Assembly: GCA_045863475.1 (NCBI GenBank) | Contig: BTUR01000001.1 | Span: forward strand, 184,978 to 248,977 | Reading direction: 5' to 3' | DNA length: 64,000 nt | Source: Candidatus Campbellbacteria bacterium | GTDB lineage: Bacteria; Patescibacteriota; Minisyncoccia; Phycocordibacterales; EsbW-18 | Shown: in pieces, positions 1 through 64,000 of the stretch | Layout: each line of letters starts with the position of its first letter | How positions within the stretch are numbered: position 1 is the first letter of the stretch | Program-made: the position numbers and the translations under genes | The notes under the pieces: model-generated | Told to the model about the DNA's origin: nothing | Database searches by the model: none | Seen by the model: only the letters and a program-made list of their open reading frames with translations

Positions 1-159
1 ATGAGCACATCCGTTTTGAGATTTGCGCGGTAGTCTGCGCCACGAGCAAACCATCGTGACTGCCAATCACGCAAGATACCGAGGCGGTGTGCAAATGGAT
101 GTACTCGATGTGTCATATAGATAGATAGGGATTGGGGAACGGGGACTAGTGAACAGTGA

Positions 160-555
160 TTAGGAAGATTTCTTTGTCGTTTTCTTTGCCGGAGACTTCT
201 TCGGGGCTGCTGCCTTCGCGTCCGCCTTTTTCACCTCAGACAAAACCAGTGTGATGTTGCTTGAGTGCTTATCGAAACGTGTTGCGCGTCCCTGCGCTCG
301 GGGCAAAATGCGGTGCAGTGTCACGCCCTTGTCGACGCGAACTTCAGCAACCTTAAGCGTCTGTGCCTCCGTCATCCCCTTCTGCTTGGCGTTTGCAAGC
401 GCGCTCTGGAGTGTTTTTTCAAACTGAACCGTCGCTCGTTTCGGCGTTGCGCGCAAAAGCTGGAGTGCCTGCGGGACGCTCTTGCCGCGGATGAGGTTCG
501 CAACGAGGCGGACTTTACGCGGAGATTGCCGGTAGTTTTTGAGGTACACGCGCAT
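160..555 (-). CDS. rplV: 50S ribosomal protein L22, with a Lys/Ala-rich C-terminal tail
   Basis: The translation MRVYLKNYRQSPRKVRLVANLIRGKSV... matches the L22 family; it sits downstream of S19 as in the S10 operon. Confidence 0.9.
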   Translation of the reverse strand: MRVYLKNYRQSPRKVRLVANLIRGKSVPQALQLLRATPKRATVQFEKTLQSALANAKQKGMTEAQTLKVAEVRVDKGVTLHRILPRAQGRATRFDKHSSNITLVLSEVKKADAKAAAPKKSPAKKTTKKSS

Positions 556-557
556 AC

Positions 558-902
558 TTATTTCTTAGCTGCATCTGACGCTGCCGCCTTGGCTGCGTGT
601 GCTGCTGCAATTTCTGCCTCTTTCTTGGCGGTGTCGAGCGCCTTTTGCATCTGACCTCCGTGCTTGCGGAACGTCTTGCTCGGAGAAAACTCGCCGAGGC
701 GGTGTCCCACCATCTCTTCAGTTACGAACACGTCGATAAACGTCTTGCCGTTATGCACCGCAAAGGTGTAGCCGACCATTTCAGGGGTGATAACTGAGGC
801 ACGAGCCCACGTGCGGATAGCCGGTCCTCCCGGCTTCTGCTTGCCCACCTTCGCCATGAGTTTGACGTTGAGATATGGTCCTTTTTTGAGCGATCGTGTC
901 AT
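558..902 (-). CDS. rpsS: 30S ribosomal protein S19, with an Ala/Lys-rich C-terminal extension
   Basis: [12 protein letters not shown]...[18 protein letters not shown] is the canonical S19 core. Confidence 0.9.
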
Positions 903-928
903 GTGACTGATTTTTAACGAGTATAGCG

Positions 929-1060
929 AGTATAAAAATCGTTACCCCGCCCTCTCTAGTTCCCTGCTATAACTGGCATAAACCTAATACCCTATCGCTC
1001 TCTACTTTGGCACGAAACAGGGATATCGTGCTTGAGAGGGCGGGGTTCTCGAAAAATACA
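929..1060. repeat. MITE-like element, copy 1, with terminal inverted repeats CCCCGCCCTCT ... AGAGGGCGGGG
   Basis: CCCCGCCCTCT lies at 945-955 and its reverse complement AGAGGGCGGGG at 1035-1045. Both ends are flanked by TAT(A/T)4TCG-like extended inverted repeats. The same architecture occurs at 3022-3150, 20470-20600 and 22030-22125. Confidence 0.6.
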
Positions 1061-1226
1061 GTCGTCAGAAACTCCTTATTTTTCGGAAAAAAATCGGCCC
1101 CTTGGCCTCGGGGCATAATACCAGAAGCGTCTTACGTGGTCAAATATATAGCTGACACAGAGGCTTCGCCTCTCAGTGCACTGAGAGGCGAAGCCTCCTG
1201 AAATCCACACATAATGCACAGGGGTA

Positions 1227-1535
1227 TTGCAAAGCATGAAGAAAGTATGTAGAATCAGCTGTGGAGTGAATGTTTTCCACCCGGACGCATCCTTCCGGCA
1301 AACACGCCGGCAGGTTCTCGCTGAGGGAGAAGTATCGATGGAAGACGCAGATGTCGGCAGAAAGGTCTGTTGCGTCAAGCGCGACGGCGACAAGGTCCAG
1401 GGCACGGTCTGCAAGTGCACGAGGAGAGGCATCGGCGTGAAGACGCCGCACCGCTTCTACCCGTCCGAGCAGTTCTCGGAGTTCTTCCGGGCCCTCGAGT
1501 ACCTCACGCCGCGACTGGCGCCGGCCGAGCTGTAA
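1227..1535 (+). CDS. hypothetical Cys-containing small protein (ORFan) inserted between rplB and rpsS
   Basis: 102-aa ORF on the opposite strand to the ribosomal genes; high GC; followed by a terminator hairpin. The frame is uncertain because alternative overlapping ORFs exist. Confidence 0.3.
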   Translation: MQSMKKVCRISCGVNVFHPDASFRQTRRQVLAEGEVSMEDADVGRKVCCVKRDGDKVQGTVCKCTRRGIGVKTPHRFYPSEQFSEFFRALEYLTPRLAPAEL

Positions 1536-1593
1536 CCAGGCAGCACCAATGGAACGGGTTTGAGCCCTCGCACGGCTCGAATCCACCAAGAAA

Positions 1594-1663
1594 GGCAGGT
1601 CCCTCGCAAGACCTGCCTTTTTTCTTTACAAAAAACCGCCCCGGCAGAGAGCCGGGGCGGTTT
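1594..1663. terminator. pair of convergent rho-independent terminators
   Basis: GGCAGGTCCCTCGCAAGACCTGCC followed by a T-tract on the + strand, and CCGCCCCGGCAGAGAGCCGGGGCGG with an A-tract (a T-tract on the - strand) immediately downstream of rplB. Confidence 0.6.
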
Positions 1664-1674
1664 AGCATTATCTG

Positions 1675-2523
1675 TTAGACCTTCCGCTTCTTGCCAACGC
1701 GACGGCGTTCGACAATGAGGAAGTTTGAATATTTCTTCGGACGGCGCGTCTTGTGTCCCTTGCCGACGTTCTTTCCGTGGCGGGTGCGAGCTCTGCGGTG
1801 ACCGCGTCCCTGGCGTCCTTCACCACCTCCGTGCGGGTGGTCAACCGGGTTCATCGCGGTGCCGCGGACCTTCGGCTTCTTTCCGAGCCAGCGCTTGCGG
1901 CCGGCCTTGCCGAGGTTCACGAGCTTGTTCTCAGGATTGGAAACTTCGCCGATGGAACCCCATGCTTTCTCAGAAACCTTTCGGATTTCCGTTGACGGCA
2001 TCTTCAGGAGCGTGTAGCCGCCGTCATGCGCGACCACTTCCGCGTAGTTGCCTGCTGAGCGGGCGATTTTTGCGCCGCCGTCGGGCTTCACTTCAATGTT
2101 GTAGACGAATGTACCGACAGGAATCTTTGCGAGCGGGAGCCGGTTGCCGGGAATGAGCGGTGCTTTTTCTGATGCGAGGAACGTGCCACCGACTTTCATG
2201 GACTGCGGTGCAAGGATGTAGCGGCGCGAGCCGTCTGCAAACACGAGCAGCGCGATGAAGCCGGTGCGGTTCGGGTCGTACTCAACTGATTCAACGCGCG
2301 CCGGAATATCTTTCTTCGTGTACGCAAAATCAATGTCTCGGAAACGGCGCTTGTGTCCGCCGCCGCGAGAGAGCGTCGTGAGGCGGCCGAATGAGTTGCG
2401 GCCCGTTGCCCGCTTAAATCCGCCGGTGAGCGGCTTGTGCGGGCGGCTGTGCGTAATGTGCTTCCGGAATTCAATGCCGGTCATGCCGCGACGTCCTTTG
2501 GTTGTAGGTTTGTATTTCTTCAT
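1675..2523 (-). CDS. rplB: 50S ribosomal protein L2
   Basis: MKKYKPTTKGRRGMTG... with GGGHKRR and HPHGGGEG motifs. The start is taken at the internal Met so that it does not overlap rplW. Confidence 0.9.
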   Translation of the reverse strand: MKKYKPTTKGRRGMTGIEFRKHITHSRPHKPLTGGFKRATGRNSFGRLTTLSRGGGHKRRFRDIDFAYTKKDIPARVESVEYDPNRTGFIALLVFADGSRRYILAPQSMKVGGTFLASEKAPLIPGNRLPLAKIPVGTFVYNIEVKPDGGAKIARSAGNYAEVVAHDGGYTLLKMPSTEIRKVSEKAWGSIGEVSNPENKLVNLGKAGRKRWLGKKPKVRGTAMNPVDHPHGGGEGRQGRGHRRARTRHGKNVGKGHKTRRPKKYSNFLIVERRRVGKKRKV

Positions 2524-2533
2524 GGCTGTAGTG

Positions 2534-2992
2534 TTACACGAGCTCGATGGTGTCTCCCTTCTTGAGCTGTACGTATGCCTTCTTGCCACCGCCGGTTTCA
2601 ATCGGCGTGCCGCGGCGCGACGTCTTCGTTTTCTTCGGAACGTTCACAACGCGAACACGAACCGGTGTGACACCGTAGACGTCTTTGACTGCCGATGCGA
2701 TGAGCTTCTTGTTTGCCGATGTCGCAACATCAAATGCGTAGACGTTGTGCGCCGAGAGCAGCGTTCCCTTCTCGGTAACGCGCGGGTTGCGCAGGATGTT
2801 CGGGTTCACGCGTCCGGCGGCAACCGTCTGCTTGAGGCTCTTCTTCTCCTCTGCGCGTGACGCACCCTTCGCAACCGGAAGCTCCTTTGCCTCTTCCTCT
2901 TTCACCTCCTGGACTTCCTTTGTCGCACGCTTCGCAAACAGCGAGGTCTTCGCTTTTGCACCGCTTGAGTTGTCTTTTTTACGAAACAGCAT
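2534..2992 (-). CDS. rplW: 50S ribosomal protein L23, with a roughly 60-aa Lys/Ala/Glu-rich N-terminal extension
   Basis: L23 core ILRNPRVTEKGTLLSAHNVYAFDV...KKAYVQLKKGDTIE; lies between L4 and L2. Confidence 0.8.
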   Translation of the reverse strand: MLFRKKDNSSGAKAKTSLFAKRATKEVQEVKEEEAKELPVAKGASRAEEKKSLKQTVAAGRVNPNILRNPRVTEKGTLLSAHNVYAFDVATSANKKLIASAVKDVYGVTPVRVRVVNVPKKTKTSRRGTPIETGGGKKAYVQLKKGDTIELV

Positions 2993-3021
2993 ATGTCTGA
3001 TTTTATTAGCGAGCGTTAGCG

Positions 3022-3150
3022 AGATTTATAAAATCGGCACCCCGCCCTCTACCCACAAAGACACCTGGAAGTTCAGTCTGAATATTCATGTTTTTTTGTA
3101 TCTGTGATTTTGTCATGGTGTTAGAGGGCGGGGTCTTCGAAAATATACTC
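3022..3150. repeat. MITE-like CCCCGCCCTCT terminal-inverted-repeat element, copy 2
   Basis: CCCCGCCCTCT at 3040-3050 and AGAGGGCGGGG at 3123-3133; flanks match copy 1. Confidence 0.6.
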
Positions 3151-3167
3151 ACTTCGTTCGTTATTTT

Positions 3168-3947
3168 CTAAGAGTTCAATTTTGATTCAAACGCTTTCAG
3201 TGACGCATCCGGGTCGACAATCACAACGTACGTGTATGAGAGCGCGGAAAGCGCATTGAGGTTGCGCGCCTCTTCAACTCCGGTTGTCGCGATATTGCGG
3301 AAGCTTTTCTTTACTGCCTCGCTGTTTGAAGGCATCACGAACAGCGCAGCGTTGCCTGATTTGCGCGCAAGCTTCTCAAAGCCTGAAATCTTTGCGAGAT
3401 TTGTGAGCGCAGTTTTCGCCTCGGCGGTTTTCGGAGCGTTCATGGGAAGCGTATCAACAAACAGCACCTCGCCGTCTGAAAGTTTCTTTGAAAGCACTGA
3501 GAACAACGCCTTCGCGCGCATCTTCTTCGGGATGCGAACACCGTACTCCTTCGAAGCAATCGGGCCGTGCGTTACACCACCGCCGCGCCATATCGGCGAG
3601 CGAATAGAACCGTGTCGGGCGCGTCCCGTTCCCTTCTGGCGCCACGGCTTCTTACCACCACCACGAACTTCGCCGCGTCCTTTCGTGTGTGCACGGCCGC
3701 GTCCTGCGCGTGCATTGTTTTGCATGCCGGATACCACCTGGTGCACCAAGTCCGCATTCCAAGAAACACCGAAGATGCCTGCCGGGAGTGTTACCGTACC
3801 TGACTCTTTTCCTGCGACTGTGAAGATGGGGGCTGAGAGACCGTCCGCTGATTTCTTCACCGCGACCTTCTTTTCAGCCTTCGGTGCAGCCGCCTTCTTC
3901 GGCGCTGCCTTCTTCACTGTTTTCTTTTGTGCGACTTTCTTTTCCAT
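3168..3947 (-). CDS. rplD: 50S ribosomal protein L4, with a Lys/Ala-rich N-terminus
   Basis: GRGRAHTKGRGEVRGGGKKPWRQKGTGRARHGSIRSPIWRGGGVTHGP is an L4 signature. The start is taken at MEKKVAQKK, just after the rplC stop. Confidence 0.85.
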   Translation of the reverse strand: MEKKVAQKKTVKKAAPKKAAAPKAEKKVAVKKSADGLSAPIFTVAGKESGTVTLPAGIFGVSWNADLVHQVVSGMQNNARAGRGRAHTKGRGEVRGGGKKPWRQKGTGRARHGSIRSPIWRGGGVTHGPIASKEYGVRIPKKMRAKALFSVLSKKLSDGEVLFVDTLPMNAPKTAEAKTALTNLAKISGFEKLARKSGNAALFVMPSNSEAVKKSFRNIATTGVEEARNLNALSALSYTYVVIVDPDASLKAFESKLNS

Positions 3948-3954
3948 AGAAAAA

Positions 3955-4554
3955 TTATTGCGCGATGACTTCAACGACTGTGCCGCGACGTCCCGGAACC
4001 GCGCCTGAAACAACGAGGATGCCCGCTGACGGGTCAATCTGGAGCACGCGAAGGTTCTTTACGGTAATGCGCTCTCCGCCCATGCGTCCTGCCATGCGGC
4101 GGCCTTTCGGCACGCGCTGCACACCACCGGCGCCGATGGAGCCCGGCTCGCGCTCTGAGTGCTTCTGACCGTGCGTGCGGCGTCCGCCGTGGAATCCGTG
4201 CCGCTTCACCACACCCTGGAATCCTTTTGCCTTTGAAATACCCGAAACCGTAACCGTGTCACCGACCGCAAGCGAGTTGGGGTCAATAACCGTACCGACT
4301 GCAAAGTTTGCGATGTCACCGACTTGAAATTCTTTAAAATTCTGGAATGTCCCCTTCGCTTTCTGCGCGCGGTTTACTTTCGATTCCTTCTTTGTGCCAT
4401 AGCCAACCTGCACCGCGGTGTAGCCGTCGGTGTCTTGTGTTTTCACCTGTGTGACCGTCGCCGGAAACAGTGAAATGACCGTGCCCGGGTGCACGACGCC
4501 TTTTTCGTCGAAAATCTGCGTCATCTCTTGCTTTGTACCAATGAGAAATTTCAT
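3955..4554 (-). CDS. rplC: 50S ribosomal protein L3
   Basis: MKFLIGTKQEMTQIFDEKG...GFQGVVKRHGFHGG is an L3 signature. Confidence 0.9.
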   Translation of the reverse strand: MKFLIGTKQEMTQIFDEKGVVHPGTVISLFPATVTQVKTQDTDGYTAVQVGYGTKKESKVNRAQKAKGTFQNFKEFQVGDIANFAVGTVIDPNSLAVGDTVTVSGISKAKGFQGVVKRHGFHGGRRTHGQKHSEREPGSIGAGGVQRVPKGRRMAGRMGGERITVKNLRVLQIDPSAGILVVSGAVPGRRGTVVEVIAQ

Positions 4555-4749
4555 TTTTATTTTCTCCTGCGTTCCCGCAGGTTGAAAACTGATTCGCCCT
4601 GCCGGACACTGTGGTCCGGCAGGGCCGGTAGTGTCCAGTGGTCCCTATAGGGACGTGGAACGTAACGGGAGACACTATACACGAGCACTGTTTTGGATGC
4701 AAGACGCCCGCGACAAGTAGTCGCGGGCAAGAGGGGTATCAACAGGCAT

Positions 4750-4971
4750 TCAGAAGGAGTCGAGCGCCTTGAGCCACCCCTTGGGAAGCTCGTTGGGGTT
4801 GGACATCTGCGCACCGCAGTTCGGGCAGAAGCGCGGGTTCCGGTTGCCGTCTTGGTGACGAATCTGTCCCCCGCAGGAGCTGCACTTGAGGATCATTCCC
4901 TGGTACGGATGATAGTAGTCGGCGACCCACTCCGCGGTCTTGACCTGCGCCTGTTCACCAGCCATGTCCAT
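4750..4971 (-). CDS. small zinc-ribbon protein (CxxC...CxxC)
   Basis: The 73-aa product contains KCSSCGG...RFCPNCGAQM; the gene sits in an insertion island between rplC and rpsJ and has high GC. Confidence 0.45.
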   Translation of the reverse strand: MDMAGEQAQVKTAEWVADYYHPYQGMILKCSSCGGQIRHQDGNRNPRFCPNCGAQMSNPNELPKGWLKALDSF

Positions 4972-5122
4972 CTCCTTTCGGGAATCTACCCGCGACTATA
5001 CGCTGGCGGCAATACGAAGTCAAAGCGAGGCGTCCCTTAGGGACGATTGATGGCACTATTGCCACCGTGCACACATAAGAGTAAGGTGGCGAAAGAGTTG
5101 TTCCAACAAAAGGAGAACGGAC

Positions 5123-5773
5123 ATGCGGAAAGACAGGTTTCTCGATTTTCTCGGTGGAGCTGCGTTTTTCGGAGGGATATTCCTGAGTGCCTGGCACCAC
5201 GCCGCGTACCCTGGCCCTGTCACTTTCTGGTGGGGACTCATGCACGTGCCCTTGGTGGCTCTGTGGGTTTTTGGTCTTCGGAGGCTTTTCCACATCCTGA
5301 TGGGACCAAGTGTGGATGAGCTCGAGGCCGAAGACCGTCAGGCACGGGCAGGGAAATCCACCCCCGCCACGCTTGTGTCGGTCGTCGTTGTCGCGCTGCT
5401 CAGTGCCCCTGCGCTTGCGCAGGAAATCCCGAAGACGGACACTCCGCTGGTTTTCAAGTCAGTCGTGCGCGACGTCAACGTCAGAGAGTTCGTCCTCTCC
5501 CCGGAGGAGGAGGTTCGTTTCTTCAAGAGCAATGTGACACGACTGGAGCGAGAGGTCGTGGTCGCCGTCCTCCAGACGCGCATGAGCATGGAGACCGAAG
5601 AAGACGGGAGTATTGTCGCCCTGCTTCTTCGAGTTAAGACGGAAACCGCCTGTTACGGGTTCTGTTTCGAGCCCGAGGTACTGGAGCCGCCATCCTGCGT
5701 CGTTCCACTGGAGATGCCGAAGGCAACCGCCGCTGTCCCCGCAAGGGACGGCGGTTTTTTCATACAAAAGTAA
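5123..5773 (+). CDS. hypothetical membrane/secreted protein
   Basis: 216-aa ORF with N-terminal hydrophobic segments; terminator hairpin at 5726-5762. Confidence 0.35.
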   Translation: MRKDRFLDFLGGAAFFGGIFLSAWHHAAYPGPVTFWWGLMHVPLVALWVFGLRRLFHILMGPSVDELEAEDRQARAGKSTPATLVSVVVVALLSAPALAQEIPKTDTPLVFKSVVRDVNVREFVLSPEEEVRFFKSNVTRLEREVVVAVLQTRMSMETEEDGSIVALLLRVKTETACYGFCFEPEVLEPPSCVVPLEMPKATAAVPARDGGFFIQK

Positions 5774-5824
5774 AAGCCGCACCGAGAATCTCGGTACGGC
5801 TTCCACAGGAGATGGGAGCAGTGA

Positions 5825-6142
5825 TTAGCCGTACTGGACGGCCTTCTTCAGAAAATCCCGTGGGAAACCCTGCTCACAGAATCGAAGCACCTTCCCGCAA
5901 CTGCGACAAAATCGGGGTAGCCGTTGGACCGAAAACTCTGGAAACTGGTCGCCACAGCCGCCGCACTCGAACGTGCATCCCTTGATCGGGTTGAACTCAA
6001 CCGTGGTGATGTCGCACTCGTGTGCGCCATCCACGACCGTCACCCTTTCCGGTACAACCCCTTCACTCACGCATTCCTCCTGTTTCGAAAGAACAAGCTC
6101 CAAATCTATTTTCGGAGCGGAACTGGTGAAGATACCAAACAT
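5825..6142 (-). CDS. hypothetical Cys-rich (zinc-ribbon-like) protein
   Basis: The 105-aa product contains CGGCGDQF...FCRSCGK, a second zinc-ribbon-like protein in the same island. Confidence 0.4.
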   Translation of the reverse strand: MFGIFTSSAPKIDLELVLSKQEECVSEGVVPERVTVVDGAHECDITTVEFNPIKGCTFECGGCGDQFPEFSVQRLPRFCRSCGKVLRFCEQGFPRDFLKKAVQYG

Positions 6143-6227
6143 TTTTTAATGCGCAAGCGTTTGACACGGTTATACAAAAACTATAGATTGCTCCAAGATT
6201 CAAACGCTCAAGAAAGGAGTCCGCTTC

Positions 6228-6545
6228 ATGATCTTTGGCATCGTAGGCAATAAGGAGCGGGATGGCAGTTTGTTCCTGTATACCTGCTTCGTCGCGCGGA
6301 ACGAGAAGGAGTTCTTCGACCAGCATGCGCAGTACGGAACGGACGGCTTCCAAGTCCTTCGTGTCGAATCCCCGTGTACTTTCCTGGGGAGCGAGGAGGA
6401 GCTGCTCGAGCAACTCTGCAAACACATCGCCGAGAAAGGACCAATGGCCAGTCTGCTGCGTATGGCCTTGAAGGCCGGCGCGAAGGTCGGCTGGGAAGTG
6501 CGAACACAAGATATCGCACACCGCCTGCTCGGAATCGGTAGATAA
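6228..6545 (+). CDS. hypothetical protein
   Basis: 105-aa ORF followed by strong terminator hairpins at 6569-6595 and 6604-6628. Confidence 0.35.
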   Translation: MIFGIVGNKERDGSLFLYTCFVARNEKEFFDQHAQYGTDGFQVLRVESPCTFLGSEEELLEQLCKHIAEKGPMASLLRMALKAGAKVGWEVRTQDIAHRLLGIGR

Positions 6546-6568
6546 CAGGGCGGAAGCCATCTCTATAC

Positions 6569-6628
6569 CGCCGTCTTTCGGGACGGCGGTTTTTCCATAT
6601 GAAAACCCGCCCTTTCGGGTGGGTTTTG
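6569..6628. terminator. tandem/bidirectional rho-independent terminators
   Basis: CCGCCGTCTTTCGGGACGGCGG followed by TTTTT, and AACCCGCCCTTTCGGGTGGGTT followed by a T-run; these serve the + strand ORF and the downstream end of rpsJ. Confidence 0.6.
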
Positions 6629-6786
6629 TTACATCATCCGCGCACCGAAAATCTCATCTTCCGGTTTCATCTCATTTTGAGGAATGTACGGTCACCGACT
6701 CCTCAGTGATATTTTGAGTACGCTGATTTTGGTACGGGATTGATGAAAAATAAAGTCACCCGACCTTGCGGCCGGGCTCCTTATTT

Positions 6787-7149
6787 TTACATCATTTTGA
6801 CTTCAATGTTCACTCCTGACGGCAGTGACAGCGAGGTGAGCGACTCGATAACTTTCGGAGAGGGGTTCATGATGTCGAGTACTCGCTTGTGAATGCGCAT
6901 CTCGAATTGCTCTCGTGAGTTCTTGTCGATGAATGCGCCGCGGTTGACCGTGTAGGTCGAGCGCTCGGTCGGAAGCGGAATAGGACCAATGACCTCCGCG
7001 TCGTACTTCGTCGCCGTGTCGAGAATCTGCTTCATCGACTCGTCGAGCAGCTTGTGCTCGTAGGCGCGAACGCGGATGCGCAGCTTGTGCGGTGCGTCAT
7101 CGCCCGTTTTGGCTGCTTTCTTGGTTTTCGGTTTTTTCAACGTACTCAT
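6787..7149 (-). CDS. rpsJ: 30S ribosomal protein S10
   Basis: MSTLKKPKTKK...RIRVRAYEHKLLDESMKQILD...GPIPLPTERSTYTVNRGAFIDKNSREQFEMRIHKRVLDI is the S10 family. The start is taken at the internal Met rather than the extended ORF. Confidence 0.85.
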   Translation of the reverse strand: MSTLKKPKTKKAAKTGDDAPHKLRIRVRAYEHKLLDESMKQILDTATKYDAEVIGPIPLPTERSTYTVNRGAFIDKNSREQFEMRIHKRVLDIMNPSPKVIESLTSLSLPSGVNIEVKMM

Positions 7150-7255
7150 AGGTTCCGTGCGGGGATACTGTAGCGTATCGGGGTGTTTCTGTCTAGGAAT
7201 CCTCCTCACGTCGCCGAGCTCCAACGAAGTTGGAGCTCGGTACACGTGCCCAGGA

Positions 7256-8458
7256 TTACGCAACAATCTTTGTGACGACTCCTGCACCCACTGTCTTGCC
7301 ACCCTCGCGGATAGCGAAACGCTGCTGTGCTTCAAGCGCAATCGGCGCTGTGAGCTTCACTTTGAACGTTACGGTGTCACCCGGCATGACCATCTGAACG
7401 CCCTCAGCGAGTGTTACCTCTCCGGTGACGTCAGTCGTGCGGATGTAGAACTGCGGCTTGTAGCCGGAGACGAACGGCGTGTGGCGTCCGCCTTCATCCT
7501 TCGTGAGGATGAGGACCTCGGCCTCGAATTCCGTGTGCGGCGTAACCGAACCCGGAGCTGCGATGACCTGTCCGCGCGTCACGTCTTCTTTCTTGAGACC
7601 GCGGATGAGGATGCCTGCGTTGTCACCTGCCTGTCCTTCGTTGAGCGACTTGTTGAACATCTCAATGCCGGTAACGGTCGTCTTCTGCGTCGGCGCAAGT
7701 CCGACAACTTCAACGTCCTGACCAACTTTGATGATACCGCGCTCGATGCGGCCCGTTACCACGGTGCCACGTCCTTCAATTGAGAAGATGTCTTCAACCG
7801 GCATGAGGAACGGTTTGTCCGTTTCGCGAACCGGCTCGGTGATGTAGCTGTCGAGCGTGTTGACGAGCTCAAACACCTTCTGTGCCCACTCATCATCTGC
7901 TGACTTCGCTTCAAGCGCCTTAAGGCCTGAACCGCGGACGAACGGCGTCTCTTTGCCGTCGAATCCGTACTTCGTGAGCATTTCGCGAACCTCCTCTTCG
8001 ACGAGGTCGATGAGTTCGGCGTCGGCGACCATGTCACACTTGTTAAGGAAGACGATCATTTTCGGAACACCAACTTGCTTTGCAAGAAGGATGTGTTCAC
8101 GCGTCTGCGGCATCGCGCCGTCCGGAGCTGCAACCACGAGCACTGCGCCGTCCATTTGAGCGGCACCGGTGATCATGTTCTTGATGTAGTCGGCGTGACC
8201 AGGAGCGTCGATGTGCGCGTAGTGGCGGTTCGGCGTCCAGTACTCCGAGTGGTGGAGTGAAATAGTAATACCGCGCGCCTTCTCTTCGGGCGCTTTGTCG
8301 ATGTTGTCGATTGCCTCGACGCGGGCGCCGTATCCCTTGTCCTTGTTGAGGTCCAGGACGTGGAGGATAGCTGCGGTGAGAGTCGTCTTGCCGTGGTCAA
8401 CGTGGCCGATGGTTCCGACGTTGACGTGCGGCTTTGAACGATCAAATTCTGCTGCCAT
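7256..8458 (-). CDS. tuf: elongation factor Tu
   Basis: [22 protein letters not shown] and NKCD GTPase motifs; 400 aa. Confidence 0.95.
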
Positions 8459-8778
8459 ATGTATTAATGCTAAAAATTGCTAAAAAGTGGCTCTCTACTT
8501 TAACCCCTCGAGAAGCGCACACGCTTCCGACAAAAAATACGCTAAGCGCGCATTGTGTAAGCACGGCTCATACTATACGTGTACGCAAGAGGAGTCAATC
8601 CCGTTAGAGCTGTATTTTCAATGAACAGTGGAGAAACTGTGTATAGAAAAACCCTACGTGCCGCTGCGATTCGGATGATGGAATCTCTAACGGGATCAAC
8701 TTTTTCGGCACTTTTTGTGCATTACGCGTGGATAAGCGAAAGCCCCGTCCCGGCGTGCCGGAACGGGGTCTTCAAGAA

Positions 8779-9426
8779 CTACATCATGTCCAGAAAATCG
8801 TACTGTCGGGGAAGCTCGAGGTGATCCGGCACGCGGATGCGTTCGACGGGAACACGGTCCCCCAGTGCATCCAGAATGTGCTGTCCGATGAGAAACATCT
8901 GCGGACACATCTCGCGCGGCTCGTGTCCCGGTCGCAGATAGCATGCGACAATCACATGACTTCTGCGCGCGGACTCAATCATCGCCTCGACGCGCGCAAG
9001 CGATGCTCCGACGCGCAGTGCTGCAATCAGTATCTCTTCGCGCGAAGCGTGACTGCCGAGGTGCCGGTCCTTCCATCCGAAATCAATGACACGCAATTCA
9101 TCACCGGAGAGCTCGCCGTGGAGTACGAACAACAGTACGTTCGTGTTCTCGATAAGCTCATCGCGACGCTGTGACGCGTACATCTTGTTCGCCGCCGCTC
9201 CCCTGCTGTTGCTCTCCAGGAGCATCGCGGATGGCGCCACGATACACATCGACACCATCATGATGCCGCACCAGCGCAACATCGTTGCGTCACTCATGCT
9301 AAACCCCGCAATGAGCGCTCCGAAACTGATGATGCTGAGCATCACGCCTACGAACGACACTCCTGCAAGTACCGCGAGTTTGCTTCTCTGCCACCTGCTT
9401 TTTCGAGCGAGCTCTCCGTAGGTCAT
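8779..9426 (-). CDS. MTYGE-family membrane protein, paralog 1 (2 TM plus cytoplasmic domain)
   Basis: Begins MTYGEL, has two N-terminal TM helices, and shares LFxLxHGxL...VRxIxxxW and C-terminal PLDxF-like motifs with the two neighbouring genes. Confidence 0.55.
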   Translation of the reverse strand: MTYGELARKSRWQRSKLAVLAGVSFVGVMLSIISFGALIAGFSMSDATMLRWCGIMMVSMCIVAPSAMLLESNSRGAAANKMYASQRRDELIENTNVLLFVLHGELSGDELRVIDFGWKDRHLGSHASREEILIAALRVGASLARVEAMIESARRSHVIVACYLRPGHEPREMCPQMFLIGQHILDALGDRVPVERIRVPDHLELPRQYDFLDMM

Positions 9427-9557
9427 CGCACGTCCCTCCGCATGCGCCGTACCTTCGTTCCTTCTCTGTACTCAATGGTCGCACGGGAGGGTTCAAGCGC
9501 AAGTGGAAAACCCCCGCACGCTTTTTGCGTGCGGGGGTCGTGAGGAACGAAGAGCTG

Positions 9558-10178
9558 CTACTCGGAGAGGCCGATGTTGAGGGCCGAGAGCTTCGGCGGC
9601 TCGGGAACCGGGAAGTCGTCGAGGGGGTAGGCCTGTCTTGCGGCCTCGAAAACCCTCTGGCTGATGAAGAACTTACCATCACGAGCATCGATGACGCCAG
9701 CACCGATGGTTTCGAGAAGTCGTCGGTCGAAACTGTCCCTGTCAGACGCGTAAGCCTCGAAAAGCAGTTGGTCAGTCAACGGCATGGTGACCGGTGATGA
9801 GGTTTTGGGCGTCGACGACGCGGGTCCCGTCCAGAGAAGTCTCACGGTTTCCCAGTGGGTCGGGTGCAGTCCCGAATGACTGAGCAGGAAGAATAAATCA
9901 TCGAACTGCTTCTCCCACGCTTCGCGGATGGGACGGAGCACTCGATCTTCCACATGACGTTCGTAGACGAGCGAGCCAACTCCCACCAGACATCCGATCA
10001 GCGCCCCCGCGAGAAGCATCCATGCACCAAAGCCGGCGGTGCTAGCCTTGCCGACGAAAGCGGCTTCACCGTAGAAGATGAAGAAGGATGCAAAGCACAC
10101 GGCAGCGAGAAGCATCCCGCCGTAACCAACAGGAGAACACCAGCGGTCGAAACGCTTCTGCAACTCTCCATACGTCAT
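9558..10178 (-). CDS. MTYGE-family membrane protein, paralog 2
   Basis: MTYGELQKRF..., same architecture; the LFFLLSHSGL...VRLLW motif. Confidence 0.55.
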   Translation of the reverse strand: MTYGELQKRFDRWCSPVGYGGMLLAAVCFASFFIFYGEAAFVGKASTAGFGAWMLLAGALIGCLVGVGSLVYERHVEDRVLRPIREAWEKQFDDLFFLLSHSGLHPTHWETVRLLWTGPASSTPKTSSPVTMPLTDQLLFEAYASDRDSFDRRLLETIGAGVIDARDGKFFISQRVFEAARQAYPLDDFPVPEPPKLSALNIGLSE

Positions 10179-10283
10179 GGGAAATCCTTTCTCTGCCCTC
10201 AGGCAGCGTTATGTTCTGCGGCGACGATATAAGTAAAGCGCGGACGAGTCAAGCTCGTCCGCGCGGTGCAAGGAACACAGGAT

Positions 10284-10895
10284 TCAGGATCCGCAGAGTG
10301 TGTCGAGCTTCTGCCGGGTCTCTTCGACGCTCCGGTCGTCATTGCTGTTCGCTGAAAACTTGTCGAGAGGACACGCCGCCCGAACAACATCCCAGAGGTT
10401 CTCTCCGATGGAGAGTCGGTGGTAGCTCTTCTGCGAGATCTCGAGAAAACCCCTGGCCTGAAGACGGTACAGGTAGCGGAAGAATTGCAACTCACCCTCC
10501 TGAAAGCTGCGGGCCGCCCCCTCGACTTGCTCTTTGCTCCAGAACATCGACACATGTTGCGCCGAATCGGACGTCCAGAGGTGTCTGATGACGCGAACTC
10601 CCTCGGCCTTCAGAGGGCCGTGAGCGAGAAAAAGAAACGTGTCGATATTGTTGATTCGCTGCAACCATGCGGCTCTGATGTCCTCGCGCTCGTTGTACCA
10701 CCGTGCTGTCGAGAAAAAGAGTGCGGTGGCACCTGCGATCAAGAGCGCCAGGACGAGCACGATTTCCCAGGGAACGTCGTACCCCAGCGCAAAACGTGCT
10801 CCTATGCACATGAGCACCAAAATCGTGACGAGTGCGACAACGAAAAACGAATTGCGAAACATCCGGTAATTCTTATTCGCCACTCCGTACGTCAT
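10284..10895 (-). CDS. MTYGE-family membrane protein, paralog 3
   Basis: MTYGVANKNY..., same architecture; the LFLAHGPLKAEGVRVIRHLW motif. Confidence 0.55.
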   Translation of the reverse strand: MTYGVANKNYRMFRNSFFVVALVTILVLMCIGARFALGYDVPWEIVLVLALLIAGATALFFSTARWYNEREDIRAAWLQRINNIDTFLFLAHGPLKAEGVRVIRHLWTSDSAQHVSMFWSKEQVEGAARSFQEGELQFFRYLYRLQARGFLEISQKSYHRLSIGENLWDVVRAACPLDKFSANSNDDRSVEETRQKLDTLCGS

Positions 10896-10977
10896 GACGC
10901 CCTCCCTTTCTGAAAATCCTGCGGTTATTATCTTCTGCCACCATACGTCAAACCGCCCGCACTGTACAGTGCGGGCG

Positions 10978-11010
10978 GTTTCTGTTCCCTGTCGTCTGTT
11001 CCCTGTTCCC
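10978..11010. repeat. GGGAACAGGGAAC motif cluster (reverse complement on + strand) directly 3' of a TAG stop
   Basis: TGTTCCCTG at 10983-10991 and GTTCCCTGTTCCC at 10998-11010. In gene orientation the stop reads TAG AGCCAGGGAACAGGGAACAG. Confidence 0.5.
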
Positions 11011-11015
11011 TGGCT

Positions 11016-11711
11016 CTAGTCGTGCTTCATCTCGTTGCCCAAGTGCTCGAGGTAGCGAGCAGCTGCACTTTGTCCTCCCAAACCAAATGAGAGACCGAAT
11101 GCAAGTGCAAGTGCGATGACAACACCTGTGAAGAGCGTCTGCAAGAATGCAACGCCGATACCGAGGTGTGAGAGCGCAACCAAGAGTGCGAAGACCAAGA
11201 TTGACCAGCGTGAGAGTGCACCGAGGAAACCTGCCATCTTGATGTGCGTTGCCTTCGCCGATGCGATGACGAGCTTGCGGACTGCCTCTGCAATCACCAC
11301 CGCAACCAGCATGATGAGCACTGCGACGATGACCTGCGGCAAGTAGCCCAAGACCACGTTGCTCAAGAAGTCGGTCACCTGTGTGAGGTTGACGATTTCA
11401 AGTGCGGCAATCAAGAAGACTACGATAATGAACCAGCGAACGAGCTCGCCGATGAATTTGCCTGAGTTAAGCGAGAAACCGGCGCGTGCGAGCGTCTGTT
11501 CCATGCCTGCGCCCCGAAGCGCCGAGTCGAGCTTCATCGTCTTGAGAACCTGGTCCACAGCACGTGCCAAAAGCGACGCGATGATCCAGCCGACGATGAA
11601 CACGATGAGGGCAACGATGAATTTCGGCAAAAACGCGATAACTCCCGCCCATACAGACGCGAGTGATCCCGCTACCGTCATACCCGTTGTTCCAAGAATT
11701 GTTCCTTGCAT
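11016..11711 (-). CDS. polytopic membrane protein with repeated 'conserved TM helix'-like segments (MscS-associated type)
   Basis: 231 aa with about 5 TM helices; repeated motifs KFIVALIVFIVGWIIASLLARAVD and KFIGELVRWFIIVVFLIAALEIV. Confidence 0.5.
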   Translation of the reverse strand: MQGTILGTTGMTVAGSLASVWAGVIAFLPKFIVALIVFIVGWIIASLLARAVDQVLKTMKLDSALRGAGMEQTLARAGFSLNSGKFIGELVRWFIIVVFLIAALEIVNLTQVTDFLSNVVLGYLPQVIVAVLIMLVAVVIAEAVRKLVIASAKATHIKMAGFLGALSRWSILVFALLVALSHLGIGVAFLQTLFTGVVIALALAFGLSFGLGGQSAAARYLEHLGNEMKHD

Positions 11712-11934
11712 AGATTAGTTAGAATATAGTTCGAATTCGTTTTTTAATGTTGTTTTCAGGGTTTTTCCCCGAAAACATGCCCGAAGGCGCTATTTCGACT
11801 TTTAATGTCTTTAATGATAGCAACGGAGCAGGATGTCCTTTAACCCCCTTGTGGATAACCCTTCGTTCGCCTGAATCGCCCAAAAAGCGCGCGTCTCCGC
11901 CTGCTGGCGGAGCGCTCACTCTCGGGCTCTCGCC

Positions 11935-12066
11935 CTCCGAGAGTCTTTTTGCGCGACAGGCTCTCTGCGTGCGGGAAATAAGCTCGTTCCGTACGCAGGG
12001 AATACAAAATACGAGAGTCTTTTTGTGCGACAGGCTCTCTGCGCACGGGAAATAAGCTCGTTGCGC
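11935..12066. repeat. tandem direct repeat (2 copies of about 60 nt) followed by a perfect hairpin
   Basis: GAGTCTTTTTG(C/T)GCGACAGGCTCTCTGCG(T/C)(G/A)CGGGAAATAAGCTCGTT occurs twice; CCCCGCAGTGACCAAAGTCACTGCGGGG lies at 12068-12096. Confidence 0.5.
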
Positions 12067-12128
12067 ACCGCCCCGCAGTGACCAAAGTCACTGCGGGGCG
12101 TGTTGAGGTGAAGAAAAAATGAAGTACC

Positions 12129-12686
12129 CTACAATCCGAGTTTGTTGACGATGTTGCGGTGCGGATAGTCAAACACATCGCGCACGAGTCGGTCGTTCAT
12201 ATCCATGCGGTATCTGAAGTCCTTTGTGGAAAGCGTAACGTAGCGAATTTCCGTACCGCAGTCAGACTCAATACCTGCAATCGCGCGCTTGAGCGCCCGC
12301 TCGTTGATTCGGTCCCCGACGATGAGAATGTCTGTACGCGTGTCAAAGTCACCGTTCATGAAAATACCCGATGCCGATATAAGTTTTATGGTTCCTGTAC
12401 GCGCAACGCGCTCTTCAATATCAACATCCACAAGCATGTTGCCCAATAAAAGTTCACGCAACGAAACCATGTGAGGAAACGAAGCATCGAGTGTCCAGCC
12501 CTTAGCTTTTTTCTTCGCAAATCCGGCAGATTTCAGCCACGAGAGCGGACCCGTCAGTGTGCGTGCAGGAACGTGGAGGCGTTCAGAAAGTGTTTTCGGC
12601 ATAAAGACGCCGTCCGGGTGAAATAGAAAAAAACGCATCAATCGCACGAGCGTCGCATCCCCAAACAGTTTTGCCAGCAAATCCAT
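12129..12686 (-). CDS. hypothetical protein with a possible N-terminal winged-helix
   Basis: 185-aa ORF; N-terminus LVRLMRFFLFHPDGVFMPKTLSERLHVPARTL resembles wHTH regulators; C-terminal domain unknown. Confidence 0.4.
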   Translation of the reverse strand: MDLLAKLFGDATLVRLMRFFLFHPDGVFMPKTLSERLHVPARTLTGPLSWLKSAGFAKKKAKGWTLDASFPHMVSLRELLLGNMLVDVDIEERVARTGTIKLISASGIFMNGDFDTRTDILIVGDRINERALKRAIAGIESDCGTEIRYVTLSTKDFRYRMDMNDRLVRDVFDYPHRNIVNKLGL

Positions 12687-12878
12687 CCCGATAGTGGCAG
12701 GTCGCGGTCGTTGTAAACTTCCGAAACCAGCAAATTAAGTTTTAACAAAAATACAGCTCACCCCACGGAATCCGGAAAGCGACCGCGGTCACTATCGGGA
12801 TCCATGTCTAGATTATAGACGCATTTCTTCATAAAACAAAAACGCCCCCGTGGGGGTGTTTTTGTAATTGCTTGGATA

Positions 12879-15077
12879 TCAGGACAGTGCGGCTATTTGT
12901 TTTTGAAGCTCTTCGATGAGTTGCATGATGAGCGCGATGAGCGCCGTTTTAATCTCTTCAATCATGCGCGCCCGGTCTTCCGGCGAAAGCGCACTGATAT
13001 CGGTCACGTCCAAAGGACCTGTCACTTCCTCCGCTCGACGGCTACTACCACCTCCTCCACCTCCACCACCCCCGTCATCCTCCTCTTCTTCCTCTTCATC
13101 GGGTGTGAAATTAACGATAAGCGCTTGAGAACCGTAGTCGGATTGGTCGGTGTACCAACCATTCTCGTCATACGCACGCAGATAGATTGTGTACGAACCT
13201 TCTGCAAGTCCGGAAAGTGAGCATATGAACGCTTCGTTTGTTTCGTTGTATGCACCATCACCCGCATCACACGCGGTCCATGTGCCGTCGGGGTTGCTGC
13301 TGAATGCATATTCAACCCCCGCAATATCTGAAGCTGAGTTGGATGCATCCGCAGTTCCCGTCAAATCGTAGGAGGTGATGTCAGTTTCTGCTGAAGCGAC
13401 TGTTGGAGCAACTGTGTGCGGGAAGTTAAACACGATAAATGTTGAGCCCGCGTCCGTTCTGCCGCTAACATCAGCTGCGTATGCAACCATGGCTATGTCG
13501 GGACGACCGTCGTTGTTGAGATCACCTGCGGTCATGCCTTGTGCAAAGAATGAGCCGGAGATGCCCTCCCAGCGCGCCGCGTATGCGTCCGCATCGGTGA
13601 TGGTGATGTCATTGCCGGTTCCTGTGGTGCTTGCAAACGAATCATTGTCGATGTAGTACACCGCGCCGAGTGATTCGTTTGTCTCACCCTCAGGAAATCG
13701 TCCGGAGATAAAGAAGTCGTCAACGCCGTCGCGATCCATGTCGGCAACTGTCAGACTCGTGCCGAGGTGCTGCGTGAGGGACGCGCCAATGAAGCGGAGG
13801 TTGTAGTTCGTCGTGGGTGATGATGTGCCAAGCTCCACCACGTTGTCCGTGCCAACGTAATCATCAATGAGGTCATTGTTAATGAGGTACGTCCAGCCCG
13901 TACCGCGAACAGTGTTGCCGCCGTGGTCGGCGCCATTGGCGCCGACCAGAATATCCGTTGCACCATCATCGTCAAAATCACCCGCAGCGATGCTGCCGCC
14001 GAATACCGCGTGGCGCGAAATCATATCGTAACGAGTCGAAACAGTCGACGACGCATTAAGATCAACAATATTGCCGACACCAGCGTATGCGTCGAGTAGT
14101 TCATTGCGAATGAAATACACAGAACCACCATCGGCTTCAACATTGTCGCGGCCGTATGCAGGAAGCATGAGATCGAGTGTGTCGTTGCCGTCAAAATCTT
14201 CAATGATAAGCGGCCCGTTACCGAAAAGTTCCGTTGATTCACTGCCATCGAGCCGGATGTTGAACAGTGTTGTGGATGCGAGATCCACCGTGTTGCCGGT
14301 GCCAACATAGTCATCCAAGAGTGAGTCGTAGAAAATATAAATCGAACCGGAGTACGTGCGACCGTTGTTGTCCGCATCTCGTGCACCAATGAGCAAATCA
14401 TTGCCACCAACGCCGTCGAGATCGGCAACTGCCAGACCCTGCGTAAACGCGAGCATGTCGTTTGCGGCGGCACCTTCAAACCGGATGGTATAGCTTGAGG
14501 ATGCCGACATGTCCACGGTATTACCGGTACCAGTGAGGCCTGAAAAAATGCTGCTGTCGATAAGATAGAGCGCTCCTGCTGACGAGCGTCCGTTGGGATC
14601 AACACCGTATCCGGCAACAAGAAGATCCGGTGCGTCGTCGCCGTCGACGTCCGCAACTTTTGCGCCGCTGATTGAGAAGTAGTCGTCTGCCGCAGCACCG
14701 TCAAAACGAATGTTGTAGGAGGTTGATGCGAAAAGATCGATGGTGTTACCTGTCCCTGTGTAATCGTCCAGAAGTGAATCAAAAAGCACGTGGAGTGAGC
14801 CGGAATTCGACCGACCATTATTGTCGTCCCACCACGACTGGAGCAATATGTCGTTGCGTCCATTACCATCAAGGTCGGCAATGACCGGGTCGCTATAGCC
14901 GGTCCAGTCACCTTCTGTTGCACCGTCAATACGAATGTTCCATGCGGTTGCATCAGAGGTGATGTGCGTTGCTGCGGCAAATGCGGAGAGCGGTGCGACG
15001 AGTGTTGAGGCAGTAAAGACGACACCGGTAATGAGCGCGATCGGTTTGCAGATCACGGAATATTTTTTTAGCATATG
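12879..15077 (-). CDS. large secreted FG-GAP/VCBS-repeat protein with an acidic Gly-rich C-terminal region
   Basis: N-terminal signal/TM; at least seven FG-GAP-like repeats (DLDGNGRNDILL, DVDGDDAPDLLVAGYG, DLDGVGGNDLLIGA, DFDDDGATDILVGANG, DMDRDGVDDFFISG, DLNNDGRPDIAMVAY); EEEEEEDDGGGGGGGGG then an amphipathic C-terminal helix. Confidence 0.7.
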   Translation of the reverse strand, partial: HMLKKYSVICKPIALITGVVFTASTLVAPLSAFAAATHITSDATAWNIRIDGATEGDWTGYSDPVIADLDGNGRNDILLQSWWDDNNGRSNSGSLHVLFDSLLDDYTGTGNTIDLFASTSYNIRFDGAAADDYFSISGAKVADVDGDDAPDLLVAGYGVDPNGRSSAGALYLIDSSIFSGLTGTGNTVDMSASSSYTIRFEGAAANDMLAFTQGLAVADLDGVGGNDLLIGARDADNNGRTYSGSIYIFYDSLLDDYVGTGNTVDLASTTLFNIRLDGSESTELFGNGPLIIEDFDGNDTLDLMLPAYGRDNVEADGGSVYFIRNELLDAYAGVGNIVDLNASSTVSTRYDMISRHAVFGGSIAAGDFDDDGATDILVGANGADHGGNTVRGTGWTYLINNDLIDDYVGTDNVVELGTSSPTTNYNLRFIGASLTQHLGTSLTVADMDRDGVDDFFISGRFPEGETNESLGAVYYIDNDSFASTTGTGNDITITDADAYAARWEGISGSFFAQGMTAGDLNNDGRPDIAMVAYAADVSGRTDAGSTFIVFNFPHTVAPTVASAETDITSYDLTGTADASNSASDIAGVEYAFSSNPDGTWTACDAGDGAYNETNEAFICSLSGLAEGSYTIYLRAYDENGWYTDQSDYGSQALIVNFTPDEEEEEEDDGGGGGGGGGSSRRAEEVTGPLDVTDISALSPEDRARMIEEIKTALIALIMQLIEELQKQIAALS

Positions 15078-15168
15078 CAGACCATCATACCCTGTTTCTC
15101 CAACATCAAAAAACGCCCCCACAGGGGCGTTTTTCTTAGAAGTTGCGGCTGCGACCTAAAGTGACGCT

Positions 15169-15579
15169 TTATTTAAGCGTGACCTTACCTCCGGCTTCCT
15201 CAATCTTCTTCTTCATCTCCTCAGCATCTTCTTTCTTCACACCTTCTTTGATGATGCCCGGTGCACCGTCAACGAGATCCTTCGCCTCTTTGAGACCAAG
15301 ACCCGAGACTTCCTTCACCGCCTTGATGACTGCGATCTTGTTGTCGCCTGCTGCGGTAAGTTCGACGTTGTACTCAGACTTTTCATCTGCAACCGCCGCT
15401 GCCGCTGCCGGCGCTGCTGCTGCAACTGCCGAGACACCGAACTTCTTCTCGAGCACTTTGACGAGCTCGTTGAGTTCAATAACCGACATCTTCTCAACCT
15501 TCTCTACCAAATCTTTGAACTGCGCGGGAACTTCAACTTTTTCGTCAGCTCCCGGCTGTACTGTTGTTTCTTCTGACAT
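15169..15579 (-). CDS. rplL: 50S ribosomal protein L7/L12
   Basis: [32 protein letters not shown]...[23 protein letters not shown] is canonical L7/L12. Confidence 0.9.
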
Positions 15580-15674
15580 ATGTGTAGTTAATTAGTTTAT
15601 TAGTTGGTTAGTTGGTTAGTTGTGCTTGCCTAATAAACTAAAGCGAAGCGTGACCAACAAACTAACAACTGCCG

Positions 15675-16175
15675 CTATTCCTTCTTGCCTGCAATAGCAG
15701 CAAGCGCCACCACCAGACCCTGGATGGGTGAGTTAATGACGTTGACGAACATTCCGCGCAACGTATTCATTGACGGAATGGTTGCGATTTCAAGCATTTC
15801 TTCGCGGTTAAGCATCTTGCCTGAAAAGATACCTCCAAGAATCGCAATGCGGTTCTCAAATTTCTTCGTGAAGGCATGAATGCCGCGCGCCGGGGCGGTC
15901 GTATCCGCTCCCTCGCCGCTCACGTGCGCGATGGCTACTTCACCGGAAAGGTCCGGTGTCTCACCTTGTGCGCCCGATGTCGGCAACGCTTTTTTGATGA
16001 GCGTTTTCTTTGCAACGGTGTACCCCACGCCGTCTCCCTTGAGCGTCTTGCGCACTTCGGAAACGTCGTGAACAGTCAGTCCGTGAAAATTCACGAACAC
16101 TGCCGTTGCGGCGTTTTTGAAGATGCCTTCAAGTTTCTGAAGGACGTCTTCTTTTTTCTGTCGTGTGACTGCCAT
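15675..16175 (-). CDS. rplJ: 50S ribosomal protein L10
   Basis: MAVTRQKKEDVLQKLEGIFKNAATAVFVNFHGLTVHDVSEVRKTLK is L10; it lies immediately upstream of rplL. Confidence 0.85.
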   Translation of the reverse strand: MAVTRQKKEDVLQKLEGIFKNAATAVFVNFHGLTVHDVSEVRKTLKGDGVGYTVAKKTLIKKALPTSGAQGETPDLSGEVAIAHVSGEGADTTAPARGIHAFTKKFENRIAILGGIFSGKMLNREEMLEIATIPSMNTLRGMFVNVINSPIQGLVVALAAIAGKKE

Positions 16176-16376
16176 AGTTCTTTTTGTTTTTAAAACAAAA
16201 AATGACCGCACGGGCCACTCTAAAAGAGTTGTCGACCTCTACAGGACCTCTGCCTCTTGTGTATGTGAGACTGCCTGTGTTCTCTGGCCGTGCCCAAACA
16301 AGATACAAAAAAGAGCGCAAAAAAGCAAGAAGCCGAGTCCCGATGTGTCGGGACTCGGCTTCTTTTGTATCTTTTT

Positions 16377-16392
16377 CTGTTCCCTGTTCCCT
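16377..16392. repeat. GGGAACAGGGAAC motif (reverse complement) directly after a TAG stop
   Basis: CTGTTCCCTGTTCCCT; in gene orientation the stop reads TAG TTAGGGAACAGGGAACAG. Confidence 0.5.
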
Positions 16393-16394
16393 AA

Positions 16395-18881
16395 CTAGAT
16401 TTCCCGGATATCCGGATCGTCGGTTTCGCTCGGGTCAAGGGCGCTTTCACAACCCGGGTCGGGGAGCGTCTGACCGCCACCGTCATAGTCGATGACTCCA
16501 TCGCCATCATCATCAAGTCCGTTGTTACACTGTGTCACCGTCGTTGCCTGGTTGAGCTCGTCGTCATCTTGGGGACTTGAACAGCCGGGGTCATTCATGT
16601 CGATCAACTCGTCCTCAGGGTCGTCGTTGTCGATGTTGTCAGAACACTGTGTCGCGTTTGCCTCATCGTCATCATCCGCGGACTGACAACCGGGATCATT
16701 CGGGTAGTCCGTTTGTTTGTCGCCGTCGTTGTCTTCTCCGTCGGAACACTGCGGCGGACGTAAATCAACAATGACTGAGTCGGAAACCGTGCCAGACGCA
16801 CCACCAATACCTTCGCCACCACTTGGTACATCACACGTAATAATAAACGTTATCGGACCTGTAATGGTCGGCGACCATTCCGCACCATCGTCATCTTTAG
16901 GATTGCCGTTCCACGACGCTACACCTTTATTATTGCTCGTACCGACACAGGTGCCGGGTTCGATGTCAGATGACGTCCAGGTGAGATACGCCATCGGGTT
17001 TGCTTCCGAAACGTACACCGGACCGTCATCGCCGTTTGCTTTTATATCAACATCTGCCCCCGGAGCTGGCGGGTCTTGCGTGTACTCCAGCACAAAGACA
17101 ACTGTATCTCCCGCCTCGAGATACTGAGAATCTACCGGAGTTATGTCGGTAAGCGTGTAACCGTTTTTCGTGTCCGCTGGGTCAATAATGTACGTACCGA
17201 CCGGCATGGGCTCATAAATTTTTTCAGTTTGGTTCGAGAGTTCGTTGTTGTATCCGCCCGGAGGCCCGGAGAGTATCCACGTCGTCGCAAATGGATTACC
17301 GAGGTTATCGAACGATCTGACAATGACCGTACCCGTCGTCGGTGAAGGAGGATTGACTGTCACCGTACATGCTGTTCCTGTCATACCGTCTGACGAAACA
17401 GTAACTGTCTTCGTCCCTGAGGTTGTGTAAGAAACGAAAAACGCCCCGCCCGTATCAGATGACGGGGTACCACCCGTCGCGCTCCATGAATACGTTCCAT
17501 TGCCGCCGCGTGCAGTAAGCCCCGCCTGTTCGCCAATATCAACGGTCTGCCCTGCCGGCAAACACTCAGGTGTCACCTTCACTGTTGTTGTCGCACCAGC
17601 CGACCCACCGGATGTGTTGCCACAGTTCACCGCAAACACCGTGTTGTTGTGAAGCGGTGCGGTTGGACCAGCAGTACCTGACGGTTGCGTGCCGGTGAAA
17701 AACCCAACCGTCTGACCTTCAGGGTTTGCATAACAATATGTCGCATTCGTTGAACCCCATGTGATGGTTGTGCCCTGTCCGTAGGTAACTGGTGAAGGAG
17801 ATGCGGAGATTGTCGCGGTGACTGATGCGCCGGTGTTAAACGTCGCGGTCACCGAGCGGTTTTGTGTCATCGAAACAACACAAGAGCCTGTGCCGGAGCA
17901 CGCACCGCTCCATCCGGTAAATGTCGAACCTGTCGCAGGAGTTGCAGTTAGTGTTACTGATGTACCTGATGAATATCCTTGTGAGCAGTCGCTCCCACAC
18001 GAAATTCCCGCAGGAGCTGACGTCACCGTACCGCTCCCTGTTCCTGCTTTGGCGACAGTAAGCGTGAAGGAGGAGGCGGAAACCGTCACGGTATCCGTAC
18101 ACGTTCGTGTCACTGTGCCGTTGGTATTGTTGCGCCACTGCACACGCCCTTTTGCCGTGTAGGTTCCGTTTGAAGAGTACGGGGCGTTTGTCCAAGAGTT
18201 TGAGCCACTGCTAATCCATGCGGTCGTTGCGTCGTACGAGCCATTGTTTGTGTAATCAATTTCGTATTTGCGATTTGTTCCTGTTGAGCAATTTTGTGCG
18301 TTTTGTGTTGAAAGCGCGAAGGTGAAACTGCTGCCGGCGGGACCTGAAGACGGCGTGACGGCAAGATTACATGAGAATGAACATGGGTTGGGGCGGTTGA
18401 TGGTAAATGTTGTCGTTTTTTGATCTTGATTTTCAGGCGGATAACCGTAGAGACTCGTTGTGCGAACGATGAGTGTGTATGTGCCATTGGCAAGCGATGA
18501 AACGTTTATCGAACCGTTATACTCAAACGGAGGATTGGGAATCCCTTCGTAATCCCTCCACATCGTGGGCCCTACAAGTGATGTTCCTTGCACTAAAGCC
18601 CAGGTTTGTCCCTGAGTAACGATGTGCCCGTTTCCCTCAACACCTTCACACCTTCCTCCCGGAAGCCAGTCTGCACTGACGATGGTAAGAGTATTTTGAG
18701 CGGCATCGAGAGAAACTGTCCCCGTGTTATACGTATGAGGACCAAAACCATAATCACCCGGCACAGGGTTACAAAGTGCAAGTGCCGTTGACGGAGAAGA
18801 CAACGCTCCGAAGAGAACCAGCGCACTAAAGAGCACTGTTACCGAAAATGCAGAACGTGTAAAAGAGGTGGGGCGTTGCAT
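16395..18881 (-). CDS. giant secreted Thr/Ser/Gly-rich surface protein with an InlB-B-like repeat and C-terminal Cys/Asp-rich putative Ca2+/metal-binding repeats
   Basis: Signal peptide MQRPTSF...ALA. GSGTVTSAPAGISCGSDCSQGYSSGTSVTLTATPATGSTFTGWSGAC resembles the bacterial InlB B-repeat domain. Four C-terminal repeats of CxDGxDNDGDxxxDYxxDPGC. Confidence 0.65.
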   Translation of the reverse strand: MQRPTSFTRSAFSVTVLFSALVLFGALSSPSTALALCNPVPGDYGFGPHTYNTGTVSLDAAQNTLTIVSADWLPGGRCEGVEGNGHIVTQGQTWALVQGTSLVGPTMWRDYEGIPNPPFEYNGSINVSSLANGTYTLIVRTTSLYGYPPENQDQKTTTFTINRPNPCSFSCNLAVTPSSGPAGSSFTFALSTQNAQNCSTGTNRKYEIDYTNNGSYDATTAWISSGSNSWTNAPYSSNGTYTAKGRVQWRNNTNGTVTRTCTDTVTVSASSFTLTVAKAGTGSGTVTSAPAGISCGSDCSQGYSSGTSVTLTATPATGSTFTGWSGACSGTGSCVVSMTQNRSVTATFNTGASVTATISASPSPVTYGQGTTITWGSTNATYCYANPEGQTVGFFTGTQPSGTAGPTAPLHNNTVFAVNCGNTSGGSAGATTTVKVTPECLPAGQTVDIGEQAGLTARGGNGTYSWSATGGTPSSDTGGAFFVSYTTSGTKTVTVSSDGMTGTACTVTVNPPSPTTGTVIVRSFDNLGNPFATTWILSGPPGGYNNELSNQTEKIYEPMPVGTYIIDPADTKNGYTLTDITPVDSQYLEAGDTVVFVLEYTQDPPAPGADVDIKANGDDGPVYVSEANPMAYLTWTSSDIEPGTCVGTSNNKGVASWNGNPKDDDGAEWSPTITGPITFIITCDVPSGGEGIGGASGTVSDSVIVDLRPPQCSDGEDNDGDKQTDYPNDPGCQSADDDDEANATQCSDNIDNDDPEDELIDMNDPGCSSPQDDDELNQATTVTQCNNGLDDDGDGVIDYDGGGQTLPDPGCESALDPSETDDPDIREI

Positions 18882-19022
18882 GTATAGAAAGTATTTAGGA
18901 GTAATAGTTACGTGATTAAATGATAGCACGCAAAAAACGTAACAAAACGAATGTGTGGAAAAAGATACACCCCGCTCGGAGATGAAGTCCGAAACGGGGC
19001 GTGGTGCCATGCGGTGCGCGTA

Positions 19023-19523
19023 CTACGCGCCACCTCTGGACTTGCAGGTGATGTCGACGGGAAACTCCTGGGAAGCCAGAACTTCGTTGAAGGTAATGCC
19101 GGGCGACCACTTGTAGCCTCCCCTGCCAATTACGACTTTGACGAAGGCCACCTTCCCAGGAAGGTCACAGAAAGCGGGGAAGCTGAAGCCCCAGCGACCA
19201 ACACGCACCGGTTTGGCTCCTTGGCCACCGAGCGGCTGCATCGAACGATGGTTGCTGTCGAGGAAACCGGCGATAATGCCGCTGTCCTCAGGCCAACCGG
19301 GGAGATCTTCGAGCGCCGCGTACTCGCCCCTGATCTCGACACCGTGGCCGACGCTGATGGTCGAACCATCCGGTTGATCAACCGAATTCACCTGCACCGC
19401 CCAGCTCATGGGCGGCGGAGGGTCGATCTTCGGAGTCGTGGCGAGAGAACCACCACCGTCACCACACGCGGAAAGCGCGAGGGCGGCGGCCAGTACGAGA
19501 AGCGGCGAAACGTTGCGGTTCAT
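19023..19523 (-). CDS. putative lipoprotein
   Basis: MNRNVSPLLVLAAALALSACGDGG shows a signal peptide and lipobox; high GC. Confidence 0.45.
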   Translation of the reverse strand: MNRNVSPLLVLAAALALSACGDGGGSLATTPKIDPPPPMSWAVQVNSVDQPDGSTISVGHGVEIRGEYAALEDLPGWPEDSGIIAGFLDSNHRSMQPLGGQGAKPVRVGRWGFSFPAFCDLPGKVAFVKVVIGRGGYKWSPGITFNEVLASQEFPVDITCKSRGGA

Positions 19524-19708
19524 GACCGCCTCCTTTCTTCCCCTTTAGAGGGATACCTGCGATGCTCTTCGGTATTGAAGAGCGTCTTCTGTCGTACAGC
19601 ATTTCATACTTTATCAAAAAAGTCAAGTGGTTACGCCCCAAAAAGGGGAAAACGCGTGGACAACCAATTCTGGTTGTCCACGCGTCTCCAAAAACTTCAA
19701 AACCCTCC

Positions 19709-20245
19709 TTACTTCATTATGTACGCGATTTTCACCGAAACGGTGCCATCTTCATTTTCGGCAAGCGTGATATTTACCTCCGCGCTCTCTTTTGTAGCGT
19801 AAAAGTTCGTTCCCGCATCCTCCGTTTCAACAGCGTCTCGTTGAATAATCCAGCCCGTGTTCTGCAACATTCGCCGATATCCAGTCACATTCTCGAAAAA
19901 ACTCTTCGACGAGGTGTACTGGGCGTACGGCATGTTCCCTGCACCATTTTGATACGCAATGGTGTAGCTCGTCTCTATATCTGCATCCTGCTCCAAAAGA
20001 AGCTCTCTCGGAAACTCAGGCGTTAAACTTCCCTCCCGCGCGTGGTAAATAGGGTTGCCCGCTTCATCGTACGTCGTCTCAGGCGCGCTCATTTTGGTAA
20101 ACCACAGCGCAAGTCCGAGCAGAACGAGCACAATAACGACGGTGGTGATGAGCGCTTTGCGTGACTTGTGTTGCGCAGGAGCCGGCGCGGCACCTTGCGG
20201 CATGGTCGGATTTCCAGGAGTTTGGCGAATGTCTTGTAGGTCCAT
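19709..20245 (-). CDS. hypothetical single-pass membrane protein
   Basis: Start taken at MDLQDIRQ; TM segment ALITTVVIVLVLLGLALWF. Confidence 0.4.
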   Translation of the reverse strand: MDLQDIRQTPGNPTMPQGAAPAPAQHKSRKALITTVVIVLVLLGLALWFTKMSAPETTYDEAGNPIYHAREGSLTPEFPRELLLEQDADIETSYTIAYQNGAGNMPYAQYTSSKSFFENVTGYRRMLQNTGWIIQRDAVETEDAGTNFYATKESAEVNITLAENEDGTVSVKIAYIMK

Positions 20246-20469
20246 ATATAAATGTATTAGTGAATAGTGAGAAGAGGCGACGTGCCTTGTCCCCCAATAG
20301 TACGTTCTCTGATACGCGGGAACAATAAATCGTGTTGATAACAACGGCACACGCACGACATTTGACACCACCGAGTTCCACGTATATACTCACCTCATTA
20401 ATACTGTGCTGATTGGGTGCTGCGCCAGAAACGGACGCGGCTCTTTTAATTAAAAACAAGGAGTGAAGC

Positions 20470-20600
20470 GACTATGTTTTTATTAACCCCGCCCTCTGTG
20501 CTCTCAGGACATGCCCTAGAGAGAAGGGTGCCGAGAAAGAAAACATCGCGACAACCACACAATTAAAAACGTAGAGGGCGGGGTGAGATTTATAAAACTC
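20470..20600. repeat. MITE-like CCCCGCCCTCT terminal-inverted-repeat element, copy 3
   Basis: CCCCGCCCTCT at 20487-20497 and AGAGGGCGGGG at 20573-20583, flanked by GATTTATAAAACTCG; immediately upstream of nusA. Confidence 0.6.
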
Positions 20601-20624
20601 GCTTCGCTCATTAAATAAATCATC

Positions 20625-21908
20625 ATGACATTCGACCTTAAAACACTAACAACCGTTCTCGGCGAACTCGAAGAGGAGCGGGGTGTTGCAAAAGAAAAAG
20701 TACTCGACGCGATTGCAATTGCGCTCGCGACCGCATACAAAAAAGAGTACGGCAAGCGCGATCAGATTGTGCGCGCAACATTCGACCTCAACACGGGCGC
20801 AACTGAATTCGAACAGGTAAAAACTGTCGTTGATGAAACGACCGTTCGATTTAAAGAAGACGGCGAAGAAGAAGAGGAAACGTCTGACACGGAAACTGAA
20901 GACGGTGTGGTGAAGCTTCCTGTTTTCAATCCCGAAAAGCACATGCTCCTTCCCGACGCGCAAAAAATAAAGAAGGGAGCGAGCGTCGGTGATGAAGTCG
21001 TTTTCCCGCTTGAAGCGCACGATGACTTCGGACGCATTGCCGCACAAACCGCAAAGCAAGTTATCATCCAGAAAATCCGCGAGGCGGAGAAAGAGCACCT
21101 CTCTGCAGAATACGGACAGCGCGAGGGAGAAATTCTTTCCGGCTCCGTGCAGCGCATTGAGCGCGGCAACATTTTCGTTGACCTCGGCCGTGCCGTCGGC
21201 ATCCTGCCGTACGACGAACAAATTCCCGGCGAGCGTTACCGCCCCGGCGAGCGCATCCGCGCATACCTTTTCAAAGTTGAAGAGACGCCGCGCGGCGTGT
21301 TCCTTCGCCTCTCACGTTCGCACCCGCAGTTCCTCGCGGAACTCTTCGCAAACGAGTGCCCCGAAGTAGCGCAGGGCGTTGTTGAGATCAAAGCGATTGC
21401 ACGCGAACCCGGAAGCCGCTCGAAGGTCGCAGTGTGGTCAAACGACGATCACATTGACCCCGTCGGTGCCTTGGTGGGACAGCGCGGCGTGCGCGTCTCA
21501 ACCGTCATGAGTGAATTGGCCGGTGAAAAAATTGACGTCATTGAATGGTCTGAGACGCCGGAGCACTTCATCGAAGACGCGCTCTCACCCGCAAAGGTGC
21601 TCTCCGTCGAGATTATCGACGAAGAAAGTCACAGTGCAATCGTTCGCGTAACCGAGGACCAGCAGTCGCTCGCCATCGGCCGCGGCGGACAAAACGTTCG
21701 CCTCGCCGCGAAACTCACCGGCTGGCGCATCGACATCCAGTCAGCCGGCGGTGAATCGCTCGACGAAGAGTCACCTGAGGAATCTGTTGAACACGTCGCA
21801 ACCGAGATCGCTGATGAAACAGAATCACCGAAAGCTCCTGAAAAAACAGCCGATGAAACGGAAGCACCCGAAGAAACGGAGGGTACCAAAAAAGACGGGG
21901 AAGAATAA
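20625..21908 (+). CDS. nusA: transcription termination/antitermination factor NusA, with an acidic insertion in the N-terminal domain
   Basis: S1 and KH domains (GEILSGSVQRIERGNIFVDLG; IDPVGALVGQRGVRV; LAIGRGGQNVRLAAKLTGWRIDI). Confidence 0.9.
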   Translation: MTFDLKTLTTVLGELEEERGVAKEKVLDAIAIALATAYKKEYGKRDQIVRATFDLNTGATEFEQVKTVVDETTVRFKEDGEEEEETSDTETEDGVVKLPVFNPEKHMLLPDAQKIKKGASVGDEVVFPLEAHDDFGRIAAQTAKQVIIQKIREAEKEHLSAEYGQREGEILSGSVQRIERGNIFVDLGRAVGILPYDEQIPGERYRPGERIRAYLFKVEETPRGVFLRLSRSHPQFLAELFANECPEVAQGVVEIKAIAREPGSRSKVAVWSNDDHIDPVGALVGQRGVRVSTVMSELAGEKIDVIEWSETPEHFIEDALSPAKVLSVEIIDEESHSAIVRVTEDQQSLAIGRGGQNVRLAAKLTGWRIDIQSAGGESLDEESPEESVEHVATEIADETESPKAPEKTADETEAPEETEGTKKDGEE

Positions 21909-22029
21909 GGGCAATCCGGCGAGATAAAATCTAGATAAAGAAAAAATAAAGTTTTTCTAAAGTTTTTCACCACCTTTATAAAGTTCTCACCTGTTGCGTG
22001 AAACGTCCAAAAATCACCGAGTGAAACGA

Positions 22030-22125
22030 TGATGATTTTTGAGACCCCCGCCCTCTGTGCGGGCAACAGCGCAAGAAAAACCAAAGAAAATGTGCAAGGA
22101 GGGCGGGGCGATGATTTTGAAAGCT
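22030..22125. repeat. MITE-like CCCCGCCCTCT terminal-inverted-repeat element, copy 4
   Basis: CCCCGCCCTCT at 22046-22056 and GGAGGGCGGGG at 22098-22108, bracketed by GATGATTTTTGA and GATGATTTTGA direct repeats (possible target-site duplication). Confidence 0.55.
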
Positions 22126-22153
22126 CGCGCCGCTCGCTAACAAAACCAATCGT

Positions 22154-22699
22154 ATGAACTACTGGCACGACGTTCCGATAGGAGAAAATGCACCTGAGGA
22201 ATTCAACACCATCATCGAAATCCCGAAAGGGTCGAACAATAAATACGAGATTGACAAAGAGACCGGTCTCATCGCGCTGGACCGCGCGAACTTCAACGCA
22301 TCCGGATATCCGTTTGATTACGGATTCGTACCGCAGACACTGTGGGACGACGGCGACGCGCTCGACGTGGTCGTGCTCGCGACGTATCCCATTCCGTCGG
22401 GAATGCTGGCGGCCGTTCGCCCGGTCGGTTTCATGGACATGATTGACGGCGGCGACCCCGACCACAAAGTGATTGCGGTGCCCGTGCACGACAAACGCTG
22501 GGAGGACGTCCAGGATCTTGAGGACTTGAATAAGCACACACTGCGCGAAATTCAGCACTTCTTCGAAACGTACAAAGCTCTCAAAGATGACGACCCGGCA
22601 AAAAACGCGGTCATCATCAAAGGATTCACCGGCAAAGCAGATGCCATCAAAGCCGTCGAACGCGCCGCCCGCCTGTACCAGGAAAAAATGGAGCTCTAA
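22154..22699 (+). CDS. ppa: inorganic pyrophosphatase
   Basis: IIEIPKGSNNKYEIDKETG...DGDALDVVVL...DHKVIAV is family I PPase. Confidence 0.9.
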   Translation: MNYWHDVPIGENAPEEFNTIIEIPKGSNNKYEIDKETGLIALDRANFNASGYPFDYGFVPQTLWDDGDALDVVVLATYPIPSGMLAAVRPVGFMDMIDGGDPDHKVIAVPVHDKRWEDVQDLEDLNKHTLREIQHFFETYKALKDDDPAKNAVIIKGFTGKADAIKAVERAARLYQEKMEL

Positions 22700-22844
22700 G
22701 CGCGCTGGTTTCATAAACCGCCGCCAGGCCGTAACGGTCCGGCGGCGGTTTCGTATACCCTCTTTGCGGACTATTGGGGTGGTGTACAATAGTTGCTACA
22801 GTCAGAAATTTGTCGACCTTATCAATTTTTAACAATAACCACGT

Positions 22845-23459
22845 ATGAAGAAAACACTCATTGGCATCTCAGCAGCCCTTCTCCTTGCTGCTCCGATTGC
22901 ATTCGTTGCGGCAGAAAGCACAACAACGACGACAACCACGCGCGAACAGAAACGAGAGGAGATGAAAGCGCGCTGGGAAGAGCGCCGCGAAGCGCTGGAG
23001 CAGAAGCGCGAGGAAATTAAAAATCGTTTCGAAGAGAAACGCGCGGAATTCTCCGCAGACCGCCAGCAAAAGATTGCAAACATTCTTGAGCGCGTCATAA
23101 CGAGACTTCAAAGCGCAATCGACCGCCTGACCGGATTTGCAGATCGCATTGATGCACGTCTGACACTCCTTGAAGACGAGGGTCTGGACATGGATGTCCC
23201 GCAGGGTCACGTCGACGCTGCACGCGACACACTCGATGATGCGCAGGAGAAACTCAACGGCATCGACCCGTCAGAAATCCTCGAGGATTTGGGTACGACA
23301 ACTCCGCCGACCGCAATTGGCACACTCCGTGCAGAGCTTGTAGCGGTAAAAGAACTTCTCCGCGAAGCTCACGGACAGCTCATTGACGCAATCTCATCCA
23401 TCAAGGCAGGTCTCCAGAGAAACGACGATGATGAGGATGAGGACGAAGACGACGAATAA
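22845..23459 (+). CDS. secreted coiled-coil protein with poly-Thr and an acidic C-terminal tail
   Basis: Signal peptide, TTTTTTT, repeated (K/R)EE heptads, C-terminal DDDEDEDEDDE. Confidence 0.45.
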   Translation: MKKTLIGISAALLLAAPIAFVAAESTTTTTTTREQKREEMKARWEERREALEQKREEIKNRFEEKRAEFSADRQQKIANILERVITRLQSAIDRLTGFADRIDARLTLLEDEGLDMDVPQGHVDAARDTLDDAQEKLNGIDPSEILEDLGTTTPPTAIGTLRAELVAVKELLREAHGQLIDAISSIKAGLQRNDDDEDEDEDDE

Positions 23460-23500
23460 TAGCAACCGTATCTTTTATTTGATGTAACACCACACATAAT

Positions 23501-23752
23501 ATGGAACCCATGAACATGCAGACACCCGCTCCGCAGAAAAACAACGGACCGGTCGTCGGCATCATCGTTGTTATCATCGTGCTTGCAATCGGCGCGTACT
23601 ACTTGTTCACGCAACTGCAGGCGCAACAGGAAGCAAACCAGACCGATGAAGCGGCCGTCGAGAACATTGAGGGCGACCTCCAGCAAGAGGACTTCGCCGG
23701 GCTCGAGGCAGAAATGGAAGCAGACCTCCAGGAACTCGAGCAGACACAATAA
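23501..23752 (+). CDS. small single-TM protein with an acidic C-terminus
   Basis: 83 aa; TM segment VVGIIVVIIVLAIGAYYLF. Overlaps a longer alternative ORF in another frame. Confidence 0.35.
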   Translation: MEPMNMQTPAPQKNNGPVVGIIVVIIVLAIGAYYLFTQLQAQQEANQTDEAAVENIEGDLQQEDFAGLEAEMEADLQELEQTQ

Positions 23753-23831
23753 CCAACAACGAAAAAGACCGTCCGGGAAAACCTGGGCGGTCTTTTATTT
23801 TCGCCGGCAAACTGGTACACTCTTGCCGCGT

Positions 23832-24854
23832 ATGTACTCGAATTTTAAAATCACAAAAAATAAAAATGCAACCGTCACCATTGAGGGTGAGTTGCCGCAC
23901 GATGAGCTCTCCCGTCACCGCGCGCGCGTGTTGGGTGAATTGGGACGAGACATTGAACTCCCCGGATTCCGCAAGGGCCATGTCCCGGAAAAACTGCTTA
24001 TCTCCCACGTCGGCGAAGGGGCGCTCTTGCAGGGTATGGCGGAGCACGCACTTTCAGAACACTACCCGAAAATACTTTCGCACCACGGCATAGACGCTAT
24101 TGGTCGCCCGGCCGTCTCCCTCACGAAACTCGCGCCCGGCAATCCGCTCGGATTTAAAATTGAAACCGCGATTGTGCCAGTGCTCTCGCTTCCCGACTAC
24201 AAAGAGCTCGCGAAGAAACATGTTGCACAAAGCAAGAAAGAAGAAGTTGTTGTAACGGAAGACGAAATCTCAAAGTTTATTGAAACCGCGCTTAAAGAAA
24301 AAAATGAGCGTGCCGGCAAAAAAGACGAACCGCTGCCCGAAATAACCGATGAGCTTGTTAAGGAATTCGGCGCGTTCACCGATGTGGCCGATTTCAAGGC
24401 AAAAATTAAAGACGGATTACTGCACGATAAAAAGCACAAAGCGCGTGAGACACTGCGCATCACAATCCTTCAAGACATCACCGACCACACGAAGGTCGTC
24501 ATGCCGGACATCCTTGTTGAAGCCGAGCTCGACAAAATGTACTCGCAGTTTACGCACGATATTGAACGCTTCGGTCTCAAACCCGATGAGTACATGACGC
24601 ACATCAAGAAAACTCCGGAGGATTTGCGAAAAGAATGGCGTCCCGATGCGGAAAAGGCCGCGAAGCAGCAGCTCATTCTCCATGACATCTCCGTTGCTGA
24701 AAAAATTCAGCCGACAGCCGACGAAATCAAAAAAGAAGTCGACCACATTCTCTCGCACCACAAGGACGCGAAGCGCCCGCACGTCGAGGCGTACGTCGCC
24801 ACGGCGCTCGCCAATCAGAAGGTTTTGGAATTTTTAGAAAAACAGGATGCGTAG
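23832..24854 (+). CDS. tig: trigger factor-like chaperone (short form, apparently lacking the PPIase domain)
   Basis: N-terminal ribosome-binding motif PGFRKGHVP; 340 aa rather than about 430; lies upstream of clpP as in tig-clpP operons. Confidence 0.7.
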   Translation: MYSNFKITKNKNATVTIEGELPHDELSRHRARVLGELGRDIELPGFRKGHVPEKLLISHVGEGALLQGMAEHALSEHYPKILSHHGIDAIGRPAVSLTKLAPGNPLGFKIETAIVPVLSLPDYKELAKKHVAQSKKEEVVVTEDEISKFIETALKEKNERAGKKDEPLPEITDELVKEFGAFTDVADFKAKIKDGLLHDKKHKARETLRITILQDITDHTKVVMPDILVEAELDKMYSQFTHDIERFGLKPDEYMTHIKKTPEDLRKEWRPDAEKAAKQQLILHDISVAEKIQPTADEIKKEVDHILSHHKDAKRPHVEAYVATALANQKVLEFLEKQDA

Positions 24855-25366
24855 CGTCGTGCTTTTCTTTTAAATTCTTAATCCCGTTGTAATCTCAAGC
24901 GAGGTTTTGGAATTCCTGGAACAACAGCAATAAAAAGAAGGGACCCGGACGCGCAATGCGTCCGGGTCTTCGTCTCCCTCTCCTACCCTCTCCAGGCACG
25001 CCACATCATGTGCGCGTCCCTCGCTGCCTGCACCAGACTCGCCACCCCCGCCCCGAGAAACACGAGTCGGAAAAGCCCCGTCGGCAAGTAGGCCACGAAC
25101 AGCGCCGAAAGGAAGAGACTGAACGCGTTGAGGACATGCGTGAGCGTTACCGCATGTAATACCCGTCCGCACCGCGCACCGAAGTCCTCTTTCTGATGGT
25201 GCAGAAGCGTCAGAACCCCCTGAAGATTCACGTGCATCTGCCTCCCCCTTCCGTTGAAAGGCGTTCTTCTGCTTCTATGCATAGCAAACGTAGGCTCTAT
25301 GGTCAACGCATCGCGTTTTTGCTATGCTGTGCCCCGTTGAAGCTATCACCTAAGCACTCTACTTCT

Positions 25367-25957
25367 ATGCTTATCCCAACCGTCATTGAAAAAAGTCAGT
25401 TCGGCGAACGCGCGTACGATATCTACTCGCGCCTGCTCAAGGAGCGCATCATTTTCCTCGGCGGTCCGATTGACGACCACACCGCCAACATCGTCATCGC
25501 ACAACTTCTCCACCTCGAATCACAGGAAACGGAGAAAGATGTGTGGTTCTACATCAATTCCCCCGGTGGTTCTGTGTCGGCAGCATTCGCAATTATCGAT
25601 ACAATGAATCACATCAAGCCGAAAATATCGACAGTGTGCGTCGGTATGGCGGCGTCCGCTGCTGCATGGATTCTTTCGTCAGGTGAAAAAGGAAAACGCT
25701 ACGCGCTCCCCAACGCCGAAGTCATGATTCACCAACCACTCGGCGGCGCGGAAGGTCAGGCAACCGACATTGCAATCACCGCGGAGCACATTCTCAAAAT
25801 ACGCGATAAACTCGTCGACATTATGGCAAAAAACACCGGCCAGACGCGCGACCGAGTTGCGAAAGACATCGAGCGTGACTTCTTCATGTCCGCAGAGGAA
25901 GCCAAGAAATACGGTGTAATTGATGAAATCCTGACGAAAAAGAGCGGGAAGAAGTAG
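25367..25957 (+). CDS. clpP: ATP-dependent Clp protease proteolytic subunit
   Basis: [41 protein letters not shown]...MIHQPLGG shows the catalytic Ser/His/Asp context. Confidence 0.9.
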
Positions 25958-26007
25958 GAAAAGAAGACCGCCCGCCTCGGAAAATCCCGAGGCGGGCGCG
26001 TTTTCGT

Positions 26008-26358
26008 TCAGTCGGAAGCATCGCTTCCATAGGGTACTGGGCCACCGCCCCTGCACCCCAACACGATGGGTACCACGAGAATCCACAGGACGGTGTAGAC
26101 ACCGAGAACGATGAATCCCCACGGCTGCAATGGAGCGGCCAACAGAAGAACCGACCCCGCAAACGTCGTCCAGAAAAGAAGACGTGGAAACTGCTCTGTG
26201 AAAGCGCTCGCAATGACCGAACCAATGAGTGCATACAGATAGAGGCCAAAGATCATGTCCCAGTTTTCGGTCTCAAGCGCATCGGTCACACCCGAGTGGC
26301 ACACCACCGAGAGAACCATCACCAGAAATGCGATACTGAGCGCCTTCGCCATGAGCAT
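26008..26358 (-). CDS. hypothetical membrane protein
   Basis: 116 aa with 3-4 TM helices. Confidence 0.35.
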   Translation of the reverse strand: MLMAKALSIAFLVMVLSVVCHSGVTDALETENWDMIFGLYLYALIGSVIASAFTEQFPRLLFWTTFAGSVLLLAAPLQPWGFIVLGVYTVLWILVVPIVLGCRGGGPVPYGSDASD

Positions 26359-26640
26359 TTCCTCCCGAATCGAGTTGTTGAGAATTCAGAACGTTCTGGG
26401 CAAAAAATACGCTTTTTGGGTAACCCTGTCAATATCTCCTCGGGATACCGCTTGCCCAGAGCGAAGTCGAGGGGTATGATGTTGCTATTACAACACATAA
26501 ACCTGAAACTCGCTGAAACTTTTGGAAATTATATGAACGCCCACGAAACCATTGAACTGAAACGACGTTCTCCCCTGCCGTTCGACGACAGAGGCGTGTA
26601 AACACTCCAAAACTTTACTGCGGTTTCAAAAGAAACCGTT

Positions 26641-28170
26641 ATGGATCTAAAACTTGTAGCATTTCTGCTCGCGGCCGCCGGGTTAGTCGGCATCGCGCTC
26701 GGATACTTCCTGCGCTATCTCGTCTCGCTCGGCCAGCGCGGGTCTGTTGAACTTGAAATCAAGCGCAAACTCCTTGAGGCACAGGAGGAAGCAAACCGCA
26801 TTATTGAGAACGCGGAGAAAAAGGCCGACGCGAACCTTGAAGAAGCGCAGAAGGAAGCGGAGGAATTTGAAGAAAAACACAAAAAGACCGAGGAGCGCCT
26901 CATTAAAAAGGAAGAGTTCCTCGACAAACGCCAGGCCGACATCGACCACCTCGGTGAAGAGCTCAAAGAAAAGATGGAAGAGGTAGACGTACTGCGCACC
27001 GAGACCGAAACACTGAAGGAGAAGCGCGAACAAGAACTTCAGGCGGTATCGCGTCTCTCAGAAGAAGAAGCGAAAGATCTCTTTATAAAAGAAATTGAAA
27101 AGAAATACGAAGCAGATCTCATGGCACGCATGCACAAGCTTGAGGTCACCGGCAAAGAACAGCTTGAAAAGAAGGCGCAGGATATTCTCATCACCTCCAT
27201 TCACCGTCTCGGCAACAACGTGACGTCCGACATTATGTCGTCATCAATTGATTTGCCGTCTGACGACATGAAAGGAAAAATCATCGGTAAGGAAGGACGC
27301 AACATCAAAGCATTTGAGCGCGCATCCGGCGTTGAAGTCGTTGTTGATGACACACCGGGGCTCATCATCCTCTCGTCGTTTGATCCGGTTCGCCGCGCAG
27401 TCGCCAAATTGGCCTTGGAGCGCCTCATTAAAGACGGCCGTATCCAACCGGCGCGCATTGAAGAAGAAGTCGAGAAAGCACGACAGGACATCAATAACAT
27501 CATCAAAGAAAAAGGTGAACAGGCGGCATACGACGCAGGTGTATTCAATCTTGACCCGCGCGTCATCTCGATTTTGGGACGCCTCCACTTCCGCACGAGC
27601 TACGGACAAAATGTATTGCAGCACTCCGTTGAAATGGCGCACCTCGCCGGCATGCTTGCTGAAGAGCTGGGCGCTGACGTTGCGGTCGCGAAAGCAGGTG
27701 CCCTGGTTCACGACATCGGTAAAGCGGTTGACCACGAAATCCAAGGAACGCACGTTGAAATCGGACGACGTATTCTGCAAAAATTCGGCGCGGATGAGGC
27801 AATCATCAAAGCAATGCAGGCGCACCACGAAGAGTACCCGTACGAAACACTGGAAAGCATCATCGTGCAGGTCGCCGATGCGGTTTCCGGTTCTCGTCCC
27901 GGTGCACGCCGCGACACGGTTGAAAACTATCTCAAGCGTCTCTCAGACTTGGAGAACATCGCCACATCCTTCTCCGGTATTGATAAGGCGTACGCCATTC
28001 AGGCAGGTCGTGAGATTCGCATCTTCGTAAACCCTGAAGCAATTTCCGACATTGAAGCAAAAACACTCGCACGCGATATCGCCAACAAGATTGAAGCGGA
28101 GTTGAAGTATCCGGGCGAAATCAAAGTCAACGTCATCCGCGAAAACCGCATCATCGAATACGCGCGATAA
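26641..28170 (+). CDS. rny: ribonuclease Y
   Basis: N-terminal TM, coiled-coil, a KH domain (GKIIGKEGRNIKAFERASG) and an HD domain (HSVEMAHLAGMLAEE...LVHDIGK). Confidence 0.9.
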   Translation: MDLKLVAFLLAAAGLVGIALGYFLRYLVSLGQRGSVELEIKRKLLEAQEEANRIIENAEKKADANLEEAQKEAEEFEEKHKKTEERLIKKEEFLDKRQADIDHLGEELKEKMEEVDVLRTETETLKEKREQELQAVSRLSEEEAKDLFIKEIEKKYEADLMARMHKLEVTGKEQLEKKAQDILITSIHRLGNNVTSDIMSSSIDLPSDDMKGKIIGKEGRNIKAFERASGVEVVVDDTPGLIILSSFDPVRRAVAKLALERLIKDGRIQPARIEEEVEKARQDINNIIKEKGEQAAYDAGVFNLDPRVISILGRLHFRTSYGQNVLQHSVEMAHLAGMLAEELGADVAVAKAGALVHDIGKAVDHEIQGTHVEIGRRILQKFGADEAIIKAMQAHHEEYPYETLESIIVQVADAVSGSRPGARRDTVENYLKRLSDLENIATSFSGIDKAYAIQAGREIRIFVNPEAISDIEAKTLARDIANKIEAELKYPGEIKVNVIRENRIIEYAR

Positions 28171-28239
28171 AAGTCGTTACACAAGCAAGTGAAAAGGCCG
28201 TCCCGGAAAGCCGGGACGGCCTTGTTCGTTTGCGAGAAG

Positions 28240-28560
28240 TTACTGCTTCAAGCTCGCTCGCCAGTGTGTGTTGACGGACTCTCCCACCCACTTCTGAACG
28301 AGGTTCTCAAGCGCCTCGCGGCTGTTGCACTCCATCTTCTCTTCCTCCGTCCAGGTGTTGTCGGCGAGGAAGGTCTGACCACCGTACATCGGAAAGACCC
28401 GAATGTAGCGCGTTCTGATTGAGTCGAGCGGAAACATCCAGTGCCCGGCGAGACGTCGGTCGAGAACGTCTTCGTGAGCCGCGACCCAACAGAAGCTGCA
28501 GTCGGCAATAATCACCGACTCGCCTACCGGGAGAATTGGAGCCCCTGAGAGCTTGGTCAT
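28240..28560 (-). CDS. hypothetical protein
   Basis: 106 aa from MTKLSGAP; high GC; its 5' region overlaps the 3' end of the next small gene. Confidence 0.3.
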   Translation of the reverse strand: MTKLSGAPILPVGESVIIADCSFCWVAAHEDVLDRRLAGHWMFPLDSIRTRYIRVFPMYGGQTFLADNTWTEEEKMECNSREALENLVQKWVGESVNTHWRASLKQ

Positions 28561-28571
28561 AGTCTCCCCTT

Positions 28572-28751
28572 TCAGTGAACCCTGGGTGTGATCCAGTCCT
28601 CGGTCGTCTCGATGCACGCCTGGGCGGTGCAGATGACGTAGACGAAGTGACCGTTGATGTCCTTGTAGCCAAGGACGACCCCGGGGACCGATTCCCCGTG
28701 CATCTGGTACGTCACCTCGGTTCCACGCGGAATTGGACGATGATACGTCAT
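28572..28751 (-). CDS. hypothetical small protein
   Basis: 59 aa from MTYHRPIPRGTEVTYQMHG...; high GC; paired with the neighbouring ORF. Confidence 0.3.
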   Translation of the reverse strand: MTYHRPIPRGTEVTYQMHGESVPGVVLGYKDINGHFVYVICTAQACIETTEDWITPRVH

Positions 28752-28956
28752 GCGTCTCCTTTCGCTTTTCCTGCGTTTTTTGAAACGAATTTGGAACAAA
28801 CCTCGTGATTTTTTATCCTATTTTCAGTACCTTGTCAACTTTCTCTCGTATCCACATGAAACTAGCAGCCTATTGCCAAAAAAACGGCTTCATTGCTATA
28901 CTTTTCAGTACGGTCGAACCAAAACCATTATCAACCACTAGTGGTTACAAAAAATT

Positions 28957-29229
28957 ATGAACAAAGCAGCACTCGTTGAGCGCATTGCAGACCGCCACGG
29001 AGTTACGAAGGCAGACGCAGAGCGCATCATGGAGACACTCATCGATTCAATCACATCAACGCTCAAGGGCGGTGGTGAAGTTGCAATCGCAGGACTCGGA
29101 GCGTTCAAAGTTCGCGCACGCGCAGCACGAACGGCACGCAACCCGCGCACTGGCGCTATGGTTCAGGTTCCTGCAACAAAGGTACCGAAATTCACAGCAG
29201 CAAAGGCGCTCAAAGAAGCGGTCAAATAA
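28957..29229 (+). CDS. hup: DNA-binding protein HU
   Basis: MNKAALVERIADRHGVTKADAERIMETLIDSI...GAFKVRARAARTARNPRTGAMVQVPATKVPKFTAAKALKEAV. Confidence 0.85.
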   Translation: MNKAALVERIADRHGVTKADAERIMETLIDSITSTLKGGGEVAIAGLGAFKVRARAARTARNPRTGAMVQVPATKVPKFTAAKALKEAVK

Positions 29230-29320
29230 CCCTTCTTTGTCCCACATACAAAAACGCTCTGCTCTTGGCAGAGTGTTTTTGTTTACCACTTTTTTTGTTA
29301 CTATAACGCGTGTTTCCGAT

Positions 29321-29391
29321 GCGGGATTAGTTTAGTGGCAAAATGACTGCCTTCCAAGCAGTAGACGCCGGTCCGATTCCGGCATCCCGCA
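29321..29391 (+). tRNA. tRNA-Gly (anticodon UCC)
   Basis: Acceptor GCGGGAT/ATCCCGC, anticodon stem-loop ACTGC-CTTCCAA-GCAGT, T-arm GCCGG-TCCGATT-CCGGC; CCA is not encoded. Confidence 0.75.
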
Positions 29392-29399
29392 CTAATTTG

Positions 29400-29468
29400 C
29401 CTTCCAAGTAGATGGAGATGTGTTTGAACACATCTCCATGGAGTCCGATTCTCCCTGCCCGCACAGAG
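29400..29468 (+). pseudogene. tRNA-derived fragment: anticodon-arm-like segment, a perfect 11-bp hairpin, then a T-arm/acceptor 3' strand identical to tRNA-Gly(GCC)
   Basis: TTGCCTTCCAAG, then ATGGAGATGTGtttgaaCACATCTCCAT, then GAGTCCGATTCTCCCTGCCCGCA, which is identical to 33314-33336. No 5' acceptor strand or D-arm is present. Confidence 0.45.
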
Positions 29469-29503
29469 TTTTTAAAACAAGGACATAGTGGTTTCATACA
29501 AAA

Positions 29504-29531
29504 ACCCCGCCACATACGTGGCGGGGTTTTT
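29504..29531 (+). terminator. rho-independent terminator
   Basis: CCCCGCCACATACGTGGCGGGG followed by TTTTT. Confidence 0.6.
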
Positions 29532-29822
29532 GCTTTTGAGGAGTAATCCTCATTCTGCGTGCTATGCAGCAGATTCTTCACCTTGGGGCTGTGCCTCTCC
29601 TTCGGCAGGTGCCTCCGGCATCGGCTGGCCTTCTGCAGGCTGCTGACCCTCCGTCTCCGGCTGGTCAACCTGCGGATTTACATTTTGATCGGTCATATGC
29701 AAGATGAGTTAGCTGACAATTAAATCCGCAGAATGCGGATTTGTAACTTCATACTACCAGAAACAAGCACTTCGGGCAACAAAAATCGCCCCGCGGCTAC
29801 GGGGCGATTTTGTTTGAGAGAT

Positions 29823-30251
29823 CTAACTAAACCACTGACGAAATCCTCGTGCACGAGGCAGTAAAAGAAGCAGTGCAAGCGGCGCGCCCCAGTTTGCCCA
29901 TCGTTCGACGAAGTCCCAGATTGACTCACCCATAATAGGACGCACGAGCGCGGTCCATAATCCCCAAAACGCCATCCAGAGTAGTGCGATGCGAATTGGT
30001 TTCACCAAAATAATGAGTGCAAGAATAATATCCATCAAACCAATGAGCGTCAGGAGCGTCATCGCCGTCCCCTGCTCCACCTTCATCAACTCCTGAATCC
30101 AAATAACCCACTGTTCCTTTCCGTTGTACGCAAGTATGCCGTGTCCGAAGAACTCTCCGGCGACCGCAATGCGCAACACCCATTCCATTGCTTTTGTATT
30201 CATACAAAAATAAATTAAAAAATGACTGATACCCTCAGTGTACGGCATCAA
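29823..30251 (-). CDS. hypothetical membrane protein
   Basis: 142 aa with 4 predicted TM helices. Confidence 0.4.
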   Translation of the reverse strand: MMPYTEGISHFLIYFCMNTKAMEWVLRIAVAGEFFGHGILAYNGKEQWVIWIQELMKVEQGTAMTLLTLIGLMDIILALIILVKPIRIALLWMAFWGLWTALVRPIMGESIWDFVERWANWGAPLALLLLLPRARGFRQWFS

Positions 30252-30291
30252 TCATTTTTTACGAGAGACCATGTGTATTGTCTCAACCTAG

Positions 30292-30362
30292 TCGGGGCGC
30301 CGAGAATCGGACTCGGTCTACTTGGTCCCAAACCAAGCGTACTACCGGTATACTACGCCCCG
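30292..30362 (-). tRNA. tRNA-Pro (anticodon UGG)
   Basis: Reverse complement gives CGGGGCG-TAGTATACCGGTAGTAC-GCTTGG-TTTGGGA-CCAAGT...CCGAG-TCCGATT-CTCGG-CGCCCCG-A; CCA is not encoded. Confidence 0.7.
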
Positions 30363-30742
30363 CTTTTGCCCTCCAACCCTCTTCTTATCTCATCGTGAAT
30401 AATCCTGTGGCAGTTAGCACACACAACTATACACTTTTTTATCTCTTTTATAAGTTTTTCGGACCCCACCTCTCGACGAAGTCCCCCTATTGTGAATGAT
30501 TTTGTCCCCTCAATTTTGTGATGAAAATCAAGCACTCTCGAATCGGCGTTGCCACAACGGTAGCATCCCCGGCTTTGTTTATATTCAGAGATCCACCGAT
30601 AATGCTTTTCTATAAGTGATTGTTTCGTCGCGCGATAACAATCGCGACACTTTCTCCGCCTAAATACCTTGCGTGGTGTTGTTAGTGCAACGCCAAAATA
30701 GTCGTCCGGGAATGTTTTGCCACAGTATTTGCATTTTTTCAT
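30353..30742 (-). CDS. HNH endonuclease, small standalone
   Basis: CxxC...CxxC, the LDFHHKI and CANCHRIIH motifs; its last 10 nt overlap the tRNA-Pro(UGG) 5' end. Confidence 0.7.
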   Translation of the reverse strand: MKKCKYCGKTFPDDYFGVALTTPRKVFRRRKCRDCYRATKQSLIEKHYRWISEYKQSRGCYRCGNADSRVLDFHHKIEGTKSFTIGGLRREVGSEKLIKEIKKCIVVCANCHRIIHDEIRRGLEGKSGA

Positions 30743-30802
30743 GCCCCAATTCTAGGGCGTGGATATAAATTTGGGATAAAATCACACATCCCAAAGAACA
30801 GG

Positions 30803-30873
30803 TCGGGCTGCCGGGAATTGAACCCGGTCTACATCCACCCCATGGATGCGTACTACCGGTATACTACAGCCCG
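30803..30873 (-). tRNA. tRNA-Pro (anticodon GGG)
   Basis: Reverse complement gives CGGGCTG-TAGTATACCGGTAGTAC-GCATCC-ATGGGGT-GGATGT-AGA-CCGGG-TTCAATT-CCCGG-CAGCCCG-A. Confidence 0.65.
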
Positions 30874-30981
30874 AGTGAGGAAAATCAGGTTTTATGTTCA
30901 CATGAAAACTGATTTTCCGAGCGAGGGACGTATCGAGATGCGCAGCAGCGAAGATACGCCCGACGAACTAATCTAGCATTT

Positions 30982-31740
30982 TTACATTTTTTTCTCCACC
31001 GAACTTTTCTTTAAACTCTTCCACACAATCTCAAAAATCTCGCGCATCGTCTTTGTAATCGCCGGGTTCTCAATCACTAATCCTTGTAAATTAAGCGGAT
31101 CAAAAAATCGCACAAACGTCGGACCAATCTCTACGGCAATGTCCGACGAGTATTCTCCTGCAGGTGCTTCAACAAATTCGCGTCCATACTCGATATCTTT
31201 TGCCCGAAATTCTTTCAAAGAAGGATCTTTCGGAGCGATACCTTGCATTCGCACCCCTCTGTTTTTCAACTCTTCGTTGTATTCCTCATATCCGCCGAAT
31301 ATTTTCATAACCTCAGGCGATGTTTTGGCATAGAAACCTTTTACAATTCCTCCCTCAAGAGAATCCAGACCGTACCGCAAAACTTCTTTCGCACCCTCAG
31401 CACCGTCAAAAAACAGCACTTGCGGTTTTTCGGTACCAACTTTCTCCAACGCCTTGATTTCCGGAAGCGCCCGCTCAACCTGTTCCAACCTTTCACGCGC
31501 CTTTTCAATCAGGTTTTCCGGCGATATCGCACGATAGAGCCTCTTTTTTGTACGTGGAACCAAAACCGCCGCTCCTTTGCGTACAAGCTCGTTAAGAATC
31601 ACATATGCCGTCGGACGTTTAAGCCCGCTGACAACCGCCACGGAGTACGCAGATGTCGTCCCGCGCTTCAAAAGAGCAAGGTATACCGCCGCCTCTTTCT
31701 CGGAAAACCCCAAGCGTTGTATAAGCTCCTGAAATTCCAT
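30982..31740 (-). CDS. TrmB-family winged-helix transcriptional regulator
   Basis: N-terminus LGFSEKEAAVYLALLKRGTTSAYSVAVVSGLKRPTAYVILNELVRKG is TrmB-like HTH, followed by a C-terminal effector-like domain. Confidence 0.55.
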   Translation of the reverse strand: MEFQELIQRLGFSEKEAAVYLALLKRGTTSAYSVAVVSGLKRPTAYVILNELVRKGAAVLVPRTKKRLYRAISPENLIEKARERLEQVERALPEIKALEKVGTEKPQVLFFDGAEGAKEVLRYGLDSLEGGIVKGFYAKTSPEVMKIFGGYEEYNEELKNRGVRMQGIAPKDPSLKEFRAKDIEYGREFVEAPAGEYSSDIAVEIGPTFVRFFDPLNLQGLVIENPAITKTMREIFEIVWKSLKKSSVEKKM

Positions 31741-31949
31741 ACATGGGCAGTATATACGCAACAGAAATAATAGTCAATATTTTTGACAACCTAAAGTGAT
31801 GGACGCATTAAAACCTTATTCTCAGGCGTTTTTTGACGTTTCACTGCACTATTTTTAGTCATAGTATTTGACATTTTATTCAAACCCATGTACACTGTGT
31901 CCAGATGATGAGCAATAAAGCTCATCGAGATCTTTGAGGAGACACTCTC

Positions 31950-32432
31950 ATGTATATCGAGGTCATCGGTGACACTCGGAACGGCGGAGATGTTTGGGCT
32001 GAAGTGGTAATCGGCGAGTGGAGCGGCAAGCCCCACCTCGATTCCGAACAAGCCACCATCTTCTACACCCCACTCTCAGAGCCGGTCCGGCAGGTTCTCG
32101 ATTCGCTTGGTCACAAGCACATCGAGGCCTTCGAGCATCTCTTCCTGCAACTCTTCCGCGCAGGCATGGATGCCGAGCATGATTGTCCTGAGATTATTCA
32201 AAATATTCGGGACATCTGGGAGCTCGACGCCGAGCAAGAGCGAGAGAGGCTCTGGCAAGAGGAGCACCGGGCCGGAATTGAGTACTGGGGCTCTAGGGGA
32301 CCAAACACCATCGAAAAGGACGAGCTGCTCGGAAAACAAATCTGGCAGGGACTCTCGATTGATGGTGGTGGTAACGAGGAGACGGCCCAGGAGTCCGCGG
32401 AGGACTCAGAAACAGAACCTCCGAAGCCGTGA
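31950..32432 (+). CDS. hypothetical acidic protein
   Basis: 160-aa ORF with high GC. Confidence 0.35.
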   Translation: MYIEVIGDTRNGGDVWAEVVIGEWSGKPHLDSEQATIFYTPLSEPVRQVLDSLGHKHIEAFEHLFLQLFRAGMDAEHDCPEIIQNIRDIWELDAEQERERLWQEEHRAGIEYWGSRGPNTIEKDELLGKQIWQGLSIDGGGNEETAQESAEDSETEPPKP

Positions 32433-32487
32433 GGCCGAAGACTCACGCACAGCCAACGGGAAACCGGGGCTGTTTTTTTATAAGTTT

Positions 32488-32892
32488 CTAAAGGACATTC
32501 TCAATGACACCTATTCTGGCAGTTTTGTCCTTTAGATTTAACTTTACCGTAACCACGTCCAGTTGGAATTTTGTTTCACGTGGAACATCCTTATCTACCA
32601 GGTAGGTTTGAATTACCCGTGAAAGCCGCTTGAGCTTTTCACGTGTAACATGTTCCTCTGGTCTTATTTGATTTGTTTCACGTGAAACATTACTTGTTTC
32701 TGTTTCCCATGAAACACACTTTACCTCAACAAAGTGAACTACGGATTCTTTGCAAGCAACAACATCCAACTCACCCCATTTTCTAAGATAATTTCTTTCA
32801 ATTATTGAAAAACCCTGTTTCATGAGAAACCGGACAGCCAGATCTTCCCCGATTCTTCCTATTTTTGATGTTTTTGTACCTAATTGTTTCAC
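32488..32892 (-). CDS. YraN/UPF0102-family predicted endonuclease, with a repeat-derived insertion
   Basis: GEDLAVRFLMKQGFSIIERNYLRKWGELDVVACKESVVHFVEVK is the YraN core. The ORF also contains multiple GTTTCACGTGAAAC-type palindromes that encode a low-complexity insert. Confidence 0.55.
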   Translation of the reverse strand: MKQLGTKTSKIGRIGEDLAVRFLMKQGFSIIERNYLRKWGELDVVACKESVVHFVEVKCVSWETETSNVSRETNQIRPEEHVTREKLKRLSRVIQTYLVDKDVPRETKFQLDVVTVKLNLKDKTARIGVIENVL

Positions 32893-33265
32893 GTGAAACT
32901 ATATTTTATAAAAAGCCTTATTTTATAACGTTTTTCATAAACTAAAGGACTTCAAGGACTGGTGTCTTTTACACATATCCCCGTTGTTATCCCCATTTTA
33001 GTGTTGAAAAATAAAGTTTTCTTAAAGACTTTCCTTGCTGTCTTTTTCATCTGATGTTCAAAATTGATTTCTTAGAGGCCTTGCCACTAAGTGCTTAGTG
33101 GCGAGACCTCTTGGGTACAACTTGGAAAAAAGTGTATATACGCTATACTCCAAAGCGTGCTGAAAGCACACTTGCGGGCATATGCGGTAGGTAGCATATG
33201 TCGCTGCGTTTGGAAAAGATGGGACTGAAGATCTCCAATCTTCATTCCGCCTTATTCCTCATTTG

Positions 33266-33336
33266 CGGGCATGGTTTAGTGGTAGAACACGTCCTTGCCA
33301 AGGACGAGACGGGAGTCCGATTCTCCCTGCCCGCAC
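33266..33336 (+). tRNA. tRNA-Gly (anticodon GCC)
   Basis: GCGGGCA...CGTCC-TTGCCAA-GGACG...GGGAG-TCCGATT-CTCCC-TGCCCGC-A, followed by CCA at 33337-33339. Confidence 0.8.
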
Positions 33337-33361
33337 CAAGTTGGTTACCCAAAATACTACC

Positions 33362-33386
33362 GTAGTGTGCTCCCGGAGGGATTCGG
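33362..33386. repeat. duplicated tRNA-Arg 3'-end fragment (direct repeat of 33481-33500)
   Basis: TGTGCTCCCGGAGGGATTCG occurs at both sites; the intervening 95 nt contains further T-arm-like debris (GGCTTTCGAATCCCTCC). Confidence 0.5.
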
Positions 33387-33482
33387 TCACAGATACTTTT
33401 CTGCTGAAAAGTCCTTCGACCCCGCCTCGCACCGTCGTGCTCCGGCTTTCGAATCCCTCCGAAAACATCGTATTACAATTTG

Positions 33483-33554
33483 TGCTCCCGGAGGGATTCG
33501 AACCCCCAACAACAGGTTCGAAGCCTGTCGTGATATCCATTTCACCACGGGAGC
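33483..33554 (-). tRNA. tRNA-Arg (anticodon UCG)
   Basis: Reverse complement gives GCTCCCG-TG-GTGAAATGGATATCAC-GACAGG-CTTCGAA-CCTGT-TGTTG-GGGGG-TTCGAAT-CCCTC-CGGGAGC-A. Confidence 0.7.
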
Positions 33555-33620
33555 AGATACGGTCGTATCATAATCTGATTCTTCGCTTTTTGCTACGGAT
33601 TTTCAATATACAATCAATGT

Positions 33621-35084
33621 ATGAAACCCATCCCTAAAGAAGTTCGCGGCGTTGTCGCACTGCTTCAGCACGGAGGCTACGAGGCATACCTTGTCGGCGG
33701 ATGTGTTCGGGACATCTACCTCAACCGAACACCCAAAGACTGGGACGTGACGACAAACGCAACGCCGGAGCAAATCCAGGCGGTTTTTCCGCACACGTTC
33801 TATGAAAATGATTTTGGAACCGTTGGTGTGGTCAACGACGACACGGAAGACCCGACACTAAAAAATATTGAGGTAACACCGTACCGAAAAGAAGGGAAGT
33901 ACACCGACAAACGCCGCCCTGACGAGGTTGTCTTCGGCGCAACGCTTGCAGAAGACCTCGCGCGTCGCGACTTCACCGTCAACGCACTTGCGTACGACCC
34001 CGCAACGGAGACACTGGTTGACCTCTACGACGGGGAAGAGGATCTCGCAAAGGGAGTTATTCGCGCGGTGGGCAATCCTGATGAACGTTTTGAGGAAGAT
34101 GCACTGCGATTGCTGCGTGCCGTGCGCCTTGCAACCGAACTTTCCTTCGAGATCGAAGAAAAAACGGCAACCGCCATCAAGCAACGCGCAAAAAACCTCG
34201 GTGAGATTTCCGGCGAGCGCATTCGCGAAGAACTCAGCAAAATTCTTATGTCTGACGCGCCGTTCCGTGGCCTGGAAATTCTCCATGAACACGGACTGCT
34301 CCGTTTTGTCGTTCCCGAACTCTCCGAAGGAGTCGGCGTGGGTCAGAATCAGGCCCATTCTTTCACGGTTTTTGAGCACATCGGTCGCACCGTGCAGGCG
34401 GCGGCGGATAAAAAGTTTCCGCTTGAAGTCCGGCTCGCGTGTCTCTTCCATGACATTGCAAAACCGCACACAAAAGCGATGGATACGAAGAAAAACGACT
34501 GGTCATTCCACGGGCACGAGGTTGTCGGAAGCCGTATCGCACGAAAACGCCTCCAGGAACTCCGATTTTCCAACGATGTCATTGATACGGTGATAAAACT
34601 TGTGCGTTGGCACATGTTTTTCTCCGACACTGAGCAAATCACGCACTCCGCGGTGCGCCGGCTCATACGAAACGTCGGACGGGAGAACGTGGAAAACATT
34701 TTAAACGTCCGCATCTGCGATCGCATCGGCACCGGACGTCCGAAAGAGCAGCCGTACCGGCTCCGCAAGTACAAAGCAATGATTGATGAGGTGATGCGCG
34801 ACCCGGTGTCCGTCTCGATGCTTGCAATTGACGGCCGCGGACTCATGCAACTGCTTGATGAGAAACCCGGACCGCGCGTGGGGTGGATTTTGCACGCACT
34901 CTTAGAAGATGTGCTTGATGATCCGACACGCAACGAGCTCTCCTATTTGGAAAAACGCGCGTTTGAACTCGCCGGTATGCCTGAAAAAGAACTGCGCGCA
35001 CTCGGTGAAAAGGGAAAGGACGCACGTGAAGAAGCGGAGGAAAAGGAAGTCAAAAAGATCCGCTCAAAGCACCACGTGCAGTAG
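33621..35084 (+). CDS. cca: CCA-adding enzyme / poly(A) polymerase-family tRNA nucleotidyltransferase with an HD domain
   Basis: GGCVRD...DWD nucleotidyltransferase head, the RDFTVNAL motif, and HD-domain motifs HSFTVFEH and LFHDIAKP. Confidence 0.85.
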   Translation: MKPIPKEVRGVVALLQHGGYEAYLVGGCVRDIYLNRTPKDWDVTTNATPEQIQAVFPHTFYENDFGTVGVVNDDTEDPTLKNIEVTPYRKEGKYTDKRRPDEVVFGATLAEDLARRDFTVNALAYDPATETLVDLYDGEEDLAKGVIRAVGNPDERFEEDALRLLRAVRLATELSFEIEEKTATAIKQRAKNLGEISGERIREELSKILMSDAPFRGLEILHEHGLLRFVVPELSEGVGVGQNQAHSFTVFEHIGRTVQAAADKKFPLEVRLACLFHDIAKPHTKAMDTKKNDWSFHGHEVVGSRIARKRLQELRFSNDVIDTVIKLVRWHMFFSDTEQITHSAVRRLIRNVGRENVENILNVRICDRIGTGRPKEQPYRLRKYKAMIDEVMRDPVSVSMLAIDGRGLMQLLDEKPGPRVGWILHALLEDVLDDPTRNELSYLEKRAFELAGMPEKELRALGEKGKDAREEAEEKEVKKIRSKHHVQ

Positions 35085-35504
35085 AACGCAAAAAGCCGCC
35101 CTACAAAGCGTGATCGTTGCATTGTGCGGGATGCACCATGTTGATCTGTGCCCTGTGAAAGCGGCTTGTCGTGGAACGCCCAGCAGGCAATTCCAGTTTG
35201 GATGTGGGGTAAAAATCGCATAAGGACTATTGATTGGAGGTATGCGTGCATACGAACTCCGGAATCTTGCGACACCTCAAAGAGAGATGTGGCTATCCTT
35301 GATGAAACGACTCTTCATTCCCTCATCACGACAAAGAACAAATCCTCGGGGAGAGGGCAAGGAGACATGTGGGGTTTTGATTTGTAGACCCCCTCAACTC
35401 CGACTCTGGTATCAATTCTAAAGGACACAGTTTCAATGTAAAGGACACAATGGTGGATAACCGTGCTTTCCGATGTCCTTTATAAAGGACATCGGAAAAA
35501 ACCC

Positions 35505-36269
35505 TTACAAAACAAGCTCAACAGGGCAGTGGTCAGAACCGTAAACAGTAGGTATGATTTCCGACTTCTTCACACGACTAAGTAAATCAGGTGTTACAAA
35601 AAAGTAATCCAAGCGCCAGCCGACATTGCGATCGCGTGCGCGCGTTTTGAGATCCCAGTACGTATACGCGTCACGTTTGTTGGGATAGAAATTACGAAAC
35701 GTGTCAACGAACCCCTCCGCTATCACCTCATCCATCCATGCACGTTCTTCCGGAAGGAATCCGACGTGGTCCTCGTTTTCCTTGGGCCGGGCAATGTCTA
35801 TCTCCTCATGGGCGACGTTCACGTCCCCGCAGAAAATGACGCTTTTGCCTTGTTTTTTAAGCCCCTTTACGTATTCCAGAAAGGCGTCGTAGAAATCAAG
35901 CTTGTGTTTGAGTCTCTCGGGAGCACCGCCACCATTGGGAAAATAGACGTTTAAAAGCACAAAATCCTCAAAAACAGCCTCAATAAGCCTTCCTTGGGAG
36001 TTGAACCGCTCCGGCAGAACGTCAAAATTCACCTTTTTTGGCTCAATCTTGCTGTAGAGGGCAACACCACTGTGACCCTTGCGCTCTTTTGAGGAGTTGA
36101 AGTAAGCGAAATATCCCTCCGGTTTTCGGACCTCTGGCGGGAGTTGTAACTCCTCGGCTTTCGTCTCCTGCAGGCAGAAAATGTCGGGTTTTTCGTGCTC
36201 AAACCACTCCCAATATCCCTGGTTATAGAGCGAGCGGAGGCCGTTAACATTCCACGAAACGATGCGCAT
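35505..36269 (-). CDS. xth: exodeoxyribonuclease III
   Basis: MRIVSWNVNGLRS...CLQETK...SDHCPV is the ExoIII/APE family. Confidence 0.9.
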   Translation of the reverse strand: MRIVSWNVNGLRSLYNQGYWEWFEHEKPDIFCLQETKAEELQLPPEVRKPEGYFAYFNSSKERKGHSGVALYSKIEPKKVNFDVLPERFNSQGRLIEAVFEDFVLLNVYFPNGGGAPERLKHKLDFYDAFLEYVKGLKKQGKSVIFCGDVNVAHEEIDIARPKENEDHVGFLPEERAWMDEVIAEGFVDTFRNFYPNKRDAYTYWDLKTRARDRNVGWRLDYFFVTPDLLSRVKKSEIIPTVYGSDHCPVELVL

Positions 36270-36376
36270 GAAGAAATAATACCATCTGTTGTGCTATGCA
36301 CAGCATGCGTTCCCCGGCAAAACACCCTTGCTACAATGAAGGAAACATTATTAGAAACGTAATTAACAAACGCACT

Positions 36377-36649
36377 ATGATGAAAGGAAAATGCTCGACG
36401 GCGGGGATTGCATGGATTCTCGTTCTCGTCGGCGCAATCAACTGGGGCTTGGTGGGACTCGGCTACTTCTTCGGAGGTAACTGGAACGTCGTCAACTTGC
36501 TCTTGGGAAACTGGATGTGGCTTGAAGCAGTCGTCTACGTCCTCGTCGGCGTTGCCGGCGTCTACTCAATCTGGGGTTGCAAGTGCCACACCTGCAGCAG
36601 CGGCAAAATGGAGATGAAGAGTGCCGCACCGATGGGCGGACAAATGTAA
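36377..36649 (+). CDS. DUF378-like small membrane protein
   Basis: IAWILVLVGAINWGLVGL...VYVLVGVAGVYSIW shows two TM helices with the INWGLVG motif. Confidence 0.55.
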   Translation: MMKGKCSTAGIAWILVLVGAINWGLVGLGYFFGGNWNVVNLLLGNWMWLEAVVYVLVGVAGVYSIWGCKCHTCSSGKMEMKSAAPMGGQM

Positions 36650-36831
36650 CTCTCCGCTTGCATTTTATTTCGGGAACACGCGTAATTGTCTGCTGACAAT
36701 TCACTCGCACTCGCCCTCATCGGGCTCCGTGAGTTTCCCGAAATAAAAAGCTCGCTACGTACGAAACCCCGGCCGTAAGGCCGGGGTTTCACGTTCTAAT
36801 TTTCTGCAAGTACCGCGTAAAGTGGGGGCCC

Positions 36832-36859
36832 TTGACAAACAATTTTAGCTTGCTATAAT
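36832..36859 (+). promoter_or_regulatory. near-consensus sigma70 promoter
   Basis: TTGACA at 36832-36837, a 16-nt spacer, TATAAT at 36854-36859; the predicted +1 is about 36865-36866. Confidence 0.6.
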
Positions 36860-36864
36860 GCCCT

Positions 36865-37021
36865 CGTCACATAGCTCAACGTAAGGTAGAGCGGCGGTCA
36901 AAAAACCGCGTCAGACCGAAGGGGAAAAGAGGCAGTGCTGGCGAGCACAGAAGCCCTCAGAACCTAGGTCGCAGAGATACGCATCTCTGTTGTGTGGGTC
37001 GAATCCCACTGTGGCACCCGA
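36865..37021 (+). ncRNA. tRNA-like structured RNA with a roughly 100-nt insertion in the variable-loop position, an initiator-like C1·A72 mismatch and an encoded CCA; identity unresolved
   Basis: 7-bp acceptor (CGTCACA/TGTGGCA), U8-A9, D-arm GCTC-AACGTAAGGTA-GAGC, anticodon-like stem GCGG(T)-loop TCAAAAA-(A)CCGC with no standard anticodon. A roughly 95-nt multi-hairpin insert follows, then T-arm GTGGG-TCGAAT-CCCAC, then C73-CCA. A downstream hairpin and terminator lie at 37022-37100. Confidence 0.4.
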
Positions 37022-37073
37022 GCCGCTGGTACACCCGGCGGCTTCTTCATTTCACAAATTCACAAAAATAAAA

Positions 37074-37100
37074 CCCCTCACACGAGGGGTTTTATTTTTT
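37074..37100. terminator. bidirectional rho-independent terminator
   Basis: CCCCTCACACGAGGGG with an A-run on one side and a T-run on the other; serves the ncRNA on + and the Xer gene on -. Confidence 0.6.
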
Positions 37101-38000
37101 CCCGTGAAAGTTTTTATGCACGTCGCGCAGGTGTTTGTCGGTGACGTGCGTGTAAATCTGCGTCGTCGTGATGTTCGCGTGACCTAAGAGCGCCTGCACC
37201 GAACGCAGATCCGCGCCGTTTTCCAGCAAGTCGGTGGCAAACGAGTGACGCACGACGTGCGGTGTTACTTTTTTTGAAATACCCGCTTTCACGGCGTACC
37301 GTTTCACGAGGCGTTCGACAGAACGTGCAGATAACCGCAAATCTGAACGGCTTTTTGAGGACGGCCCCGCCTGTACAAACATCGCATCATCAAGATCGGC
37401 ACGCTTTGCAAGATAACTTTCAACCGCGGCGCGTGCGGTGGGGGAGACAAACACGACACGCACCTTATCTCCCTTGCCACGAATGGAGAATTCTCCGCGC
37501 GAAAGATCAATATCGCGCGGCAACGACACGAGTTCAGAAACGCGCATGCCGGTGGAGAACAAGAGTGCAAGAATCGCGCGGTCGCGCAGGGCAGTCAGTG
37601 AGTCGCCCTCGGGTGCACGCATGAGACGTGCAAGTTCTGAGGACGTAATGAGATCCAAATCGCGGTCACCGACTTTCGCAAGTTCAATCGCCTCCGGCTG
37701 AAGACTCTCTACGCCGCGTTTGCGCAAAAATTTCAGAAATGCGCGCAGTGCGATGAGATAGTAGTTCTGCGTTTTCTTCTTCAGCGTCTCGCCGCTTTTT
37801 CCTCCGGCATCCTGACGGTTCAGCCACAGGCGGAACTCACGCACCACCGTCTCAGTGATGTCCTTCGGTTTCGAGACTTTGGAGAAGGTGATGAAGCGGG
37901 AGAGGTACCGGTCGTAATTTTCAACCGTCTTCAGCGAGCGGCCGCGCTCGATTTCAAGATACTCGAGGAATTCGCGCTTGAGTGTTTCAACATCTTTCAT
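37092..38000 (-). CDS. xerC: tyrosine recombinase, XerC/XerD family
   Basis: N-terminal SAM-like domain (LEYLEIERGRSLKTVENYDRYL) and the catalytic region ...HVVRHSFATDLLENGADLRSVQALLGHANITTTQIYTHV with R...HxxR...Y. Confidence 0.85.
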   Translation of the reverse strand: MKDVETLKREFLEYLEIERGRSLKTVENYDRYLSRFITFSKVSKPKDITETVVREFRLWLNRQDAGGKSGETLKKKTQNYYLIALRAFLKFLRKRGVESLQPEAIELAKVGDRDLDLITSSELARLMRAPEGDSLTALRDRAILALLFSTGMRVSELVSLPRDIDLSRGEFSIRGKGDKVRVVFVSPTARAAVESYLAKRADLDDAMFVQAGPSSKSRSDLRLSARSVERLVKRYAVKAGISKKVTPHVVRHSFATDLLENGADLRSVQALLGHANITTTQIYTHVTDKHLRDVHKNFHGKK

Positions 38001-38123
38001 ACTCCTATTGTGCCTCCTTTTTAGTGTCGCACAATATTGTCAACCAATCGCAATTGACATACATAGACGGTGTTGCTATTACTCTTGCAGAACGAACGAA
38101 AAAACGACCTGAAAGGAGTGCCC

Positions 38124-38390
38124 ATGTTCCTGTACATCCTGATTGCCGTCGGAGCGTACATACTGCTGGGGGGCATCTACGTGTGGTCCCTCAGGAAGAT
38201 CTACGCACGGAGGCCGGCCTGGGAACCAAGATCTGACGACACCTGGTTCATGAGAGTATTTCTCGAACCGGATGTCCGTGCCGGTCTCTGCTGGCCGATA
38301 CCCGTAGTGGCGATGACGGTGACGGCCGTAATCGTGGTCGTTGTAACCTCGATTGCCGCGGTGCTCAACGGCTTCAAGTTCACCAACTAG
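38124..38390 (+). CDS. hypothetical small membrane protein
   Basis: MFLYILIAVGAYILLGGIYVW plus a second TM segment; high GC. Confidence 0.35.
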   Translation: MFLYILIAVGAYILLGGIYVWSLRKIYARRPAWEPRSDDTWFMRVFLEPDVRAGLCWPIPVVAMTVTAVIVVVVTSIAAVLNGFKFTN

Positions 38391-38439
38391 CAATCCCAGC
38401 CCGCCCGCACAAAAATTTCTGTGTGCGGGCGTAGTACTT

Positions 38440-38660
38440 GCAAAAACTCTAACACGTGCTATAGTTGCATCGGCTCGACGAAGTAACTTCCGAAGGTTTC
38501 CGCTCTCTGGGGCACCTCGCCAGAGACCCTTGTAGCTGTGCACGGACAGGGGCTCACACAAAAACGGCCCTGGAGTATGCCGAGAAACTGGGTGAAAACA
38601 TCGAGCCATGGGGTGCCCACAAGCACCCCATCATTTTGTAAAAAGCATTAGGAGCAGGTA
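38440..38660 (+). promoter_or_regulatory. putative promoter plus a roughly 170-nt structured leader/attenuator upstream of rpsO (candidate S15 autoregulatory leader or independent small RNA)
   Basis: TTGCAA, a 16-nt spacer, TATAGT at about 38441-38468. GGCTCGACG at about 38470 pairs with CATCGAGCC at about 38605. Terminator-like ATGGGGTGCCCACAAGCACCCCAT followed by CATTTTGT at 38609-38640. Confidence 0.4.
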
Positions 38661-38673
38661 TACTCTTTGCATC

Positions 38674-38937
38674 ATGGCATTAACAAAGAAGAAAAAGGTA
38701 CGTGTTATCAAGGAAACCGCGCGTCACGACAGTGACACCGGCTCTCCTGAAGTACAGATTGCGCTTTTGAATAAGCGCATTGACGAACTTGCGAAGCATC
38801 TCAAAGGCAACCGCAAAGACAAGCACTCCCGACGCGGACTGCTCGGTTTGGTCGCACAACGACGCTCACATCTCAACTACCTGAAAAAAAAGAGCCCAGC
38901 AAAATACGCTGAGCTTCTCAAGCAGATTAAGGAGTAG
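38674..38937 (+). CDS. rpsO: 30S ribosomal protein S15
   Basis: MALTKKKKVRVIKETARHDSDTGSPEVQIALLNKRIDELAKHLKGNRKDKHSRRGLLGLVAQRRSHLNYL. Confidence 0.9.
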   Translation: MALTKKKKVRVIKETARHDSDTGSPEVQIALLNKRIDELAKHLKGNRKDKHSRRGLLGLVAQRRSHLNYLKKKSPAKYAELLKQIKE

Positions 38938-38954
38938 CAACTCCTACAATTATT

Positions 38955-39569
38955 ATGTCTATCATCAAACAAAAGGCACAACGCGTTGCCGTTTTTATTG
39001 ACGCGCAAAACATCTATCACAGCGCACGCAACCTCTACAATGCGCGTGCAAACTTCGGCCAAATCGTTGACGACGCGGTTGACGGCCGTCCGCTCATACG
39101 CTCTATCGCGTATGTCATCTCCACTGAAGAGGGGAGTGAAAAAACATTTTTCGAAGCACTTGAAAAAGCCGGCATTGAAACAAAAACAAAAGACCTCCAA
39201 ATTTTTGCCGGCGGTCAGAAGAAAGCCGACTGGGACGTCGGACTCGCAATTGATGCGGTAAAGCTCGCGCCCAAACTCGACGGAGTTATTTTGGTCTCCG
39301 GTGACGGCGACTTCATTCCGCTCGTGAAATATCTCCAGGTCAACGAAGGGTGTCAGGTGGAGGTTGTCTCATTCGGACGCTCAACATCCGCAAAGCTTAT
39401 TGAAGCCGCGGACCACTTCACCGATCTCGACGAGAATCCCCGCAAATATCTTTTGGGATACCGTGGCGGCAAAATACAACGACGCGAGCAAGGAGCCGCA
39501 CCGCGCGAACAGCAGAAAAACGAACCGTCTTCAAACGGTCCGAAAACTGTCCGCCGACGCTTGGACTAA
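38955..39569 (+). CDS. NYN-domain (LabA-like, PIN-related) predicted ribonuclease
   Basis: VAVFIDAQNIYHSA...DVGLAIDAVKLAPKLDGVILVSGDGDFIPLV shows the NYN acidic motifs; it lies between rpsO and pnp. Confidence 0.65.
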   Translation: MSIIKQKAQRVAVFIDAQNIYHSARNLYNARANFGQIVDDAVDGRPLIRSIAYVISTEEGSEKTFFEALEKAGIETKTKDLQIFAGGQKKADWDVGLAIDAVKLAPKLDGVILVSGDGDFIPLVKYLQVNEGCQVEVVSFGRSTSAKLIEAADHFTDLDENPRKYLLGYRGGKIQRREQGAAPREQQKNEPSSNGPKTVRRRLD

Positions 39570-39708
39570 CAACACGAACATAAAAACCTCCCGCATCTCG
39601 GGAGGTTTTTTATATCAGAACAGAAGATGTTGACTAAACCAATAAAATTGTTATAATACTCTCAGATGCTAATCACTGACGTCTCTGCTTTCCCACAAGG
39701 AGAACGCG

Positions 39709-40266
39709 ATGTTGGAGTGGATCATGCAAGTCGCACAGAGTCATCCGTTCATCGTGATGCCCATCGTGCTGTTCGCCGCGGCCGTCGTAGTGCTGGTGCT
39801 CATCGCCTTCGGCTACGACCTCACCCGTCCCTACCGGGATCGGAAGAAGGGGGAGAGTATCCCCTACAAGAAGGCGGTCGTCGCACTCTTCGCCCTCAGC
39901 ATCCTCTCGGGGTGTGCCAAAGAGATGACCGCGGAAGAGCGCGCGTTCGTCGCATCCATGGAAGACCGCATCGTGGCCGCTCAACCAGACACGATGATTC
40001 TGACCTGGAACAACAACCTCGGACGAATCGTTCGGGTGGAAGTTCTCGGGGAGAAAGATGAGCGGTCAAGGATGCAAGTGCACGTCGAGTGGCCGGATGG
40101 CACCCACACGTGGTACGCCCCTCGTGCTCTCGCCCGAACCACCAAGCGAATCGCTGACGGTAGCAGCAGCACGGAGATGACGGGCGTCCTCTTGGAGTGG
40201 TGGTTGCAGAGCTCGCTCCAACGAGATACCCCGCAGCCGCCGGCTCGATCCGGCCCGACACCGTAA
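39709..40266 (+). CDS. hypothetical membrane-anchored protein
   Basis: 185-aa ORF with two N-terminal TM helices; high GC. Confidence 0.4.
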   Translation: MLEWIMQVAQSHPFIVMPIVLFAAAVVVLVLIAFGYDLTRPYRDRKKGESIPYKKAVVALFALSILSGCAKEMTAEERAFVASMEDRIVAAQPDTMILTWNNNLGRIVRVEVLGEKDERSRMQVHVEWPDGTHTWYAPRALARTTKRIADGSSSTEMTGVLLEWWLQSSLQRDTPQPPARSGPTP

Positions 40267-40432
40267 CCCAGCCCCGCCCGTCTTGGCACAAAGCCAGACG
40301 AGGCGGGGCTTCTTCATTTCTCGGGTGCGCGGTGCTACAGTACAAGCGTTACTAGTAGCGTCTTTAGCCCTCAGATGGCTAGGTTTGAAGTCTCTTCAAA
40401 TCTAAGATCTGGGGACTAGGCATCAGTCCCAC

Positions 40433-42661
40433 ATGCAGAAAAAAATTTTTACTACGGAAGTAGGCGGCAAAACACTGACCGCCGAGTTCAACGACCTTGC
40501 AATGCAGGCAAACGGCTCGTGCTTGGTCTCGTACGGCAACACAACCGTCTTGGCAACCGCCGTCATGGGCTCTCAGGAGCGCGAGGGATTGGATTACTTT
40601 CCGCTCACCGTTGATTACGAAGAAAAATTCTACGCCGCAGGAGCGATTTTGGGCAGTAAGTACGTGCGCCGCGAAGGCAGACCGTCTGACGAAGCAATTC
40701 TCTCGGGCCGCGCCGTTGACCGCACCGTACGACCGCTCTTTGATGCACGCCTTCGCGTTGAAGTGCAGGTCGTCATCACCATACTTTCAATCGGCGAAGA
40801 TGACCCGGATGTCGTCTCCGTGCTTGCCGCATCACTGGCACTCGCAACATCCGACATTCCGTGGGCAGGACCGGTGGGCGCCGTTCGTCTCGGCCTCGAC
40901 ACGCAGAAAAACTGGATCGTAAACCCGACGTACGACACGCGCGAGACAAACGTGATGGATATTCTGGTGTGCGGACAAAACGGACTGATCAACATGATTG
41001 AAACCGGCGCGCTCCAAATCCCGGAAGAAACAATTATTGAGGCGCTCACGAAGGCCTCTGCCGAAATCACCGCGCTTGAAGCATTCCAAAACAAGGTCAT
41101 CAAAGAAATCGGAAAAGAAAAGAAAGTGTTTTCATTCCCGGAACTCTCAACAGAAGCACGCGACCTCTTTGCAAAAGAAATCGAACCGAAGCTTGCAAGC
41201 GCGGTGTTCACCGGCATCTCCGGAGGCGAAGCAACCGGCGAGTTGCACACAACGTGGAAAACACTTCTCAAAGAGCAGTTGCCTGATGAAAACCGCGGTT
41301 TGGCAGATCTGTACTTCGAAGAGAAAGTTGAAAGCGCATTTGACGAAGGTGTGCTCGAAGGCCGCCGCCCCGACGGCCGTGACTTCGATGAGGTGCGTGC
41401 CATTTACGCGCAAGCAGGCGGTGTAGCACCAATGCTCCACGGTGCCGGCATCTTCTACCGCGGCGAGACACACATCTTTGCCGCACTCACGCTCGGCGGT
41501 CCCGACGACATTCAGGAACTGGAAGGTATGGAGGTACAGCGCAAAAAACATTTCATGCTCCACTACAACTTCCCGCCGTACTCAACAGGGGAGACGGGAC
41601 GCATGGGTGGCACCAACCGCCGCATGATTGGTCACGGCGCACTTGCTGAAAAAGCACTTCTGGCTGTTATCCCGCCGAAGGAGTTGTTCCCGTACACCAT
41701 TCGTTTGGTTTCGGAAGTTATGTCGTCCAACGGCAGCTCATCAATGGGTTCCGTCTGTGGCGGCACCTTGGCCTTGCTCGACGGTGGTGTTCCGATTGCA
41801 TCCCCGGTTGCAGGTATCGCGATGGGTGTCGTTATCGGAGAGAACAACGCGTACAAAGTGCTCACCGACATCCAGGGACCTGAGGATCACTACGGCGACA
41901 TGGACTTCAAAGTTGCAGGAACGCGCGACGGCGTCACCGCAATGCAAATGGACGTGAAAGTTGCCGGTGTTCCGCTCTCGGTATTCCCGGAAGCGTTTGA
42001 GAAAGCGAAGCGTGCGCGCCTGCACATTCTTGAGAAAATCACCGAAGCAATTCCTGAGGCACGCGCCGACATCTCACCGCTTGCACCGAAGATTCTCGTG
42101 ACGAAGATTAAGAAAGACCAGATTGGGCTCGTCATCGGCGGCGGCGGCAAGACCGTCAACCAAATCCGCGACCTCACCGGCGCTGAAATCTCCATTGAAG
42201 AAGACGGTACGGTCTTCGTCACCGGCAAAAACGGCGCGGCAGAGAAGGCGCTCAAGATTATTGAAGCTATCACGCGCGAATTCCACGCAGGCGAGACATT
42301 CCAGGGAGAGGTAACGCGCATCGCCGAGTTCGGTGCATTCGTGCGCCTCGGTGAAGACACGGGCATCTCAGGTATGAAAGGAACGGAAGGGTTGGTGCAC
42401 ATCTCGGAGATTGCACCGTTCCGCATCGGAAACGTAGAAGATGTTTTGAAAGAAGGTGAAATCGTTCCCGTCGTCATCAAAGAGATGGGGGAGGAAGGGC
42501 GCATTCGACTCTCCATCAAAGATATCGACCCTGAATTCGCATCGCGCAAGGGAGTTGCACCGTTTGAAGGCCCGCTTCCGCAAAACGACCACCCGCGCAG
42601 ATCCGGTAGCAGTGACCGGCCACGACGATTCGGCGGAGGCCACGGCGGCCCGCGACACTAA
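40433..42661 (+). CDS. pnp: polyribonucleotide nucleotidyltransferase (PNPase)
   Basis: Two RNase PH domains, a KH domain (IGLVIGGGGKTVNQIRDLTGAEI), an S1 domain, and a Gly/Arg-rich tail. Confidence 0.95.
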   Translation: MQKKIFTTEVGGKTLTAEFNDLAMQANGSCLVSYGNTTVLATAVMGSQEREGLDYFPLTVDYEEKFYAAGAILGSKYVRREGRPSDEAILSGRAVDRTVRPLFDARLRVEVQVVITILSIGEDDPDVVSVLAASLALATSDIPWAGPVGAVRLGLDTQKNWIVNPTYDTRETNVMDILVCGQNGLINMIETGALQIPEETIIEALTKASAEITALEAFQNKVIKEIGKEKKVFSFPELSTEARDLFAKEIEPKLASAVFTGISGGEATGELHTTWKTLLKEQLPDENRGLADLYFEEKVESAFDEGVLEGRRPDGRDFDEVRAIYAQAGGVAPMLHGAGIFYRGETHIFAALTLGGPDDIQELEGMEVQRKKHFMLHYNFPPYSTGETGRMGGTNRRMIGHGALAEKALLAVIPPKELFPYTIRLVSEVMSSNGSSSMGSVCGGTLALLDGGVPIASPVAGIAMGVVIGENNAYKVLTDIQGPEDHYGDMDFKVAGTRDGVTAMQMDVKVAGVPLSVFPEAFEKAKRARLHILEKITEAIPEARADISPLAPKILVTKIKKDQIGLVIGGGGKTVNQIRDLTGAEISIEEDGTVFVTGKNGAAEKALKIIEAITREFHAGETFQGEVTRIAEFGAFVRLGEDTGISGMKGTEGLVHISEIAPFRIGNVEDVLKEGEIVPVVIKEMGEEGRIRLSIKDIDPEFASRKGVAPFEGPLPQNDHPRRSGSSDRPRRFGGGHGGPRH

Positions 42662-42813
42662 TAAATCAGGCATCGTTACTTAACCCAACTACCCGCCGTG
42701 CGCGGGTAGTTTTGTATATTGACAAATGTTATTTATATGCTATTCTGTTCACTAGCAAGTTCGTTGTTGGGGCTTGCCAACACATACACGGCCCTAGGCC
42801 GAAGGAGAAGACA

Positions 42814-43143
42814 GTGAACAATCCGAAAGAGATGTTTCCTGTGTTGGAGGCAGAAATCACGCACGTCGTGGAACCAACCAAGGTCCCCGCCAGCAGTGTG
42901 ATCAGATTCTGCGTGTTCGATGTCGGCCACTACGACGTTTCGAACCCGTTGTTCAAAGAAGGATCCCCAGAGTTCGGTGGAAAGAGGATGACCGGCAGCG
43001 AGCTGATGGAGATGCTCCTTCGGAACGACTGGGTTCTTCTCTCCCTCTGCTGGATCCGAAAGGACGGACACACGAACTACGGTCACGAGCCCACTGTCAA
43101 CCACGAGCTCGTGGCCACAATGGCGAAGATCAAGGCCAGCTAG
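42814..43143 (+). CDS. hypothetical protein
   Basis: GTG start 6 nt after GAAGGAG; high GC; followed by a terminator at 43160-43200 and a perfect 18-bp hairpin at 43218-43262. Confidence 0.3.
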   Translation: MNNPKEMFPVLEAEITHVVEPTKVPASSVIRFCVFDVGHYDVSNPLFKEGSPEFGGKRMTGSELMEMLLRNDWVLLSLCWIRKDGHTNYGHEPTVNHELVATMAKIKAS

Positions 43144-43217
43144 CCATCCGCATCACCGCCCGAAGAAAGCCGCTGCTTTCTGAGGGCGGTTTTCTTTTTC
43201 ATACAACTCATCCACTA

Positions 43218-43262
43218 CTGATATCGAACCAAAACTACTCTCAAGTTCTTAAGAACTTGAGA
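43218..43262. terminator. perfect 18-bp inverted repeat hairpin
   Basis: AAAACTACTCTCAAGTTC-tta-GAACTTGAGAGTAGTTTT, followed by TTTCATCC. Confidence 0.5.
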
Positions 43263-43328
43263 GTAGTTTTTTCATCCACTAACTTTTTTGTCGCAACATT
43301 TTTTATCCGCTATGCTGTACCTATGAGT

Positions 43329-43446
43329 CCCGTTAGAAGCCACGGTCGTAACAAACGGGAATCGAAAACTTTGATGAAATACTATTACGCAAAAGTAATC
43401 ACACAGGTTTACTGGCGGTCGTTGACCGCGACCTGCTTCTAACGGG
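43329..43446 (+). promoter_or_regulatory. conserved cis-regulatory element, copy A; ends exactly at an ATG
   Basis: CCCGTTAGAAGCCACGGTCG...core TTGATGAAATACTATTACGCAAAAGTAATCACACAGG...CGACCGCGACCTGCTTCTAACGGG|ATG. The 20-bp termini are inverted repeats. Copy B lies at 59760-59878. Confidence 0.55.
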
Positions 43447-45084
43447 ATGAGCGATACACCACTTCCGGGGTACAGCGGCATGCCGCCGGAGCCGTCACCA
43501 AAAGACGGCTCGGTTCCGCCGAGTACGGCTCCACAACTGGCACCGACGTTTGGTCTCCCGCCAGAGACACCGATTATGCCGGGAACTGTTGACCATCACA
43601 TTGAGCCGTCCGCACCCGTGCAACCGACCCCAGCTGCGGCGCCCGCTTCTGAACCCTTGCAGTCAAAACCGCAACCAATCCCTGGCGTCATCATGCCGCA
43701 ACACACCACACCCCAAACACCGACGCCTGCACCAGCAGCAACTCCTGCTCCCACACCCGCGGCTCCAACCGTTCCCAAAATTCCGCTAGTAGCCATCCCG
43801 CAACAAAAACCACCCGCCAGAACGAGCATGTATGACGCGGACGTCCGTGGTGTCGCGGGCGCTTCACCGAAAGATTACGGCATCGTCGGCCCTACCAACC
43901 GCACGAGTACACCTCCATCGCGACCCCAAACAATCCCGCAGGAACCTGCCCGTCTCTCGGCACAAGACGCGCTGTATCAAAGCGCTCTGGGAAAACCGCT
44001 TGAAGGTCCCGTCATTCCTTCCACACGGCCGCAACTCCCGCCGACACCTCCGTCTCCGGTTGCAATGTCCCCGGTTCCCGCACCGACACCTGCAGAAACG
44101 GCAAACGAAATGGCACGGCGCACCGCCATTCGCACACTTGAAGGCGACGTCGCATCAACCATCGCAAAGAATCAACTCACCGTCGGCGGCATTGCACTCG
44201 CACAACAAAAAAAGATGGCGGAAGAAGCCATCAGCAGCGTTTCGGAAGAAAAGAAATTCTCGTGGTGGGCAGTGTCCGGTATCATCCTTGCACTCTTAGG
44301 TGCGGGTATCGTCACCGTTGCATACCTCATGCAACTTAACGCACCGGAACCGAATGAACCGGTGCTCACAACGCAAGACGCGCTCATTCCCGCCGTGCCC
44401 GAAGCGACACTCGACATCACCGACATGACGCGCACGTCCATCCTGCGCGCACTCTCTGAACTCTCCGGACAATACGCATCGCGTCCGGGTATCTCACTGG
44501 TACGTCTCATCTCATACCGCGAAGAAATTGTTGAATCAGAAACCGTGCGCGTGCAGGCGGATGTATCCGCAGAACAATTCTTCACGCAAATCTCCGCACA
44601 TGCACCGAGCCGGCTTATCCGCGCACTCGGAAAACAAACCTACTTCGGCATCACAACCGTTGAAGGGCGCGCGCTGCCGTTCCTCGCGTTTGAAACGACC
44701 TCATACGACTCGTCATTTGCGGGCATGCTTGAATGGGAGCAGTTCCTTCTCGCCGATTTGCCGTTTCTCGCGTACACACCGGCACTCATTCCCACACCGG
44801 AGCCGACAACAAGCACGACAACGGCAACAAGCACACCGGTCTCGACAACGACACCAGCAACGACAACGCCCGCCGCACCGAGTACGGGAGTTCCTGTCGT
44901 GGAGATTCCCGTATTCGTTGACATCGTCGTAAAAAATCACGACGCGCGCGCGGTGAAGAATCAGGACGGTTCCGTAAGATTCCTCTACGCATTCCCGACA
45001 CCGACATTCCTACTTATCGCGCAGAATGAGGTCGTACTCGGAGCCCTCATCGACCACCTCAACACGGCGCGATTTACCCGGTAG
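43447..45084 (+). CDS. Pro/Thr-rich membrane protein (N-terminal proline-rich region, one TM helix, C-terminal globular domain)
   Basis: 545 aa; about 250 aa of P/T/A-rich low complexity; TM segment WWAVSGIILALLGAGIVTVAYLM; C-terminal domain of unknown function. Confidence 0.5.
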   Translation: MSDTPLPGYSGMPPEPSPKDGSVPPSTAPQLAPTFGLPPETPIMPGTVDHHIEPSAPVQPTPAAAPASEPLQSKPQPIPGVIMPQHTTPQTPTPAPAATPAPTPAAPTVPKIPLVAIPQQKPPARTSMYDADVRGVAGASPKDYGIVGPTNRTSTPPSRPQTIPQEPARLSAQDALYQSALGKPLEGPVIPSTRPQLPPTPPSPVAMSPVPAPTPAETANEMARRTAIRTLEGDVASTIAKNQLTVGGIALAQQKKMAEEAISSVSEEKKFSWWAVSGIILALLGAGIVTVAYLMQLNAPEPNEPVLTTQDALIPAVPEATLDITDMTRTSILRALSELSGQYASRPGISLVRLISYREEIVESETVRVQADVSAEQFFTQISAHAPSRLIRALGKQTYFGITTVEGRALPFLAFETTSYDSSFAGMLEWEQFLLADLPFLAYTPALIPTPEPTTSTTTATSTPVSTTTPATTTPAAPSTGVPVVEIPVFVDIVVKNHDARAVKNQDGSVRFLYAFPTPTFLLIAQNEVVLGALIDHLNTARFTR

Positions 45085-45178
45085 ATTTTTTAGAAAAACC
45101 TGGTACACCCCGTGAGATAGTGAACGAATGTTGCGCGTATATTGAAATTATGTATCTCATGGGGTACACTCACGTGGT

Positions 45179-45541
45179 ATGAAACACCTCACACCCGAAC
45201 AAATTGCGTCGTTTAAGCAGAAATTGCTTGACGAAAAAGCCCGCCTGGAGGCGGAACTTTCAGACGTCGGCGTTAAAAACCCCGACCGTGCGGACGACTG
45301 GAACGCAGTCGTTGATGAAGGAAAAGACGTATCAACGGCGGACAAAAACGAACTCGCTGATGCCTTTGAAGACCTCGAAGAGAATAACGCGATTGTCTCT
45401 GAGCTTGAGACCCAGTACCGCGATGTTACTGCGGCACTTGCACGCATGGAAGAGGGAACGTACGGTATGGACGAAAAGACCGGTGAACCGATTCCTGTTG
45501 AGCGCCTAGAGGCAAACCCGGCCGCGCGAGAAAATATCTAA
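45179..45541 (+). CDS. DksA/TraR-like protein lacking the C4 zinc finger
   Basis: Coiled-coil N-terminus FKQKLLDEKARLEAEL; C-terminus GTYGMDEKTGEPIPVERLEANPAARENI resembles the DksA C-terminus without cysteines. Confidence 0.45.
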   Translation: MKHLTPEQIASFKQKLLDEKARLEAELSDVGVKNPDRADDWNAVVDEGKDVSTADKNELADAFEDLEENNAIVSELETQYRDVTAALARMEEGTYGMDEKTGEPIPVERLEANPAARENI

Positions 45542-45599
45542 CTACTACAACACCGTCCCGGCCAAGCCGGGACGGTGTTTTTGTTTTGGAAATAAAAAA

Positions 45600-45850
45600 A
45601 CGCGCCGTACTAGGGGAGGCCTAGCACGGCGTATACCTACACTCTCGATACGAAGCAGGGGGGACAGCGGATGTCTGTGCCGCCGCGGACGAGCTCGTCC
45701 GCATGCGGGCAACAGGCGGGCACTGCGCAAGGGAAGTGAAGACGATGAGAGCGATGCTCGCCCATCGCTCGTACCACGATCCTTGGCGTGCTCAACACGC
45801 GCACATCACACCTCCGCAGCCCACGCTCCGTATCGAGAGCAAACCTAATC
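45600..45850. other. GC-rich structured convergent intergenic region (candidate ncRNA)
   Basis: CTCTCGATACG (about 45640) pairs with CGTATCGAGAG (about 45828), enclosing about 190 nt rich in palindromes (GGACGAGCTCGTCC, CGCATGCG). No convincing ORF. Confidence 0.25.
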
Positions 45851-45936
45851 TGCTTGAGAGTTTATCACGTTTATAAATAAAGTCAAATTGAAAACCGCCC
45901 CGGCGTACCGGGACGGCTGTAAGGCAAAGGAGTAGT

Positions 45937-46353
45937 TCAGAAACCACGCCTCGCAGGGCGCGGATTCTGTCGGTCCCTTTGCTTCATGAGCCGATAGAGC
46001 TGGTGCGGAGCCTCGAATGACTGCCAGACATTGACGCCCGGTACGCCGCGCGTTTGGGCAAGCTCCTCGCGATCAGAAGTCATGAGACAAATTGGCACAT
46101 CGGCACGGTCAGCCAGGGAACGAAACTCCTGAGAAAGCGCCGAGATGATGAGCCCAGCCATGCCACGTACCCCGGGAACATTAGGATAGTCCGCCACAAG
46201 AATGGCAATGAGCCCCTTTTGGGATCGCGCGATTTGAATCCCCTCGAACTCGTGTCCGGTCTCTACAACTTCAACGTCGGGAAAAAGTTCCCGAAGTCGC
46301 CTGACAACATGCTCCCTCGAGGAATCAACCTGGTCAATGACAAGAATTTTCAC
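45937..46353 (-). CDS. single-domain response-regulator receiver (CheY-like) protein
   Basis: MKILVIDQVDSS...ILVADYP...ICLMTSD. Confidence 0.5.
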   Translation of the reverse strand: MKILVIDQVDSSREHVVRRLRELFPDVEVVETGHEFEGIQIARSQKGLIAILVADYPNVPGVRGMAGLIISALSQEFRSLADRADVPICLMTSDREELAQTRGVPGVNVWQSFEAPHQLYRLMKQRDRQNPRPARRGF

Positions 46354-46432
46354 TTGAAGCTCCTTTCTGTTCTGCGAGCACCTTACCTGTCGCCCTCACC
46401 GGTGTCAATTTATTTTTCTTTGATGTTGTGGT

Positions 46433-47983
46433 GTGCATACTCTCTCCGTGTCATTCGCAAAAACATACGGAGCACAGACCAATCTTTTGTCTGCACACAT
46501 AGTCGCTGCGGAAGTAGACGTCTCCGGTGGACTCCACGCATTTTCCATCGTGGGACTTCCCGACAAAGCAGTTGAAGAGTCACGCGACCGCGTGTCCGCC
46601 GCGATAAAAAATTCCGGATTCGAGTCGCCAAAAAGCAGGAATCAAAAAATCGTCATCTCACTTGCGCCTGCTGACATAAAAAAGGAGGGGCCATCGTTTG
46701 ATCTTGCTATTGCACTCTCCTATCTGCTCTCGCAAGACGACATTCGTTTCACTCCTGACAAAAAATTATTCCTCGGCGAACTCTCCCTTGATGGTGCGGT
46801 GCGCCGCGTCTCCGGCGTGCTCCCGTGCGTGCTCCACGCAAAACGCTCGGGATTTACTGAAGTATTCGTCCCAAAAGAAAACGTTCGCGAGGCGGCGCTG
46901 GTACACGGTATCGCTGTCTACGGTGTTGCAACACTGAAAGAACTCATCCAACACCTTGATGAAAAACAAAAAGAGCGCGTGCTCATTACACCGTCGGAAG
47001 AAACCCGCGTAGAAAGCACACCTCCCGCATATGCGGTGGACTTCCAAGACATACGCGGACAAGAAACAGGGAAACGCGCACTTGAAATCGCCGCAGCCGG
47101 AGGACACAACGTCGCACTCTGGGGACCGCCTGGCACCGGCAAGACACTTCTGGCACGCGCCCTCGCCGGCATTCTACCAACGCTGTCATTTGATGAGATG
47201 CTTGAGGTAACGAGTATTCACTCCGTTGCAGGAATACTCCGCGACGATGTCATAACCCACCCGCCGCTGCGCTCTCCGCACCACACGAGCTCGTACGTAT
47301 CACTAATAGGCGGCGGCGCATTCCCCAAACCCGGTGAGATAACACTCGCACACCGCGGCATCCTCTTTCTTGATGAATTTCCAGAGTTTGACCGTAGAGT
47401 CATCGAAGCACTGCGGCAACCGCTTGAAGAACGCGTTGTCTCGGTGTCGCGCGCAAAGGGGTCTGCACTCTTTCCGGCAGATACACTCACCGTTGTTGCG
47501 TTCAACCCGTGCCCGTGCGGCAAGTGGGGGAGCGCAACTGCGTGCACGTGCTCACCGCTCGTGCTTTCACGGTATCAGCGCAAGATGTCCGGACCCGTTA
47601 TGGATCGCATTGATTTGTGGGTTGAGATTCCGCCCGTTGAACACGCAACACTCGGCGAAACGGCAAGCGGTGAAAAAAGCGAGACGGTTCGTGCACGCGT
47701 AAACTCGGCACGTGAATTGCAACGAAACCGGCTTGCATCGTTTGAAAAAAGAAAAAACAGCGAGATGTCGGTGCGTGATCTCGACGCGCTCGTCCCGCTG
47801 AATGCGGAGACGCGCGCACTCCTCAACGAGTCAGCCGAAACACTGGGACTCTCCGCGCGCGGATATCACCGCGTTATCAAAACAGCGCGCACTATTGCCG
47901 ACTTGGACGGTTCAGAAAATGTCGAGACACGTCATATTCTGGAAGCGCTTCAGTACCGGCCGAAGTCACTGTTCTCGGTATAA
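46433..47983 (+). CDS. comM: YifB/ComM-family Mg-chelatase-like AAA+ ATPase
   Basis: N-terminal Lon-protease-like domain; Walker A GPPGTGKT; ILFLDEFPEF; C-terminal LSARGYHRVIKTARTIADL. Confidence 0.85.
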   Translation: MHTLSVSFAKTYGAQTNLLSAHIVAAEVDVSGGLHAFSIVGLPDKAVEESRDRVSAAIKNSGFESPKSRNQKIVISLAPADIKKEGPSFDLAIALSYLLSQDDIRFTPDKKLFLGELSLDGAVRRVSGVLPCVLHAKRSGFTEVFVPKENVREAALVHGIAVYGVATLKELIQHLDEKQKERVLITPSEETRVESTPPAYAVDFQDIRGQETGKRALEIAAAGGHNVALWGPPGTGKTLLARALAGILPTLSFDEMLEVTSIHSVAGILRDDVITHPPLRSPHHTSSYVSLIGGGAFPKPGEITLAHRGILFLDEFPEFDRRVIEALRQPLEERVVSVSRAKGSALFPADTLTVVAFNPCPCGKWGSATACTCSPLVLSRYQRKMSGPVMDRIDLWVEIPPVEHATLGETASGEKSETVRARVNSARELQRNRLASFEKRKNSEMSVRDLDALVPLNAETRALLNESAETLGLSARGYHRVIKTARTIADLDGSENVETRHILEALQYRPKSLFSV

Positions 47984-48076
47984 AACAAAACACCCCGGCA
48001 TGCCGGGGTGTTTTGCGGTCTCGGATATCTCTAGATCAAAACCCGTAGTACGCTTGCGCGCGCTACCGGCTCTTTC

Positions 48077-49087
48077 CTAGAACGGATTGGCTGCACCACG
48101 CACTTCAAAGTGTACGTGTGAACCCGTCGAGCGTCCTGTTGAACCGACGTAACCGATGACATCTCCCTGTGCAACCGTCTGTCCGACTGTTACCGCGTTA
48201 CTGCTGTTGTGCGCATACAACGTCTGTGTGCCATTGCCGTGTTTAATAACGACATAGTTGCCGTATCCTCCGCTCCAACCGCCCGTGCTTGCAATGATGA
48301 CTTCACCTGCAGCCGCAGCATAGATAGGTGTACCCGCACGTGCCGCAATATCAATACCGTTGTGTCCGTGCAATCCTTGTGAGCGCGTACCGTTAACCGG
48401 GCGCAGGTAGTACCCCGCGTAGGATGGTCCTGCGTACGAGCGTGAACCACCGGACGAACTCGACGGTGCCGGTGCCGCAATCTCACCGTCCGGAATAATA
48501 ACTTCTTCTCCGACGGTCAGTGACGCACCTTTCTCCAAACCGTTGTATGACAGAATTTCATCGGCATCACCTTTGTATTTCTTGGCGATTGAGGCAACGG
48601 TGTCACCCTTCTTCACCACGTGTCGAATGCCGGTAACAGGAAGAATAACGAGCGTCTGTCCGGGACGAATGGTTGATTTACCAATCATGTCGTTTGCCCA
48701 GCGAATGGTGTTGATGGAAACGGAGAACATTTCGGCAATCTGGGACAGTGTGTCACCTTCGCGCACAACGTATACGGAAATCTGGTCTGACGACGCCTTA
48801 CGCGCCTCAGCAGCCATTGGGTTCTCATCCGCCGCAAGCGCATCACCCCCGACAATAGAGGACGGGGAAGCAACGGCAAGCTTTGGGTTCGGGTTTTCCG
48901 TGCTTTGGAGTAGCGGCATGGAAATGGAGGTGAGGTGAACGTTTGAAAACTGCTCCTGAGCGCCTACGGACGGCAGTGCACCATACATACCGATAAGCCC
49001 TCCGTACGAGACGAAGGGGAGAACGGTCGCTGCGAAACGGAAAGCAAGGTGCTTCCAAAAACGTCCCGAGAGAGCCCTATCTTTCAT
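48077..49087 (-). CDS. M23-family peptidase with two LysM domains
   Basis: LysM motifs (DTLSQIAEMFSVSINTIRWAN; DTVASIAKKYKGDADEILSYNGL) and the M23 core GIDIAARAGTPIYAAAAGEV...HVHFEV. Confidence 0.8.
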   Translation of the reverse strand: MKDRALSGRFWKHLAFRFAATVLPFVSYGGLIGMYGALPSVGAQEQFSNVHLTSISMPLLQSTENPNPKLAVASPSSIVGGDALAADENPMAAEARKASSDQISVYVVREGDTLSQIAEMFSVSINTIRWANDMIGKSTIRPGQTLVILPVTGIRHVVKKGDTVASIAKKYKGDADEILSYNGLEKGASLTVGEEVIIPDGEIAAPAPSSSSGGSRSYAGPSYAGYYLRPVNGTRSQGLHGHNGIDIAARAGTPIYAAAAGEVIIASTGGWSGGYGNYVVIKHGNGTQTLYAHNSSNAVTVGQTVAQGDVIGYVGSTGRSTGSHVHFEVRGAANPF

Positions 49088-49490
49088 TCGGCCAGCAAAA
49101 TGCGACGCTGAAGAACCGAAATCCCGATAAAAATGTATTATATGACTGCGTTAGGTTGTAATGCCCCCGTTTCAGCAAGTGGGACCGCCCTTTTGGAGAG
49201 GTCCGAGAATCATCCACTTCAGAACACCTTCAATTCTACGTGTCCGACACTCCATGGGCAACGGCTTGGTGGATAAACTGAGGAATGCGCGTGGAGTCAA
49301 AAACGGCTTATTAGAGCCGTTTTTTGTCTCTCATGGTCACCACAAACCCTTGTCTAAATGCCAGTTTTATTGTAAAAAACAAATGAATGTAACCTTTCAT
49401 CGATTGACAAATTCTAAAAAACAACACAAAATCAACGCAGATAGTCCTGAATCGGCGCATTTGAGCGCCAACACTTCAAAAGGAGGGTGC

Positions 49491-49673
49491 ATGACCAGTA
49501 TTCCCGGATTTTTCATCGGCCTAGCAATACTCATCGCGTCACTGGCGGTGGGTCTGAAGAACGGGAACGAAGTCGTCTTCGGCCTCTGCCTGGTTGCCGC
49601 CTTCGTGGGTCTCGGGGTGGCCATCGCCAGTTCGACGCCGGAGGCGGAGGTTCTCTCACGGGATAGCATCTGA
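49491..49673 (+). CDS. small two-TM membrane protein
   Basis: AAAGGAGGG ribosome-binding site; MTSIPGFFIGLAILIASLAVGL...LCLVAAFVGLGVAIA. Confidence 0.4.
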   Translation: MTSIPGFFIGLAILIASLAVGLKNGNEVVFGLCLVAAFVGLGVAIASSTPEAEVLSRDSI

Positions 49674-49675
49674 CC

Positions 49676-50119
49676 ATGGAGACCTTCGTGCAGGTCGCCG
49701 TTCTGTCTCTCATCGCCCTTTTCCTCGTCGCGTTCTTCTGGGTCATCGCCATGTTCATCTGCAATGGCGCTAAGGGGGATGATTATGGCCCGGAAGAGCA
49801 GGGGGCGGGGAGGCTCGACGACGTCCTTCCGGAGGACACCGCCGGCTGGGAAGCGCTCCCGTTCGGGGTGACGTGCCGCATCCTCTACCAGATGATTGAC
49901 TGCGAGCGGGGGAAGTGGGACTGGTACATCACACTGCGGTGGATGGAGGAAGACGAGTATCTAGAGCAGACCTTCCTCATTCCGAATGCGGTGATGTCTG
50001 AGGAGTCACCCGCCTTCGGCGCAATCCTCCCGAACTTCGCGGACAAGTGCATCGTCTTCGAGAAGGTTCCGGAGACCAAGTTGCACTACGTCGTCTTTAA
50101 GGTCTTTCCGTGCCCATAA
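49676..50119 (+). CDS. hypothetical membrane-anchored protein
   Basis: 147-aa ORF with N-terminal TM; high GC; terminator at about 50126-50160. Confidence 0.4.
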   Translation: METFVQVAVLSLIALFLVAFFWVIAMFICNGAKGDDYGPEEQGAGRLDDVLPEDTAGWEALPFGVTCRILYQMIDCERGKWDWYITLRWMEEDEYLEQTFLIPNAVMSEESPAFGAILPNFADKCIVFEKVPETKLHYVVFKVFPCP

Positions 50120-50188
50120 GGGCCCACGCCGTCCCGGCATCTCGGGACGGCGGTTCTTTTTAGGTGCGTGGTATCATGCCAGGCAACC

Positions 50189-52114
50189 ATGTCACACCTC
50201 GACGGTCTTAATCCGGCACAAAAAAGAGCAGTGGAGCATATGAGCGGTCCGCTTTTGATTATCGCCGGCGCCGGAACGGGTAAAACGCGCGTCATCACAC
50301 ATCGCATCCTCAATCTCATCAACGCAGGTGTCCTGCCGGAGAAAATTCTTGCCATCACATTCACCAATAAAGCCGCCGGCGAGATGCGCGAGCGCGTTTT
50401 TAAACTCCTGCCGCCGGGAAGTCCCGCGCCGTTCATCGGCACGTTTCATGCGCTTGGCGTGAAAATCCTCCGGGAAAATCACCGTCTCCTCAACATTCCG
50501 AAGTTTTTCTCGATTTTCGACCGCGACGATTCAATTTCTACGATTAAGCGCATACTCCGCGACCTCGGACTAGACCCAAAACAGCATTCGCCCTCCGCGT
50601 TCCTCTCCGTTATTTCAAAAAATAAAAACGAAGCGCGTCCGCTCTCTGAATTCCGTGAGAAAGCGAACACGCTGTTTGAACGCATGACGGTTCCCGTGTG
50701 GGAGCGGTACAGCGAAGCACTCGCTCAGGAAAAAGCATTCGACTTTGACGATCTTTTACTTGCAACACTCTCGCTTTTCAAAAAGTATCCCGACATTTTG
50801 CGGGAGTATCAAAACCGCTGGTCGCACATCCACGTTGATGAGTACCAAGACACGAACACCGTGCAGTACGAACTCACACAACTCCTCTCCGGTGCGCACA
50901 AAAATATCTGCGTGGTCGGTGACCACGATCAGTGCATCTACACATGGCGCTCAGCCGACATGCGCAACCTCTCACGCTTTGAAGAAGATTTCCGTGACGT
51001 CACGGTTGTGACACTCGAAGAAAATTACCGCTCAACACAAACCATCCTCACCGCCGCAAACCGCGCCATTTCGCAAAACGAAATGCGCAAAGAAAAAAAT
51101 CTGTTCACCAGCGGGTCGGAAGGGGAGAAAATTGAGCTGTACACCGCCGCATCTGAGACCGATGAAGCACAATGGGTGGCGTCACGCGCACAGGAACTCA
51201 TTGACGCAGGTGTTCCGGAAAATGAAATTGCCGTGTTGTTCCGCGCAAACTTCCAATCACGCGCGCTTGAAGAGGCGTTTCTCAACGCGCGTGTTTCGTA
51301 TCAAGTGCTCGGCACACGGTTCTTTGAACGCCGTGAAGTAAAAGACGTGCTCTCATACATCGTCGCGGCGCTTAATCCCGACAACACAACCGCACTAGCA
51401 CGCATCATCAATGTCCCTGCGCGCGGCATCGGAAAAACAACACTTCTCAAAATATTTTCCGGGCAAGAGCACCTGCTCCCCCCAAAAATGAAAGAGAAAG
51501 TGACCGCATTTCGAACTCTTCTGTCGCGCATCGCCGACTTCTCGCACGCACACAAGCCGTCTGATGTCGTGAAATTCGTCGTGAAAGAAAGCGGTATCGA
51601 GCACGAACTCGCACACGGCACCGACGACGAACACGAGCGCCTTGGCAACATCCGTGAATTGGCAACGCTTGCCGTGCGCTACGACGCACTGCCCGCAGAC
51701 GAAGGCCTGCATACGTTTTTGGAAACCGCACTCCTAGCCGGTGACCAGGATTCACTGAAAAACGACGAGGCCTCGGTAAAACTTATGACCATTCACGCGG
51801 CAAAAGGTTTAGAGTTTGCGCACGTGTTTATTACGGGACTTGAAGAAGGATTGTTCCCCGATGAGCGCAGTACTCTGCGCGAAACACCGGAAGAGCGCGA
51901 GGAAGAGCGCCGGCTCTTCTATGTCGCGCTCACCCGCGCAAAGAAACAAGCACACCTCTCGCACGCCCTCATGCGCACCATCTTCGGTACGCCATCAATG
52001 AACGTTCCGTCGCAATTCATCACCGAACTCGACGCCGAGCTTGTGCGCGACGTTACGCCGCAGGATTCGTGGCGACCCGGAAGCGGAAAGGGGCTGCTTG
52101 ATATTGAGTTTTAG
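50189..52114 (+). CDS. pcrA: ATP-dependent DNA helicase, UvrD/PcrA family
   Basis: LNPAQKRAVEHMSGPLLIIAGAGTGKTRVITHRI, DEYQDTN, ...ATLAVRYDAL...MTIHAAKGLEF... are superfamily 1 helicase motifs. Confidence 0.85.
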   Translation: MSHLDGLNPAQKRAVEHMSGPLLIIAGAGTGKTRVITHRILNLINAGVLPEKILAITFTNKAAGEMRERVFKLLPPGSPAPFIGTFHALGVKILRENHRLLNIPKFFSIFDRDDSISTIKRILRDLGLDPKQHSPSAFLSVISKNKNEARPLSEFREKANTLFERMTVPVWERYSEALAQEKAFDFDDLLLATLSLFKKYPDILREYQNRWSHIHVDEYQDTNTVQYELTQLLSGAHKNICVVGDHDQCIYTWRSADMRNLSRFEEDFRDVTVVTLEENYRSTQTILTAANRAISQNEMRKEKNLFTSGSEGEKIELYTAASETDEAQWVASRAQELIDAGVPENEIAVLFRANFQSRALEEAFLNARVSYQVLGTRFFERREVKDVLSYIVAALNPDNTTALARIINVPARGIGKTTLLKIFSGQEHLLPPKMKEKVTAFRTLLSRIADFSHAHKPSDVVKFVVKESGIEHELAHGTDDEHERLGNIRELATLAVRYDALPADEGLHTFLETALLAGDQDSLKNDEASVKLMTIHAAKGLEFAHVFITGLEEGLFPDERSTLRETPEEREEERRLFYVALTRAKKQAHLSHALMRTIFGTPSMNVPSQFITELDAELVRDVTPQDSWRPGSGKGLLDIEF

Positions 52115-52200
52115 GGAACAGGGAACAGATGACGGGGAACAGGAGCGAGAAAGGAAACCTGCTATCATATTCCTAATCACCGTTCCCCGTTCCCCGTACC
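52114..52200. repeat. GGGAACAGGGAAC motif in inverted-repeat configuration between pcrA and rsmA
   Basis: TAG|GGAACAGGGAACAGATGACGGGGAACAGG at 52114-52143, and CCGTTCCCCGTTCCCCG (reverse complement) at 52181-52197. Confidence 0.5.
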
Positions 52201-52208
52201 CTACTCTC

Positions 52209-52994
52209 ATGGCCCACCGCGCAAAAAAACACCTCGGACAAAACTTTCTAAAATCAAAAGTGGTTGTTGCAAAAATGGTTGCCGCCGCGGATATCCTTGA
52301 AGGTGATGTTGTGCTTGAAATCGGACCGGGGAAGGGGGTACTGACTGAAGCACTCTTACAAACCGGATGCGTCGTCGTTGCAATTGAGAAAGACCGCGAG
52401 CTTCTGCCTCTCTTGCAGGAAAAATTTCAAAAAGAAATCGCCGCAAACAAACTTCATCTCATTGAAGACGACATACTGCAGTTTTCTCCTGAAAAAAACA
52501 CCTTGCTCTCGCACGGATACAAGCTCGTCGCTAATATTCCGTACTACATCACCGGAGAAATACTGGAAAAGTTCCTCTCAAATCAGCACGCGCCTTCGTG
52601 TGCGGTGCTTTTGGTTCAAAAAGAAGTTGCACAACGCGTGGTCGCGCGTGACGGACGCGAAAGCATTCTCTCAATCTCGGTGAAAGCATTCGGTACGCCG
52701 AAAATCGTGACCGCCGTTCCGAAAAAATATTTCTCACCCGCGCCAAAAGTTGACTCCGCTGTACTTCTCATCAACAACATCACCAAAAACAATTTCAAAG
52801 ACATGTCCGAAAAAAGATTTTTTGAAATCGTAAAAACCGGGTTCGCGCACAAACGCAAGGTGCTGACCTCAAACCTCTCGTCGCTTTTTCCAAAAGAGAC
52901 GCTCGGAGCATTTTTCAAAGAACACGGACGCCCATTGAGCGTCCGTGCGGAAGAGTTGTCTTTGTCTGACTGGTTGTCACTTAGCCGTCGCTGA
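52209..52994 (+). CDS. rsmA: 16S rRNA (adenine1518/1519-N6)-dimethyltransferase
   Basis: AKKHLGQNFL...VLEIGPGKGVLTEALL...NIPYYIT. Confidence 0.85.
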   Translation: MAHRAKKHLGQNFLKSKVVVAKMVAAADILEGDVVLEIGPGKGVLTEALLQTGCVVVAIEKDRELLPLLQEKFQKEIAANKLHLIEDDILQFSPEKNTLLSHGYKLVANIPYYITGEILEKFLSNQHAPSCAVLLVQKEVAQRVVARDGRESILSISVKAFGTPKIVTAVPKKYFSPAPKVDSAVLLINNITKNNFKDMSEKRFFEIVKTGFAHKRKVLTSNLSSLFPKETLGAFFKEHGRPLSVRAEELSLSDWLSLSRR

Positions 52995-53451
52995 GCAGTG
53001 ATGTTCCCATGTTGAGCAGGTAGCCGTCACCGGCGCCGGTGACCGGCGAGCATCCGGTTGAACTAATTGCCCAGCACGTCGCACCGCCCGTATACGGAAT
53101 GTAATTGCCGACGACATTCGCCTGTGATCCCGGCCATATTGCGTAGTATTCGTAGATGCGCGGAATACCCATGGACAACCAGTCGGGAAAGCCGATACCG
53201 AGTTTCTCAAGAAACTGCAGGAGATAAAAGTAAATAATGCGGTACTCCGTATATGTTGTCTTGTCGTACACCGTAAAAATGATGAATCCGCACGTGCATG
53301 TTTGATAGTCCACGTTCACGATATAGCCACCAAACGGCCTGACGAACTGCGCTTCGGCCCTACGGGAGAAAAACGGAGAGAATGAGGTGAGCAAAACCAA
53401 CGAAAGCGTGGCGAGGGAGATAAGTGTTCGTTGTACTGGTGCGGAATTCAT
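52981..53451 (-). CDS. hypothetical secreted protein
   Basis: Start taken at MNSAPVQRTLISLATLSLVLLTSFSPFFSRRAEA (signal peptide). Confidence 0.4.
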   Translation of the reverse strand: MNSAPVQRTLISLATLSLVLLTSFSPFFSRRAEAQFVRPFGGYIVNVDYQTCTCGFIIFTVYDKTTYTEYRIIYFYLLQFLEKLGIGFPDWLSMGIPRIYEYYAIWPGSQANVVGNYIPYTGGATCWAISSTGCSPVTGAGDGYLLNMGTSLLSDG

Positions 53452-53455
53452 ATAT

Positions 53456-54133
53456 TTAGAAGATAAACGAGAAGGGGATAAAGTTGCTCCGCTCATTCCG
53501 TCCGTTGATAACACCGATTTGGTATTCCATCGTTCCGGCCGCATCTCTGAAAAAGTCCCCGTGCTCTTCCAAAAAATCCTCAGGAAACGGCCCTTGTACA
53601 GTAAACGTAAGTGTTTCACCGTCCGGCGAGTCAATCAAACCCCACTCCTCAAACGCAGAGCCAACACGGTTTCCTGTGGCGGTGAACCCCGTGCCATATA
53701 TTGTCACTTCCGTGCCCACACCACCGCTTTTTGGTTCAATACCCAGTATTTTCAACACATAACGCTCATCCGGGCGCTTTGAATCAGTAACTTGAGATGC
53801 CAGTAGATGTGCACGAGTCGAGCGCCCAAAAAACCCCGTTCCGGCAAAAAGACCAAGTGGTGTAAGGATTTCTGAGGCGTGTGCCTCCTGATACCGGCGC
53901 ACGGCATCCGCCGTCAACAACCCAAAATACATTGTTTCGTTCCCCGGAGAGCCGGGGCCGAGCGCGGCAATTTGTGTTCGCTCATCTTCATTAAGCAGTC
54001 GCTGAAGTTCAAGCACATCCTGTCCGCTATCGCCAAGTGAGAGATCGCGAGAAAATGTTGCCGCAAAAACAAAAAGTGGGGCAAAAAACAAGAATACAGC
54101 TATACCCAGAAATCCTGAAAAAGAGGTGCGCAT
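53456..54133 (-). CDS. secreted protein with a peptidoglycan-binding-like domain and a C-terminal beta-rich domain
   Basis: Signal peptide; LSLGDSGQDVLELQRLLNE is PG_binding_1-like. Confidence 0.5.
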   Translation of the reverse strand: MRTSFSGFLGIAVFLFFAPLFVFAATFSRDLSLGDSGQDVLELQRLLNEDERTQIAALGPGSPGNETMYFGLLTADAVRRYQEAHASEILTPLGLFAGTGFFGRSTRAHLLASQVTDSKRPDERYVLKILGIEPKSGGVGTEVTIYGTGFTATGNRVGSAFEEWGLIDSPDGETLTFTVQGPFPEDFLEEHGDFFRDAAGTMEYQIGVINGRNERSNFIPFSFIF

Positions 54134-54193
54134 AGGAATAGTATAACGTAAAATAAACGGTAAAGAACCCGCACGTCGTGCGGGTGGGGATGT

Positions 54194-55189
54194 ATGGATA
54201 CCACACGAACCACACCAAGCAGTAAGATTGTCGCGCTCGCCATCATTGTCGTCGCTGTTGTGGTTGCGTCGTGGCTCATCAAATTCGGAGGGAAGACCGA
54301 AGGAGTTGCCGATACGCGCTTTACGACCTCAGACGCTCAAAAAACATACGTGAATGAAACCGACACCGATGGGGACGGACTAAAGGATTGGGAAGAGTCG
54401 CTGTGGGGATTTAATCCAAAAAATGCTGACTCCGACGGGGATGGCATCAATGACGGCGCCGAAAAACAGGAACTACAGGCACAGATACTCACGCAACAAG
54501 AAGCATTTGCACAGCTTCTCGACCCCACACAGGACCCGAATTGGGAATCGCTCTCGTACACCGAACAGGTGACCGGACGACTCCTTGCTGACTACCTCAC
54601 ATTCAAACAGACCGGTCGTGCGCTCACCGAGAAAGACGCTGCCGCGCTCGTTGAAAATCTTCCGACATATGAGATTCCAACCAAGGCGGCACCGCGCGTG
54701 TACTCACTCACCGAACTGCGTCTCTCAAATGCAGCAGGAGAAGGCGCGTTGTACGCGTACGGAAACGAAGTTGGTTCCGTGCTTTCAGTTCCCGAGAATG
54801 AAACCGCTCCAAACGAACTCCTCGTGCTCGTGTCATTCATGCGTTCGGGTGACGACGCGGTATTTGTACGCGACCTGCAAATCGTTATTACTCAATACAA
54901 CACGGTAATTTCCGAACTGCTTGCCATCACAGTTCCAAAAAGCATTGTCGTCGAACACCTTGGTGTCATCAACGCGCTGTCTGCAGTACAAAATGATCTT
55001 CGTTCTTTCTACAGCTTTACGGAAGATCCATTCCTCGCGCTTTCAGTGTTCACTGCATATAATGAAAGTACGACGCAACGCGACGAGGCGTTCGACGCAT
55101 TGCGCGCGGCCCTCGCGGATGAGGGTGTTGCATACCCAGAAACGGAACCGGGATACGTACTTATGAGCGCCGCTTCTCTATCACTATGA
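54194..55189 (+). CDS. membrane-anchored protein with thrombospondin-type-3-like Ca2+-binding repeats
   Basis: N-terminal TM; DTDGDGLKDWEE and DSDGDGINDGAE repeats. Confidence 0.5.
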   Translation: MDTTRTTPSSKIVALAIIVVAVVVASWLIKFGGKTEGVADTRFTTSDAQKTYVNETDTDGDGLKDWEESLWGFNPKNADSDGDGINDGAEKQELQAQILTQQEAFAQLLDPTQDPNWESLSYTEQVTGRLLADYLTFKQTGRALTEKDAAALVENLPTYEIPTKAAPRVYSLTELRLSNAAGEGALYAYGNEVGSVLSVPENETAPNELLVLVSFMRSGDDAVFVRDLQIVITQYNTVISELLAITVPKSIVVEHLGVINALSAVQNDLRSFYSFTEDPFLALSVFTAYNESTTQRDEAFDALRAALADEGVAYPETEPGYVLMSAASLSL

Positions 55190-56904
55190 TTTCCCTTTTT
55201 CGAACAACAACTACCCAAAAATGCTTCGCTGTCGTCCTTCTTGTTATCTTCTCCTTCGGCGTTATATCCTCCGCATACCCGCATCCCGCCTACGCACAGA
55301 GCACGGAGGAAGAAACTACGTACTACGACGGTCCGTCATTTGATGAACTGTTTGAGAAATACGCTGAACAGTGCGCGACCGCAGCGGCCATCGACCTTGT
55401 TCTGGGCGCAGTGCTAAGTGTGATACCGACATCGGTACCAACTGCTCCTTGGCCAACTATCATCAAAGAAAGCATAAAAGACTGTCTCGTGTCTGCGACA
55501 AAGTTTGCACTGCTTGAACTCATCACCGGACAAGCCGTCGGCTGGGCGCAACGCGGGTACGGCGGTAATCCGTCATTCGTACAAAATATCTCGCAGTATC
55601 TTCTCTCTATCGCCGACTCCGTCGCCGGAAGTTACATTGAACGCACAACCGCCGGACAATTTCTCTGCTCGCCATTCCGCGCCGAGATTCAACTCGCACT
55701 TACGCGCTACTACCAGGCACAGTCAGGGCGTGCATTTCCGTACGGACAATCAAGTTGCACCTTAACCGGTATCGCAAGTAACGTTGACGCGTTTCTCGCC
55801 GGTGACTTTTATTCCGGTGGTTGGGAATCATGGATAGAGTTGTCCACCAATTCATATCTCACGCCGTACGGCGCATACCTCGAGTCAGCCGCTGCACTTG
55901 AAAAAGAGGTTGAGGAGGCGACCACAGAAGCTGAAAAGAAACTCGAATTTGGAAGCGGTTTCTTGAGTAAAGAAACCCAGAACTGCTACGAGACACAAGA
56001 GACTCTTGAAGACGGTACCGTCGTTACGTTCCAGGAGTGCGATCCACCGCAAGTGGTCACCCCGGGTGAGACGGTGAAATCCAGTTTGGAAAAAGCATTC
56101 GGTGTAAAACTTGACGCAATCGTCGCAGCCGACGAGCTCAACGAGATCATCTCGCTCGTCGCCGTCTACCTCCTGACCGACGTTCTCACCCAAGATGAGG
56201 GTCTCACCGGCTACAACTACACCGAGGAGTTTGAAGAACCACTCGTTGATGTCGAGGACCCGAACACCTATCCGGGTGGAGGCGGCGGGCAGTGCACACC
56301 AACAGACCCAGAACCCGGCACACTCGGATCAAGTATCACCTATACGCCATCAGCGATAAACGATTTCTTTGCCGGCAACATACCGCTTCCCTCGGGTAAA
56401 CGCTGGGGTGATTACCGGCGCGTTGCAATTACCTTTGACCTTACCGTAGGCGCGTGGAACGGGCCCGGAGAGCAGTACAACGTTGTGTGGCTCAACCGCG
56501 GCGGTAATGATTGGGGCGGTGGCGCAAACCGCGTTATAGAGGTAGCGGCGGTGCACACAACTGGTACCAATCTGCGCGCCGTCACGCAAGTAGACAGCTG
56601 TACGATAGACAGCAGCAACCGTAAGTCTCAGCGCATAGCACTACAACCTGGAGAGACGTATGCCTTTACGATTGACTACGAGCCGGGAGCAAATCGTGCA
56701 CGACTTACCGTGCATCGAGGCAACAATCAAATACTGTCTATGAATCTTGACCCGACCGTAGACTTTCTCTCAAGCACAAACTCAGAAAACCAAACGGGGT
56801 ACTATCTCCAACTTGGCGCGGAAGGAAGCGTGCAGGGGAATGAGGGAAACACGGACGGTTGGAGATGGAGTGATATCACTGTTGAGTTTGAACCGGGGAA
56901 CTAA
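55186..56904 (+). CDS. large secreted hypothetical protein
   Basis: 572 aa; signal peptide ending AYA; 4-nt overlap with the upstream gene (operon). Confidence 0.5.
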   Translation: MISLFRTTTTQKCFAVVLLVIFSFGVISSAYPHPAYAQSTEEETTYYDGPSFDELFEKYAEQCATAAAIDLVLGAVLSVIPTSVPTAPWPTIIKESIKDCLVSATKFALLELITGQAVGWAQRGYGGNPSFVQNISQYLLSIADSVAGSYIERTTAGQFLCSPFRAEIQLALTRYYQAQSGRAFPYGQSSCTLTGIASNVDAFLAGDFYSGGWESWIELSTNSYLTPYGAYLESAAALEKEVEEATTEAEKKLEFGSGFLSKETQNCYETQETLEDGTVVTFQECDPPQVVTPGETVKSSLEKAFGVKLDAIVAADELNEIISLVAVYLLTDVLTQDEGLTGYNYTEEFEEPLVDVEDPNTYPGGGGGQCTPTDPEPGTLGSSITYTPSAINDFFAGNIPLPSGKRWGDYRRVAITFDLTVGAWNGPGEQYNVVWLNRGGNDWGGGANRVIEVAAVHTTGTNLRAVTQVDSCTIDSSNRKSQRIALQPGETYAFTIDYEPGANRARLTVHRGNNQILSMNLDPTVDFLSSTNSENQTGYYLQLGAEGSVQGNEGNTDGWRWSDITVEFEPGN

Positions 56905-56907
56905 CGT

Positions 56908-59094
56908 ATGTTTACGTGGCTTAAAAAAAACCTGAAATACATCCTACCCATCGCGTGTGTGGCACTCTTTTTACTCTTGCCTGAAAGCTTATACGCCCAA
57001 GGATTTCTTCGATACCTCCACCCAAAAACATGGATTGAAGAATTGCTCAAACTCGTTCTCCAACTCGGTGGGCTTATCCTCGGATTTGCCGGCATCGTGC
57101 TTGAGATGACCATTCAGTACACGATAGTTAAGATGAAGGATTTTGTGAACGGTATTCCTTCCATTGATTTGGCGTGGCGCACTATCCGCGATGTTGCCAA
57201 CATTCTTTTCATCTTTGTTCTTCTCCTCATCTCCATCAACATCATTCTTGGTTCGTGGGGAAGCGGACCATACAACAAATCGCTTATTCCGAAGGTCATC
57301 ATTGCCGCGCTTCTTATCAACTTCAGTTTGTTTTTTACAAAAGTTGTTATTGATGTTTCCAACATCATTACCTTCGAGTTTTATGAAACAGCGAAAAGCG
57401 TCCGTAGTAGCGGCACCATAGATCTCCCCGGAGGCGTCACAATAGACACCGGACTCACAAGCTCATTCATGCAAGGGCTTGGCGTGTCAAAGATTGCAAC
57501 CGACAAAGCGGCGGCAACATTCGCGCAGTCATCATATCCGGTCTTCAGCCTCACCATGGGTATCATCACAACGCTGGTGGCGGCGTTTGTTTTTCTTGTG
57601 ATAGCAGCATTGCTTATCGTCCGGTTCGTCTTGTTTATCTTCTTGATGATAACTTCGCCTATTGCATTCCTTGGTGAACTGCTACCACAACTTCGAACAC
57701 ATTCAAAAAAATGGTGGGAAACTCTTTCTGCTCAGGCTGCGTTTGCCCCCATATTCTTCGTCCTTATTCTCATCGTCGTGCTCATTATTAACGATGACCA
57801 ATTCGGTGCGCTTGTTACCGCGCCGCCGGGAACATTCGGACAAAACGTCAACACTGCACTTATACAGATGGTGGCAATTCTGTTTCAGTACGCAATTGTC
57901 ATCGGCATGATTGTCGCCGCACTTGTCGCCGCGAAACAAACTTCGAATAAAGCCGGCGAAGGATTTGTAAAATGGGGTTCAAAGTGGGCGGGCAAAGCGG
58001 TATTCGGAGGTACCGCAGCACTTGGACGCAACACCCTAGGTCGCCTCGGGGAAAAAATCGCCCAGTCGGGGACGCTTGGAACAGCGGTCGAGAAAGGTGG
58101 CTTCCGTGGTTCTCTTGCAAAAGGCCTTATTCTTGCAGGAGATAAGGGGAGAAGTTGGACGTATGACGCACGTGCTTTCAAGGATGTTTCAGGTGGTGAC
58201 TTCAGTGCTGGCGATGTTGGCATTAAGGGAGGGCTCGTTGGTGCACGTGAAGCACGTCAAAAACTAATCCAGGAGCGTGCTGGTAAATATGCAACAGCAG
58301 CAGGTATTGGCGGCTTGGAAGAGGAACTCCAAAAAGCGGAAGCCGCTGGTGATCAGAAGAAAGCGGCGGAGATTAAAGAACAAATCGCGAAACTAAAAGG
58401 AACCAGAACATCATCACAAGAAGCACTCGAAAAAGAGACGAAAAAGTTAACTGCCGCACAACGGGAGGAAGCGCAGACCGCAATACGTGTTATTGACGCA
58501 CAGGAAGCATATATTGAAGGCCTACAGCGTGACTTCAGACTTGAGCAGGATCCGAAGAAAAAAGCAGAGCTGGGAGCAAAGATACAAGCCACAGTCAGTG
58601 AACTGAATACCTACAAGGGAACGGTGGCTCAGTACAATGCTTACATGGATGCCCACAAGAGAGCGGAAAGTGTTGCAAAGGGCGCGTCCGGTGCTGTGAC
58701 GAGAGCGAAAGGAAAATACGCTGATACTCTTGCCTCAGGCGGTGCATTCATCTCAACCAGAAATGCTGGAGATGCTCTACGGGCTGAGATGAAGAAGGAC
58801 AGTGGTGATGCTGCAAAAGAAGTAATCAAAGCAATGAAAGCTGCTGCACAAGCACAAGTGAGACAGGCTGGTGGTGGGCAAGCAGGAGGTGGTGCTGGAG
58901 GAAGAGTACGAAGAGGAGCGGGGCAACCCCCCCAAGGACAACCCGCGGGCGGAGGAGGTGGGCCGCAAAACCCGGCTCCTCCTCAACCCCCGCGGCAAGC
59001 AGGCGGCGCAATCCTTAATCCTCAAGGACAACCCGTAAACGCACAGGGAACTACTGTTCCACCAAATAATCCTCCGAACATAATAACCCCGTAA
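56908..59094 (+). CDS. VirB6/TrbL-like polytopic membrane protein with a long Gly/Pro/Gln-rich C-terminal tail (type IV secretion-like)
   Basis: Signal sequence, then at least 6 TM helices with large loops, a Lys/Glu coiled-coil region, and a C-terminal GGGQAGGGAGG...PPQPP tail. Confidence 0.5.
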   Translation: MFTWLKKNLKYILPIACVALFLLLPESLYAQGFLRYLHPKTWIEELLKLVLQLGGLILGFAGIVLEMTIQYTIVKMKDFVNGIPSIDLAWRTIRDVANILFIFVLLLISINIILGSWGSGPYNKSLIPKVIIAALLINFSLFFTKVVIDVSNIITFEFYETAKSVRSSGTIDLPGGVTIDTGLTSSFMQGLGVSKIATDKAAATFAQSSYPVFSLTMGIITTLVAAFVFLVIAALLIVRFVLFIFLMITSPIAFLGELLPQLRTHSKKWWETLSAQAAFAPIFFVLILIVVLIINDDQFGALVTAPPGTFGQNVNTALIQMVAILFQYAIVIGMIVAALVAAKQTSNKAGEGFVKWGSKWAGKAVFGGTAALGRNTLGRLGEKIAQSGTLGTAVEKGGFRGSLAKGLILAGDKGRSWTYDARAFKDVSGGDFSAGDVGIKGGLVGAREARQKLIQERAGKYATAAGIGGLEEELQKAEAAGDQKKAAEIKEQIAKLKGTRTSSQEALEKETKKLTAAQREEAQTAIRVIDAQEAYIEGLQRDFRLEQDPKKKAELGAKIQATVSELNTYKGTVAQYNAYMDAHKRAESVAKGASGAVTRAKGKYADTLASGGAFISTRNAGDALRAEMKKDSGDAAKEVIKAMKAAAQAQVRQAGGGQAGGGAGGRVRRGAGQPPQGQPAGGGGGPQNPAPPQPPRQAGGAILNPQGQPVNAQGTTVPPNNPPNIITP

Positions 59095-59098
59095 CCCA

Positions 59099-59734
59099 AT
59101 GATGAACCCGGAAATACAACAATTGATAAACAAACAGGTTGGGGCTATGCCACCGAAGGTGCGCGAGGCGTTTTTGCACATTGATGCATCAAAATATATC
59201 GGCACCTTGGCCAAGAAACACGACCTTCGCACGGATCAGGCCGGTGTCCTCGAAAACGAGATAATGATTATTATGCTGGGCCTCGAAAACCCACGCACAT
59301 TCATGAATAACCTGACACAGAAGGGAAATATTTCTCGGGATACCGCAGCCGCTATCGTAGAAGATATCAACCGGGATGTGTTCGATAAAATTCGTCACGA
59401 CCTTGCAACTTTTCTTGAACAGAGTGAAAAACAGTATGGCCCTGGAGAGCCGGAAAAAACAGATTCGCCCGCTCCTGCTGTTATTATGCCCCAGCCGCAA
59501 ACAGCCCCTACAACACCTGTCGCACCTGTTATCACCCCCGCGGCACCGACATCTCCAACAGCACCAGCGCAGGGAAGTGGTGCGCGCACACTCAACACCG
59601 ACTTTGCAAAAGAGAGAATGGAGCGTCAGTTCCGCATGCCGACTGAAACGAAACAGGTGACCGAAAAGCCGGTTTCCGGGGAAGAGGGGAAAAAGTACCC
59701 GGGCGTTGATCCGTACCGCGAACCGACGAAGTAG
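59099..59734 (+). CDS. hypothetical protein with a Pro/Thr-rich linker
   Basis: 211 aa; the stop TAG is followed by TTGGGAACAGGGAACGGTCAT. Confidence 0.4.
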   Translation: MMNPEIQQLINKQVGAMPPKVREAFLHIDASKYIGTLAKKHDLRTDQAGVLENEIMIIMLGLENPRTFMNNLTQKGNISRDTAAAIVEDINRDVFDKIRHDLATFLEQSEKQYGPGEPEKTDSPAPAVIMPQPQTAPTTPVAPVITPAAPTSPTAPAQGSGARTLNTDFAKERMERQFRMPTETKQVTEKPVSGEEGKKYPGVDPYREPTK

Positions 59735-59759
59735 TTGGGAACAGGGAACGGTCATGAAT

Positions 59760-59878
59760 CCCGTTTAGAAGCCGCGGTCGCTACTCTCAGAAATCAACAA
59801 CCATGATAAAACGTTATTACACAAACATAATTTCGCAGGTTCAGAAGCGGACAGTGACCGCGACCTGCTTCTAACGGG
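59760..59878 (+). promoter_or_regulatory. conserved cis-regulatory element, copy B; ends exactly at an ATG
   Basis: CCCGTTTAGAAGCCGCGGTCGC...core ATGATAAAACGTTATTACACAAACATAATTTCGCAGG...GTGACCGCGACCTGCTTCTAACGGG|ATG. Its 27-nt 3' end is identical to copy A. Confidence 0.55.
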
Positions 59879-60292
59879 ATGAAATTTGAAGTACCGCAGT
59901 TTATCGACGTCGAAGACAAGGTGTTCGGACCGTTCACCTTTAAGCAGTTCGTGTACCTCGCCGGAGGAGCGGGTCTTTCAGTTGTCATCTGGCTTTTTGT
60001 GCCGCGCTTCATCGGCATTTTTCTCATTGCCGCGGTTCTGGGGCTCGCCGTTGCGCTCGCATTCTACAAGGTAAATGAGAAACCGTTCGTGAATTTCCTG
60101 GAATCCATGCTGCGCTTCTTCGTTTCAAAAAAACTCTACATCTGGAAGAAGGAGGCTCGAAAAGTCGAACACAAAACGGCGGCGGAGGCACAGGTAGAGG
60201 GCGTCGTCGTGCCGCGCCTGTCTGACAGCAAGCTTCGTGACCTGGCCTGGAGCCTTGATGTGCACGATTCACTGTACGACGAACAAAAGTAG
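59879..60292 (+). CDS. PrgI/VirB3-like small membrane protein (type IV secretion)
   Basis: MKFEVPQFIDVEDKVFGPFTFKQFVYLAGGAGLSVVIWLF has the VPxxxxxxDKxxGxxTxxQxxYL N-terminus and two TM helices typical of Gram-positive VirB3-like proteins. Confidence 0.45.
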   Translation: MKFEVPQFIDVEDKVFGPFTFKQFVYLAGGAGLSVVIWLFVPRFIGIFLIAAVLGLAVALAFYKVNEKPFVNFLESMLRFFVSKKLYIWKKEARKVEHKTAAEAQVEGVVVPRLSDSKLRDLAWSLDVHDSLYDEQK

Positions 60293-60309
60293 GGAACAGG
60301 GAACGGTCA

Positions 60310-60714
60310 TCAGGGGACAGGAGGAAAGGACTTGCGGCAATACCTAATGATGCCGTTAAGGAGTTTGAGGGTTTTTATCACCCTTTCACAAAGCAGGAAA
60401 AAAGCATCGTCTTGTAAATACCCGACGTCACGGGCCAGGAGAAGCTGGTTTTGCACCTCAACCAAAGAACCTCGTGCAACAAGGTAGAATCGGAGTTTCT
60501 CTTTATGAGACACCCTTCCGTGTGCTTCGGCCACATTAGAGGTCACTGAAACTGCCGCCCGCCGTATTTGGTTTGTTAATCCGAATATTTCATCCCCGGG
60601 AAATTCTTTTGTGCAAAGGTAAATTGCCTTTGCAAGGCCGTGTCCCTCCTTCCAAACCTGTAAATCGGTAAAATCTAGAGCCTTACTCATACCGCCACGG
60701 TACACAAACTGCAT
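60310..60714 (-). CDS. four-helix-bundle protein (the family found in 23S rRNA intervening sequences), bracketed by inverted repeats
   Basis: LDFTDLQVWKEGHGLAKAIYLCTKEFPGDEIFGLTNQIRRAAVSVTSNVAEAHGR...LRFYLVARGSLVEVQNQLLLARDVGYL. Flanked by GGGAACAGGGAACGGTCAT (60292-60310) and its imperfect inverse GTTCACCGTTCCCGGTTCCCAGTTCCC (60737-60763). Confidence 0.7.
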   Translation of the reverse strand: MQFVYRGGMSKALDFTDLQVWKEGHGLAKAIYLCTKEFPGDEIFGLTNQIRRAAVSVTSNVAEAHGRVSHKEKLRFYLVARGSLVEVQNQLLLARDVGYLQDDAFFLLCERVIKTLKLLNGIIRYCRKSFPPVP

Positions 60715-60766
60715 AAAGCCCTCCTAAACCGTTCTGTTCACCGTTCCCGGTTCCCAGTTCCCTAAT

Positions 60767-61444
60767 ATGCGTTACAATGTAACGCATATGGCGCAACAAA
60801 AAGCGCAGAGCGCGCAGGTATTCGTTCCCATCAAAGAGATCCGCAGCGGTGTCGTCATCCTCAAGGACGGTTCCATGCGATCCGTGCTCCTCTGTAGCTC
60901 GCTGAACTTCGCTCTGAAGTCCGAAGATGAGCAGTCGGCAATCATCATGCAGTTTCAGAACCTCCTCAACTCGGTGGAGTTTCCCATACAGATATTCATT
61001 CAGTCACGCGAGCTGGACATCCGTCCGTACATCGCGCTTTTAGAAAACCAGATAAAAGTGCAGGAGATTAATCTCATCAAAATGCAGACGCGCGAGTATA
61101 TCGAGTTCATCAAAGGGTTCATGGAGAACGTCAATATCATGTCCAAGAGTTTCTTCGTTGTTGTCCCGTATTCTCCGGCGGTTATCTCTGCAGCGAAGGG
61201 AGGTGTGAAGGGCGCACTTGGTGGCATCCTCTCGGGCAAAAAAGAAAACCCTGAGCAGAAAATCATCGCGTTTGAGGAACACCGCAGTCAGCTCGAACAA
61301 CGCATCGCGGTTGTATCACAGAATCTTGCACGCACCGGCATTCGCGCAGTCCAGCTGCAGACGGAGGAACTCGTTGAACTGTACTACAAACTGTTCAACC
61401 CGGGCGACTCCGAAAAACCGATTGCACTCTCCGCAGTTAAATAA
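60767..61444 (+). CDS. VirB4-like protein, N-terminal domain ORF
   Basis: QVFVPIKEIRSGVVILKDGSMRSVL matches the N-terminus of Gram-positive VirB4/TrsE/PrgJ ATPases. It ends at TAA, 3 nt before the ATG of the ATPase ORF. Confidence 0.5.
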   Translation: MRYNVTHMAQQKAQSAQVFVPIKEIRSGVVILKDGSMRSVLLCSSLNFALKSEDEQSAIIMQFQNLLNSVEFPIQIFIQSRELDIRPYIALLENQIKVQEINLIKMQTREYIEFIKGFMENVNIMSKSFFVVVPYSPAVISAAKGGVKGALGGILSGKKENPEQKIIAFEEHRSQLEQRIAVVSQNLARTGIRAVQLQTEELVELYYKLFNPGDSEKPIALSAVK

Positions 61445-61447
61445 TCT

Positions 61448-63391
61448 ATGGGAATTTTTGACTTCATCACAGGAAAAAAGAACAACGACGCACCGCAAAT
61501 CTCCCCGGTGTTGCCAAAAGACATCTACGAAGCCGGTGTGCTTGAGTTGCAAGACATCATTGCGCCGTCGGCACTCAAAGTAACACCGCGCGCACTGAAC
61601 CTTGGTGACAAAGTTGTTCGCACGTTTTTCGCCATTTCGTATCCTCGCTTCCTGCCTGACAACTGGCTCTCGCCGATTATCAACCTCGACAAAGTATTTG
61701 ATATCTCAATTTCCATCATTCCGGTAGACACAGCGCAGGTACTCAAAGAATTTCGAAAACGCGTTGCCGAAGTACAAAGTCAGATTCATATTCGTGAAGA
61801 AAAGGGGCTCGTGCGCGATCCGATGCTTGATGCCGCATACCAAAACCTTGAAAATCTCCGCGACCAGCTCCAGCAGGCAACTGAGAAGCTTTTTGACGTC
61901 GGTCTCTACATATCAATCTACGCCGATAAAGAAGAGGACTTGGATAAACTTGAGTCTGAAATCCGCTCACTCCTGGAAAGCCGCCTTATTTACCTCAAAC
62001 CCGCACTCTTCCAACAAGAGCAAGGGTTCCGCAGTGTTCTGCCGATACAGAGCGACGAGCTCGGCGTGCACAGCAAGCTCAACACCTCGCCGCTTTCCTC
62101 ATTCTTCCCGTTTGTGTCATTTGACCTCACGTCCGACAAGGGAATCCTCTACGGCATCAACCGGCACAACGCGGGGCTCATCCTCTTTGACCGTTTCTCC
62201 ATGCCGAACTACAACTCGGTGACCTTCGCTACCTCCGGTGCCGGAAAATCATACGCAACGAAGCTCGAGATTCTGCGCACACTCATGTTTGATACCGACG
62301 TTATTGTGATTGACCCGGAGCGTGAATACGAGCACATGAGTGAAGCGATGGGCGGGCGTTACTTCAACATCTCACTGACAAGCGAACACCACATCAATCC
62401 GTTTGATTTGCCGCCCGTGCGCGAAGACGAAACACCCGCAAACGTTTTGCGCTCACAAATCGTCACCTTGGTGGGACTCTTCCGCATCATGTTCGGCGGA
62501 CTCACCCCTGAAGAAGACGCCATCATTGACCGCGCCATCACCGAGACGTACGCACTCAAAGACATCACCGGCGAGCGTGATTTCTCCGGAACCGAACCGC
62601 CGCTGTTGTCTGACTTTGAACTGGTCCTCGCCGGCATGGAAGGAGGGGAGTCTCTGGTGCAACGACTCACAAAGTACACAAAGGGTACCTGGTCCGGATT
62701 CATCAACATGCCGACGAACGTCGACATCAATAAGAAGTTTATTGTCTTTTCCGTGCGCGACATGGAAGACGAACTCAAGCCGGTTGCGATGTACCTCATC
62801 ACACACTACATCTGGGGCGCGGTACGACGCACGCTGAAAAAACGCCTGCTCGTTGTTGATGAGGCATGGTGGATGATGAAAGAAGAAGACACCGCGTCAC
62901 TTCTCTTCGGATTGGCCAAGCGCGGACGCAAATACTACCTCGGCATCGCAACCATCACCCAAGACGTCGGCGACTTCTTGCGTTCTCCCTACGGACTGCC
63001 GATTATCACAAACTCATCCATCCAGATGCTCTTGAAGCAGTCGCCGTCGGCTATCGATTTGGTGCAACAGACATTCAACCTCACCGACGAGGAGAAGTAT
63101 CTGCTTCTGGAATCAGAACAAGGAGAGGGCATCTTCTTTGCGGGACTCAAGCATGTTGCCATCAAAGTCATCTCGTCATATACGGAAAACCAAATCATCA
63201 CCTCAGATCCATCAGAACTGCTTTCCATTAAAAAATCGCGTGAACAGCTCCGTTCCGCAAAAAGTGACGATGCGGAGCCTCTCCAGGAGAAAATCTATTC
63301 CAACAGAAGGGTTCCGGACGGCGATACCACAGCACCCGTTGCACCCGGAGCAGGAATCGCCGGCAACGTGGAGCTTAGGAACGTAGAATAA
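61448..63391 (+). CDS. virB4: VirB4/TrbE-like type IV secretion ATPase (C-terminal ATPase portion)
   Basis: Walker A TFATSGAGKSYATK, Walker B LLVVDEAWWMM, and the conserved RKY..G.....QD motif (KRGRKYYLGIATITQDVGDF). Confidence 0.85.
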   Translation: MGIFDFITGKKNNDAPQISPVLPKDIYEAGVLELQDIIAPSALKVTPRALNLGDKVVRTFFAISYPRFLPDNWLSPIINLDKVFDISISIIPVDTAQVLKEFRKRVAEVQSQIHIREEKGLVRDPMLDAAYQNLENLRDQLQQATEKLFDVGLYISIYADKEEDLDKLESEIRSLLESRLIYLKPALFQQEQGFRSVLPIQSDELGVHSKLNTSPLSSFFPFVSFDLTSDKGILYGINRHNAGLILFDRFSMPNYNSVTFATSGAGKSYATKLEILRTLMFDTDVIVIDPEREYEHMSEAMGGRYFNISLTSEHHINPFDLPPVREDETPANVLRSQIVTLVGLFRIMFGGLTPEEDAIIDRAITETYALKDITGERDFSGTEPPLLSDFELVLAGMEGGESLVQRLTKYTKGTWSGFINMPTNVDINKKFIVFSVRDMEDELKPVAMYLITHYIWGAVRRTLKKRLLVVDEAWWMMKEEDTASLLFGLAKRGRKYYLGIATITQDVGDFLRSPYGLPIITNSSIQMLLKQSPSAIDLVQQTFNLTDEEKYLLLESEQGEGIFFAGLKHVAIKVISSYTENQIITSDPSELLSIKKSREQLRSAKSDDAEPLQEKIYSNRRVPDGDTTAPVAPGAGIAGNVELRNVE

Positions 63392-63393
63392 CC

Positions 63394-63828
63394 ATGGACG
63401 GGCAACAAGAAGCAAAAAAGCCGCGCATCAGCAAGACGAGTGCGGTCCTGATGGTCGCAACCGCAATTATTCTCGACCTTGTGAGTATCATACCCGCTGT
63501 CGGACAGGCTCTCGCCGATGTTGGGTCATTCGTTATATTTCTCCTTTGGTTCCTCATTCTAGGAGTTCCGCTTGTCACACCAAAAAAACTCCTAACAACA
63601 GGACTTGCGTATGTGATTGAAGTTATCCCGGCCATTAGCGCACTGCCGGCAATCACTGCGGGTGTTATAATTATGATAGTGCTGACCAGGGCGGAGGACG
63701 CAACAGGACTCACACTTCTGGATTCAAAAGGTATTGTTAATCCGCTCAATGTCACCAAATCCTTGGGTAAAAATACTGTTTCAAACGCCACCCCTCGTAT
63801 GAATGACATACTCACCCCATCAGCCTAA
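63394..63828 (+). CDS. small polytopic membrane protein (possible T4SS pilin/VirB2-like or accessory protein)
   Basis: 144 aa with 3-4 TM helices; 3-nt gap after virB4. Confidence 0.4.
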   Translation: MDGQQEAKKPRISKTSAVLMVATAIILDLVSIIPAVGQALADVGSFVIFLLWFLILGVPLVTPKKLLTTGLAYVIEVIPAISALPAITAGVIIMIVLTRAEDATGLTLLDSKGIVNPLNVTKSLGKNTVSNATPRMNDILTPSA

Positions 63829-63835
63829 GACATAT

Positions 63836-64000
63836 GAAGAAAACCCTTTCCACAACACTCTTACTCTCACTTCTCGCCACACCCCTCCTTTCTCTTGCGC
63901 AGGTTAACGTTGCAACATCCGTCATTCAATCCTCAGTTGAGCTTATTTGGGAATCGCACGCATACCTGCCACCGCTGTATCCGGGCAAGGCGTTATATCC
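63836..64000 (+). CDS. secreted protein (5' fragment, truncated by the window end)
   Basis: MKKTLSTTLLLSLLATPLLSLAQ is a signal peptide. Confidence 0.3.

Follow-up and report, generated by a model that had tools for sequence, protein, structure and literature searches.

The 13-nt motif that recurs at gene ends in a 64,000-nt stretch of the genome of "Candidatus Campbellbacteria" bacterium (here referred to as the window) is the core of a tandem heptamer, (GGGAACN)n. [quoted passage not shown] The best reading of the data is that the arrays behave in a REP-like manner; the function of the IVP protein is one that we infer.

The motif itself, GGGAACAGGGAAC, has five exact matches in the window, at positions 10998-11010(-), 16379-16391(-), 52114-52126(+), 59737-59749(+), and 60292-60304(+), compared to 0.00 expected from 100 dinucleotide shuffles. 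With up to two mismatches allowed, there are 14 matches, including 52182-52201(-) and 60736-60762(-), versus 1.55 expected. Each of the sites listed in the original prediction was confirmed in the sequence; the recurrence of the motif stands, but its 13-nt length does not, since the repeating unit is the heptamer. The motif and its variants form eight short arrays, each with 2 to 5 units of the GGGAACN or GTGANNN type (Table 1). Tandem Repeats Finder (TRF) assigns them a period of 7, and the 7-nt phase is maintained even across degenerate units, as in the array that reads from position 11010 to 10976. The arrays are discrete elements of ∼15 to 35 nt with a subfamily structure, the recurrent subfamilies being GGGAACA GGGAACA GAYGRCN GGGAACA and ...GGGAACG GTSAnnA, and their density is ∼1 per 8 kb. 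Lag-7 periodicity across the intergenic DNA is barely above the background (0.267 versus about 0.259), so the arrays are discrete elements and not a pervasive property of this DNA. An Rfam search of the window at the gathering threshold returned only five tRNAs, with no match at the arrays and no rRNA, and a literature search with the exact motif returned only unrelated primer matches. In all, the array analysis covered ∼74 kb of the source genome.

Table 1. Heptamer arrays and associated features in the window
Feature	Positions	Strand	Units or signature	Context
Heptamer array	129..163	+	GGGATTG GGGAACG GGGACTA GTGAACA GTGATTA	Fills rplV(160-555,-)/rpsC spacer; final unit holds complement of rplV TAA stop
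Intrinsic terminator hairpin	10950..10978	-	CCGCCCGCACTGTACAGTGCGGGCGG then TTT	Directly after array, separate from repeat
Heptamer array	10976..11010	-	GGGAACA GGGAACA GACGACA GGGAACA GAAACCG	5 nt past TAG of MscS-like gene (11016-11711,-; Pfam MS_channel_1st_1)
Heptamer array	16371..16391	-	GGGAACA GGGAACA GAAAAAG	3 nt past TAG of surface protein gene (16395-19010,-; 871 aa)
Left arm, ORF-less inverted doublet	52114..52148	+	GGGAACA GGGAACA GATGACG GGGAACA GGAGCGA	Overlaps pcrA TAG (52112-52114)
Right arm, ORF-less inverted doublet	52174..52201	-	GGGTACG GGGAACG GGGAACG GTGATTA	Ends 7 nt before ksgA ATG (52209)
Solo array	59737..59757	+	GGGAACA GGGAACG GTCATGA	2 nt past TAG of gene 59099-59734
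IVP cassette terminal repeat, 3' side	60292..60326	+	GGGAACA GGGAACG GTCATCA GGGGACA GGAGGAA	Overlaps PrgI-like TAG (60290-60292), plus opposite-strand IVP stop and last IVP codons
IVP gene (S23p; four-helix bundle, Avd-like)	60310..60714	-	PF05635	
IVP cassette terminal repeat, 5' side	60728..60762	-	GGGAACT GGGAACC GGGAACG GTGAACA GAACGGT	G-rich in IVP sense strand; upstream of antisense-strand TraC-like gene

All eight arrays are intergenic, with one end no more than 7 nt from a stop or start codon. Random intergenic placement puts an average of 0.82 of eight arrays near a boundary, with a maximum of 5, and none of 20,000 simulations reached 8. This tabulation of distance and orientation, another of the checks originally proposed, was done for the window. 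Five of the eight arrays lie after a stop codon in the sense orientation, and three lie before a start codon in the antisense orientation. The five arrays with the G-rich strand in sense all follow TAG stops, at distances of -1, -1, 2, 3, and 5 nt; the earlier statement that five sites lie within 0 to 3 nt of a TAG is thus correct for the TAG in all five cases and for the distance in four. The other three arrays, 129-163(+), 52174-52201(-), and 60728-60762(-), are found just upstream of the starts of rpsC, ksgA, and the TraC-like gene, respectively; the strand present in the mRNA is the C-rich one. The arrays fill the stop-to-start spacers exactly. In 13 of the 16 arrays from the window and the loci L129 and L123, the outer end reads TA|GGG, and arrays in the opposite orientation either begin directly after TAA stops, as TAA|TC(A/C)C, or precede ATG starts. 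The link to TAG in the window is genuine but secondary and reflects the sequence at the outer end of the array. It does not necessarily follow that an array creates the TAG stop, since pcrA of the related locus L125 already ends in TAG without a GGGAAC array. The genes rpsC, ksgA, and rplF, which are preceded by C-rich arrays, have no obvious Shine-Dalgarno sequence.

Two inverted partnerships among the motif sites had been claimed, and both were borne out. The two arms in the pcrA-ksgA spacer fold into a single hairpin (-38.9 kcal/mol, z -3.0) that fills the spacer, and the orthologous doublet of L123 folds similarly (-40.1 kcal/mol, z -4.9). The arrays at 60292-60326 and 60728-60762 form a convergent inverted pair that encloses the IVP gene and pair with each other in both the minimum-free-energy and the centroid folds of the IVP transcript. 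Single arrays are direct repeats that fold no better than their shuffled versions (z values of +0.4, +0.9, and -0.6). Of the five post-stop arrays, two have their own strong intrinsic terminator hairpin downstream: the hairpin at 10950-10978 (-28.6 kcal/mol, z -5.1) leaves the adjoining array unpaired, and the one at approximately 16327-16364 (-34 kcal/mol, z -8.4) comes after the array at 16371-16391. The hairpin and U tract of an intrinsic terminator are not part of the arrays: the solo arrays are unstructured, and the terminators are separate downstream sequences.

The enclosed gene matches Pfam family PF05635 (23S_rRNA_IVP) with an E value of 6.3e-33 and the structurally characterized protein XCC0516 (PDB 2GSC) with an E value of 1.3e-16. 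Its cassette, which consists of a G-rich heptamer array, the IVP/S23p gene, and an inverted C-rich array, sits between the genes for PrgI-like and TraC-like proteins, and no second IVP copy is present in the window. The layout of the arrays in the window is therefore one inverted pair around the only PF05635 gene, one ORF-less inverted pair, and solo arrays. Among the ∼70 window ORFs scanned, there were no transposases, RAYT/Y1_Tnp proteins, or reverse transcriptases, and the only mobility-type match was a Xer-type tyrosine recombinase at 37092-38000. Both the doublets and the IVP cassette are bounded by TA...TA in the window; a comparison of the empty and filled sites in L128 and L129 agrees with a TA target-site duplication but revealed no unambiguous one, and the cassette in Xanthomonas is not TA-bounded. 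To our knowledge, the IVP has no known catalytic activity.

The association of heptamer arrays with IVP genes extends far beyond this genome. Flanking inverted repeats, counted at a score of at least 14, were detected at 35 of 57 (61%) nonredundant metagenomic IVP loci, as opposed to 2 to 3% of control ORFs (p about 1e-16 to 1e-18); the remaining 39% of these loci had no clear flanking inverted repeat. Arrays are found at a density of 3.4 per kb in the IVP flanks versus 0.27 per kb elsewhere, and 101 of 113 IVP-flank arrays have a period of 7 or 14. Nearly all of these repeats are heptamer arrays, built from more than 20 different units, and their polarity is constant, with G upstream and C downstream (the upstream arrays contain 31% G and 12% C). 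A flank unit is shared by other arrays of the same locus in 21.6% of cases, compared to 3.4% across loci. Inverted heptamer arrays around the gene are thus a general architecture of the PF05635 family. A universal TAG core of the flank units can be rejected: TAG is found in only 22 of 82 units and is no commoner there than ATT, GAT, or TGA. In a set of 120 loci of other genomes chosen for the presence of (GGGAACN)3, tblastn and a purpose-built HMM identified IVP genes only in L118, which encodes three of them, each with its own inverted arrays; this rarity would be expected if there are many more arrays than IVP genes, yet it lends no positive support. A search of openly accessible literature returned no earlier link between IVPs and heptamers beyond a single observation in Coxiella (see below).

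A parallel comes from Xanthomonas and Dyella, in which the IVP gene is located between accB and accC, and the GGGAATC-type arrays start 6 nt past the accB stop codon and extend right up to the ATG of accC. In X. campestris, the IVP gene XCC0516 has GGGAATC arrays on both sides, the second one inverted, and the fold of its transcript closes the ORF via these arrays (z -8.9). The same heptamer is dispersed 186 times in the genome of X. campestris pv. campestris, and the upstream array at XCC0516 is independently listed in row 15 of the respective supplement (Rehm 2015, PMC4692102). Thus, in two unrelated lineages, Campbellbacterium and Xanthomonas, the IVP gene is bracketed by the same heptamer that is dispersed in the genome. 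The connection between XCC0516 and the repeats was not made by Rehm et al. (PMC4692102), who left the function of the repeats open.

Comparison with related loci revealed gain, loss, and replacement of the arrays. The sequence of L001 matches the window completely, and that of L002 deviates from it by a single base (99.975% identity) with no gaps and unchanged arrays, so these two are uninformative with regard to array copy-number variation. A close relative, L128, which is 95 to 98.5% identical to the window at the nucleotide level, lacks the arrays in the rplV-rpsC spacer (6 nt versus 43 nt) and in the rpsH-rplF spacer (5 nt versus 39 nt). In L123, whose PcrA is 81 to 83% identical, GGGAACN arrays are found at the orthologous pcrA, ksgA, PrgI, and IVP sites. 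The loci L125, L127, and L124, from more distant relatives, carry other heptamers in the same spacers. The AATATCA/TGATATT unit that flanks the IVP gene of L127 is likewise common among the dispersed arrays of this locus, which contains five further period-7 arrays with consensus units of the TTTGATA/TGATATT family. In L125, the unit flanking the IVP gene (nnAGAAT/GGTAT) bears only a loose resemblance to the other arrays of the locus (GTGAATn).

Several known systems resemble the one described here. Similarly to the IVSs in the 23S rRNA of Coxiella, Leptospira, and Brucella, the window cassette contains a PF05635 ORF enclosed by stem-forming terminal inverted repeats. In the Coxiella IVS, tandem GACAGAT heptamers, whose copy number varies between strains, precede the S23p ORF; this IVS, considered to be selfish, has a 28-bp terminal stem and is cleaved by RNase III at the first repeat, and S23p itself is a homopentameric toroid (Warrier 2016, PMC4990558). 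However, rRNA IVSs are inserted in the 23S rRNA, at helix 25 or 45, whereas the cassettes in the rRNA-free window and in Xanthomonas lie between protein-coding genes, and the unit of the window cassette also recurs elsewhere, in ORF-less doublets and solo arrays. This bears on one outcome that the original prediction had named against itself, namely, that the motif merely derives from the terminal repeat of one IS: this is nearly the case, as the unit belongs to the terminal repeats of an IVS-type cassette, but it is also present in solo and ORF-less copies.

The REP/REPIN elements and their RAYT transposases, reportedly described by Nunvar in 2010 and by Bertels and Rainey in 2011, provide another parallel. 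A typical REP is an imperfect palindrome of 20 to 40 nt with a conserved GTAG head, and RAYT is a Y1/HUH transposase flanked by inverted REPs. The two systems share short extragenic repeats near stop codons, inverted doublets, a repeat-flanked gene, and lineage-specific sequences. In contrast, the units in the window are direct heptamer repeats with no imperfect palindrome, GTAG is found in only a few arrays, and the flanked gene codes for a PF05635 four-helix bundle and not for a Y1/HUH transposase. Of the three explanations originally offered (a REP-like element, a binding site for a global factor, and a lineage-specific 3'-end signal), the REP-like one comes closest, given that the arrays are extragenic, dispersed, located at gene ends, found as inverted doublets, subject to turnover, and associated with a bracketed gene.

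In Xanthomonas (unit GGGAATC) and Nostoc [unit GGGGA(C/T)T, known as the STRR type], G-rich heptameric simple-sequence repeats (SSRs) consist of 2 to 26 copies, with a preference for four or more, are about 90% intergenic, often form convergent inverted pairs, and occupy positions that are common to related species but vary in length and sequence (Rehm 2015, PMC4692102). The window arrays are similar in their near-identical tandem unit (GGGAAYN), noncoding bias, and inverted pairs; they differ in having 2 or 3 G tracts each and no G-quadruplex motif and in being hosted by a small-genome bacterium of the Candidate Phyla Radiation (CPR). The TAACTGA heptamers of Beggiatoaceae, Cyanobacteria, and Bacteroidetes, which have a patchy distribution, are also intergenic, are found in 2 to 6 copies a few nucleotides from start codons, and have been interpreted as sites for a translational regulator (MacGregor 2015, PMC4679880). 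However, their unit is AT-rich with built-in stop codons, and no IVP link has been reported for them (PMC4679880).

Alternatively, the arrays could be ordinary SSRs produced by replication slippage in tolerant noncoding DNA, with the IVP being merely among them or using them, without any cognate tie. Such an origin would agree with heptamers being an over-represented class of long SSRs in many bacteria (Rehm 2015, PMC4692102, citing Mrazek), with the strain-to-strain variation in Coxiella, and with the tendency of the units to follow the genomic G+C content among the relatives (GGGAAC at 52% and TTTGATA at 45%). However, independent slippage events would not be expected to produce the same unit and the same ∼30-nt subfamilies at no fewer than eight unlinked sites. 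Slippage also leaves unexplained the inverted pairs at the majority of IVP genes and their constant polarity, as well as the whole arrays found where L128 has spacers of 5 or 6 nt, and is therefore improbable.

Somewhat less probable still are cis-acting RNA elements, G-rich in the 3' untranslated regions and C-rich in the 5' untranslated regions, that would serve as targets of a globally acting protein with affinity for single-stranded RNA (Csp, S1, KH-type, or CsrA-like). Such elements would adjust translation, coupling, or the stability of mRNAs without involvement of the IVP. The close spacing of the arrays to stop and start codons and the lack of obvious Shine-Dalgarno sequences after the C-rich arrays fit this explanation, and a role of this kind was proposed for the TAACTGA heptamers upstream of start codons (MacGregor 2015, PMC4679880). 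It is at odds with the ability of L128 to manage without arrays in the same essential operon, with the in-frame arrays inside ORFs, with the presence of arrays in both orientations, and with a unit turnover between relatives that is too fast for a conserved global regulator.

A lineage-specific, hairpin-independent 3'-end or terminator signal after TAG stops, one of the original suggestions, is very unlikely. It would match the five sense arrays that follow TAG, and transcripts of X. axonopodis pv. citri start or stop at repeats capable of forming G-quadruplexes (G4) more often than at control repeats (Rehm 2015, PMC4692102). Nevertheless, canonical terminators follow two of these five arrays, other arrays are located inside operons (rplV-rpsC, rpsH-rplF, pcrA-ksgA, and, in Xanthomonas, accB-accC), and the opposite orientation occurs as well, with three of the eight arrays reversed and placed before start codons. 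There is even less to be said for G4 regulatory repeats, an idea put forward for the GGGAATC and GGGGAYT repeats: the window arrays share this type of unit, and repeats of at least four units form G4 in vitro (Rehm 2015, PMC4692102), but the canonical (G3+N1-7)x4 motif is absent from the window, L123, and L129, the 2 or 3 G3 tracts per array are interrupted by degenerate units, and the AT-rich heptamers of the relatives cannot form G4. The lack of the canonical motif in these three sequences contradicts an intramolecular three-tetrad G4. Least likely of all is a role in DNA uptake, with the arrays as a lineage-specific "dialect" of the uptake sequences of a competent CPR bacterium: the motifs are lineage specific, biased to extragenic DNA, and form inverted pairs, reminiscent of the Neisseria uptake sequences found in terminators, but tandem heptamers are unlike a single 10- to 12-mer, the density is low, and the specific association with IVP genes would be left unexplained.

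If the arrays indeed represent terminal repeats of the IVP cassette and their dispersed copies, they may be propagated as DNA, in the manner of REPs/REPINs or MITEs, and would persist upon landing between a stop and a start codon, where outer ends of the TAG... or TAA... type could keep the stop intact. In RNA, paired arrays can be predicted to yield a stem in which helices of 6 bp alternate with the variable seventh base. By analogy with the rRNA IVSs, this stem would be a substrate for RNase III, whose action might excise the IVP message or, at the doublets, cut polycistronic mRNAs or insulate them. The IVP protein, a pentamer, is a putative sequence-specific partner of its own heptamer array of ∼4 or 5 units; a pairing of each IVP variant with its own array is proposed to account for units that differ between lineages while the array positions persist.

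Tandem heptanucleotide repeats have been known from cyanobacteria since about 1990. It is possible, albeit doubtful, that IVP/S23p pentamers are the partners of dispersed heptanucleotide repeats in general, including the cyanobacterial STRRs, GGGAATC of Xanthomonas, and GGGAACN, with each variant recognizing its own array. The gene with its inverted arrays would then be an autonomous IVS-like cassette, and the doublets and solo arrays would be nonautonomous copies or candidate binding sites, in a system similar to REP-RAYT but built on a nontransposase fold and acting via RNase III-processed RNA stems. The IVP/S23p family is widespread in cyanobacteria, Bacteroidetes, Xanthomonadales, and CPR; it is homologous to Avd of the diversity-generating retroelements and has solved structures but no known function. 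The heptamer repeats, described in Xanthomonas in 2015 without a function or origin, are now linked statistically to this family. Should the link hold genome-wide, both the origin of the repeats and the function of the IVP would become directly testable, and, if the proposal is true, repeats of a selfish or regulatory kind are expanding even in streamlined CPR genomes, within essential ribosomal protein operons and within protein loops.

The latter type of location is exemplified by L123, in which an inverted doublet (IGNREQTAGNRKDPSSVPGFPF) is found in frame in a loop of PcrA; in L125, L127, and L124, the same loop contains other heptamers. The epimerase gene of L118 similarly harbors two in-frame palindromic repeat doublets. 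These doublets resemble the Rickettsia palindromic elements (RPEs), said to have been reported by Ogata et al. in 2000 as sequences of ∼100 to 150 nt found in frame within protein genes and having no known associated gene; RPEs, however, are not built of heptamers. L123 also has an array in pnp, which does not represent a net insertion, as it takes the place of a variable loop of equal length. In-frame arrays in the relatives can thus occupy variable protein loops.

Comparison with dinucleotide-preserving shuffles bore out the recurrence of the dispersed 13-nt motif GGGAACAGGGAAC: there are five exact matches where 0.00 are expected and 14 matches at up to two mismatches where 1.55 are expected. 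The repeat unit, however, is not the predicted 13-mer but a tandem heptamer, GGGAACN, whose 7-nt phase is preserved across degenerate units. The window contains eight such arrays of 2 to 5 units each. They form two subfamilies with ~30 nt in common (...GGGAACA GGGAACA GAYGRCN GGGAACA GRA and ...GGGAACG GTSAnnA), which marks the arrays as copies of an element and not as microsatellites that arose independently.

Heptamer arrays of the window and of the left extension of its contig (L129)
Array	Strand	Gene boundary	Orientation	Match to GGGAACAGGGAAC	Units
129-163	+	rplV-rpsC spacer, just before start codon	C-rich strand in mRNA		GGGATTG GGGAACG GGGACTA GTGAACA GTGATTA
10976-11010	-	+5 nt from MscS-like TAG	G-rich in gene sense	10998-11010(-), exact	GGGAACA GGGAACA GACGACA GGGAACA GAAACCG
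16371-16391	-	+3 nt from surface-protein TAG	G-rich in gene sense	16379-16391(-), exact	
52114-52148	+	overlaps pcrA TAG	G-rich in pcrA sense	52114-52126(+), exact	
52174-52201	-	just before ksgA start	C-rich strand in mRNA	52182-52201(-), new at up to two mismatches	
59737-59757	+	+2 nt from TAG of gene 59099-59734	G-rich in gene sense	59737-59749(+), exact	
60292-60326	+	overlaps PrgI-like TAG	G-rich in PrgI-like sense	60292-60304(+), exact	
60728-60762	-	just before TraC-like start	C-rich strand in TraC-like mRNA	60736-60762(-), new at up to two mismatches	including GGGAACT GGGAACC GGGAACG GTGAACA
ninth array (L129)		fills rpsH-rplF spacer	C-rich		

All eight arrays of the window have one end no more than 7 nt from a stop or start codon; arrays placed at random in intergenic DNA average 0.82 of 8, and none of 20,000 simulations reached 8 of 8. 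The source genome is a Candidatus Campbellbacteria MAG (Patescibacteria/CPR), and the PcrA of the window is 100% identical to an NCBI protein from that taxon, encoded on a 253-kb contig. Over the ~74 kb of this genome surveyed, the arrays are discrete units, dispersed but kept close to gene boundaries, and they differ in presence from one relative to the next. The link to TAG stops made in the original prediction is real within the window, where five arrays follow a TAG in the sense orientation, but it carries no stop-codon-specific signal: arrays of the opposite orientation begin directly after TAA stops (TAA followed by TC(A/C)C), and pcrA of the relative L125 also ends in TAG, although without a GGGAAC array. 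What the association reflects is the outer terminus of the array and its habit of occupying stop-to-start spacers. In 13 of 16 arrays from the window, L129, and the relative L123, TA immediately precedes GGGAAC on the G-rich strand. Among the matches listed for loci with (GGGAACN)3 (L003-L122), 31 of 138 arrays have TA ahead of their first GGGAAC, compared with ~9 expected. Arrays of this type are common, among the same listed matches, in Nostocales, Okeania, and Coleofasciculus cyanobacteria, Acidobacteriaceae, Gemmatimonadota, Phycisphaerae, and Rhodanobacter/Dyella, some of them reaching at least 19 matches, or 59 units. A tetramer repeat, (ATAG)3 at 117-128, separates the array in the rplV-rpsC spacer from the rpsC start codon.

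Pfam annotation of ~70 ORFs in the window (ribosomal proteins, EF-Tu, NusA, RNase Y, PNPase, PcrA, KsgA, and a PrgI/TraC-like/VirB4-like cluster) revealed a single IVP gene (PF05635, 23S_rRNA_IVP or S23p, a four-helix-bundle protein) at 60310-60714(-) (E 6.3e-33). The sole PDB relative of its product is 2GSC, the XCC0516 protein of Xanthomonas campestris (E 1.3e-16). This gene is enclosed by the convergent arrays 60728-60762 (upstream, G-rich on the IVP sense strand) and 60292-60326 (downstream, C-rich on it). Folding of the IVP transcript, whether MFE or centroid, pairs one array with the other so that the ORF is closed off. The pair constitutes the terminal inverted repeats of an IVP cassette. 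The IVP gene is likewise enclosed, with a unit specific to each lineage, in the relatives L123 (GGGAACN), L127 (AAATATC/GATATTT), and L125. In L118, an unrelated 6.7-kb contig from the motif scan, three IVP genes are bracketed individually by inverted arrays: one by ATTTAGG, one by the hexamer AAGGTT, and one by GAAATTA. The same contig encodes an NAD-dependent epimerase-like protein, 693-1817(-), with two in-frame inverted GGGAAC/GGGATT doublets (SGNREQGIGNR...SLIPGPS and SGNREQGTGNR...SLIPDPS).

This architecture is general. A survey of 80 IVP homologues with flanks from metagenome contigs (40-56% identity, except for one match at 61% and one at 39%, which are short or marginal) left 57 loci after removal of near-duplicates. 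Flanking inverted repeats with a score of at least 14 were found at 35 of these (61%), compared with 2-3% for each control set of ORFs from simple ORF calls at the same loci (all, size-matched, or flanked by non-coding sequence; Mann-Whitney p ~1e-13 to 1e-18). Almost all of the arms are tandem heptamers, built from >20 different units, such as TAGCGGN, TAGGTCT, GAGTGGT, GAGACAA, TAGGGGT, GTTGTCG, TAGCCAT, TAGCTNC, CGTAGTT, GAATTAT, and GAGATTT. The period is 7 or 14 in 101 of 113 IVP-flank arrays, the median copy number is 4.2-4.4, and period-7 arrays reach a density of 3.4/kb in these flanks versus 0.27/kb elsewhere. Their polarity is constant (upstream, G 31% and C 12%; downstream, C 29% and G 13%), and the unit is common to other arrays of the same locus in 21.6% of cases, compared with 3.4% in cross-locus controls.

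X. campestris pv. campestris carries 186 dispersed GGGAATC arrays, including 70 convergent pairs (Rehm et al. 2015, PMC4692102). Array 15 in the supplementary table of that study (GGGAATCGGGAGTGGAGAATCGGGAATC) lies 6 nt after bccP and overlaps the annotated start of XCC0516, the IVP protein of 2GSC. In the X. campestris, X. citri, and Dyella loci, the IVP gene sits between accB and accC; its upstream array begins 6 nt past the accB stop, and a second, inverted array, GGGAATAGGGAGTCGAGAATGGGGAAT, which had escaped the search criterion of Rehm et al., terminates exactly at the accC ATG. In the fold of the X. campestris transcript, the arrays close the ORF through four 6-bp helices with the variable seventh base between them (z -8.9). 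Taken with the brackets of the window IVP, those of XCC0516 make the genome's own dispersed heptamer the IVP-bracketing unit in two unrelated lineages. The cassette splits accB and accC, normally a single operon (L210, L212, and L214, at about 2920-3440), and this site is conserved across Xanthomonadales genera. A third case of heptamers accompanying an S23p ORF is the intervening sequence of Coxiella 23S rRNA, in which tandem GACAGAT heptamers of strain-variable copy number precede the ORF, the terminal stem is 28 bp, and RNase III cleaves at the first repeat (Warrier 2016, PMC4990558). The X. campestris S23p is a homopentameric toroid (Warrier 2016, PMC4990558).

The relative L123 (52% G+C; PcrA 81-83% identical to that of the window) has GGGAACN arrays at the corresponding sites: downstream of pcrA and of PrgI, upstream of ksgA, and 5' of the IVP gene. 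In the close relative L128, the ribosomal operon shows 95-98.5% nucleotide identity, yet the rplV-rpsC and rpsH-rplF spacers are 6 and 5 nt long, against 43 and 39 nt of array sequence in the source genome; the arrays have therefore been gained or lost recently. Comparison of these empty and filled sites gave no unequivocal target-site duplication. The more distant L124, L125, and L127 (44-48% G+C) have no GGGAAC, and other heptamers occupy the same spacers (TAGTGTG and TAGCATG in L124; GTGAATN/GAGTCAC in L125; TTTGATA, TAGAAGG, and AGCTACC in L127, where 15 of 18 period-7 arrays fall within the intergenic 13% of the locus). The same holds for one PcrA variable loop, after MRERV..LL, which carries the lineage's own unit in L123 (10231-10296, an in-frame inverted doublet, IGNREQTAGNRKDPSSVPGFPF), L125 (4173-4197), and L127 (10278-10301). 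An array is also present in the PNPase variable loop of L123. The PcrA loop of the window is short and has a possible array remnant, CCGGGAAGTCCCGCGCCGTTC, at about 50410-50430. Judging from these sequences, retention of position with replacement of the unit argues for a trans-acting determinant driving concerted change, or for element replacement, and against independent slippage.

Accounts that leave out the IVP gene each fail on its bracketing, on the subfamily structure, or on the turnover. Plain slippage of simple repeats, the best of them, is nevertheless unlikely, and sites for a global RNA-binding protein are a somewhat poorer explanation. Hairpin-less terminators, suggested by arrays that follow stop codons, are improbable: folding does not set solo arrays apart from shuffled sequence (z +0.4, +0.9, and -0.6), and the arrays after the MscS-like and surface-protein genes stay unpaired, with separate strong terminator hairpins following them (z -5.1 and -8.4). 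G-quadruplex elements are more doubtful still, with at most three G3 tracts per array and no canonical motif in the window, L123, or L129. Uptake sequences are the least credible.

The arrays are more likely derivatives of the IVP cassette. Doublets such as the pcrA-ksgA pair would be ORF-less cassettes, given that the G-array at the stop and the C-array at the start are laid out exactly as in accB-IVP-accC; this pair folds into a single extended hairpin (-38.9 kcal/mol, z -3.0), as does its L123 ortholog (-40.1 kcal/mol, z -4.9). Solo arrays may represent half-copies. Spread would occur at the DNA level, tolerated because stop and start codons stay intact. Paired arrays are predicted RNase III substrates, and the IVP pentamer could be expected to recognize its own array of ~4-5 heptamers.

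Neither heptamer repeats of the STRR/GGGAATC type nor the IVS/S23p element is a new kind. What is new is that a CPR genome carries such arrays, even within the spacers of a ribosomal-protein operon; that a cassette of IVS type lies outside rRNA and has dispersed derivatives, both ORF-less and solo; and that PF05635 genes are generally linked to heptamer arrays, a link for which the searchable literature gives only the single Coxiella observation, although an earlier description elsewhere is possible.

No transposase, RAYT, or reverse transcriptase was found among the ~70 Pfam-annotated ORFs, and an Rfam scan of the window returned tRNAs only. A single gene of recombinase type was detected in the window, 37092-38000(-); it encodes an Xer-type tyrosine recombinase (Phage_integrase and SAM-like N domains) and adjoins no array. 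An octamer tandem repeat, TAGTTGAT (4.8 copies, 15585-15622), in a spacer by the rplJ region differs in period from the heptamer arrays. In L129, a second repeated element of ~70 nt (TTAGTTACGCTACGCTTCAGTT..TTAGGAACTAA, then AAACTAAC-like repeats; 2624-2697 and 6558-6630) fills the rpsQ-rplN and rpsN-rpsH spacers; L128 lacks it, its spacers being 4 nt or overlapping. Within the ribosomal-protein operon, two further ORFs, of 196 and 346 aa, are inserted between rplE and rpsN (L129, 3838-6332), flanked by repeated sequences that resemble promoters and terminators; L128 has only a 273-nt spacer at this place. Finally, a 25-nt near-perfect palindrome, ATATGCGTTACAATGTAACGCATAT (60765-60789), asymmetric at the central base only, overlaps the likely start codon of the TraC-like gene (ATG at 60788). 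L123 (20579-20603) and L125 (14812-14836) have the identical palindrome, with diverged spacers around it; it probably serves the T4SS-like cluster as an operator or as a hairpin that sequesters the start codon.

Follow-up and report, generated by a model that had tools for sequence, protein, structure and literature searches.

What do the repeated tRNA 3′-ends in a small tRNA patch of a Candidatus Campbellbacteria genome record: the two ends of a vanished island, or something more local? The patch lies in what we call the window, the whole stretch of 64,000 nucleotides analysed here, which belongs to a Paceibacterota (CPR) genome. A sequence-only reading had taken the repeats at tRNA-Gly(GCC) and tRNA-Arg for scars of integrase-mediated events, and the genes in between for a possibly decayed genomic island. 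We consider, with a probability of roughly 60%, that the Gly and Arg repeat pairs are instead separate local events at two tRNA genes and not the ends of one island, the Arg element being a miniature insertion element that targets the T-loop and the Gly fragment an older remnant of tRNA-Gly(UCC). The patch contains the following tRNA genes, all called by ARAGORN and Rfam, as well as a hairpin read from the sequence.

29321-29391/2, + strand: tRNA-Gly(UCC), intact, with a C55 T-loop
29502-29535, + strand: GC-rich hairpin between A and T runs
30291-30362, − strand: tRNA-Pro(UGG)
30801-30873, − strand: tRNA-Pro(GGG)
33265-33338, + strand: tRNA-Gly(GCC), intact, CCA encoded, with a copy of the Gly 25-mer at 33312-33336
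33483-33554, − strand: tRNA-Arg(UCG), intact, anchoring the Arg element

The unusual T-loop TCCGATT (C at position 55) reported for both Gly tRNAs is indeed present, and tRNA-Pro(UGG) has it too. The hairpin at 29502-29535 is absent from the output of a simple scan; from its sequence, it probably terminates a unit comprising tRNA-Gly(UCC) together with the fragment behind it.

Both exact repeats are present, and neither is due to chance. There are exactly two copies of the 24-mer GGAGTCCGATTCTCCCTGCCCGCA (29440-29463 and 33312-33335), and none of 100 shuffles produced a match; the full identity is 25 nt, longer than first claimed, with the earlier coordinates off by one. The Arg repeat TGTGCTCCCGGAGGGATTCG also occurs exactly twice (33366-33385 and 33481-33500), and no shuffle gave a match. 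Its 95-nt spacing had been given correctly, but the distal copy had been placed at 33362-33386 instead of 33366-33385. Behind tRNA-Gly(UCC), the Gly repeat is part of a longer fragment.

29392-29411, + strand: 8-nt spacer, then the anticodon-arm remnant of a truncated tRNA-Gly(UCC) copy (from sequence; TTTGCCTTCCAAGTAGA overlaps this stretch)
29412-29439, + strand: perfect 11-bp hairpin with loop TTTGAA, at the position of the variable region (from sequence and folding)
29440-29464, + strand: T-arm (4 of 5 stem pairs), acceptor 3′ strand and discriminator (25-nt identity to the tRNA-Gly(GCC) 3′-end, rare C55 included)

The fragment spans 29400-29464 and has neither an acceptor 5′ strand nor a D arm; as the sequence-only reading expected, neither ARAGORN nor Rfam calls a tRNA over 29393-29470. 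The perfect hairpin is there (29412-22 pairs with 29429-39 around TTTGAA; fold z = -3.9), and in the segment described as anticodon-arm-like, GCCTTCCAAG matches the tRNA-Gly(UCC) anticodon loop region exactly. The fragment adjoins tRNA-Gly(UCC) in the relatives L006 and L010 as well; its anticodon-arm remnant aligns there with CTGCCTTCCGAGCAG (L006) or a weaker remnant (L010). Pairing of the hairpin stem is kept in L006 through a G-C to A-T double change and one U.G pair, and the lower stem is almost wholly re-written in L010. The fragment, homologous in three lineages and with compensatory changes in its hairpin stem, is a 5′-truncated tandem copy of tRNA-Gly(UCC) with a conserved variable-region hairpin. 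Its retention across such deep divergence is odd for pure debris.

We infer that this copy is what remains of an earlier tRNA-Gly(UCC) gene. Why, then, does it match tRNA-Gly(GCC)? In relatives, the T-arm and acceptor 3′ half are nearly identical between the two genes, and the match arises because both Gly isoacceptors share this 3′ half in the clade, a simpler cause of the 25-nt identity than att sites. Since the rare C55 is shared, gene conversion with tRNA-Gly(GCC) may also have homogenised the 3′-end of the fragment. Between the window and L006, identity is 100% for Gly-GCC, Arg and Pro-GGG; the window's tRNA-Gly(UCC) has 72% identity to its L006 orthologue and finds its best match (90%) in the more distant L012 and L014. 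The intact gene could thus be a later, foreign (xenologous) replacement allele, the basis for both replacement and conversion being these identities. Distal copies carrying a tRNA allele different from the intact gene are also seen in L007, L010 and L209. The fallback offered earlier, a product of tRNA-gene recombination, comes close to the truth for the Gly fragment.

It is very improbable that 29.47-33.26 kb is a decayed integrase island at tRNA-Gly, with the 25-nt repeats as attL and attR, even though the exact direct repeat is real, some accessory genes of the interval (an HNH-like ORF, TrmB and ORF160) are missing from L006, and GC dips to ~0.45 over 30.0-31.4 kb against ~0.52 in the flanks. 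The polarity does not suit an att scar, which stands downstream of an intact tRNA: the fragment is upstream of tRNA-Gly(GCC), the intact gene, and it accompanies tRNA-Gly(UCC) in L006 and L010 too. The surroundings also argue against an island. In relatives the patch likewise lies downstream of RNase Y and HU, and the order Gly-UCC, membrane protein, Pro, Pro, YraN, Gly-GCC, Arg, CCA enzyme is complete in L006. L001 keeps the window's order, membrane protein, both tRNA-Pro and YraN included, as far as tRNA-Arg, where its contig ends; L005 keeps it, with both tRNA-Pro and YraN, apart from the membrane protein, for which no match was found there. Compared with relatives, the interval between the Gly repeats shows indels only at the HNH-like ORF and at the block of TrmB and ORF160, and the repeats do not bound these variable genes. 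None of the 5 ORFs between the repeats matches an integrase family, as had been noted. The accessory label thus holds for the HNH-like ORF and TrmB, but the membrane protein, the tRNA-Pro pair and YraN are conserved backbone, which L006 and L001, and L005 apart from the membrane protein, carry where an island-free Gly/Arg arrangement had been sought. Here, direct repeats of tRNA 3′-ends do mark DNA insertion or replacement at tRNA genes, but the Gly pair brackets no island.

The Arg repeat is att-like in form, but in place of an "island" it closes a non-coding element of 115 nt immediately 3′ of tRNA-Arg. In tRNA orientation the element reads trailer, B*, core and B, with B as the distal end.

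33468-33482, − strand: trailer, from tRNA-Arg to the inverted copy (from sequence)
33450-33467, − strand: B*, inverted copy of the tRNA-Arg 3′-end and 5′ strand of the closing helix (15 of 18 bases match)
33386-33449, − strand: conserved core (covariance model, profile and covariation)
33366-33385, − strand: B, direct 20-nt copy of the tRNA-Arg 3′-end and 3′ strand of the closing helix (exact repeat)

The "T-arm debris" seen earlier between the Arg copies is real: it is the inverted copy B*. This strand comprises the equivalents of the acceptor and T-stem 5′ strands plus AUUCG, and pairs fully with B on the tRNA-sense strand when U.G pairs are allowed. B itself starts at T-loop C56, extends two bases beyond the discriminator and, given an analogous comparison of filled and empty sites (below), may be the displaced native 3′-end of tRNA-Arg. 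The core consists of AAAG, helix P1 (GCC...GGC, with a tandem G.A internal loop), GG and helix P2 (GGUCGAAGGAC...GUAUCUGUGAC). It scores 84.8 bits with a covariance model whose seed included the window sequence, and the window copy reaches E = 4e-12 against a profile built without it.

This element belongs to a large and apparently undescribed family (>160 copies) found behind tRNA and tmRNA genes in tiny-genome Paceibacterota (CPR). An nhmmer profile search of 80 genome loci and the window gave 21 matches, 20 of them directly 3′ of a co-oriented tRNA; the other, at the end of locus L004, is weak and partial (E = 0.007) and on the opposite strand. The same search of 120 metagenome loci gave at least 146 matches. 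Among those listed, 110 follow tRNAs that cover 26 anticodon species and 7 sit at the end of a contig; for the other 29 no upstream tRNA is detected, and at least 8 of these listed 29 come after a tmRNA gene. Altogether ~77% of the family matches listed are just downstream of a detected tRNA in the same orientation; one weak core copy (L010 9605-9727) follows clpP rather than a tRNA. Members carry inverted and direct copies of the host tRNA 3′-end, both beginning at T-loop C56. The family has no match in Rfam, nor in viral contigs, phage or plasmid collections; neither a recombinase or transposase nor a free form of the element turned up, and no large islands bounded by tRNA 3′-end repeats were seen. 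A terminator-like hairpin precedes many copies, which complicates co-transcription with the tRNA.

The core is a conserved, heavily covarying three-way junction that folds better on the tRNA-sense strand. This strand folds more stably in 135 of 138 elements (mean difference 9.5 kcal/mol), with 421 G.U pairs against 166 on the antisense strand and shuffle-corrected z-scores of -4.8 against -3.7. Compensatory changes affect 20 of 24 pairs in a first alignment, one pair showing all four Watson-Crick types. A second test used covariance-model matches from the genome loci, 20 of 23 sequences being outside the model's seed: pairing holds in 94.5% of cells but in 31-43% with slid partners, 21 of 24 pairs are compensatory, and none of 500 shuffles reaches the observed values. 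Because the fold is strand-specific, selection is suggested to act on a single-stranded form of the element, either RNA or ssDNA. In the closing helix, G.U and A.C departures are equally common.

Signs of insertion are found across the family. A direct 3′-end copy lies within 450 nt downstream in 84 of 343 tRNAs, with an upstream copy in 2 only. In L001, tRNA-Gly(GCC) is followed by CTTGTTAT... and then by tRNA-Arg, while in L006 a 168-nt insert ending in CGATTCTCCCTGCCCGCA stands ahead of the same CTTGTTAT...: a clean insertion with an 18-nt duplication. Element presence differs among close relatives (none after tRNA-Arg in L001 or L002), elements of different core families stand side by side in tandem stacks, and unrelated core families have the same repeat architecture. 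In cases where B* and distal B diverge, B* is the closer fit to the intact tRNA 24 times and distal B 3 times; only 29 of 78 distal B copies are perfect, and in L060 the distal copy pairs with the tRNA 5′ strands better than the proximal one. The direct repeat ranges from 11 to 75 nt. Under the preferred reading, a miniature insertion element would enter the tRNA gene at the T-loop, bringing a replacement tRNA 3′-end together with the complement of that end; the native 3′-end would stay behind as the distal direct repeat and then decay, and the closing helix of the single-stranded form would mimic the target. The mechanism of mobility is a conjecture, because a double-stranded circle of 100-250 bp is implausible as an intermediate.

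How does the family compare with known systems? Integrase islands and prophages at tRNA or tmRNA genes leave a restored tRNA at attL and a 3′ fragment at attR, with the crossover in the T-loop or anticodon loop, and Williams is said to have described in NAR in 2002 a sublocation preference of integration in these genes. Like such islands, the element targets tRNA and tmRNA genes, leaves an intact gene upstream and a direct 3′ copy downstream (84 vs 2), has a repeat beginning within the T-loop, and piles up in tandem with decay of the distal copy. Unlike them, the insert is non-coding and only 100-250 nt long with no integrase anywhere nearby, it contains the target in inverted form as well, its conserved core shows strand-specific covariation, and no large islands are seen between the repeats. 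Integron attC sites and the CTX-phi attP(+) hairpin used by XerCD are recombination sites made of a folded single strand. As in these, the element's palindrome is imperfect, and structure rather than sequence is conserved on one strand; a folded single-stranded circle integrating at C56 would yield tRNA, trailer, B*, core and B in precisely the order seen. The targets here are T-loops, unlike those of attC and attP(+), and the resemblance may serve as a lead. E. coli tyrT has tandem 178-bp repeats, each with the last ~19 nt of tRNA-Tyr, and direct 3′-end copies thus recur just downstream of the gene there as well; unlike the family, it is one locus in one lineage, and we know of no inverted copy there, nor of a conserved structured core common to many tRNA species. 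MITEs, REP/BIME and Rickettsia RPE are likewise small, non-coding, structured, multi-copy and intergenic, but the element's inverted repeats come from the target and vary from one tRNA to another, its duplication is long and, despite its varying length, invariably begins at C56, and it is almost entirely confined to tRNA and tmRNA 3′-ends. Finally, some tRNA-like RNAs (the tRNA-like domain of tmRNA, bacterial YrlA, mascRNA) are built on an acceptor/T minihelix. The closing helix similarly stacks an acceptor stem on a T stem with the discriminator at its end, and some variants have one extra arm; the element nevertheless has no T-loop, D arm or anticodon arm, matches no Rfam family and copies in its helix whichever tRNA is upstream.

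Could the elements be host ncRNA genes or tRNA 3′-trailer modules rather than mobile DNA? RNase P, RNase Z and the CCA-adding enzyme would then trim the RNA like a minihelix, as its closing helix copies the acceptor and T stems of the adjoining tRNA, and the three-way-junction core would bear some function. This is unlikely, although the strand-specific fold with its excess of G.U pairs, the very strong covariation with invariant junction sequences, the tandem G.A internal loop typical of RNA, the acceptor part of the window copy's closing helix, which remains paired via U.G, and the retention of the Arg element in both the window and L006 all speak for it. Set against these are the distal closing-helix strand, often decayed or lost, the close relatives lacking an element at the same tRNA, the architecture common to unrelated core families, the tandem stacks, the terminator-like hairpin often standing between tRNA and element, and the equal G.U and A.C departures, as in a DNA palindrome. 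A purely replicative origin is more doubtful still. In this view palindromes would grow into the tRNA 3′-end through template switching at terminator hairpins, and tandem partial duplications would come from slippage, with neither mobility nor function; the near-perfect palindromes centred on terminator-like hairpins and running from the tRNA 3′-end to B* at many loci (e.g. L232, L140, L173, L231), like the variable length of the direct repeat, fit this. Replication errors account neither for one covarying core behind 26 anticodon species and tmRNA in many genomes, nor for the fixed C56 junction.

For the miniature insertion element, the orthologous Arg element shared by the window and L006 implies that copies can persist for long. 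Such persistence would also suit a host function, and strong covariation together with conserved junction bases is the pattern expected of a functional RNA.

The tRNA patch of the window holds five tRNA genes, each called by both ARAGORN and Rfam, together with copies of tRNA 3′ ends and a few protein genes:

29321-29391/2, plus strand: tRNA-Gly(UCC)
29400-29464, plus strand: Gly fragment, a truncated tRNA-Gly(UCC) copy
30291-30362, minus strand: tRNA-Pro(UGG)
30353-30742, minus strand: HNH-like ORF, 129 aa, Cys-rich, between the two tRNA-Pro genes
30801-30873, minus strand: tRNA-Pro(GGG)
30982-31761, minus strand: TrmB-family regulator gene
31950-32432, plus strand: acidic, unannotated ORF of 160 aa
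32488-32892, minus strand: YraN/UPF0102 gene
33265-33338, plus strand: tRNA-Gly(GCC)
33366-33385: direct copy (B) of the tRNA-Arg 3′ end
33450-33467: inverted copy (B*) of the tRNA-Arg 3′ end
33483-33554, minus strand: tRNA-Arg(UCG)

The sequence-only reading had reported exact repeats of tRNA 3′ ends, a perfect hairpin, an anticodon remnant and T-arm debris near tRNA-Arg; all of these exist as described, but with positions 1 to 4 bases off. The Gly repeat GGAGTCCGATTCTCCCTGCCCGCA has two exact occurrences, at 29440-29463 and 33312-33335, an identity that reaches 25 nt when read from the sequence, and the Arg repeat TGTGCTCCCGGAGGGATTCG also has two, at 33366-33385 and 33481-33500; shuffled sequences gave no match to either. 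The 11-bp hairpin (29412-29439), the anticodon-loop remnant and the inverted “debris”, which is the B* copy, are likewise present. Between 29393 and 29470 neither ARAGORN nor Rfam calls a tRNA, which bears out the view that the Gly fragment is not a complete one.

The same reading suggested that the interval from 29.47 to 33.26 kb may be a decayed genomic island, with the Gly repeats as its att-like scars, and this is not supported, be it by polarity, by the conserved backbone or by the absence of an integrase. The scar left by an integrase lies downstream of an intact tRNA, the intact gene standing at the upstream end of the island. Since the T-arm/acceptor part of the Gly fragment (29440-29464) shares the strand of tRNA-Gly(GCC) but precedes that gene by 3.8 kb, the island model fails. 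Pfam returned a weak HNH match, TrmB and UPF0102 for the five ORFs between the Gly repeats, two of them being without a match, and thus no integrase or recombinase, as had been noted from the sequence. With the RNase Y gene upstream of the tRNA patch as query, 80 loci were obtained from Parcubacteria/Paceibacterota metagenome-assembled genomes, the closest relative being L006 (identity of 94% for amino acids and about 80% for nucleotides). L006, L001, L002 and L005 have the same five-tRNA set, placed after RNase Y and HU. According to BLAST, L006 keeps the order membrane protein, two tRNA-Pro, YraN, tRNA-Gly(GCC), tRNA-Arg, CCA-adding enzyme; L001 shares it as far as tRNA-Arg, where its contig ends, and L005 shares it except for the membrane protein, which had no match there. 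The backbone between the Gly repeats is therefore retained in L006 and L001, and mostly in L005, and the interval is not present or absent as a whole with the repeats as its boundaries. Moreover, the tRNA-Gly(UCC) 3′ end of the relatives, GGGAGTTCGATTCTCCCTGCCCGCA, is that of tRNA-Gly(GCC) throughout the 3′ half except for one T-loop base; because the two Gly isoacceptors share this half, an island is not required to explain why the fragment matches tRNA-Gly(GCC). Larger islands were also sought, with tRNA 3′ copies as far as 10 kb off as their possible boundaries, and the search gave only cross-matches between the two Gly genes.

The indels that do occur in the interval are internal. Three window genes are extra with respect to L006, the HNH-like ORF, the TrmB-family gene and the 160-aa ORF, and none is bounded by tRNA-end repeats. 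The HNH match of the first is sub-threshold (18 bits against a cut-off of 21.4), and the two tRNA-Pro genes that flank it are separated by 13 nt in L006; it looks like a free-standing insertion of the homing-endonuclease type. In L006, which has neither the TrmB-family gene nor the 160-aa ORF, YraN comes directly after tRNA-Pro; GC is slightly lower, about 0.45-0.47, over the corresponding window region (about 30880-32480). The YraN/UPF0102 gene, of a family with a predicted nuclease fold, sits in the tRNA patch also in L006, L001, L002, L004 and L005. Three single tRNA units lie in opposite orientation in the window and in L006, each turned round at its own position, whereas the flanking protein genes keep their orientation: tRNA-Gly(UCC) with its fragment (29320-29483), the tRNA-Pro pair (30291-30882) and tRNA-Arg with its downstream element (33379-33554). 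Orientations of tRNA units also differ among L001, L002 and L005. In the window, an imperfect inverted repeat, ATAC(T/G)ACCGTA, about 12 bp long, can be seen by eye on either side of the Arg unit.

What, then, is the Gly fragment? It consists of an anticodon-arm remnant, the hairpin, a T-arm with four of five stem pairs, the acceptor 3′ strand and the discriminator, and it has no acceptor 5′ strand and no D arm, as befits a tRNA pseudogene or truncated tandem copy. In L006, tRNA-Gly(UCC), the fragment and about 20 further bases form one inverted block (window 29320-29483, L006 13255-13095), and L010 has the same arrangement of gene and fragment; the fragment travels with tRNA-Gly(UCC). In L006, one U.G pair and a double change from G-C to A-T preserve the hairpin stem; the lower part of the stem is re-written in L010, where the hairpin resembles an intrinsic terminator. 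Six further loci, reached through four close HU homologues, yielded no more copies: two of the six have tRNA-Gly(UCC), and neither of these has the fragment. Between the window and L006, tRNA-Gly(GCC), tRNA-Arg and tRNA-Pro(GGG) are 100% identical and tRNA-Pro(UGG) 93%, as against 72% for tRNA-Gly(UCC), whose best matches (90%) are in the much more distant L012 and L014. From these identities we infer that the intact tRNA-Gly(UCC) was probably replaced by a foreign allele, that the fragment would retain the ancestral type of 3′ end, and that its 25-nt identity to tRNA-Gly(GCC), rare C55 included, may stem from gene conversion. This C, in a T-loop UCCGAUU instead of the near-universal U55, had been noticed in both tRNA-Gly genes (29372-29378 and 33316-33322), and is found as well in tRNA-Pro(UGG) (30303-30309, minus strand), that is in three of the five tRNAs, and in the fragment (29444-29450). 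Over all loci retrieved, it occurs in 10 of 311 distinct tRNAs, exclusively Gly-GCC, Gly-UCC and Pro-UGG; in L006 it is confined to Gly-GCC. In L007, L010 and L209, too, the downstream partial copies represent another allele than the intact gene, so that this clade appears to have seen repeated replacement of tRNA genes with a 3′ piece left behind. In sum, the Gly fragment is a truncated copy of a tRNA, conserved, and next to a tRNA gene that was probably replaced.

The Arg repeat is something else: it belongs to one of many structured elements that are anchored 3′ of tRNA and tmRNA genes and form a large family, apparently not described before. Their layout, recognised from the sequence downstream of tRNA-Gly(UCC) in all loci, is a trailer (often with a terminator-like hairpin), B*, a conserved core, and B starting from T-loop C56. 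A search profile built from eight elements gave 21 matches in 81 sequences, 20 of them immediately 3′ of a tRNA and co-oriented with it; the sole opposite-strand match, weak and partial (E = 0.007), is at the end of L004. Metagenome contigs, scanned with a pattern, then provided at least 120 loci, in which the profile finds at least 146 element copies. Among the 146 copies listed, 110 stand behind tRNAs of 26 anticodon species, 7 are at a contig edge and 29 have no detected upstream tRNA, although at least 8 of these 29 follow a tmRNA gene; several others show a tmRNA-like 3′ end, as judged by eye. The window copy, the only one in the 64 kb, is matched over 33372-33464 by a profile built without the window sequence (E = 4e-12). 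It begins 15 nt after tRNA-Arg on the same strand, its B* and B both start at T-loop C56, and it has the core and the three-way-junction fold (z = -5.8).

At least two further core families, unrelated to the first and missed by its model, show the same B*...B layout around their core. The second core type (L056, L168, L175, L050) reads AATCGAAGCC...GGTACTGA...hairpin...TTCGATT, and the third (L060, L049, L030, L061) is rich in GGGGTCGGG...GGAAAACCGTGGGTTTCC. In the locus L226, two identical elements (7376-7507 and 11076-11192), each with a flanking tRNA-His 3′ end, bracket 3.7 kb whose ORFs, by eye, resemble two pyrophosphatases, a 2′-5′ RNA-ligase-like protein, a membrane protein and a DUF305-like protein, with no integrase evident among the ORFs listed.

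B* and B together form a long closing helix, which reproduces the acceptor stem of the neighbouring tRNA stacked on its T stem, extended by AAUCG:CGAUU, and encloses a three-way junction with helices P1 and P2 (z from -5.8 to -7.8). When 40 sequences are aligned, compensatory changes are seen at 20 of the 24 pairs, and all four Watson-Crick combinations occur at the pair between AAAG-N-CGG and GAG-N′-CGG. A second set, made of 23 covariance-model matches from genome loci (20 of them outside the model seed), has 94.5% of its cells paired as against 31-43% with slid partners, and compensatory changes in 21 of 24 pairs, values reached by no shuffle. In 135 of 138 elements the better fold is that of the tRNA-sense strand, a bias which persists after dinucleotide-shuffle correction; this strand also carries 421 G.U pairs against 166 on the antisense strand. 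This folding bias and the G.U excess indicate that the core is selected as a single strand, whether RNA or ssDNA. G.U pairs outnumber A.C in P1 and P2 but not in the closing helix, whose behaviour is more like that of a DNA palindrome. In many variants the acceptor-like and T-stem-like strands are separated by an additional hairpin, whose AA-CUGC-UU tip is conserved. The internal loop of P1 contains conserved tandem G.A/A.G pairs and a one-base bulge beside the 3-bp junction helix (columns 25-34 and 67-74 of the element alignment A1); by eye, its likeness to a k-turn or k-junction is a resemblance only, the canonical motif not having a bulge of one nucleotide. A hammerhead was also discarded by eye, CUGACCGA having an extra base and a UH cleavage site being absent.

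How do such elements come to lie behind tRNA genes? In L001, tRNA-Gly(GCC) is followed by CTTGTTAT... and then by tRNA-Arg, whereas in L006 the same tRNA-Gly(GCC) is followed by a 168-nt insert ending in CGATTCTCCCTGCCCGCA and then by the same CTTGTTAT...; the comparison is that of an empty and a filled site, where the insertion is clean and has duplicated the 18 nt that run from C56 to the discriminator. The encoded CCA of tRNA-Gly(GCC) in L006 (15097-15099) constitutes the first three bases of the insert, and the empty-site gene of L001 (10080-10082) has no encoded CCA. The window gene also encodes it (33336-33338); of the L006 insert, the window retains the opening bases (CCAAG.TT) but lacks the remainder. 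The duplication may run into the trailer (44 nt in L034, 75 nt in L040) or cover the whole unit (L055), and a single tmRNA or tRNA-His can be followed by a tandem of elements from different core families. Among 343 tRNAs, 84 are followed by a direct copy of their own 3′ end and 2 are preceded by one. Only 29 of 78 distal B copies are perfect, and where the copies differ the intact tRNA is fitted by B* rather than by the distal B in 24 cases against 3. The duplication, the imperfection of the distal copy and the fit of B* follow the pattern expected if the incoming unit were [3′ end, trailer, B*, core] and the distal copy the displaced native end, left to decay. The general notion that repeated tRNA ends point to insertion or recombination at tRNA genes is supported, on a scale of 100-200 nt and not of an island.

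The boldest reading, to which we give roughly three chances in ten, is that of an undescribed class of protein-less mobile elements of 100-250 nt that would enter tRNA and tmRNA genes at T-loop position 56 through a folded single-stranded DNA or RNA intermediate. By analogy with attC sites and CTX-phi, a folded single-stranded circle integrated at C56 would yield exactly the order observed. The closing helix of the intermediate would be a double-stranded mimic of the acceptor/T region of the target, and entry would regenerate the tRNA and leave the old 3′ end behind. The elements would be abundant across the Paceibacterota and may help drive the frequent flipping and replacement of tRNA genes there. 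They share with folded single-strand att sites of the attC or CTX-phi type the conservation of structure on one strand, a feature equally expected of RNA. They differ from classical MITEs, mobilised by DDE transposases and having intrinsic terminal inverted repeats and a short target-site duplication of fixed length, in that their inverted repeats match each host tRNA and their duplications range from 11 to 75 nt. Nor do they behave as an invertible switch, the core being co-oriented with the tRNA at every tRNA-adjacent site but one weak, partial match.

The elements might instead be host functional RNAs trimmed in the manner of tRNAs, which the quality of the covariation suits equally well. 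Caution also comes from one weak core copy (L010 9605-9727, 33.6 bits) that follows clpP with no upstream RNA gene detected; its closing helix is the non-tRNA sequence TCAATAA/TTATTGA, and L010 8800-9800 matches nothing in Rfam at E ≤ 0.01. Copies can be old, since the window and L006 share an orthologous Arg element. Our searches revealed no enzyme or free form of the element. In viral contigs, a core pattern of 15 specified bases had 43 matches, none of them a real element by the profile, and a well-formed element, compared by BLAST with phages and plasmids, had no match there. A permissive search of the window region and L006 with Rfam 15, which includes hammerhead, twister, pistol, hatchet, YrlA and tmRNA, returned only tRNAs. 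No description of such elements turned up in the literature that could be searched, which is no proof of novelty; the nearest case, group I introns at position 35/36 of Patescibacteria tRNAs, is unrelated.

In these genomes, tRNA 3′-end repeats should not be taken as island boundaries, and synteny-based annotation has to reckon with tRNA genes that are often flipped and replaced. If the mobile reading is true, CPR bacteria with genomes of less than 1 Mb would carry, in great abundance, tiny non-coding insertions that are structured and target the best-conserved loop of tRNA and tmRNA genes. Such insertions would parasitise, or service, tRNA genes in a novel way, and would give structural and biochemical work a new family of RNA or ssDNA structures, clean and with excellent covariation. 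If the elements are host RNAs trimmed like tRNAs, they would form a new class of small RNAs that mimic tRNA ends.

Follow-up and report, generated by a model that had tools for sequence, protein, structure and literature searches.

That ParB forms a clamp on DNA and spreads along it before ParA and SMC act is established knowledge of ParABS systems. The Spo0J/parS system of B. subtilis was reportedly described by Lin and Grossman in 1998, and Livny et al. are said to have surveyed chromosomal parS sites in 2007. A parS site may be part of a gene, and the one within B. subtilis spo0J is read in the protein as V-P-R-E-T. The parS clusters of C. crescentus, C. glutamicum, S. coelicolor and M. xanthus occupy stretches of kilobases up to hundreds of kilobases close to oriC/parAB. 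On the F plasmid, sopC consists of 12 repeats of 43 bp, each with a 16-bp inverted repeat. The Noc-binding sites (NBS), with the consensus ATTTCCCGGGAAAT, differ from parS at specificity positions and occur at scattered places along the chromosome, away from its terminus. Among the operators of the TrmB family, an example is the glycolytic motif of Thermococcales, TATCAC-N5-GTGATA. As tabulated for chromosomal parS, the consensus is TGTTNCACGTGAAACA in B. subtilis and C. glutamicum, GTTTCACGTGAAAC in M. smegmatis, TGTTTCACGTGAAACA in H. neptunium and AGTTTCACGTGAAACT in S. pneumoniae, and the clustered sites number 5 in C. crescentus, 10 in C. glutamicum, 21 in S. coelicolor and 22 in M. xanthus (PMC7022226).

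Full-text searches returned nothing on parS in Patescibacteria/CPR or on a link between parS and yraN or cca, and nothing relevant on ParB/parS in CPR. Here, we analyse six palindromes in and at the yraN gene of a Candidatus Campbellbacteria genome. We read them as a chromosomal parS array, i.e. a bacterial centromere, and put the probability of this reading at about 0.85.

Six palindromes and their host gene

The whole stretch of DNA that was analysed (64 kb, hereafter the window) was scanned for GTTTCACGTGAAAC. Two exact copies (32675-32688 and 32886-32899) were found, together with four near-copies starting at 32573 (1 mismatch), 32636 (2), 32702 (2) and 32817 (2; 32817-32830). All six copies of the family at ≤2 mismatches lie inside positions 32572-32900, within 327 bp and at spacings of 27-115 bp, and no further copy at this threshold was detected elsewhere in the window. 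Dinucleotide shuffles of the window gave 0.49 +/- 0.67 sites at ≤2 mismatches compared to the 6 observed; none of the 100 shuffles reached 6, and the exact 14-mer was absent from every one of them. When 3 mismatches were allowed, six more matches appeared, scattered over the window in a number expected by chance. An independent repeat search recovered the same six-copy family (D1) and paired any two copies as mutually complementary sequences (inverted repeats I1-I16), with no similarity between copies beyond 16 bp. The preliminary description had reported five palindromes. Its clustering stands, while its count missed the copy at 32817-32830; its perfect copies (about 32676-32689 and 32885-32898) are real but lay 1 nt off, and its near-copies at about 32577, 32640 and 32706 are equally real, these numbers being the positions of the CACGTG-type cores in the copies that start at 32573, 32636 and 32702.

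Comparison with known sequences identified GTTTCACGTGAAAC as the core of canonical parS, tGTTNCACGTGAAACa, the nucleation site of ParB/Spo0J. Among the matches listed, the literature containing GTTTCACGTGAAAC was ParB/parS work or related work on Noc and on oriC prediction. When the sites of the window and of its relatives were pooled, the consensus was tGTTTCACGTGAAACa; the outer GTTTC/GAAAC bases were nearly invariant, and variation was found at position 4/11, known as the tolerated N position, and at the centre. Judged by sequence, the repeated palindrome is canonical parS rather than the operator of a classical regulator.

The six sites, A to F, differ in their match to parS. Site C (32674-32689, TGTTTCACGTGAAACA) is a perfect 16-bp palindrome matching at 16/16 positions, and codes for V69-S-R-E-T73 in a low-confidence loop of YraN. 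Site F (32885-32900, TGTTTCACGTGAAACT) has an exact 14-mer core, matches at 15/16 positions and overlaps the GTG start of yraN. Site A (32572-32587, minus strand TGTTCCACGTGAAACA) fits TGTTNCACGTGAAACA with N = C, is 15/16 identical to the perfect palindrome and codes for V103-P-R-E-T107. Strong nucleation would be expected at these three sites, which have 0-1 core mismatch. Site B (32635-32650, minus strand TGTTACACGTGAAAAG), which codes for V82-T-R-E-K86 and overlaps the invariant Lys86, has two mismatches, and it is probably functional because one of them falls at the tolerated N. Site D (32701-32716, TGTTTCCCATGAAACA; two central mismatches) codes for V60-S-W-E-T64, and site E (32816-32831, TGTTTCATGAGAAACC; two core mismatches, both in the central CACGTG) for F22-L-M-K-Q26. 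With their degenerate CACGTG centres, sites D and E are probably weak, and the three sites with two core mismatches may fail to bind.

The host gene, yraN (UPF0102, PD-(D/E)xK nuclease fold; 32488-32892, minus strand, 405 bp), encodes a protein of 134 aa that matches Pfam PF02021 with 68.5 bits (cut-off 23.6). Many YraN models of NCBIfam match as well, all below their equivalog cut-offs, so that this YraN represents a divergent subfamily. The database record of the exact protein is a hypothetical protein from a Candidatus Campbellbacteria MAG (Parcubacteria group, Patescibacteria/CPR). The catalytic D...E-x-K residues, D43, E56 and K58, are invariant in the YraN alignment. An AlphaFold2 model was obtained using 85 homologues (mean pLDDT 84). 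Among PDB entries it came closest to 3FOV, a solved structure of UPF0102 (TM 0.81, normalised to the target; rmsd 2.4 Å); Hjc, HincII and SPARDA-type PD-(D/E)xK nucleases ranked next. Translation starts at a GTG (32892-32890) located inside site F: an in-frame TAG lies three codons upstream, and a downstream start was excluded because the N-terminal residues G12, G15 and E16 are invariant. Five copies are thus placed within the coding sequence and the sixth, F, across the GTG start. This last copy had been put some 5 nt before the gene, and turns out to contain its only possible start codon.

Four of the six copies are read in frame 0, and two (E and F) in the +1 frame. Since the third frame of the palindrome contains a TGA stop on either strand, the motif is translatable only as V-S-R-E-T or F-H-V-K, which leads to recurrent VSxET-type peptides; site F uses the second allowed frame, as (F-H)-V/M-K-Q. 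In the YraN model, residues 62-77 (WETETSNVSRETNQIR) form the sole internal low-confidence stretch, with pLDDT <50 for residues 64-74. The sequence similarity between YraN and 3FOV stops at residue 59, and over this region YraN exceeds the family models by about 14-22 residues. Taken together, these three observations establish a real lineage-specific loop. The low-complexity insert VSWETETSNVSRETNQIRPEEHVTRE proposed earlier was correctly translated, but its extent did not hold: the loop is limited to residues 62-77, the only loop-like part, and HVTREK is conserved core and not insert because it holds the family-invariant Lys86. An array placed within the gene and translatable in two frames only accounts for both the recurring peptides of the VSxET type and the disordered loop specific to the lineage of this YraN.

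Conservation of the sites across Patescibacteria

We compared the window with 80 loci encoding YraN relatives (41-82% identity; one genome per GTDB species, all Patescibacteria-type MAGs), so that the density figures below refer to 81 genomes, 80 GTDB species plus the window, and to parS-like sites at ≤2 mismatches. Density reached 7.2/kb over the 150 bp preceding yraN, 4.3/kb within its coding sequence and 1.4/kb at -500 to -1500, inside cca; farther out than 3.5 kb on the upstream side and 1.5 kb on the downstream side it fell to a background of about 0.004-0.015/kb. At yraN it was approximately 1000-fold above that found beyond 3.5 kb. The 49 perfect 14-mers all fell between -500 and +420 of yraN (49/49), and 41 perfect sites in the relatives were located in non-coding DNA ≤150 bp upstream of the gene. 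A site with ≤1 mismatch was present within 350 bp upstream of yraN in 63 of the 81 loci.

Individual positions were also retained. The closest relative, L002, has the same six site positions as the window, including an equivalent of site F (offset -7), and a site at the position of site E (+60/63) was present in 37 related genes. When the DNA of the window was aligned with that of L002, L003 and L005, the sites stood out as islands without variation, even at third codon positions, between codons that varied; site C was invariant in all four sequences, again down to the third codon positions.

The VSxET...VSxET pattern is kept in Patescibacteria YraN proteins and one frame is common to 4/6 copies, as would be expected if VSxET were a repeat of the protein and the palindromes a by-product of conserved residues and AT-rich codon usage. 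The coding sequences were resampled with synonymous codons, each gene following the codon usage of the locus it came from. Over the 81 genes for yraN, 146 sites were observed at ≤2 mismatches where 12.9 were expected, and 56 at ≤1 mismatch where 2.4 were expected, i.e. an 11-fold and a 23-fold excess. The upstream sites at -500 to -2500 fall in the divergent cca gene, which is present in 67/80 related loci, and the same procedure gave for cca 124 sites versus 12.6 expected (≤2 mismatches) and 42 versus 1.6 (≤1 mismatch). Most of the cca sites are read as V-S-x-(E/V)-T, so the motif recurs in an unrelated protein, and the YraN peptides belong to a loop whose pLDDT is below 50. Neither the two copies in the other frame nor the many non-coding sites (the 41 perfect ones of the relatives) can be explained by a repeat of the protein. 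Codon bias acting on a protein repeat was refuted by the resampling, and its chance of being the right reading is next to nil. These data show that selection on DNA, not on protein, keeps the parS-like sites, and they establish the identity of the motif, its clustering and its conservation across species beyond coding constraint.

Short palindromes that can form hairpins, with copies that are mutually complementary, could also belong to a REP- or MITE-like mobile mini-repeat, or act as RNA hairpins regulating the yraN mRNA. A mobile element is difficult to reconcile with the lack of copies elsewhere in the window, a background of about 0.004/kb in the relatives, the absence of a shared unit beyond 16 bp and site positions that are orthologous across species. 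As for hairpins, of 220 sites with two mismatches only 21 remain palindromes and the mismatches are mostly uncompensated, showing that the sequence is kept and not the hairpin potential. We therefore consider either version hardly probable. Rfam matches in the yraN region were to tRNAs alone. The preliminary description had offered an operator array or a mini-repeat that had invaded the ORF. What survives of this is the notion of DNA-level elements within the ORF that shape a lineage-specific loop; the identity it gave them does not, the motif being parS. The invasion itself is contradicted by homologous codons across species and by the lack of copies elsewhere in the window or in more than 1 Mb of the relatives' flanks. 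The outcomes that it had named as refuting its observation did not arise: the motif is not generic in the DNA scanned, and the yraN genes of relatives keep the palindromes.

The surroundings of yraN are also conserved. An AT-rich spacer (32893-33264), which like yraN has 38% G+C versus 53% for the window, extends over 372 bp upstream of the gene to tRNA-Gly(GCC) (33265-33338, plus strand); the equivalent spacer of the relatives holds most of the perfect parS sites. It is followed by tRNA-Arg(TCG) (33482-33554, minus strand) and by cca, encoding the CCA-adding enzyme (33621-35084, plus strand), which is divergent from yraN. The conserved order is cca, tRNA-Arg(TCG), tRNA-Gly(GCC), yraN, tRNA-Pro and tRNA-Gly(TCC). 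The whole array of the relatives, through cca, the tRNAs and yraN, covers about 3 kb; unlike theirs, the window's own cca contains no parS-like site. Beyond cca, the relatives often carry an exonuclease III gene and a XerC/D-type recombinase gene. The other genes of the window are housekeeping genes (ribosomal proteins, EF-Tu, NusA, trigger factor, ClpP, RNase Y, PNPase, ComM and UvrD).

This comparison bears on the idea that a transcription factor controlling yraN, such as the product of the adjacent TrmB-like gene, uses the palindromes as an operator array and binds cooperatively at promoter and intragenic positions. Palindromes fit dimeric regulators, a perfect site spans the start codon and presumed promoter, and a TrmB-family HTH gene is found 730 bp from yraN. 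In this genome, however, the TrmB-like gene is part of a lineage-specific insertion between yraN and tRNA-Pro, shared with a 160-aa orphan ORF and absent from L002. It occurs in only 21/80 related loci, at variable distances and on either side of yraN, and so is not a conserved partner of the sites. On this synteny and the comparison of the tRNA cluster, the TrmB-like neighbour, formerly named as candidate binder, was rejected. Moreover, the motif is identical to parS at 16/16 positions, the relatives' sites are mostly intragenic, running through yraN and cca, and the motif is missing from every other promoter in the 64 kb. Transcriptional control by such an array thus appears very improbable, and we retain the parS array as our reading.

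ParB, ParA and the replication origin in the lineage

A parS array calls for a ParB. Profiles, regular expressions and tblastn with Spo0J and Soj queries revealed no parB or parA gene, either in the 64 kb of the window or in the 10 kb on each side of yraN in the 80 relatives. ParB was then searched for in the lineage by scanning metagenome contigs for GERRxRA in AT-rich codons, which yielded 113 ParB candidates. Their taxonomy was assigned by exact-sequence look-up, similarity to a CPR protein set being uninformative. Of five unusual candidates looked up in this way, four are named ParB/RepB/Spo0J partition proteins, from Candidatus Paceibacterota/Minisyncoccales, the Patescibacteria group (two) and Dojkabacteria, and the fifth groups with a Doudnabacteria protein that has a ParB-like N-terminal domain. 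When the Paceibacterota ParB, P0241, was used as query for homologues, 120 proteins containing ParB_N and HTH_ParB were returned. The named matches were all from Paceibacterota, Pacebacteria, Parcubacteria or Minisyncoccales, except for one unclassified "bacterium" and four records of "Candidatus Pacearchaeota archaeon", which are probably mislabelled. Most hits of a query with a consensus ParB were ParBs of the Bacillota type. Another hit, the "Patescibacteria" ParB P0212, was set aside: its contig has 63% G+C and carries LarB, LarC and DUF4446, and is therefore probably mis-binned.

Directly upstream of parB, a Soj/ParA homologue was present in two loci, L118 and L196. The named ParBs of the class and this neighbouring Soj/ParA gene show, at the level of the class, that a canonical ParB machinery is encoded. 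No parS was found near the CPR parB genes in the fetched DNA, which is uninformative, given that only 13/73 other ParB loci have one there.

As to the origin, dnaA was detected 7.7-7.9 kb from yraN in two of the 80 related loci searched, L025 and L028; it was absent from the window and from the other loci within +/-10 kb of yraN (tblastn with a DnaA query). An oriC in the window was rejected, as there was no DnaA-box cluster (11 boxes at ≤1 mismatch versus 9 expected), no GC-skew turn and no dnaA.

In the window, no GC-skew turn or DnaA-box cluster places the origin near the array; a start codon is covered by the array; and the ParB-CTPase fold includes many orphans with roles other than segregation (PMC12704722). 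All three points are compatible with sites that are bound by a ParB paralogue without a role in segregation (Noc-like, or KorB-like and transcription-silencing), or by a canonical ParB that mainly gates yraN/tRNA expression. We consider this improbable. The sequence is that of parS and not of the Noc site ATTTCCCGGGAAAT; the class has a Soj/ParA gene directly upstream of a canonical parB; and no other parS-like cluster fit to be the centromere was seen in the 20 kb sampled around the relatives' yraN or in the 64-kb window.

The yraN array as a probable centromere and its relation to known systems

If the array functions as parS sites do elsewhere, ParB dimers would use their HTH domains to bind the 16-bp palindromes, and then form CTP-dependent clamps that slide onto the flanking DNA. 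A partition complex would thus be built, on which ParA, and usually SMC too, would act to segregate the newly replicated chromosome. We infer that these candidate sites are bound by the organism's own ParB and that the yraN array is the main centromere of the chromosome. The start codon and presumed promoter of yraN lie under site F, so that ParB bound there may also lower the expression of the gene.

A wider view can be sketched, which we hold to be unlikely in its entirety. A centromere written into coding DNA would have reshaped YraN and Cca, ParB at the yraN start would couple expression to segregation, and yraN-tRNAs-cca would be a fixed centromere of Paceibacteria, set apart from parAB and mostly from dnaA. 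If so, the disordered loop of YraN and the V-S-x-(E/V)-T motifs of Cca would exist to accommodate parS sites, and the expression of a putative nuclease would be tied to the segregation cycle through ParB bound at the yraN start.

For the CPR/Patescibacteria, which are ultra-small and almost entirely uncultured, the locus (yraN, tRNAs and cca) would provide a concrete, conserved centromere that could be used as an anchor for chromosome organisation in MAGs and as a landmark for contig ordering, and it supplies a defined DNA fragment for biochemistry with a CPR ParB. It also makes a clean case of a DNA-level function dictating amino-acid sequence, with two translatable parS frames giving VSRET and FHVK peptides. 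For annotators, the "low-complexity insert" of YraN would be a centromere passenger and not a functional motif of the protein.

Among the known systems, the operators of the TrmB family likewise are palindromes for a dimeric HTH protein and a TrmB-like gene is nearby here, but sequence and spacing differ, and conservation of the sites does not extend to the TrmB-like neighbour. The Noc-binding sites of Firmicutes are also 16-bp palindromes for a ParB-family CTPase and have a related half-site (tTTTCcc / tGTTTCAC), whereas the strong sites here are of the parS type; the degenerate site D alone, with its TTTCCC half, drifts toward NBS. Plasmid centromere arrays such as sopC share the dense short inverted repeats that nucleate a ParB-type protein. 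They are non-coding tandem repeats of plasmid-specific sequence, while the array described here is chromosomal, irregularly spaced, coding and composed of the universal parS.

Clustered chromosomal parS arrays are similar in that several copies in one region act together as a centromere, although six sites in 327 bp are much denser than the arrangements tabulated in PMC7022226. The chromosomal parS sites of ParABS systems share the same 16-bp palindrome, a frequent location inside coding sequences, tolerated variation at the N position and the presence of ParB and Soj/ParA in the lineage. They differ from the array reported here, in which all six sites lie in or at one 405-bp gene with no parAB beside them, and which is kept at orthologous codons over a whole class of the CPR and shapes its host protein. 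The parS sequence and the presumed mechanism are textbook; an array embedded in yraN and cca in Patescibacteria did not appear in the literature searched.

A conserved RNA-like element beside tRNA-Arg(TCG)

Folding and nhmmer homologues delineated a conserved two-hairpin RNA-like element of ~65 nt on the minus strand (33375-33460), directly 3' of tRNA-Arg(TCG) (33482-33554). The window copy had a folding energy of -54.7 kcal/mol (z = -7.0), and searching with nhmmer yielded 13 more matches in 12 related loci, such as L013:9481-9555, L002:9145-9263 and L076:9699-9766, each locus holding a relative of the window YraN. The consensus fold comprised 20 pairs, 11 of which showed compensatory double changes, and the element usually adjoined tRNA-Arg or lay at the far end of cca. 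Comparison with Rfam returned no family match.

The final 20 nt of tRNA-Arg(TCG) recur as a direct repeat at a distance of 115 bp, and an inverted copy of the T-arm was observed between the two copies (repeat segments at 33366-33385, 33448-33461 and 33481-33500). Together, the repeats and the inverted T-arm copy form a 12-17-bp stem around the two-hairpin element. The repeats could be the scar of a rearrangement or integration, or they could be a portion of the two-hairpin RNA itself.

A second structure, a near-perfect hairpin of 18 bp with arms AGAGGCCTTGCCACTAAG and CTTAGTGGCGAGACCTCT, was found in the AT-rich spacer between yraN and tRNA-Gly (33074-33111; z = -4.9 and -6.4, one value per strand). 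This hairpin is followed by no T-run and was therefore ruled out as a canonical terminator; blastn searches for it in the relatives gave no match.

Genes around yraN

The interval between yraN and tRNA-Pro contains a TrmB-like gene (30982-31761, minus strand) and an orphan ORF of 160 aa with 57% G+C and an acidic tail (31950-32432, plus strand). Pfam and NCBIfam searches with the orphan ORF gave no match, and no trace of a homologue was detected among the 80 relatives. In L002, L003 and other related loci, tRNA-Pro directly follows yraN. The two genes (30982-32432) look like a lineage-specific insertion.

Near the proposed cca-yraN centromere region, an XerC/D-type tyrosine recombinase gene was present in 47 of the 80 loci (37092-38000, minus strand, in the window) and an exonuclease III gene in 52. 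Gene orientation switches at ~19.8-20.6 kb, from a mostly minus block at 0-19 kb, with ribosomal proteins and EF-Tu, to a mostly plus block at 20-64 kb, from NusA onward. Neither a GC-skew turn nor a DnaA-box cluster was found at the switch, which is therefore not an obvious origin.

Base composition and parS-like sites

yraN was AT-richer than its surroundings in 93% of the 81 loci, window included (mean difference, -4.3 G+C points). For the yraN gene of the window, which lies in an AT-rich stretch at 32488-33264, the difference was -14 points and ranked within the bottom 0.5% of segments of equal length.

The cca genes of AT-rich relatives carried several parS-like sites (at most two mismatches to the ParB-site palindrome), 124 being observed in total versus 12.6 expected. 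Examples are L016 (-3152 to -2324 relative to yraN) and L075, and many sites fell at the V-S-H-V-T motif in the N-terminal part of the CCA-adding enzyme. The window cca (33621-35084) had zero such sites, which were either all lost or never present.

Two parS sites were also found at the 3' end of parB in L082 (GCA_050260175.1, contig JBLNBS010000073.1), whose ParB is labelled "Patescibacteria group bacterium". This contig has 63% G+C and also encodes a ParA-family protein, LarB, LarC, DUF4446 and a bactofilin; it is probably mis-binned, its true source being another phylum.
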